Shown one piece after another: positions 1-20,524 of a DNA stretch of 20,524 nt. The DNA lies in the NCBI GenBank assembly GCA_964632315.1, contig CAZWEM010000060.1, forward strand, positions 1 through 20,524, written 5' to 3'. Each line of letters begins with the position of its first letter. The stretch's first letter is position 1. The translations under genes were made by a program, and so were the position numbers. Under the pieces are notes generated by a model. The model had not been told where the DNA came from, did no database searches, and worked only from the letters and a program-made list of their open reading frames with translations. The DNA comes from an uncultured archaeon. Its GTDB lineage: Archaea; Asgardarchaeota; Lokiarchaeia; Sigyniarchaeales; SOKP01.

Positions 1-328
1 TTGATGTTTCCAAGGTTGGAGTCAAACTAATCGCACTTGCATCATTTATGAGGATGTCAATCCCTCCAAATTCTTTAATAGTTGCATCAACGGCAGTTTT
101 AACTTGCTCTTCGAAGCGTATATCCGCAATACAAGCAAGTCCCTTACCCCCCACTTTATTAATTTCTTCTACTGCTGTATACACCGTACCAGGGAGTTTT
201 GGATGTGGTTCCTTAGTCTTTGCTACAACTGAAATATTAGCTCCATCCTTCGCAGCTCTAATTGCGATTGCTTTACCTATACCTCTACTCGCACCGGTAA
301 TGAAGAGAGTTTTTCCTTTTAAATTCAA
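1..328 (-). CDS. HSDL2-like short-chain dehydrogenase/reductase, N-terminal part (runs off the window start)
   Basis: Not in the ORF track. Manual minus-strand translation gives (M)NLKGKTLFITGASRGIGKAIAIRAAKDGANISVVAKTKEPHPKLPGTVYTAVEEINKVGGKGLACIADIRFEEQV...FGGIDILINDASAISLTPTLET, with the TGxxxGIG Rossmann motif and the HSDL2-typical AKTxEPHPKLPGT. Start is TTG at 328 or GTG at 340. Confidence 0.9.
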   Translation of the reverse strand, partial: MNLKGKTLFITGASRGIGKAIAIRAAKDGANISVVAKTKEPHPKLPGTVYTAVEEINKVGGKGLACIADIRFEEQVKTAVDATIKEFGGIDILINDASAISLTPTLETS

Positions 329-416
329 CTTAATTATCACTTTAATATAATTAAATAAAATTTCGAAAGCGTGATAATTATGTCTTATTCTTATTTTTTA
401 AAAATCAAAAGACAAC

Positions 417-1001
417 TCATTTTGTTAAAATGGAATTATTTAAGTTTTTAACCAAGAATTCAACCCTTTTTTTTTCCTTGAGTGAAAGTAATTTTCCATA
501 TCCAGTTTTAATGGTGGTTCCACAATAAGAATTTCCGCAAAAGGTACTAGCTTTCTTAATGATATTTAACAAGTATGATTTATCACCTAAATGAAGATAA
601 ATTGAGATATCATTTATGATCAAAAAATCAGTTGTCTTCTGATTGAATATCTCAAGAGCTTTTGACGTGATTTTGTAGTTATGGCATATATTTTCAAATA
701 ATTCTTTATTATTTCGTGCTTTTAAGCGAGCAGGTATGATTTCTCCTCTTAATCGAATCTCCCTACATTCAAAGCTTTTATTAGAAAAATCATTGATTTT
801 ACCCCCAATTTTCAAACCATTAATCAACATTAATTCGGGAGCAAAATCCAGAATAGAAATTTCTTTAGGATTAATATCTTGATAATCTATCAGGTAATCA
901 ATAAATTTTGCGGTATAATAGGTTTTCTTGGTATTGGTCTCGCCATAAAATAGCGTATAATTCCCTATAAAATCTTTATATTCAAAATCATCCATTCTCA
1001 T
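417..1001 (-). CDS. Uncharacterised P-loop-like protein (HerA/DUF87-like) with degenerate Walker A
   Basis: TLFYGETNTKKT occupies the hhhhGxxxxGKT position; ILDFAPE and a Walker-B-like FLIINDISIYLH follow; 10 nt downstream of thiW. Confidence 0.55.
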   Translation of the reverse strand: MRMDDFEYKDFIGNYTLFYGETNTKKTYYTAKFIDYLIDYQDINPKEISILDFAPELMLINGLKIGGKINDFSNKSFECREIRLRGEIIPARLKARNNKELFENICHNYKITSKALEIFNQKTTDFLIINDISIYLHLGDKSYLLNIIKKASTFCGNSYCGTTIKTGYGKLLSLKEKKRVEFLVKNLNNSILTK

Positions 1002-1011
1002 ATCTAAAGTA

Positions 1012-1596
1012 TTAGTTCATAAATGTTTCTCTCGTATATCCCCCCTTTTTGAGGAGTTTCAGTATGATAAATCCTAAAATACATCCTACAGCAGAACTCC
1101 CAAAAAATAAAGACCAATAAAAAATTAGACCTGCGAGGGAAAATGAACCATAGAAAGGTAGAATGAGTTCTGCTATAGTACCACCAATAAATACCGTGCC
1201 AAGAGGTTCGGTGAAAGCAGCATACTCCACGTAGTTAGGTTTCTTTTTAGCGAGAATGTAAGCTACAATAGAAACGACTAGCGCACCAGAAATTCCACCA
1301 TGAAACGCGTGAATTGTTCCGATACCAATTGAAAATCGGATGATTGCTATACCAGTAGCGGTAATTACTGAAAATAATAACCCGATTAAAACCCCACTTA
1401 AAGCGTTTATCAAATGAGCGAACGGATTTATTTTTGTTCCAAATAACAAAAAATATCCAAATGGATTAAGAGCACTTAAAACTACTCCGACTGCGATAAA
1501 GATTGCGGTAGTACCAATTAGTAAAGTAACTTTTTTTAAGGGAACCTTCCTACTTTCTTCCTTTTCTTCTTCTTCAGACATTATATCTTCAGACAT
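1012..1596 (-). CDS. thiW: Energy-coupling factor transporter S component ThiW (thiamine-precursor uptake)
   Basis: About 5-6 hydrophobic segments; TAIFIAVGVVLS, PFAHLINALSGVLIG, GTIHAFHGGISGA and EPLGTVFIGG match the ThiW pattern. Confidence 0.8.
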   Translation of the reverse strand: MSEDIMSEEEEKEESRKVPLKKVTLLIGTTAIFIAVGVVLSALNPFGYFLLFGTKINPFAHLINALSGVLIGLLFSVITATGIAIIRFSIGIGTIHAFHGGISGALVVSIVAYILAKKKPNYVEYAAFTEPLGTVFIGGTIAELILPFYGSFSLAGLIFYWSLFFGSSAVGCILGFIILKLLKKGGYTRETFMN

Positions 1597-1715
1597 TAAG
1601 AGAACCTATTTATCGTGAAGTTTAAAATTTAATTCTAACTTTAATATTCATAATAAACCTATTGTATTAAATGATATTGCTATTATCTTAATTATTATAA
1701 TGGTTGTCTAGTCAG

Positions 1716-2390
1716 ATGAGAATTGGAGATATCCTGATAAATCCTTCAAAAATTATCTGTGTAGGAACAAACTACATGGACCACATAGAGGAAACCAAAA
1801 TGGACATTCCCAAAGAACCAGTTATCTTCCCAAAGACTTTAAATTGCTTGATTGGCCAAAATCAACCTATTATTTATCCTAAAATTCTCTATGAAAATAA
1901 AAAGTTAAATCGAGTAGATTACGAAGTTGAGTTGGCATTCATAATTAAAGATAGATGCAAGAATGTTATAAAATCCGAAGCTTATCAGCATATTCTCGGA
2001 TATACAGTATTTAATGATATCACCGCTCGGAAAATGCAAGTAAAGGATATTGTTTCAAAATTACCATGGTTTCGTTCCAAATCTTTTGACACTTTTAGTC
2101 CGATTGGTCCTAAAATTGTCCAACATGGGGAGATCCTTGATCCACATGACCTAAAAATTGAGTTAAGGCAAAATGGGGAAACTAAACAGAAGTCAAATAC
2201 TAAATTTCTTCTCTTCAAGATACCCCAACTCTTAGAATATATTTCTAAATTTTTTACTTTAGAACCGGGAGATATAATTGCGACGGGTACTCCCGCAGGA
2301 ATTGGACCAATACAACCTGGCGACATTATTGAAGCAGAAATAGAAAAAATAGGTATTTTGAGAAATTATGTAAAATTGGAGGAGATTTAA
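1716..2390 (+). CDS. Fumarylacetoacetate hydrolase family protein (FAHD-like), paralogue 1
   Basis: KIICVGTNYxxH, EPVIFPK, DYEVEL, NDITAR, KSFDTFSPIGP, GDIIATGTPAG. ATG 1716 is preferred over TTG 1704 because it aligns with the start of paralogue 2. Confidence 0.93.
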   Translation: MRIGDILINPSKIICVGTNYMDHIEETKMDIPKEPVIFPKTLNCLIGQNQPIIYPKILYENKKLNRVDYEVELAFIIKDRCKNVIKSEAYQHILGYTVFNDITARKMQVKDIVSKLPWFRSKSFDTFSPIGPKIVQHGEILDPHDLKIELRQNGETKQKSNTKFLLFKIPQLLEYISKFFTLEPGDIIATGTPAGIGPIQPGDIIEAEIEKIGILRNYVKLEEI

Positions 2391-2395
2391 CTATA

Positions 2396-3070
2396 ATGAA
2401 AATTGAGAATATTAGTATAAATCCCACGAAAATAATATGCCTTGGAAGAAATTACGTAGATCATATAAAGGAAATGAATGCTCCTTTTCCTAAAGAACCC
2501 GTATTTTTTGGCAAAACCATAAACACGCTAATAACAGATAATAAACCAATAATATATCCAAAGATATTATATAAAGATGAAGTGAATAAAAGGGTAGATT
2601 ATGAAGTTGAATTAGCCTTTATAATTTCCAAGAATTGCAAAAATGTAAGTAAACAGAATGCTTACGACTTTATTTTTGGCTATTCTGTATTTTTAGATAT
2701 GACTGCTAGAAATATGCAAGTAAATGATAGGAACATAAAACTTCCTTGGTATCGTTCTAAAAATTTTGATACATTTGGTCCAATAGGCCCTAAAATTGTT
2801 TCTCATGATGAGATATCAGATCCTCATAATTTAAATATTGAGTTAAAGGTTAACGGAGAAATTCGTCAATCTTCAAATACTAAATATTTGCTTTTCAAAA
2901 TACCAGATATTATTGAATATATTAGTCAATTTTTAACTTTAGAGGAAGGAGACATTGTTGCTACAGGCACTCCAGGAGGAGTGGGAGCAATTCTTCCAGG
3001 GGATAAGATTGAGGCATCGATTGAGATGATTGGGACGATAACTCACTTGATAGTTATGGAAGGTGCTTAA
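2396..3070 (+). CDS. Fumarylacetoacetate hydrolase family protein (FAHD-like), paralogue 2
   Basis: KIICLGRNYxxH, DYEVEL, DMTAR, KNFDTFGPIGP, GDIVATGTPGG; starts 5 nt after paralogue 1. Confidence 0.93.
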   Translation: MKIENISINPTKIICLGRNYVDHIKEMNAPFPKEPVFFGKTINTLITDNKPIIYPKILYKDEVNKRVDYEVELAFIISKNCKNVSKQNAYDFIFGYSVFLDMTARNMQVNDRNIKLPWYRSKNFDTFGPIGPKIVSHDEISDPHNLNIELKVNGEIRQSSNTKYLLFKIPDIIEYISQFLTLEEGDIVATGTPGGVGAILPGDKIEASIEMIGTITHLIVMEGA

Positions 3071-3206
3071 AACTAAATTCTTCCCTCTTATTTTTTTCCA
3101 TTAAAATATTTTGCTAGTGTGGCAAACTTAGAATAAATTTGCATTGAAGTTCTTTATAATATTTGATAAGTGAAATGTTTTTTATGGTAAATTATATATC
3201 TTTAAT

Positions 3207-3407
3207 ATGGATCAACAAATATCTGCTGAAATGAAAGCGGAAATCTATAATCTAATGTCCACTCCCGGTGTTGAAGTTAACGATGTTTTAACCACAATAA
3301 ACAATAAGTTTGGATCAAAATTGGATTATGATACTCTCATGGAATTCTTATCGGATGAATATTACAGATGCAATTTTGATCATGGACGCAGGTTATGTTG
3401 CAGATAA
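3207..3407 (+). CDS. Small hypothetical protein (66 aa), possibly helical/HTH-like, with a Cys-containing C-terminus
   Basis: ATG-started ORF with protein-like composition in otherwise very AT-rich intergenic DNA; TATA-like tracts upstream; ends RCNFDHGRRLCCR. Confidence 0.6.
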   Translation: MDQQISAEMKAEIYNLMSTPGVEVNDVLTTINNKFGSKLDYDTLMEFLSDEYYRCNFDHGRRLCCR

Positions 3408-3599
3408 ATTTAGATGATTCTTATTGTATTACTAGCTAAATTTGGTGTACTTTTTCATTTAAATTTTAATTATTTAATCTTGAACACCAAATTTCGTAAT
3501 TAAATCTATGATTTCCTATCCTATTACAAATCAAATAGAGAGATTTATCTGCTTCTGTTAAAAGAAAAAAATTTAAAATAGAAATAAAAAAAAGAAATT

Positions 3600-6554
3600 T
3601 TAGAAATTATTCATAAAGATTTTATACAGACAATTTATAAGACTGATCTTCAGATAGACATTTTTGAAATATATCATTGCTTTTTCATATTGTCCCTCAG
3701 AGACTTTTAACAATGCTTTGTCAAAATTTTTCACAGCTTTAATAACAAACCTGTTGTTTTCACCCACCAAGCCAATTGCTACTTTAATTGCTGCCTCAAC
3801 CAGCTCCTGAACCATATTAATTGTATTTTTGATATTCGATTGAACATTTGCTCCATCATCTTGAGCATCCATTAGATGTATTATTGCTTTATGGATTTTC
3901 AGCAATCCGAGATAGAATCTGTCTTCATTGAATTGATCTAAAGCTTTTTGTAAAGCTATAAGCGCTTTATTTACATCTTTTTGAGCATGATGAGGAACAT
4001 CAAGAGTCTGAAGATCTTGAATTATTTTTTCTGTAATTGCTGACGGAGATTTGTCAATTTCAAAAACAACGACTAATACCGGTTCGATATTTCCTGCGAT
4101 ATCGCTACTTCTAAAGTAAAATTCATAGTTTCCACTTTCAATAAGGAGTAGAGGATCAGTATAATCGTTCCAAGTGGACCCATCAATACTATATTCAATG
4201 TTATCCACTCCAGAATCAGCATCAAATGCATTTAATTCTAACATCACGTCAGAAATATACCAATCTCCCGTTCCTTGGGCACCTGTGATTACACATGTAG
4301 TTTCGGGATGGATTGTATCAATTTTTACTTCCGCAATTTGTGGATTATCATAATTCCCTGCATTATCTGCAGAACCATAACCAAATATTTTTGACTCTAT
4401 TAATGTAAATGGTCCAGTATACGGAATAGTTGTTATAAGATCAAAACTATATCCTGAACCTGCCACACCAGAGTTATCATCGGTTGCTACTAAAGTCACG
4501 AGAACTTCTGAGGTAAACCAACCGTTCAATCCTTCTTCTCCAGAAATAATCGCTTGAGTAACTGGTGGAATCTTATCAATTAATATATCTACACTGTTTG
4601 GTATTTCATAGTTCCCATTATAATCTACTGATGCATAATAAAGTGTCTTTGATTCGGTTATTAAGATTTCCTCTGTATATAAAGTCCAATTAACGCCATC
4701 AAAACTGAATCCGATCATATATACACCAGAAAGATCATCATATGCATCCAATGTCACGAGAACATCTGATTGAAACCACCCATTCCAACCCCAAACACCA
4801 TCGAGATTAGAAATGTAGGTCACTGGAGGAGTCGTGTCAACTTCTTCATGAGAAACTCCGGTAACTCCAAGGAAATTTAGCTTTCTCATTGAGTTCATTT
4901 GAAATCCCTGAATTTCACTATTGTACCATATATGATTCATAGGAACATATCCAAATGCATATGGAAAATCCTCTTCTACAAGTAATTGTTGAATTCGAGA
5001 ATAATACTGTACTCGTAAACTATGATCTGTTTCTATTAGTGCGGCTTCCATTAGTAATTGGACATTATCTTCTAAAATGTAAGGATTTCTTCCTGCTTCT
5101 ACGGCAGCGTTAAAACCATTATACCGTGCTAAAGTTGAGGTCCTATTTGTATAAAGATTATTTATGTAATCACTTGGATCGTTATAATCTGCAGCCCATC
5201 CGAGCCAATATAGCTGTAGCATATCTCGATTATAAGGTTCATAGTCTTGAAACTTAGATTCGAATTCCCAATACTCCACAGCAGCCTCTTGAACATCAAT
5301 TCCAATTTTCCCTAAATTATCTACTAAGAGATAATAAATATCCTCTCGAATTTGACTACCAATATTATAAGTGTAGTTTAGACTCAGAAAAGTGGAAGCT
5401 TCCCAAACACTGTCATCATATAAATTTAATCCAGCTCCTAATCCCATGCTTTGCATTACTGTTCTTGCATGAATAATATCTGTTGTTGGTACATTGAAGC
5501 TATCATCAGAAAAGGCAATACCATTTGGAATAGGTGATTTTAATCGGGTACATTCTCCACCATAAATATCATTCATCAGATATTCATAATCAATGGCATA
5601 ACTAATTGCTTCCCTAAGATCTCTATCAATAAAATGATTATTCATGACAATAAACATTGTCATGGTGCTTCCAATTGAATCTAATACATAAGCAGGGTCT
5701 CCCTCAAATTCTCCTCTTCTAAAGGTGGGAGGATCTAAAATCATATGTAGCTCTCCAGAAGCTAGAAGATCAGCTTGTTCATTCCCATCATAGATATATT
5801 TGAATAGTAAGTGGTCAATCTCAGGCCTTCCATTCCAATAATTATCGAATGCACTAAAACTTGTTACCATACCATCGTAGTATTCAAATACAAAAGGTCC
5901 TGTTCCTATTATTGGCCCTGAATATACATCAATTATGTCCTCTAGTGGAGTAGATGTTGGTGATAAAATAAACGATGATTCAAACGCTAATAATGTTTCA
6001 AATAAACCATATTGAATATTTAATTCAAATTCTACCAAATATTCACTTACAACATTAACAGCATTTATAATTGGTATCATTTCATCAGTCAAGTAGTCAT
6101 AATATTTATATAAATTCTCAGTTAATAGCATTCCATTATCCATAAAATACTGGAGTCTGTCAAATGTAAATTTAACGGCATATGCATCAAAATGGGTCTC
6201 ATCATGAAATTCAACATCTTGTCTTAATTCAACTGTGTAAAGATTTCCATTCCATGTACCATGGTCTACAGCAAGTTGTGGAACTATTGCTAAATTTGGA
6301 TCAGAATAATCAAATCCAAATAACCCTTCAGCAATTTGATCAATTACATCGAAAGACCCTAATCTATACGTATAAAGTGGATCAAGGTCAGTAAATCCAG
6401 ATGCGGTTCCAACGAATAGGACATTTTCATTTTGAGACAACTTAAGATTTTTTTCATTAATTTTAAGCTCTCTTGGTTGATAAACAAATGCCACTAAAAC
6501 TGTCAAAGCTAAAATTGTTGATACAAGTTTTATTTTTCTATTTTTGATAATAAT
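3600..6554 (-). CDS. Family-5 (oligopeptide/nickel-type) ABC solute-binding protein fused to three Ig-like repeats and a C-terminal helical domain
   Basis: LDP..., IAEGLF, PQLA, LRQDVEFHDETHFDAYAVKFTFDR, IGTGPF, LREAISYAID, LGWAADYNDP are SBP_bac_5 motifs; three DxxPPxT...GWF repeats follow. The track starts at TTG 6506, but the frame is open to 6554 and adds a signal-peptide n-region (see findings). Confidence 0.88.
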   Translation of the reverse strand: MIIKNRKIKLVSTILALTVLVAFVYQPRELKINEKNLKLSQNENVLFVGTASGFTDLDPLYTYRLGSFDVIDQIAEGLFGFDYSDPNLAIVPQLAVDHGTWNGNLYTVELRQDVEFHDETHFDAYAVKFTFDRLQYFMDNGMLLTENLYKYYDYLTDEMIPIINAVNVVSEYLVEFELNIQYGLFETLLAFESSFILSPTSTPLEDIIDVYSGPIIGTGPFVFEYYDGMVTSFSAFDNYWNGRPEIDHLLFKYIYDGNEQADLLASGELHMILDPPTFRRGEFEGDPAYVLDSIGSTMTMFIVMNNHFIDRDLREAISYAIDYEYLMNDIYGGECTRLKSPIPNGIAFSDDSFNVPTTDIIHARTVMQSMGLGAGLNLYDDSVWEASTFLSLNYTYNIGSQIREDIYYLLVDNLGKIGIDVQEAAVEYWEFESKFQDYEPYNRDMLQLYWLGWAADYNDPSDYINNLYTNRTSTLARYNGFNAAVEAGRNPYILEDNVQLLMEAALIETDHSLRVQYYSRIQQLLVEEDFPYAFGYVPMNHIWYNSEIQGFQMNSMRKLNFLGVTGVSHEEVDTTPPVTYISNLDGVWGWNGWFQSDVLVTLDAYDDLSGVYMIGFSFDGVNWTLYTEEILITESKTLYYASVDYNGNYEIPNSVDILIDKIPPVTQAIISGEEGLNGWFTSEVLVTLVATDDNSGVAGSGYSFDLITTIPYTGPFTLIESKIFGYGSADNAGNYDNPQIAEVKIDTIHPETTCVITGAQGTGDWYISDVMLELNAFDADSGVDNIEYSIDGSTWNDYTDPLLLIESGNYEFYFRSSDIAGNIEPVLVVVFEIDKSPSAITEKIIQDLQTLDVPHHAQKDVNKALIALQKALDQFNEDRFYLGLLKIHKAIIHLMDAQDDGANVQSNIKNTINMVQELVEAAIKVAIGLVGENNRFVIKAVKNFDKALLKVSEGQYEKAMIYFKNVYLKISLINCLYKIFMNNF
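4050..4838 (-). repeat. Three tandem ~86-aa Ig-like beta-sandwich repeats inside the SBP gene
   Basis: DTTPPVT..GWNGWFQSDVLVTLDAYDDLSGV / DKIPPVT..GLNGWFTSEVLVTLVATDDNSGV / DTIHPET..GTGDWYISDVMLELNAFDADSGV. The DNA 11-mer gtcacgagaac recurs at 4495 and 4753 (258 nt apart). Boundaries approximate. Confidence 0.85.
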
Positions 6555-6870
6555 TTATCTCACCCTTTTTCAAGTATGTAGTACATTTTTGGTAAATTTT
6601 TCGTTAATGTAAATCTATTCTGAGACCATATTTAAAGATTAATTTACAATTTACCGGTAAAATCCAAATTTTAATGGTAGAACATGGAAAATTTTAGTAA
6701 AAACAGCCAATATAATCATCTACTTAAAGCTAAAATTAAATATTGTATAGAAACGAAAAAAAATTGGAAATATCGGTTGAATTCCACAAAGTTTATTTTT
6801 TCAAAATCATTTCTACCAATTACTAAGCCAAAATATTATTCTTAATGACTTAGGACGCAAATTGATGCGG

Positions 6871-6895
6871 TTTCGATATATAATAGATATCGAAA
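6871..6895. promoter_or_regulatory. Perfect 9-bp inverted repeat enclosing a TATA-like tract upstream of rpl11
   Basis: tttcgatat-ataatag-atatcgaaa, about 90 nt before the rpl11 GTG; function inferred only. Confidence 0.4.
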
Positions 6896-6986
6896 ATGGT
6901 AAAAACAAATAAATTCGCGTTCTTAACTTTTAGAATATATTTTGAACATAATTCGAATTCAAAAAAACGAAATTCGGTGAAATTAA

Positions 6987-7484
6987 GTGAGTAAGAAAGG
7001 AACAGTGACTGTAAAAGCACTTGTGACAGGTGGAAGTGCTTCAGGAGGTCCTCCAATTGGTCCCGCCGTGGGACCCACAGGAATAAACATTAAAGATGTA
7101 GTTGATGCAGTTAATGAAAAGACTATGATATTTAAGGGTTTGACAGTTCCAGTTAGAATTGAATGTGATCCAGAAACAAAGCAATTTGAGATATTTGTCG
7201 AAACTCCATCTACAGCTTCCCTTCTTTTAAAAGAACTAAATGCTGAAAAAGGAACTGCTGCTTCGGGTGAACAAAAGACAGGTGATCTGAGCATTGAACA
7301 ATTATTAAATGTAGTAGAAGCAAAGAAAGAAATTTTCTTAGATAAAACTTATAATGCAGCAGTTAAATCAGTACTGGGAACTGCATTATCAATCGGAGCG
7401 ACTGTTGAAGGGGAAGATCCTCGAGTCATTCAAAAGCGCGTTGATGAGGGATTTTATGATGATAAAGTCAAGGGGGAGATGTAA
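6987..7484 (+). CDS. rpl11: 50S ribosomal protein L11 (uL11)
   Basis: GGSASGGPPIGPAVGPTGINI, VETPSTASLL, VLGTALSIGATVEG; GGTGA Shine-Dalgarno at 6977-6981 before the GTG. Confidence 0.97.
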   Translation: MSKKGTVTVKALVTGGSASGGPPIGPAVGPTGINIKDVVDAVNEKTMIFKGLTVPVRIECDPETKQFEIFVETPSTASLLLKELNAEKGTAASGEQKTGDLSIEQLLNVVEAKKEIFLDKTYNAAVKSVLGTALSIGATVEGEDPRVIQKRVDEGFYDDKVKGEM

Positions 7485-7487
7485 TGC

Positions 7488-8216
7488 ATGAAAGTAGATG
7501 ATAGATTACTTAAGAAGTCCTTAGATGCTACACTCAAACGCTCAGTAATTAAAAAAGAGGGTTTCAAGGATAAAACTCGAAATTTTGATGAAAGTATTGA
7601 TTTCATTATCAATTTTAAGGATATCAATTTAAATGATCCAAAACAGAGGATTGATAAGGAAATCATTTTGCCTAATGAAGTAATCACCTCTAAGTTACCA
7701 AATGTTTGCGTTATTGCGTCTGATGAAATACTATTACAAGCTAAAAATATGGGATTAGAGACTATTGATGGTGATGAATTAGTAAAAATAAATAATGAAG
7801 AAAAAAAGTATAAGAAAAAATTAGCGAAGAAATACGACTATTTCATTGTTGAAGATAAAATGATGCCTAACGTGGCAAGATACTTGGCTCGATTTTTAGG
7901 TCCGATAGGAAGGATGCCTAAACCATTTCCTAGTGGTTATGGGATTATCTCAAATCCAGATGAATTACAGACAGCAGTTGAGCGATATCTAAAGATTATT
8001 CGAATTCAATTGAAAAAACAACCTATTGTTCAAGTGAAAATAGGTAAAAGGTCAATGGATAAAGACAAGATATTCGAGAATTTAAAAACCGTTGTCGATT
8101 ATGTTGCTGATCAGATGCCGCATAAATATAATAACATAAAATCGATGTTTCTGAAGACTACAATGGGCCGTCCAGTAAAAATTGATGAGCAATTTTTAAA
8201 AGCAATAGAGGTGTGA
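7488..8216 (+). CDS. rpl1: 50S ribosomal protein L1 (uL1), archaeal type
   Basis: RNFDESIDFIINFKDI, LGPIGRMPKP, NIKSMFLKTTMGRPVK; follows rpl11. Confidence 0.96.
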   Translation: MKVDDRLLKKSLDATLKRSVIKKEGFKDKTRNFDESIDFIINFKDINLNDPKQRIDKEIILPNEVITSKLPNVCVIASDEILLQAKNMGLETIDGDELVKINNEEKKYKKKLAKKYDYFIVEDKMMPNVARYLARFLGPIGRMPKPFPSGYGIISNPDELQTAVERYLKIIRIQLKKQPIVQVKIGKRSMDKDKIFENLKTVVDYVADQMPHKYNNIKSMFLKTTMGRPVKIDEQFLKAIEV

Positions 8217-8220
8217 GTGA

Positions 8221-9192
8221 ATGATTGGAAAAAAACATATTCCACAATGGAAATTGGATGAAGTGAAAGAATTAATTGAGCTATTTAATCAGTTTGACAG
8301 TGTTGCTGTAATTCAAGTCTCTAAAATGAGCGATAAACAAGTTCAAGGAATCAGAAAAACATTGCGTGGAGATGCAGTTATTAAAATGTCAAAGAAAAAC
8401 TTGCAATTAAGGGCTATTGAGCAAGTTATAAAAGATACCAACAAGGAAAACTTAGATAAATTAGCAAAAAACATTTCAGGACAATCAGCATTATGTTTTA
8501 CCAACAAGAATATATTTGATTTACGAAGAGTATTTAATGAAAATCTTTGGATGGTACCAGCAAAACCAGATGAAGAAACTCCTGTAGATATTTGGGTACC
8601 AGAAGGAGATACAGGATTACCCACTGGACAAGTAATAAGTGAGTTAAACATGACTCTTCGTTTACCAACGCGCATTCAAAATGACACCATCTGGGTTCGC
8701 GAAGCTACAAGAACTCACAAAGCTGGTGATTTTGTTGATGTAAAGCAGGCAGCAGTATTAAAAAAGTTAGGAGTAACTCCAATTGAATCTTTAATTAAAA
8801 TCCAATATGCTTGGAGTAATGGGGAGATTTACACTCCAGAGATAATTTACATGGATATTAAAGTCTTCAAGCAAAATATTACTACTGCATTTAATACTGC
8901 TAAGCAAATTGCGATCCAGTTTGGAATAATAGATGAATTAACAATCGAACCGTTAATTCAAAAAGCCCGTAGGGAAGCACTTGGTATTGCTTTTGAAATT
9001 CCTGTTTATATTGATGGATTAAGGGACGATTACATTCGGAAGGCGGTAACAAACGGTAATGCCTTAAATGCGATAGTTTTTGGAGGTAGTAAGCCTGTTG
9101 AAACCAGTGAAAAACCTACTATCTTGGATCACAAGAAAGAGGATGAAGATGAGGAGGAAGAAGAAGTTGGAATTGGAGGTCTTTTTGGATAA
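8221..9192 (+). CDS. rplP0: 50S ribosomal protein L10/P0 (uL10)
   Basis: IPQWKLDEV, IRKTLRG, insertion domain GDTGLPTG, acidic tail ending EEEEVGIGGLFG. Confidence 0.96.
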   Translation: MIGKKHIPQWKLDEVKELIELFNQFDSVAVIQVSKMSDKQVQGIRKTLRGDAVIKMSKKNLQLRAIEQVIKDTNKENLDKLAKNISGQSALCFTNKNIFDLRRVFNENLWMVPAKPDEETPVDIWVPEGDTGLPTGQVISELNMTLRLPTRIQNDTIWVREATRTHKAGDFVDVKQAAVLKKLGVTPIESLIKIQYAWSNGEIYTPEIIYMDIKVFKQNITTAFNTAKQIAIQFGIIDELTIEPLIQKARREALGIAFEIPVYIDGLRDDYIRKAVTNGNALNAIVFGGSKPVETSEKPTILDHKKEDEDEEEEEVGIGGLFG

Positions 9193-9262
9193 TTAAAATA
9201 AATTTTTTAATAATATATGAAAAAATAAAAGCATAAAATAGAATAAAAAGAGGAAAATTATA

Positions 9263-9562
9263 ATGGAAAGCATATATGCTGCATTACTTCTGCATAAAGC
9301 GGGTAAAAAAATAACTGAGGATGCAGTTGATAAAGTACTAAAAGCTGCTGGAGCTAAAGTAGACAGTTCAGATATCACCAAGCTAATTGCTGGTTTAAAG
9401 GAAGCAGATATTGATGAAATCATAAGTTCTGCTGCTGCAGCTCCTGTTATGGCAGCTTCAGTTTCAAGTGCACCTGCAGTTGCAGAAGTTAAAGAAGAAA
9501 AAAAGGAAAAAGAAGAAGAGGAAGAAGAAGAGGAACCAACTGGCATCGGAAGTCTCTTTTAA
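9263..9562 (+). CDS. rpl12: Ribosomal stalk protein P1 (archaeal L12)
   Basis: MESIYAALLLHKAGKKITE, Ala-rich hinge, Glu-rich tail, GIGSLF. Confidence 0.96.
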   Translation: MESIYAALLLHKAGKKITEDAVDKVLKAAGAKVDSSDITKLIAGLKEADIDEIISSAAAAPVMAASVSSAPAVAEVKEEKKEKEEEEEEEEPTGIGSLF

Positions 9563-9650
9563 TCTCCAAACTTAAAAAGATTGGAGATACTGTCTAATTC
9601 TTCAATTATATATTACACTAACGTGTAATTTCTTTTTGTTTTTTTATTTT
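9562..9650 (+). terminator. Hairpin plus T-tracts after rpl12 (probable terminator or processing site)
   Basis: atctccaa (9562-9569) pairs with ttggagat (9581-9588); T-rich tract tctttttgtttttttattttt at 9631-9650. Confidence 0.5.
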
Positions 9651-9757
9651 TAGAAGATAAACAAGTATCATTACAAATACCAAAGTTTTTTTTTAATTTC
9701 ATTTTTTTTAAGATATATCTTTTAAATAACCTAAAATTTGGAAAAAACTGATCAATC

Positions 9758-11209
9758 ATGGCAAGCCGTTTCTTGAAATTCTTTAGCCCATTCGTCCGGA
9801 TAATGCCTGAAATCAAACAACCGCAAAGGGAAGTACAATTTAGAGAAAAATTGATCTGGACAGTGGTTGTGTTGATCATTTATCTCATCATGTCTAATGT
9901 ACCGTTATATGGAGTTACCGTACAAGATACAGTAGACTATTACTATTGGCTGAGGGTAATACTAGCAAGTCAACGAGGAACTTTAACGGAATTAGGGATT
10001 GGTCCGATTGTCACTGCCGGTCTTATCATGCAATTATTACTTGGTTCAAAAATCATCAAGGTTGATATGAGAGATCCTTATGATCGAGCAATGTTCAGTG
10101 GTTCTCAAAAAGTTCTAGCGATGATGCTTACCGTATTTAATGGCATCGCTTATATTGCAGGAGGAGCCTTCGGACAACTTAGCATTATGAATGCTACATT
10201 AGTCTTCTTCCAAATACTTTTTGCAGGATTAGTAATCATATTATTAGATGAACTATTGCAAAAAGGATGGGGTATAGGGAGTGGTGTTTCATTATTTATA
10301 GCTGCTGGTGTTGCAGGTCAGATTTTTTGGAATACATTCAGCTTCATTGAAACTGACCAAACAGGGGCGCGAGGAGTTTTGATTGCCTTCATTCAATCCT
10401 TTACTGATCCTAGTATAAATACCATGGATTTATTTCTCAGAACAAGTCAGCCCAACATTTTGGGTGGAATCACGACAATAATAATCTTTGTCATCGTGAT
10501 CTGGTTTGAATCCACAAGAATAGAGATACCATTGGCGTATAAAGGTCATAGGGGGTTTACGGGAAAATATCCAATGAAGCTATTATATGTATCAAACATT
10601 CCAGTAATATTAGTAAATGCATTGTATGCAAACTTCTTGTTTTTTGGGCAGCTATTGGCCGGCCCAGACTCCGCATTACGACAAATACCAGGTTGGGATT
10701 TTTGGTTAGATTTAATAGGAAAGTTTGAAGCTCCAGCTCAACATGCTGCTCAAGGAAATTATTTAATACCTATAAAGGGAATTCTATATTATCTCACTCC
10801 ACCCCAAGGAATAACAGGTTTAATAGCAGACCCCGGAAAGGCCGTAATTTATTTGGTCATATTCATCTTTCTTTGTGTGATGCTCGGCCGTCTATGGGTT
10901 GAGGTTTCTGGACTTGCCCCACGAGACATAGCACAGCAAATTCTTGATTCTGGTATGCAAGTTCCGGGATTTAGAAGTTCAGAAAGGATTATTGAACGCA
11001 TACTTAAGCGATATATCCCAACTCTCGTGATTCTTAATGGTATGATTATAGCGGTTCTGAGTTTCTTTGCTGATAGTCTTGGTGCACTGACTTCAGGTAC
11101 AGGACTCCTCATCTCAATTGGGATAATCCATCAATATGCGGAATCTTTGAGTAAGGAGATGGCGGCGAGTCAATATCCTGGCATGCGTGGATTGCTTGGA
11201 TTGGATTAA
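9758..11209 (+). CDS. secY: Preprotein translocase subunit SecY/Sec61-alpha
   Basis: EKLIWT, GTLTELGIGPIVTAGLIMQLL, DELLQKGWGIGSGVSLFIA, KLLYVSNIPVIL, VPGFR, GTGLL; about 10 TM segments. Confidence 0.98.
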   Translation: MASRFLKFFSPFVRIMPEIKQPQREVQFREKLIWTVVVLIIYLIMSNVPLYGVTVQDTVDYYYWLRVILASQRGTLTELGIGPIVTAGLIMQLLLGSKIIKVDMRDPYDRAMFSGSQKVLAMMLTVFNGIAYIAGGAFGQLSIMNATLVFFQILFAGLVIILLDELLQKGWGIGSGVSLFIAAGVAGQIFWNTFSFIETDQTGARGVLIAFIQSFTDPSINTMDLFLRTSQPNILGGITTIIIFVIVIWFESTRIEIPLAYKGHRGFTGKYPMKLLYVSNIPVILVNALYANFLFFGQLLAGPDSALRQIPGWDFWLDLIGKFEAPAQHAAQGNYLIPIKGILYYLTPPQGITGLIADPGKAVIYLVIFIFLCVMLGRLWVEVSGLAPRDIAQQILDSGMQVPGFRSSERIIERILKRYIPTLVILNGMIIAVLSFFADSLGALTSGTGLLISIGIIHQYAESLSKEMAASQYPGMRGLLGLD

Positions 11210-11279
11210 ATGTATTTTTTTTAATTCATCTCTTGAAATGTGTTAGATTTTTAATTTTGAAATAATTATTTATCTTAAG

Positions 11280-11951
11280 ATGTTTTTTACTTTATTTCAA
11301 ACCAATCCCTTTTTAGAATGGATGAGTTATCCTCCAGGTTCAATGTTTTTTATATTGTTACTCTCGGTGGGTACAGCACTGCTTAGTGCTGGTTTAACAA
11401 AATGGTTAGTGGATACTGACGCACTCAATAGAAAACAAGTAGCAATCAAAGCACATGAAGAAGAGAAAGAAAAGATAATAGAACTTGCTGAAAAAGATGT
11501 AGAAAAATATAGAAAAGCTCGAAAGCAATGGGAACGAAAAAATGAGATGTTTAAGCAATCTCAACAAAGAATGTCTTTACAAAGGTTAAAACCCTCTTGT
11601 ATCACTTTTTTGCCAATGCTTATTATATTTGGTGTGGTGAGGGGGATTTTTTTAAACAATCCAATTGCATTATCACCCATGAATGCTAATGACGTTCCTC
11701 TTATCGGAGGAATGCTTGCAGCATATACTGGAGGAAACATATATCCATGGACAGAACTTGTATATGGTATGACAAGAACGATTCCAGCTACAGCAGGATG
11801 GATTAATTTCACAGCATGGTATTTTTTATGCAGCTTTGGGATAAACACGCTTGTTCAACGCTTCTTTGGAATGCAGAGTCAGGCCTATGGAGGAATGAAT
11901 CAATTAATGGGAGGCGGAAGGGCAAAAGCACTAGAATTTCCAGATGTTTGA
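11280..11951 (+). CDS. EMC3/TMCO1/Get1 (Oxa1 superfamily, DUF106) membrane insertase
   Basis: TM1, charged coiled coil, LKPSCITFLPMLIIF (TM2), WYFLCSF (TM3 signature); canonical position downstream of secY. Confidence 0.88.
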   Translation: MFFTLFQTNPFLEWMSYPPGSMFFILLLSVGTALLSAGLTKWLVDTDALNRKQVAIKAHEEEKEKIIELAEKDVEKYRKARKQWERKNEMFKQSQQRMSLQRLKPSCITFLPMLIIFGVVRGIFLNNPIALSPMNANDVPLIGGMLAAYTGGNIYPWTELVYGMTRTIPATAGWINFTAWYFLCSFGINTLVQRFFGMQSQAYGGMNQLMGGGRAKALEFPDV

Positions 11952-11981
11952 TTTATAAAATTTAAGTATTTTCTAGTGCTT

Positions 11982-12362
11982 TTAATTATGATGGTGGCTT
12001 GAATTACCTCCACAACTCGCAGCATTTAGCGGAGTAAGTTTTCCATTTATGAACAATTCGATATTTTCTTTTACGCTTTTACCGATTTCACCTTGGTTTA
12101 ATGAAATACCAAATTGTATAAATCCCATATATGGTCGACCACCAATACCTCCCACAATAATATCTGTCACGGATTTATTTTTGAAGTTCATAACCGGTTC
12201 CATACATCCCGAATGCCCTTGATTTTGGAGAGAAAAGACTCTCTCATACGTTAGGTCCTCATTGATTTGGACTCCTAAAAAATAATTACAATGTCCAAAA
12301 TGCTCAGAAATCATATCAGATAATTCTGGACCATTAGAAGGTATACCTATTATTTTTTTCAT
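11982..12362 (-). CDS. NifB/NifX (MTH1175-like) metal-cluster-binding family protein
   Basis: IGIPS, ISEHFGHCNYF, IIVGGIG, C-terminal SCGG..HHH. Confidence 0.85.
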   Translation of the reverse strand: MKKIIGIPSNGPELSDMISEHFGHCNYFLGVQINEDLTYERVFSLQNQGHSGCMEPVMNFKNKSVTDIIVGGIGGRPYMGFIQFGISLNQGEIGKSVKENIELFINGKLTPLNAASCGGNSSHHHN

Positions 12363-12449
12363 TGTTATATCGACTCTTAGAATATTAAGAAAACAAAATA
12401 AGTATCATTTTAAAATTTTATTTTTATCTATTATAATTTTGATTTAAAA

Positions 12450-12555
12450 CGCAACGGATGGGATTCGAACCCATGAGTCCGCGAGGACACTGGCTTTCAT
12501 GTGGAATACATAATTCTTTCCAGGCCAGCGCGTTACCAGGCTGCGCTACCGTTGC
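12450..12555 (-). tRNA. tRNA-Ser(GGA) with a 22-nt intron at 37/38 (12496-12517); CCA not encoded
   Basis: Acceptor GCAACGG/CCGTTGC, discriminator G, anticodon stem CTGGC/GCCAG with loop CT-GGA-A^A, long variable arm GTCC-TCGC-GGAC, T arm ATGGG-TTCGAAT-CCCAT. Confidence 0.93.
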
Positions 12556-12606
12556 TTATATAAGAAAAATGAATCATAGATAAATATATCATCTATAATT
12601 TTAAAT

Positions 12607-12879
12607 TTATTTTGTAGGAATAGGAACGAGCTCACTCATTTTTTTGTTTAACTTTGCTTTTTTTATAGCAGATTCTACTGCAGCATGATCGGCCCCTTTT
12701 TTAATATTTATCATATCTTGGGTTGGTACAATGTGATTATAATTCACTCTTCTTCTCCTCACCTTTAATCCATCAATTAAGACATAATTTTTGTCAATCA
12801 CATCGCATACAACACAATAGTATCCGGCTTCTCTTCCCATTGTTTTTACACATACTCTTCCTATATCATAAACACTCAT
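12607..12879 (-). CDS. rpl14e: 50S ribosomal protein L14e (eL14)
   Basis: IGRVCVKTMGREAG..CVV.DVIDKNYVLIDG..VRRRRVN..HI.PT; GGTGA SD at 12892-12888. Confidence 0.95.
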   Translation of the reverse strand: MSVYDIGRVCVKTMGREAGYYCVVCDVIDKNYVLIDGLKVRRRRVNYNHIVPTQDMINIKKGADHAAVESAIKKAKLNKKMSELVPIPTK

Positions 12880-12905
12880 TTAATTTGTCACCAAATTAAT
12901 TTTAT

Positions 12906-12946
12906 AGATTCCTTATCACTGAAGCAATTTCAGTGATAATTCATCT
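12906..12946 (-). promoter_or_regulatory. Stem-loop with tandem GA core (SECIS/K-turn-like) between cmk and rpl14e
   Basis: Perfect 11-bp inverted repeat 12913-12923/12929-12939. On the minus strand: AUGA-A-UUAUCACUG-AAAUUGCUU-CAGUGAUAA-G-GA. The hairpin is directly visible; the function is inferred. Confidence 0.5.
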
Positions 12947-12991
12947 TTCATCTAAAATGTAATTTATGAAATTATTTCAAAAATAAATTTT

Positions 12992-13531
12992 TTATGATTT
13001 TTGCAATTTAATTTTTGATAAAATTAGCTTTACCACTTCATTAATTGATAATATTTCGGTGTTGATGATTAAATCATGAATAGATTCAAGGGTTTTAAGA
13101 TCCTTCAAATCAATATCATACAAGCGCTTAAATCGTTGAAACTCTGATTCTTCTCTCACAGTTGTTTCTACATATTTTGTTTTAAAATCTGTATTATCTC
13201 TTTCAGCCATCCTTTTTACTCTAATCTTGATGGGACAAGATAGATATATTTTATAATCAGCTAGATCTTTTAAGATGTGACCGCTCAATTGGCTCTCTAT
13301 AACGATATCTCCTTTTTTAGCGATGTCAATTACTTTTTTATCTAATTTTAGGTCTATTTCTGGATGTTCTTCAGCATATCGCGTAAATTCTTTGAGATCC
13401 ATTTCATATTCTTGTGCTAACTCTCGAAATGCTTGCCCAGTCGAGTAATATTCTAAGTTTAATTCTTTTGAGATAATTTTTCCTATTGTTGATTTTCCCG
13501 TTCCATGTAATCCTGAAATGGTTATAATCAT
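12992..13531 (-). CDS. cmk: Archaeal cytidylate kinase
   Basis: IITISGLHGTGKST P-loop, GQAFRELA, IDLKLD, RFKRLYDID; located between rpl34e and rpl14e as in other archaea. Confidence 0.93.
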   Translation of the reverse strand: MIITISGLHGTGKSTIGKIISKELNLEYYSTGQAFRELAQEYEMDLKEFTRYAEEHPEIDLKLDKKVIDIAKKGDIVIESQLSGHILKDLADYKIYLSCPIKIRVKRMAERDNTDFKTKYVETTVREESEFQRFKRLYDIDLKDLKTLESIHDLIINTEILSINEVVKLILSKIKLQKS

Positions 13532-13606
13532 AAATAATTTAATTCAAAGATCAATATAAAATCAAGTAAAATTAGTAAGATATTTATCTTTTAAAATTAC
13601 GTAAAC

Positions 13607-13876
13607 TCAAGAATTCCAAATAGATTCTCTAATTAAATTATGAAGACATCTGGCGCAATATCTGCCACTTTCTAATCTATTAGCTTTACGATGAGTTTTG
13701 TTTGTCTTTTTCATTTTTGCCGGTCTAAGACGAGGAATTGCTTGAAGAGGCCTCTTGCAAATTGAACATTGAGCTTTTTTTGGTTTCTTTCTCCAATAGT
13801 GAGTTGAATTTTGATTTCCGGGTGTAGTTATTGTCTTACGTTTTTGTGCTTTAGATCTTAGTCCAGGTCTTGTCAT
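13607..13876 (-). CDS. rpl34e: 50S ribosomal protein L34e (eL34)
   Basis: RPGLRS, TPG, CSICKRPL and YCARC zinc ligands; highly basic. Confidence 0.94.
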   Translation of the reverse strand: MTRPGLRSKAQKRKTITTPGNQNSTHYWRKKPKKAQCSICKRPLQAIPRLRPAKMKKTNKTHRKANRLESGRYCARCLHNLIRESIWNS

Positions 13877-13958
13877 ATTAAATTCCTTTGTATATAGTAT
13901 CTGTTGATGTGATATTAAAAACTTAAAACTTAATTAATTTTTTGATTTTAATCAGTAT

Positions 13959-14549
13959 TTATATATCTAATTTACACTGGAATTCTTTATACAACAAATA
14001 GAGCTTATCTCCGATATCATCCCGATATTTATTGTTGTTGATGAGTTTGTCTTCATTCTTAATTATTTCTTTTCTTATAAATGCTAATTCTTCACTGATT
14101 TTTTCTAAACCGGGAAATCTTTGAAAGAGCGAGGTTAATTCATTAAATGACTTATCAATTAGATCCAAGTTCTCAGTTATTCCTAATTTTAATATATCCA
14201 TCAGAGTAATAAGAGATGATGCGATTTCTAATGCCAATCCAGGAAGTTCTAATATTGAAAATCTTGAAAATCCATATTTCGATTCTTGAATTTCAATATT
14301 ATTTAAAATTTCAATCGCATTTTGATACTCATTCATATATTTCATCTCATTTAGTAAATCCGAAAGATTAGAACCTTTTTCTTTTATTTTGAAATTAATT
14401 GCTAAAAGCTCGTTATAAGCGTTCTTAACTGATTTTGCATAAAAAATATCAGATATTAACCCTTTATTGTATTTTGAGTTTAAATTTTCAATGGTTTTAG
14501 TAACTGCAAATATTTCCGATTTAAAGACATTGATTTTTTCATCTTTCAT
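13959..14549 (-). CDS. vps28: Vps28-like ESCRT-I subunit (eukaryotic signature protein)
   Basis: SEIFAVTKTIENLNSKYNKGLISDIFY resembles the Vps28 core hairpin ([27 protein letters not shown]). ALEIASSLITLMDILKLGI resembles the CTD helix (IADVVSLFITVMDKLRLEI) and LYLLYKEFQCKL resembles LESAYNAFNRFL. Comparisons are from memory of the human protein. Confidence 0.78.
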   Translation of the reverse strand: MKDEKINVFKSEIFAVTKTIENLNSKYNKGLISDIFYAKSVKNAYNELLAINFKIKEKGSNLSDLLNEMKYMNEYQNAIEILNNIEIQESKYGFSRFSILELPGLALEIASSLITLMDILKLGITENLDLIDKSFNELTSLFQRFPGLEKISEELAFIRKEIIKNEDKLINNNKYRDDIGDKLYLLYKEFQCKLDI

Positions 14550-14567
14550 TAAAATGCAACTATTTAA

Positions 14568-15464
14568 TTATAAACTAAATACAGGGCGAATAAAAAAGAC
14601 AAAAATTGCGACAACAATCCCTATTGTTAATGAAGCCAGTAAAACACGTAAAGTTGAAGAATTTGATAGCTCGCGAATTGCAAGTGTAATTAAAATAGGG
14701 ACCCAAATTGCAATTGTTAATGCATCTAATGTATAGAGAATCATCCAGATAGGACTATTAAATACTGTTCCAAATAAATCTGGAGTAAGAGTAAAGGGGA
14801 TCTGTGTAGTGGGAAATCCAATAAGAATAATAAGGATTTCTATTAAATATATTATTAAAAATGGAGAAAACGCACAATACATCATTTTGAACTTATGTGA
14901 TTGGGTTTGATTAAGCGTACCTCCCTTATAAATGCTAAACGGACTCATTTCTGCTTCTCTATATGTTTCTTTCTGACTAGTCCCTCCAAATCTAGCTTCT
15001 AACTTCTCAGAAAAGCCAACAGCATAATTTGCTCCCTTTATAAATAACCAAATTAATATAGTACCAAAGAAATAAAAAAAAAACAAACCAAGAAGAAAAA
15101 AGAGTGCAAAAACTGTAAAACTAAAAAAAAATGCAAAATTTGGATATGGAGAGGGAAAATGAGATATTAATGCTAATCCAACTAACCCATACATAAGCGA
15201 GTTGAATAATATTATCAAATGTCCCGGAGCTTTATTCCTTTTATGATTGATATCCCAAAATGCTTTATTTGGACGGATAAATAACCAAAGTATCTTTAGA
15301 TACCATGGTGCGGGATTGATCCATTCTGCCTCGATTCTCTTTAAAAAAAAAATGTTTTCGACAGCTTCTACTTTCAATCTTTTCCCACAAAAAGAACAAA
15401 CATAGCTATCACCACGGTTTTCATTTCCACAGCGAGGACATCTTTGATAAGCTTGAGTTGACAT
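14568..15464 (-). CDS. Zinc-ribbon (C-x2-C-x3-N-x6-C-x2-C) plus Yip1-like multi-pass membrane protein
   Basis: CPRCGNENRGDSYVCSFCG; LFIRPNKAFWDI is the PxxxF amphipathic entry typical of Yip1 domains; about 5 TM segments. Confidence 0.7.
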   Translation of the reverse strand: MSTQAYQRCPRCGNENRGDSYVCSFCGKRLKVEAVENIFFLKRIEAEWINPAPWYLKILWLFIRPNKAFWDINHKRNKAPGHLIILFNSLMYGLVGLALISHFPSPYPNFAFFFSFTVFALFFLLGLFFFYFFGTILIWLFIKGANYAVGFSEKLEARFGGTSQKETYREAEMSPFSIYKGGTLNQTQSHKFKMMYCAFSPFLIIYLIEILIILIGFPTTQIPFTLTPDLFGTVFNSPIWMILYTLDALTIAIWVPILITLAIRELSNSSTLRVLLASLTIGIVVAIFVFFIRPVFSL

Positions 15465-15557
15465 TTTTTTTTTTAATAATTTATTTATAAAGTTACAATA
15501 GATTTAGAATATAAAAATTTCTTTGGTTTAAGCAAATTATTTGATTTTTATAATATT

Positions 15558-16631
15558 TCAGATAGTTTCGATTAGGTAGGTATTATTACTTTTTGAAATA
15601 GTGAATCTTCTTTCATTAAATAAATGAATTAACTCGAGATTCGTTTTAGTATGGTTAGTAATCTCACTTACCTTTATACTTGATTTCCCTTTTGCATATG
15701 CCATTAAAGGAATTAATTGATCACTTAAATAATTGTCAACTGGAATATCATTTTTAATATATTTAATTAATTTTCTTGATGCGTTAAGTCCTAGTTTTTC
15801 GGATGAAGTATTTCTATCTCCTAATAATGTTCCTGTTGATATTCGCGCGCCCGTATCTGAATGAGCATATAAATGTAATCCAACTCCAGAACTATAGGAA
15901 TCTACCCATTCAGTTTGGAGATCTAATTCACATTTTGTTGATTTCAACTCATCTGAGATTACCTTTTTAATCCGTTCAGGAATTCTATTTTTTCCTTTGA
16001 GATTAGAAGTGATAATAATTTCACCTTTAATAGAATTAATATTACCAAGATGATCCAAACTTATTGGAGTAATAGATTTTGCTACTTTAGATACGGAACA
16101 TTGTACTCTAGCTCCGCCTTTAGGGTAAAATCCGTGCCGTTGAACTTTAACATCAATCTTTATTCCCGAAGATTTGAAAATCGGATAAGTCAAATCTATG
16201 AGATAATTAATACTTGGAGCCCATTTACCAAATGTTCCACCTCCAAATAAATTAAGACTTATTTTTTCTGATGATTTTAACCCCAAAGCTGCTATTTGGA
16301 TTGGCTGAAGAAGCAAGCCTAAGCTGGCAGCAGTACTAATATTTACTTCAAGATGCTCTTTATAAAATCCTCCAGATGGAATGAAAGAAATCATTTGGGT
16401 ACCAATTTGGGATTTACTGAGATCACTATTTGTGAGTTCTGTTAAAGTCTTTAAACCTAATAAATGTTGTAGCCTCAATCCTGGTTTAGGTCTATTAGTT
16501 CGGATATTATAAATTTTGATTGGTTGGTTATATAAAAAGGAAAGGCTTGCACCTAATCGAATTATGGAACCGCCTCCTTCGCCCATTGATCCATCTATGT
16601 TTAATATTTCTTTGGTTTGTTTATGCTCCAT
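15558..16631 (-). CDS. rtcA: RNA 3'-terminal phosphate cyclase
   Basis: IDGSMGEGGG.IIR, RPKPGLRLQHL, GFYPKGG, YLSDQLI, and the catalytic His in TNHTKTN. ATG 16631 (short overlap with the upstream stop) is preferred over 16679. Confidence 0.93.
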   Translation of the reverse strand: MEHKQTKEILNIDGSMGEGGGSIIRLGASLSFLYNQPIKIYNIRTNRPKPGLRLQHLLGLKTLTELTNSDLSKSQIGTQMISFIPSGGFYKEHLEVNISTAASLGLLLQPIQIAALGLKSSEKISLNLFGGGTFGKWAPSINYLIDLTYPIFKSSGIKIDVKVQRHGFYPKGGARVQCSVSKVAKSITPISLDHLGNINSIKGEIIITSNLKGKNRIPERIKKVISDELKSTKCELDLQTEWVDSYSSGVGLHLYAHSDTGARISTGTLLGDRNTSSEKLGLNASRKLIKYIKNDIPVDNYLSDQLIPLMAYAKGKSSIKVSEITNHTKTNLELIHLFNERRFTISKSNNTYLIETI

Positions 16632-17772
16632 TTCCTTCTTTTTGTGCTTTATATAATTTTTGGATCCTTTCAATTCCATTATTATTTTCCATAATAACTT
16701 GAACCTCTTTTGGGACTAATCTTCTCCACTCGTTATTATTATCAGCAATCAAATTCCTTACATTTGTTCCGCTGTACTTTTTCTTAAAAATTTCAAGTTT
16801 CTTCCCAATTTTAATTCCTTCTTTTTTAAATAATTCTCGAACCCAATCACTATTGGAATAAATTGTGTCAAATTCACCAGTAATTGACATAACATGGTTA
16901 ACCCATTTTTGAGCATTAAAAATGTCTGGGATGCTAAATATTTCATATCTATTTCGGGAAATCCCTCTTTTATCCAATGCTGCTATAATAAAATTCTTTC
17001 TTTCAATATCAGAGAATGGATCAGATAATTTATTTGAAAGTTGAGAACTCCCAATTCCAATCTTAATACGATCATGCCTCTCAAATAATCTTTTGAATAC
17101 AAATATATGTCCATGGTGTAAGGGTTGGAATCTTCCAATGAATAATGCTACTTTTTTTGAATCTATAGTCGTATTTTGGTCTTCCTCAAGAAACTCCTTC
17201 AAATCCATTTTGATAAGAGTGCTCCAAATTGATTTTGAATAATCGATTGTATCTTTTTCTTTCAGAATAGCTAACAATTCCGATTTGGAATAGAAATGGC
17301 TGAATTTAATATCAAGTTCAGTGGGATCAGGCTTAAGAGAGACGTCAGAATTGATTTCTCCAACAAAAATGTATGAAACTTCATTAATTCCTTCATATTC
17401 TTCTGTCTCTAAGTCATAAAAACGCATCTTCTTAACATATTTTGGCTTGATACCGAATTCTTCTTTCAGTTCGCGTAAAGCATCCTCCTTAATATCTCTT
17501 AATTGTATATTCTTTCTATATAAAACATGTCCAGAAGCAGAGTCAGTATAGTATCCTGGAAATGCTTCTTTTTGAAAACTTCTTTTCTGAACTAGAAAAA
17601 GTGGCTCATTATTTTTCGAAAACGATATTACAAAGAATCTAATTATAAGATGACTAATTTTTCTCTCATGAGCTTTTTTACGCTTCACTGGAAAAATATA
17701 TTTAGAGATTTGACCAGAATGAAGATATTTTATATCAGAGTCTTTAATACATGCGATAATTTCTTGTTCCAT
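16621..17772 (-). CDS. nadM: Fusion of an N-terminal IDI/YfcD-like Nudix domain and a C-terminal archaeal NMN adenylyltransferase (NadM)
   Basis: LVQKRSFQKEAFPG, ASGHV, ALRELKEEFGI (Nudix box); then LFIGRFQPLHHGH, IGIGSSQ, PFS..ER, SGTNVR, W..LVP. Confidence 0.88.
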   Translation of the reverse strand: MEQEIIACIKDSDIKYLHSGQISKYIFPVKRKKAHERKISHLIIRFFVISFSKNNEPLFLVQKRSFQKEAFPGYYTDSASGHVLYRKNIQLRDIKEDALRELKEEFGIKPKYVKKMRFYDLETEEYEGINEVSYIFVGEINSDVSLKPDPTELDIKFSHFYSKSELLAILKEKDTIDYSKSIWSTLIKMDLKEFLEEDQNTTIDSKKVALFIGRFQPLHHGHIFVFKRLFERHDRIKIGIGSSQLSNKLSDPFSDIERKNFIIAALDKRGISRNRYEIFSIPDIFNAQKWVNHVMSITGEFDTIYSNSDWVRELFKKEGIKIGKKLEIFKKKYSGTNVRNLIADNNNEWRRLVPKEVQVIMENNNGIERIQKLYKAQKEGNGA

Positions 17773-17786
17773 AATTAATTCATAAT

Positions 17787-18608
17787 TTATTTAATAATAG
17801 TAATTATATCTCCAGTGTTAAATCCTATACATTTTTGAGCACTGCCTTGATTAATTGAAATTTCAAGAAAGCCCGTTGATCCCTTTAAGAATAATAAAGA
17901 ACCAATAGGAAATTTACCAAAATAACTGGTAAATTTACCTTCATACTTTTTTTCATTGAAAATAATGTTTAAATCTTCTCCATCTTGCATTTTTGATATT
18001 ATTTCAAAATTATCTAATAATATATTTGTTACAGCATTTCCAAAATTATCAATATATTGTATATAACATTTTATTCCATCCTCATTGTTAAATGGAAGAT
18101 TTTCGAATTTCTCCAAGGATAAAAGGTTTTCTTTAGGAAAATTAATACCTAAATCACTTAATTTTTTTCCTAAACTCAAATGAGCAGCTAAGGGTGCCAT
18201 TATGTCCCTTCCATGAAAGGTATTCGATACAGAATCAAGAAAATATTCTTCATTGTTTAAGTTAACGCAATGTGATATTTCTCTGAGCCTTAGGGTCATT
18301 CTGAATACACCGTTATTTGGTCCGATAATAATTTTATTCGATTTAAGGTTGATCCCTAATATTTCTCTTGAGCTTCCAACTCCTGGATCAACAACAACTA
18401 TAATGATTGATTTCTCTGGAAAAAAATTCAAAGTCGCCTTCAACATATAAGAAGCTTCGATAATCGAAAAAGGATTAATATCATGCGAAATGTCTATAAA
18501 CAATACTTTAGGATTTATTTTTAGAATTACTGCTTTCATACTTGCTACATAATGAGATCCTTTTAGTCCAAAATCGGTTAAAAGTCCGATAATTCTTTTT
18601 TTGTGCAT
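17787..18608 (-). CDS. DUF62 SAM hydroxide adenosyltransferase/SAM hydrolase (fluorinase/chlorinase superfamily)
   Basis: LLTDFG, DISH, VVDPGVGSSR, GPNNG, TFHGRDI, IDNFGN; the Asp-Arg-His triad of the hydrolase branch is present. Confidence 0.9.
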   Translation of the reverse strand: MHKKRIIGLLTDFGLKGSHYVASMKAVILKINPKVLFIDISHDINPFSIIEASYMLKATLNFFPEKSIIIVVVDPGVGSSREILGINLKSNKIIIGPNNGVFRMTLRLREISHCVNLNNEEYFLDSVSNTFHGRDIMAPLAAHLSLGKKLSDLGINFPKENLLSLEKFENLPFNNEDGIKCYIQYIDNFGNAVTNILLDNFEIISKMQDGEDLNIIFNEKKYEGKFTSYFGKFPIGSLLFLKGSTGFLEISINQGSAQKCIGFNTGDIITIIK

Positions 18609-18695
18609 AAACTCATCAATCTTATTTGAGTAATTAAAAAATAAGTTAGTATTCAGCCAATTACTAATCTTTTATATTTTCAAAAGCATTAAGAT

Positions 18696-19598
18696 TCATT
18701 TCTTGTGATATTTTTGATCGATCTTATAAAAGTCTTCGAGTGCTTTTGACTTTAATCGATATTCCTCTTCTTTTTCGAAATCGACTAATTTTTTTGACAA
18801 ATCACTTGCTTTTTTATAAGCAATATATGCGGAATGAAAATCTTCATTTCTAAGGGAACTTCGGGCTTCTTGTACTACCTTATCACGATTTTTTAATAAT
18901 TCGGGAATCATAGTCGAAAAACTAGCTTTTTCCTTTAAGGATTCAGCGATATCAAGTAGATACAACTCTTCCGCTAACTGATAAGCTTTTCCATACAGCT
19001 TTGCTGCTTTTTCATATTCGTTTGTTTTTCTTGCGCCTTCAGCAGAATTATATAATTCACTGATTTTCTTGTAATCGCCCACCTCAACTTTTTTGACCAA
19101 ATCTTGAGCGATCTTTCTCTCCTTTTTACCACCACTCAGCATAAATTTTGTAATATTCAAGATATTTTCTCTTAAAGATTCAGGTTTTAAAATATCAACA
19201 AGTGGCTCCAAATGTTCTAAATATATATCCTTTAAAATTTGTCCAAATTCCTCTTTTAACATATCAAAGATTTCTAAACCCAAAACTTCGATAGCATCTG
19301 CACCTTCTTTTAGCGGGGCTCGAAATTTTTCTGGTTTATCATTTTCATTTAGAAGTAAGCCAATTATTATGCTTGAAGCTTTTCGACTCAACTTACCTGT
19401 AAAACGGTGCAAATAAGAAAATATTTTTTGTTCTTTCAGGTTTAATAGGCTGTAGTCATCTTTTGAGTGATCTAAATTTAGTCTTAAGAATAAATCACTT
19501 GTGATTTTAAAATTTGGTTCACTACCTTTAAAATAATATCCTAGAACTTTATAATCAGCGTCTAATGGTAAAATAATAACAAAACTACCTTTTGGCAT
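18696..19598 (-). CDS. Hypothetical protein with a putative longin/uDENN-like N-terminal domain and two C-terminal TPR/MIT-like helical repeats
   Basis: Residues 1-130 show a beta-beta-alpha-beta-beta-beta-alpha-alpha pattern (MPKGSFVII..YY..H..FSY..IIIGLLL). Repeats AEGARKTNEYEKAAKLYGKAYQLAEEL and ARSSLRNEDFHSAYIAYKKASDLSKKL follow. The CDS is solid; the fold is inferred. Confidence 0.55.
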   Translation of the reverse strand: MPKGSFVIILPLDADYKVLGYYFKGSEPNFKITSDLFLRLNLDHSKDDYSLLNLKEQKIFSYLHRFTGKLSRKASSIIIGLLLNENDKPEKFRAPLKEGADAIEVLGLEIFDMLKEEFGQILKDIYLEHLEPLVDILKPESLRENILNITKFMLSGGKKERKIAQDLVKKVEVGDYKKISELYNSAEGARKTNEYEKAAKLYGKAYQLAEELYLLDIAESLKEKASFSTMIPELLKNRDKVVQEARSSLRNEDFHSAYIAYKKASDLSKKLVDFEKEEEYRLKSKALEDFYKIDQKYHKK

Positions 19599-19605
19599 AT
19601 ATTTC

Positions 19606-20025
19606 CTACTCCTTACAACTTATTATTCTATTAGTTTCCTCTCGGATTGACTGTATAACATTTAATAATTGGGCATAATATAAATTATTGGAGACTGCTT
19701 TTGCTGCTTGTCTTATTATGTCAATTGCTTTCTTTTCCTCCTCTGTTATTGCTTCTATTGATTTTTTCTCGTATAATTCTGCTATCTTTGAATTAAAATC
19801 ATCCGCAATCTCTTGCATACTTTCACTAGATTTCATTCGAAATTGTTTTAACACCTCAACAATCAATCGAATATTCTCATTAATAGAAATGGTTTCTTCT
19901 GAAAATTTTTGAGACATTGCTTGAATTGCAGTACTCATTTGATTTATTTGAGCAATTGTACCATCTAAAGATGTTGTTATTTGATTTATTTTCGTAATCA
20001 TTTCATCTAATAATTTTTCAGCCAT
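19606..20025 (-). CDS. Hypothetical coiled-coil protein A (~139 aa)
   Basis: Continuous heptad pattern, no Pro, no TM segment; start MAEKLL at ATG 20025 (track start 20037). Confidence 0.75.
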   Translation of the reverse strand: MAEKLLDEMITKINQITTSLDGTIAQINQMSTAIQAMSQKFSEETISINENIRLIVEVLKQFRMKSSESMQEIADDFNSKIAELYEKKSIEAITEEEKKAIDIIRQAAKAVSNNLYYAQLLNVIQSIREETNRIISCKE

Positions 20026-20048
20026 ATTTATTCTCAATTCTTCTTTTT

Positions 20049-20453
20049 TTAAATTTTATTTGGAGCTTCCTCTTTAAGGCTATTTACAGAAGTGATTGCT
20101 TCAGAGAGGAGTAAATTAACAGTATCTTGGTTTAAAATCTCACCTGAAAGTTTTTCAAATTCTTCTAATTTCGCAATTAAGGCTTGAATTGCGTCTAAAC
20201 CTAACCCCATTTGAAGTTTTTTTAGTTCATCTTTAGTTCCCTCTCCGATCTCTTTTAATACTTCTATATGACTATTTTTTGTGATATCAATCTCTGCTGT
20301 AAATTCCTCTAATTTTTCATTTAAACTTGTTATTTTTTGTTCTATATTCTGATTTAATCCATCTAAAGAAGTCTTTAAACCTTGAATTGCTTGACCTAAT
20401 TGAGCTATTCTTTTATATATGTTTTGTAGTAAATCTGTAAGCATTTCTGCCAA
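20049..20453 (-). CDS. Hypothetical coiled-coil protein B (~134 aa), apparent distant paralogue of A
   Basis: Heptad pattern; AGGGTG SD-like motif 6 nt before TTG 20453, giving MAEMLTDLL (track start 20462). Confidence 0.75.
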   Translation of the reverse strand: MAEMLTDLLQNIYKRIAQLGQAIQGLKTSLDGLNQNIEQKITSLNEKLEEFTAEIDITKNSHIEVLKEIGEGTKDELKKLQMGLGLDAIQALIAKLEEFEKLSGEILNQDTVNLLLSEAITSVNSLKEEAPNKI

Positions 20454-20524
20454 ATTTAACACCCTAAAAATATTTCAATTTAATAATGATTTGTTTTAAA
20501 ATTTAATTATTAATATAACAGAGT

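Follow-up and report, generated by a model that had tools for sequence, protein, structure and literature searches.

A zinc-ribbon Yip1-superfamily protein encoded beside Vps28: a candidate membrane-side component of the Asgard ubiquitin–ESCRT pathway

Introduction

The locus described here places the gene of an integral membrane protein immediately upstream of vps28, which raises the question of whether this protein, termed ZnYip below, works with ESCRT-I at the membrane in Asgard archaea. Makarova et al. (2024, PMC10936438) state that no orthologs of ESCRT-0 can be identified in Asgard archaea. On the accounts of that paper and of Hatano et al. (2022, PMC9192718) taken together, Asgard archaea are not known to have ESCRT-0, Bro1/Alix or a full Vps36 ortholog. 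Asgard ESCRT-I genes are characterized by Hatano et al. (2022, PMC9192718) as “not tightly clustered,” and Vps23–Vps28 and Vps28–Vps22 interactions are reported in the same work for other Asgard proteins. A preliminary description of the window (the whole stretch of 20,524 nucleotides analyzed here) had suggested that the membrane protein recruits Vps28 directly through a finger spaced like an NZF, as a ubiquitin-independent entry into ESCRT.

The ZnYip–vps28 Locus

The features of the locus, in window coordinates, are as follows.

14568..15464, minus strand: ZnYip gene (298 aa; from the open reading frame list), encoding a zinc ribbon and five predicted transmembrane helices, Yip1 superfamily
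15387..15440, minus strand: zinc ribbon CxxC-x10-CxxC (C9, C12, C23, and C26 of ZnYip)
15225..15464, minus strand: ZnYip residues 1–80, predicted cytosolic, with the ribbon, an acidic E33/E36 linker motif and two amphipathic helices
14550..14567, minus strand: intergenic spacer of 18 nt, from the ZnYip TAA stop to the vps28 ATG
13959..14549, minus strand: vps28 (196 aa, ESCRT-I subunit; open reading frame list and Pfam PF03997)
14274..14549, minus strand: Vps28 N-terminal helical-hairpin (core/steadiness-box) domain, about residues 1–92
13962..14255, minus strand: Vps28 C-terminal four-helix bundle, about residues 99–196, carrying the FITxMDxLkL motif
13607..13876, minus strand: L34e gene, downstream and co-directional (Pfam)
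12992..13531, minus strand: cytidylate kinase gene (cmk), downstream and co-directional (Pfam)
12607..12879, minus strand: L14e gene, downstream and co-directional (Pfam)

As first described, vps28 begins directly behind the stop codon of ZnYip, both open reading frames and the spacer between them being borne out, and the short co-directional gap suggests that the two genes are co-transcribed. The genes downstream follow an order that is repeated in related loci; this L34e-cmk-L14e block (12607..13876) is context specific to the taxonomic order and lies outside the functional pair. A Pfam scan of 23 open reading frames of the window, of which those without a match were rescanned at E 0.05, returned VPS28 as the sole ESCRT or ubiquitin family, in agreement with the preliminary description, and returned no GTPase gene. 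A synteny between LeuRS and a membrane gene that might have reached into the window was ruled out, as the 968-aa open reading frame at 3600–6506 is a solute-binding protein. The stand-alone Vps28 of the window is the single one in the 4.45-Mb genome. A Snf7-Vps4-Vps25-Vps22 cluster is carried on another contig, where a scan of 13 open reading frames gave no match to Vps28 or Vps23; vps28 stands apart from the ESCRT-III/Vps4 cluster, in line with what has been said of the Asgard ESCRT-I genes (Hatano et al., 2022, PMC9192718).

Identity of Vps28

Profile and model comparison shows the 196-aa protein to be a true Vps28 with both domains and an ordinary ortholog, which upholds the fold originally assigned to it. 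The single sequence gives a marginal match to PF03997 (25.2 bits, cut-off 24.5, E 1.6e-5), in which residues 11–148 align with profile positions 2–139 of 188, and orthologs of other families score 42–62 bits. A profile built from 20 orthologs matched nine Vps28 chains of the PDB and covered both domains. Its positions 6–66 matched the N-terminal domain of 2f6m_B, 2f66_B, and 2p22_B weakly (E 2.5e-3 to 4.3e-3), with further weak matches to 2caz_B (E 0.012) and 6vme_E (E 0.047), and the C-terminal domain (CTD) matched 2j9w_A (E 5.2e-5) and 2j9v, 2j9u, and 2g3k (E about 4e-4 to 5e-4), with the FIT.MD.L.L motif aligned. In an AF2 model (pLDDT 82.3), N-terminal helices were found at residues 2–28, 34–57, 62–69, and 72–84, and the CTD superposed on yeast 2j9u_A with a Z of 11.4 and an rmsd of 2.4 Å over 91 of 94 residues at 25% identity, although by Z this chain was tied with generic helical bundles. 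The whole model, an all-helical query of two domains, found no PDB match at E ≤ 0.001 with Foldseek, and NCBIfam offered no usable match for either Vps28 or ZnYip.

Asgard Vps28 proteins (cog.001720; PMC9192718, PMC10936438) are likewise built from two domains over about 200 aa, the N-terminal one a hairpin and the C-terminal one a four-helix bundle with the FITxMDxLxL motif, whereas the Vps28 of the window is fast-evolving and barely above the Pfam cut-off. The mean within-genus distance is 0.81 for Vps28 versus 0.43 for ZnYip.

ZnYip Belongs to the Yip1 Superfamily

Profile evidence identifies ZnYip as the Lokiarchaeial version of an Asgard protein of the Yip1 superfamily that is present in single copy. 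Its own match to Pfam Yip1 (PF04893) reaches 13.8 bits (E 0.053), below the cut-off of 28.6; orthologs at 56–76% identity carry a precomputed PF04893 annotation, and 13 of the 14 distant homologs scanned with Pfam exceed the Yip1 cut-off at 34–81 bits. In addition, the ZnYip family profile finds distant homologs at E 1e-21 to 1e-29, and the atlas score of ZnYip to Yip1 clusters is 0.90. The families are monophyletic in the ZnYip tree. What appeared as two matches per genome, and hence as possible paralogs, proved to be two halves of one gene. Some genomes of family f26 have a second, weaker match.

Both hydropathy and the AF2 model (pLDDT 87.3, pTM 0.86) predict that the first 80 residues are followed by five membrane helices, placed by the model at residues 81–100, 108–149, 201–216, 238–267, and 271–292, so the early reading of a Yip1-like protein with about five transmembrane segments stands. 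The N-terminal 80 residues are rich in K/R (14 in total), and by the positive-inside rule this part of the protein would be cytosolic. Helices are modeled there at residues 34–37, 54–63, and 65–74; E33, E36, P65, and F69 are kept in 90% or more of the aligned sequences, and the conservation maxima of the protein, namely the ribbon, the E33/E36 linker and the R264–T271 turn, lie on its predicted cytosolic face. The loop of residues 160–185, also predicted to be cytosolic, bears lysines and is disordered in the model (pLDDT about 50). Foldseek gave no match of the ZnYip model to the PDB at E ≤ 0.001, and no solved Yip1 structure was found there. ZnYip resembles eukaryotic Yip1/YIPF proteins (PF04893) in its five-transmembrane domain, in its homology to the Yip1 model and in the predicted cytosolic position of its N-terminus; it differs from them in its N-terminal zinc ribbon and in its own sub-threshold Pfam score.

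The Finger of ZnYip is a Generic Zinc Ribbon

The finger has the form C-x2-C-x3-N-x6-C-x2-C (C9, C12, N16, C23, and C26), and its position at 15440–15387 in the preliminary description agrees with the arithmetic of the reading-frame coordinates. Its four cysteines are invariant among the 18 orthologs compared, a 50-sequence alignment shows them at 94% conservation or more, and CxxC-x10-CxxC occurs in 20 of the 21 homologs inspected. An NZF is marked by a Trp before the first Cys, a conserved Asn and a TF dipeptide for ubiquitin binding. In all 18 orthologs C9 is preceded by Arg and not by Trp, and positions 13–14 read GN, GA, or GT and never TF. At position 16, 10 of them have Asn, four Val, three Ser, and one Thr. 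The best Pfam matches of the finger are Zn_Ribbon_1 (23.5 bits, cut-off 25), Zn_ribbon_3, and DZR, and RanBP/NZF (PF00641) gave no match to ZnYip at E ≤ 0.1. The Cys spacing is common to generic zinc ribbons (PF13240), as the preliminary description itself had cautioned when it recorded the absence of the Trp and the TF. Its sequence thus places the finger among the generic zinc ribbons and not among the NZF fingers.

Like the NZF-N of yeast Vps36 in complex with the Vps28 CTD (2J9U), the ZnYip finger is of the C-x2-C-x10-C-x2-C type and is encoded beside a Vps28 with a yeast-like CTD; unlike it, the finger lacks the Trp and any NZF match and is carried by an integral membrane protein, not by an ESCRT-II subunit. 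An Odin-like homolog has no zinc ribbon yet lies within a ubiquitin–ESCRT cluster, which argues that the finger is not required for the gene association. Proteins joining a zinc ribbon to Yip1 also exist in bacteria, which have no ESCRT-I, an observation from the atlas to be taken as a lead only. Several multi-zinc-ribbon proteins matched by the ZnYip profile (P0059, P0061, P0064, P0067, P0072, and P0081) were set aside, as they are arrays of generic ribbons and contain no ESCRT domain. The proposed analogy with an NZF did not hold up on these points, and a contact specifically between the finger and the Vps28 CTD is one of several possibilities and an unlikely one.

Linkage of ZnYip and vps28 Within the Order

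Conservation of the adjacency, which had been named beforehand as a test, was observed in every one of the 67 sampled genomes of families f1 and f2 in which both genes were listed (67/67): the genes lie on the same contig and strand, with ZnYip upstream. The gaps, taken between profile matches and read by eye, measure 13–170 nt in 64 genomes; the other three have gaps of 234, 776, and 1,834 nt, the largest holding an inserted DEAD-box helicase gene. However, the two genes need not go together. RTC-ZnYip-L34e has been kept in four f1 genomes (genera g17–g19, 89–97% complete) in which no stand-alone Vps28 was found; the Vps28-C domain occurs there only within a protein of about 795 aa. In two f1 genera without a stand-alone Vps28, ZnYip is adjoined by a gene for a protein with transmembrane, winged-helix and Prok-RING-like parts. 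A 193-aa open reading frame between RTC and ZnYip (L051/L053) was tried as a displaced Vps28 and rejected (hhalign probability 0.3), being itself a protein of this transmembrane, winged-helix and Prok-RING-like kind.

Linkage in Other Asgard Families

Outside the order, ZnYip homologs show a looser linkage to Vps28 or to ubiquitin–ESCRT genes in seven families beyond f1 and f2. In f16 (two genera), f19, f25, f7, and f26, the homolog directly adjoins the E1 gene of an E1-E2-Ub-RING operon that itself adjoins Vps23-Vps28-Vps22; in f28 it is the first gene of a UEV-Vps28 operon, and in f10 it abuts Vps4-Vps25. The distance to Vps28 is 2.4–4.4 kb in 14 of the 17 f26 genomes with both genes, and 4.1–5.6 kb on the same strand in 11 f16 genomes, the two genes being on separate contigs in six more. 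The arrangement of ZnYip relative to E1 varies with the family and may be divergent, convergent or co-directional. Since homologs adjoin E1 in five families, and since ubiquitin-like and E2 genes are encoded in the genome of the window itself, the proposal of a ubiquitin-independent entry into ESCRT is unsupported.

The linkage has limits. Homologs in f11, f12, and f23 are unlinked to ESCRT or ubiquitin genes, the genes lying 294 and 471 kb apart on two long contigs, and no homolog was found within 10 kb of Vps28 at 13 loci from families f5, f9, f13, f17, f18, f20, f29, and f31. A narrow ZnYip profile missed homologs in f7, f26, and f28 that a broader profile found, and its non-matches in other families are therefore not to be read as absence.

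The same type of protein appears to be listed as cog.000455/arCOG02054 in Table S2 of Makarova et al. (2024), to which ZnYip was assigned by description and context; judging from the tabulated entries, architecture and neighborhood are the same. The table gives cog.000455 in 81 rows, from Loki-, Hod-, Hermod-, Wukong-, Odin-, and Kariarchaeota, and its coordinates put the gene beside Vps28 both in Lokiarchaeum GC14_75 (7930..8865, followed by 8928..9584) and in Loki CR_4; in Odin LCB_4, 3.4 kb separate it from a downstream Vps28 (Makarova et al., 2024, PMC10936438). In these entries it is placed in functional group S and is not flagged as an ESCRT or ubiquitin component, and the word “Yip1” does not occur in the main text of that paper. 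Adjacency to Vps28 is mentioned for Hodarchaeia in one 2023 preprint.

Such a distribution might reflect inherited synteny with no functional link, the adjacency being an ancestral remnant now embedded in a ribosomal-protein operon. The location of the pair within the L34e-cmk-L14e operon would fit this, as would the lost linkage in f11, f12, and f23, the loss of Vps28 from the locus while the ZnYip gene stayed, and a missing co-evolution signal: in a mirror-tree comparison of ZnYip and Vps28 over 19 genus loci, partial r was 0.11, a value equaled or exceeded in 302 of 2000 permutations, which leaves the two distance matrices without correlation once phylogeny is accounted for, and control pairs scored higher. 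However, the linkage of ZnYip outlasts several independent rearrangements, with layouts that differ among families, and the other neighbors in the window do not stay near Vps28; in 23 Vps28-centered loci outside the order (404 kb), L34e, RTC, and NMNAT were each found 0 times and cmk and L14e once each. We accordingly hold the synteny reading to be of low probability.

Discussion

The adjacency in f1 and f2, together with homologs that flank ubiquitin–ESCRT genes in other families, makes it likely that ZnYip is functionally linked to the ubiquitin–ESCRT pathway. We propose that ZnYip and vps28 are transcribed together and act in one pathway, in which ZnYip would be a membrane-side ubiquitin–ESCRT component serving as an adaptor or anchor. 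Its cytosolic face would meet ESCRT-I and/or the ubiquitylation enzymes, and this contact would place a soluble Vps28-containing complex on the membrane. We regard the chances of this proposal as about even.

Alternatively, ZnYip could be a client, that is, a membrane substrate or regulator that is ubiquitylated by the adjoining E1-E2-RING enzymes and sorted by ESCRT-I, its gene traveling with the pathway. It is in line with this that the commonest direct neighbor of ZnYip outside the order is E1, not Vps28, that a Prok-RING-like gene stands beside ZnYip in the two f1 genera mentioned above, and that the disordered cytosolic loop offers lysines; but a single dedicated cargo kept inside the cluster of its machinery across many lineages would be unusual, and what is conserved in ZnYip is a folded ribbon together with an acidic linker, not a lysine-rich degron. 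We consider a client role quite improbable.

Eukaryotic Yip1 binds Rab GTPases. By its superfamily membership ZnYip could likewise recruit or regulate Rab/Arf-like GTPases, its relation to ESCRT-I being an indirect one between two arms of a trafficking-like system, and GTPase genes do lie beside homologs in f26 (Ras/Rab-like and Arf-like) and f25 (a RING-Arf-like fusion), though in these loci only; they were not found by Pfam in the window or in the scanned f16, f19, f7, and f28 loci, and in the window's order the ZnYip gene stays with Vps28 and not with a GTPase, so that we give this explanation little chance.

Returning to the adaptor or anchor proposal, its most far-reaching form would make ZnYip a membrane-embedded upstream recruiter, functionally analogous to ESCRT-0, whose ribbon and acidic linker dock ESCRT-I (via Vps28) and/or ubiquitin. 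The likeness to ESCRT-0 (Vps27/Hrs-Hse1/STAM) is confined to the proposed role of bringing ESCRT-I to the membrane: the proteins are not homologous, and ZnYip is an integral membrane protein, whereas ESCRT-0 is peripheral and binds lipid and ubiquitin. This extended form is, in our estimation, decidedly unlikely.

The association of ZnYip with Vps28 was already present, unannotated, in published supplementary tables; the chief contribution here lies in flagging it and in delimiting the range over which the linkage holds and fails, including the finding that neither the NZF nor the ubiquitin-independent interpretation is supported. ZnYip, whose gene stays by vps28 or by the ubiquitin operon despite several independent rearrangements, is a candidate for the membrane side of the Asgard system, and its soluble N-terminus of about 80 residues makes the candidate cheap to test. 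The Yip1 family acts in eukaryotic membrane traffic, and if the analogy with ESCRT-0 were true, a trafficking protein of this family would have been tied to ESCRT before eukaryotes arose.

Organization of the gene pair

The two open reading frames (ORFs), the 18-nt spacer between them and the position of the finger, all as claimed in the preliminary description, were reproduced from the window sequence:

14568-15464 (-): membrane protein, 298 aa (ORF call)
15440-15387 (-): finger Cys/Asn, residues 9, 12, 16, 23 and 26 of the 298-aa protein (ORF coordinates)
13959-14549 (-): Vps28, 196 aa, same direction as the 298-aa ORF (ORF call)
11280-11951 (+): EMC3/TMCO1-like insertase homolog (Pfam)
9758-11209 (+): SecY (Pfam)

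According to Pfam, L34e, cytidylate kinase (cmk) and L14e follow downstream on the same strand, on which SecY and the insertase homolog converge, and an RNA 3'-phosphate cyclase (RTC) and an NMNAT-Nudix fusion lie upstream. As previously described, no second ESCRT or ubiquitin family besides VPS28 was matched among the 23 window ORFs scanned with Pfam. A dinitrogenase FeMo-cofactor-binding-like ORF (11982-12362, -) separates the converging strands. The 383-aa fusion (16621-17772, -), which joins a NUDIX domain (residues 46-166) to a cytidylyltransferase-like NMNAT-type domain (210-340), overlaps the RTC gene start by 59 nt. Within 18696-20462 (-), a run of three ORFs (300, 143 and 137 aa) lacks any Pfam family at 1e-4; at E 0.05 all that appears is weak similarity to TPR, SepF (E 0.018) and coiled coils.

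Identity of the two proteins

The 196-aa protein is a real Vps28, as had been claimed: it scores 25.2 bits with Pfam VPS28 (cut-off 24.5), and a profile of 20 orthologs spanning the order matches nine Vps28 PDB chains, with both domains covered separately. The C-terminal domain matches 2j9w_A (E 5.2e-5) and 2j9v, 2j9u and 2g3k (about 4e-4 to 5e-4), with the FIT.MD.L.L helix aligned, and the N-terminal core domain matches 2f6m_B, 2f66_B and 2p22_B (E 2.5e-3 to 4.3e-3). In the AlphaFold2 model (pLDDT 82.3) a hairpin domain at the N-terminus is followed by a C-terminal bundle of four helices, which superposes on the yeast Vps28 C-terminal domain 2j9u_A with Z 11.4 (rmsd 2.4 A, 91 residues, 25% identity), a superposition that by Z alone ties with generic helical bundles. 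When the pair (13959-15464) is compared with the genes at 12607-13876 across the genus, Vps28 diverges at roughly twice the rate of the genes around it: mean pairwise distances are 0.81 (Vps28), 0.43 (membrane protein) and 0.25-0.45 (L14e, L34e and cmk).

The 298-aa protein is a zinc-ribbon membrane protein of the Yip1 superfamily. Its own Pfam matches are Zn_Ribbon_1 (23.5 bits, cut-off 25) and Yip1 (13.8 bits only, E 0.053). The earlier reading of a Yip1-like protein with about five transmembrane segments was nevertheless borne out by five membrane helices in the model, by 13 of 14 scanned homologs from other Asgard families passing the Yip1 cut-off (34-81 bits) and by a protein-atlas score of 0.90 to Yip1 clusters. 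Many close orthologs carry precomputed PF04893, and databases call them "zinc ribbon domain-containing protein", "YIP1 family protein" or "hypothetical protein". In the model, which is of high confidence (pLDDT 87.3, pTM 0.86), a small beta ribbon spans residues 6-28; short helices follow as far as residue 74 and then the five membrane helices, and the loop at 160-185 is disordered. The 14 K/R among residues 1-80 predict a cytosolic N-terminus.

Mean column identity among 18 orthologs is 57%, with all four Cys invariant, and conservation across 50 homologs peaks in the ribbon, an acidic linker (E33, E36) and the R264-T271 turn. The homologs that the family profile retrieves from other families of Asgard archaea are 233-290 aa long; the order-level profile matches 95 of 1.84 billion representative proteins at E<=1e-3, and the subfamily is, judged by such searches, narrow. 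The gene is single copy, because apparent double matches are two halves of one gene, and families are monophyletic in the tree. Five homologs contain a single in-frame stop (TAA or TGA), namely G249:C12:6216-7082, G137:C11:34823-35554, G302:C15:9767-10498, G058:C32:8497-8913 and G088:C27:4559-4969, which could reflect sequencing errors, pseudogenes or recoding.

The proposed analogy of the finger with the NZF fingers was not supported. Although the C-x2-C-x10-C-x2-C spacing is invariant in 18 orthologs, Asn16 is kept in only 10, the residue preceding the first Cys is an invariant Arg rather than Trp, and the TF position reads GN, GA or GT; the caveat already attached to the analogy, that the Trp and TF dipeptide are missing, extends to the whole alignment. 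Pfam gave no RanBP/NZF match at E<=0.1 and reported generic zinc-ribbon families instead, and further proteins matched via the ribbon are generic multi-ribbon arrays. On these sequence grounds the finger is a generic zinc ribbon and not an NZF. The protein atlas also contains bacterial clusters in which a zinc ribbon is joined to Yip1 (score 0.78, a lead only). A 233-aa Odin-like homolog (L077:5642-6343, +; L078:5672-6373, +) has no N-terminal CxxC...CxxC ribbon despite its position in the cluster, and the 30 nt between it and the preceding EamA gene leave no room for one.

Conservation of the linkage

Profile searches of 301 genomes of the phylum found Vps28 in 220 and the membrane protein in 174. 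The two result sets overlap in 67 genomes of the window's family (f1) and its sister family (f2), of which 24 belong to the window's genus, 36 to other f1 genera and 7 to f2. The predicted conservation of adjacency was seen in all 67, the membrane gene always lying upstream on the same strand of the same contig. The gaps between profile matches, all read by eye, are 13-170 nt in 64 genomes and 234, 776 and 1,834 nt in three, the last containing an inserted DEAD-box helicase. Throughout the genus the order RTC, membrane protein, Vps28, L34e, cmk, L14e is kept (tblastn, 30 fetched loci). Of the nine f1 genomes left over, contig ends interrupt two, and three yield fragments or weak matches only. 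The last four (genera g17-g19; completeness 89-97%) retain RTC, membrane protein and L34e and have no stand-alone Vps28 anywhere, their sole Vps28-like sequence being the Vps28-C domain of a protein of about 795 aa. In two of these four genomes, from two f1 genera, a 193-194-aa protein lies between RTC and the membrane gene (L051:1782-2363, +; L053:2812-3396, -; 57% identical). It has a pair of hydrophobic segments at the N-terminus, a winged-helix region and, at the C-terminus, a finger resembling Prok-RING_1 (27.1 and 24.5 bits, under the cut-off of 29.1).

Outside the order, the membrane-protein gene recurs beside ESCRT or ubiquitin genes in several layouts. The f7, f28 and f26 loci were found with a broader profile (50 sequences) over 18 Vps28-centred regions (+-10 kb), chosen in families where the narrow profile matched nothing.

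Layouts outside the order (Yip1, membrane-protein homolog)
L041 (G069, f19): LeuRS / Yip1 / E1, E2, Ub, RING / UEV-Vps23, Vps28, small ORF, Vps22
L039 (G112, f16): LeuRS / Yip1 / E1, E2, Ub, RING / UEV-Vps23, Vps28, small ORF, Vps22
L042 (G118, second f16 genus): Vps4, Vps25 / Vps22, small ORF, Vps28, Vps23 ... / E1 / Yip1
L043 (G093, f25): Yip1 / E1, E2 ... RING-Arf-like GTPase ... Snf7 / Vps4, Vps25 ... Vps22, Vps28, Vps23
L048 (G044, f10): Snf7 / Vps4, Vps25 / Yip1
L077, L078 (f7, Odin-like small genomes): Yip1 / E1, E2, Ub, RING / Vps23, Vps28, Vps22 / Vps25, Vps4 / Snf7
L081 (f28): Yip1, UEV-like, Vps28, co-directional
L070, L071 (f26): Vps28, Vps23, Rab-like GTPase / PAP2, Yip1 / E1, Ub

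In f26 the homolog is present in 22/22 genomes and Vps28 in 17, 2.4-4.4 kb apart on one contig in 14 of these 17; in f16 the two genes share a strand at a distance of 4.1-5.6 kb in 11 genomes, and 6 genomes have them on different contigs. In a 243-aa protein of the f25 supercluster (L043:5744-6475, -), a RING finger (residues 34-77) is fused to an Arf/Ras-like GTPase domain. Elsewhere the homolog sits among unrelated genes (UbiA and DUF6125 in f11; Ogg, L23, LSm and a KaiC-like ATPase in f12/f23), 294 and 471 kb from Vps28 on two long contigs of this set, and 13 loci of f5, f9, f13, f17, f18, f20, f29 and f31 had no homolog in the 10 kb on either side of Vps28.

ESCRT and ubiquitin genes elsewhere in the genome

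The 13959-14549 ORF is the sole stand-alone Vps28 of the 4.45-Mb genome. One further PF03997 match (25.5 bits, residues 502-593) ends a long multidomain protein on another contig (L001, G000 C59:9501-12779, ORF 1474-3279, -, an 801-aa open frame continuing past the locus) with PCI, E3-UFM1-ligase-like and DDRGK winged-helix repeats; the protein of about 795 aa in g17-g19 is its ortholog, and this architecture with a terminal Vps28-C domain has been described (Makarova et al., 2024). The Snf7/Vps4-Vps25/Vps22 cluster, on a contig other than the window's, gave no Vps28 or Vps23 family match among 13 ORFs scanned, and the ubiquitin-like and E2 genes lie on a contig apart from both. A 687-aa open frame (G000:C1:125810-126001, +) adjoins the second Snf7 gene (C1:126200-126664, -) and is weakly similar to the Vps23 core/steadiness box (18.6 bits, E 0.008) and the Vps28 N-terminus (E 5.5e-4); similar frames of 700-728 aa occur in relatives.

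Relation to published work

Asgard Vps28 is known, and its gene may stand outside the ESCRT cluster (Hatano et al., 2022, PMC9192718; Makarova et al., 2024, PMC10936438). Yip1-domain proteins have been counted among Asgard eukaryotic signature proteins (PMC13734099, citing Eme et al., 2023); "Yip" is absent from the main text of Eme et al. (2023), and Yip1 is unmentioned in the main texts of Hatano et al. (2022) and Makarova et al. (2024). In rows 1-45 of Table S2 of the latter, the membrane-protein type (cog.000455/arCOG02054) is not flagged as a component, adjoins Vps28 in Lokiarchaeum GC14_75 and Loki CR_4, and lies 3.4 kb from it in Odin LCB_4. A 2023 preprint mentions the adjacency for Hodarchaeia, in agreement with the f26 layout. 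Full-text searches (Yip1 with Asgard/ESCRT, archaea/ubiquitin/gene cluster) found, among the papers listed, none proposing this protein as an ESCRT partner.

Possible role of the pair

Since the membrane gene is kept near vps28 or a ubiquitin operon in at least five local layouts, as no other neighbour is, we lean towards a functional link of its product to the ubiquitin-ESCRT pathway. Most economically, the protein would serve as a membrane-side adaptor or anchor, whose cytosolic ribbon, linker and short turn may contact ESCRT-I and/or ubiquitylation enzymes. The specific proposal that the finger binds the Vps28 C-terminal domain as a ubiquitin-independent route is possible but rather doubtful, because the Odin-like lineage does without the finger, E1 is the commonest direct neighbour elsewhere and the window's genome has ubiquitin-like and E2 genes; the last two points also speak against the "ubiquitin-independent" label itself.

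Beside the adaptor or anchor, the membrane protein could be cargo dedicated to the ubiquitin cascade or a regulator of it, or could play a Yip1-like role with the small GTPases that are present in some clusters (f25, f26) and not in others. Neutral synteny would fit the lack of correlation beyond phylogeny between the Vps28 and membrane-protein distance matrices (19 genus loci), and is set against controls in which L34e, RTC and NMNAT occur in 0/23 Vps28-centred loci outside the order and cmk and L14e in one each, 6 kb off on the opposite strand.

Each of the two genes is an ordinary member of a known family; their persistent coupling is genuine, has drawn little notice and can be tested.
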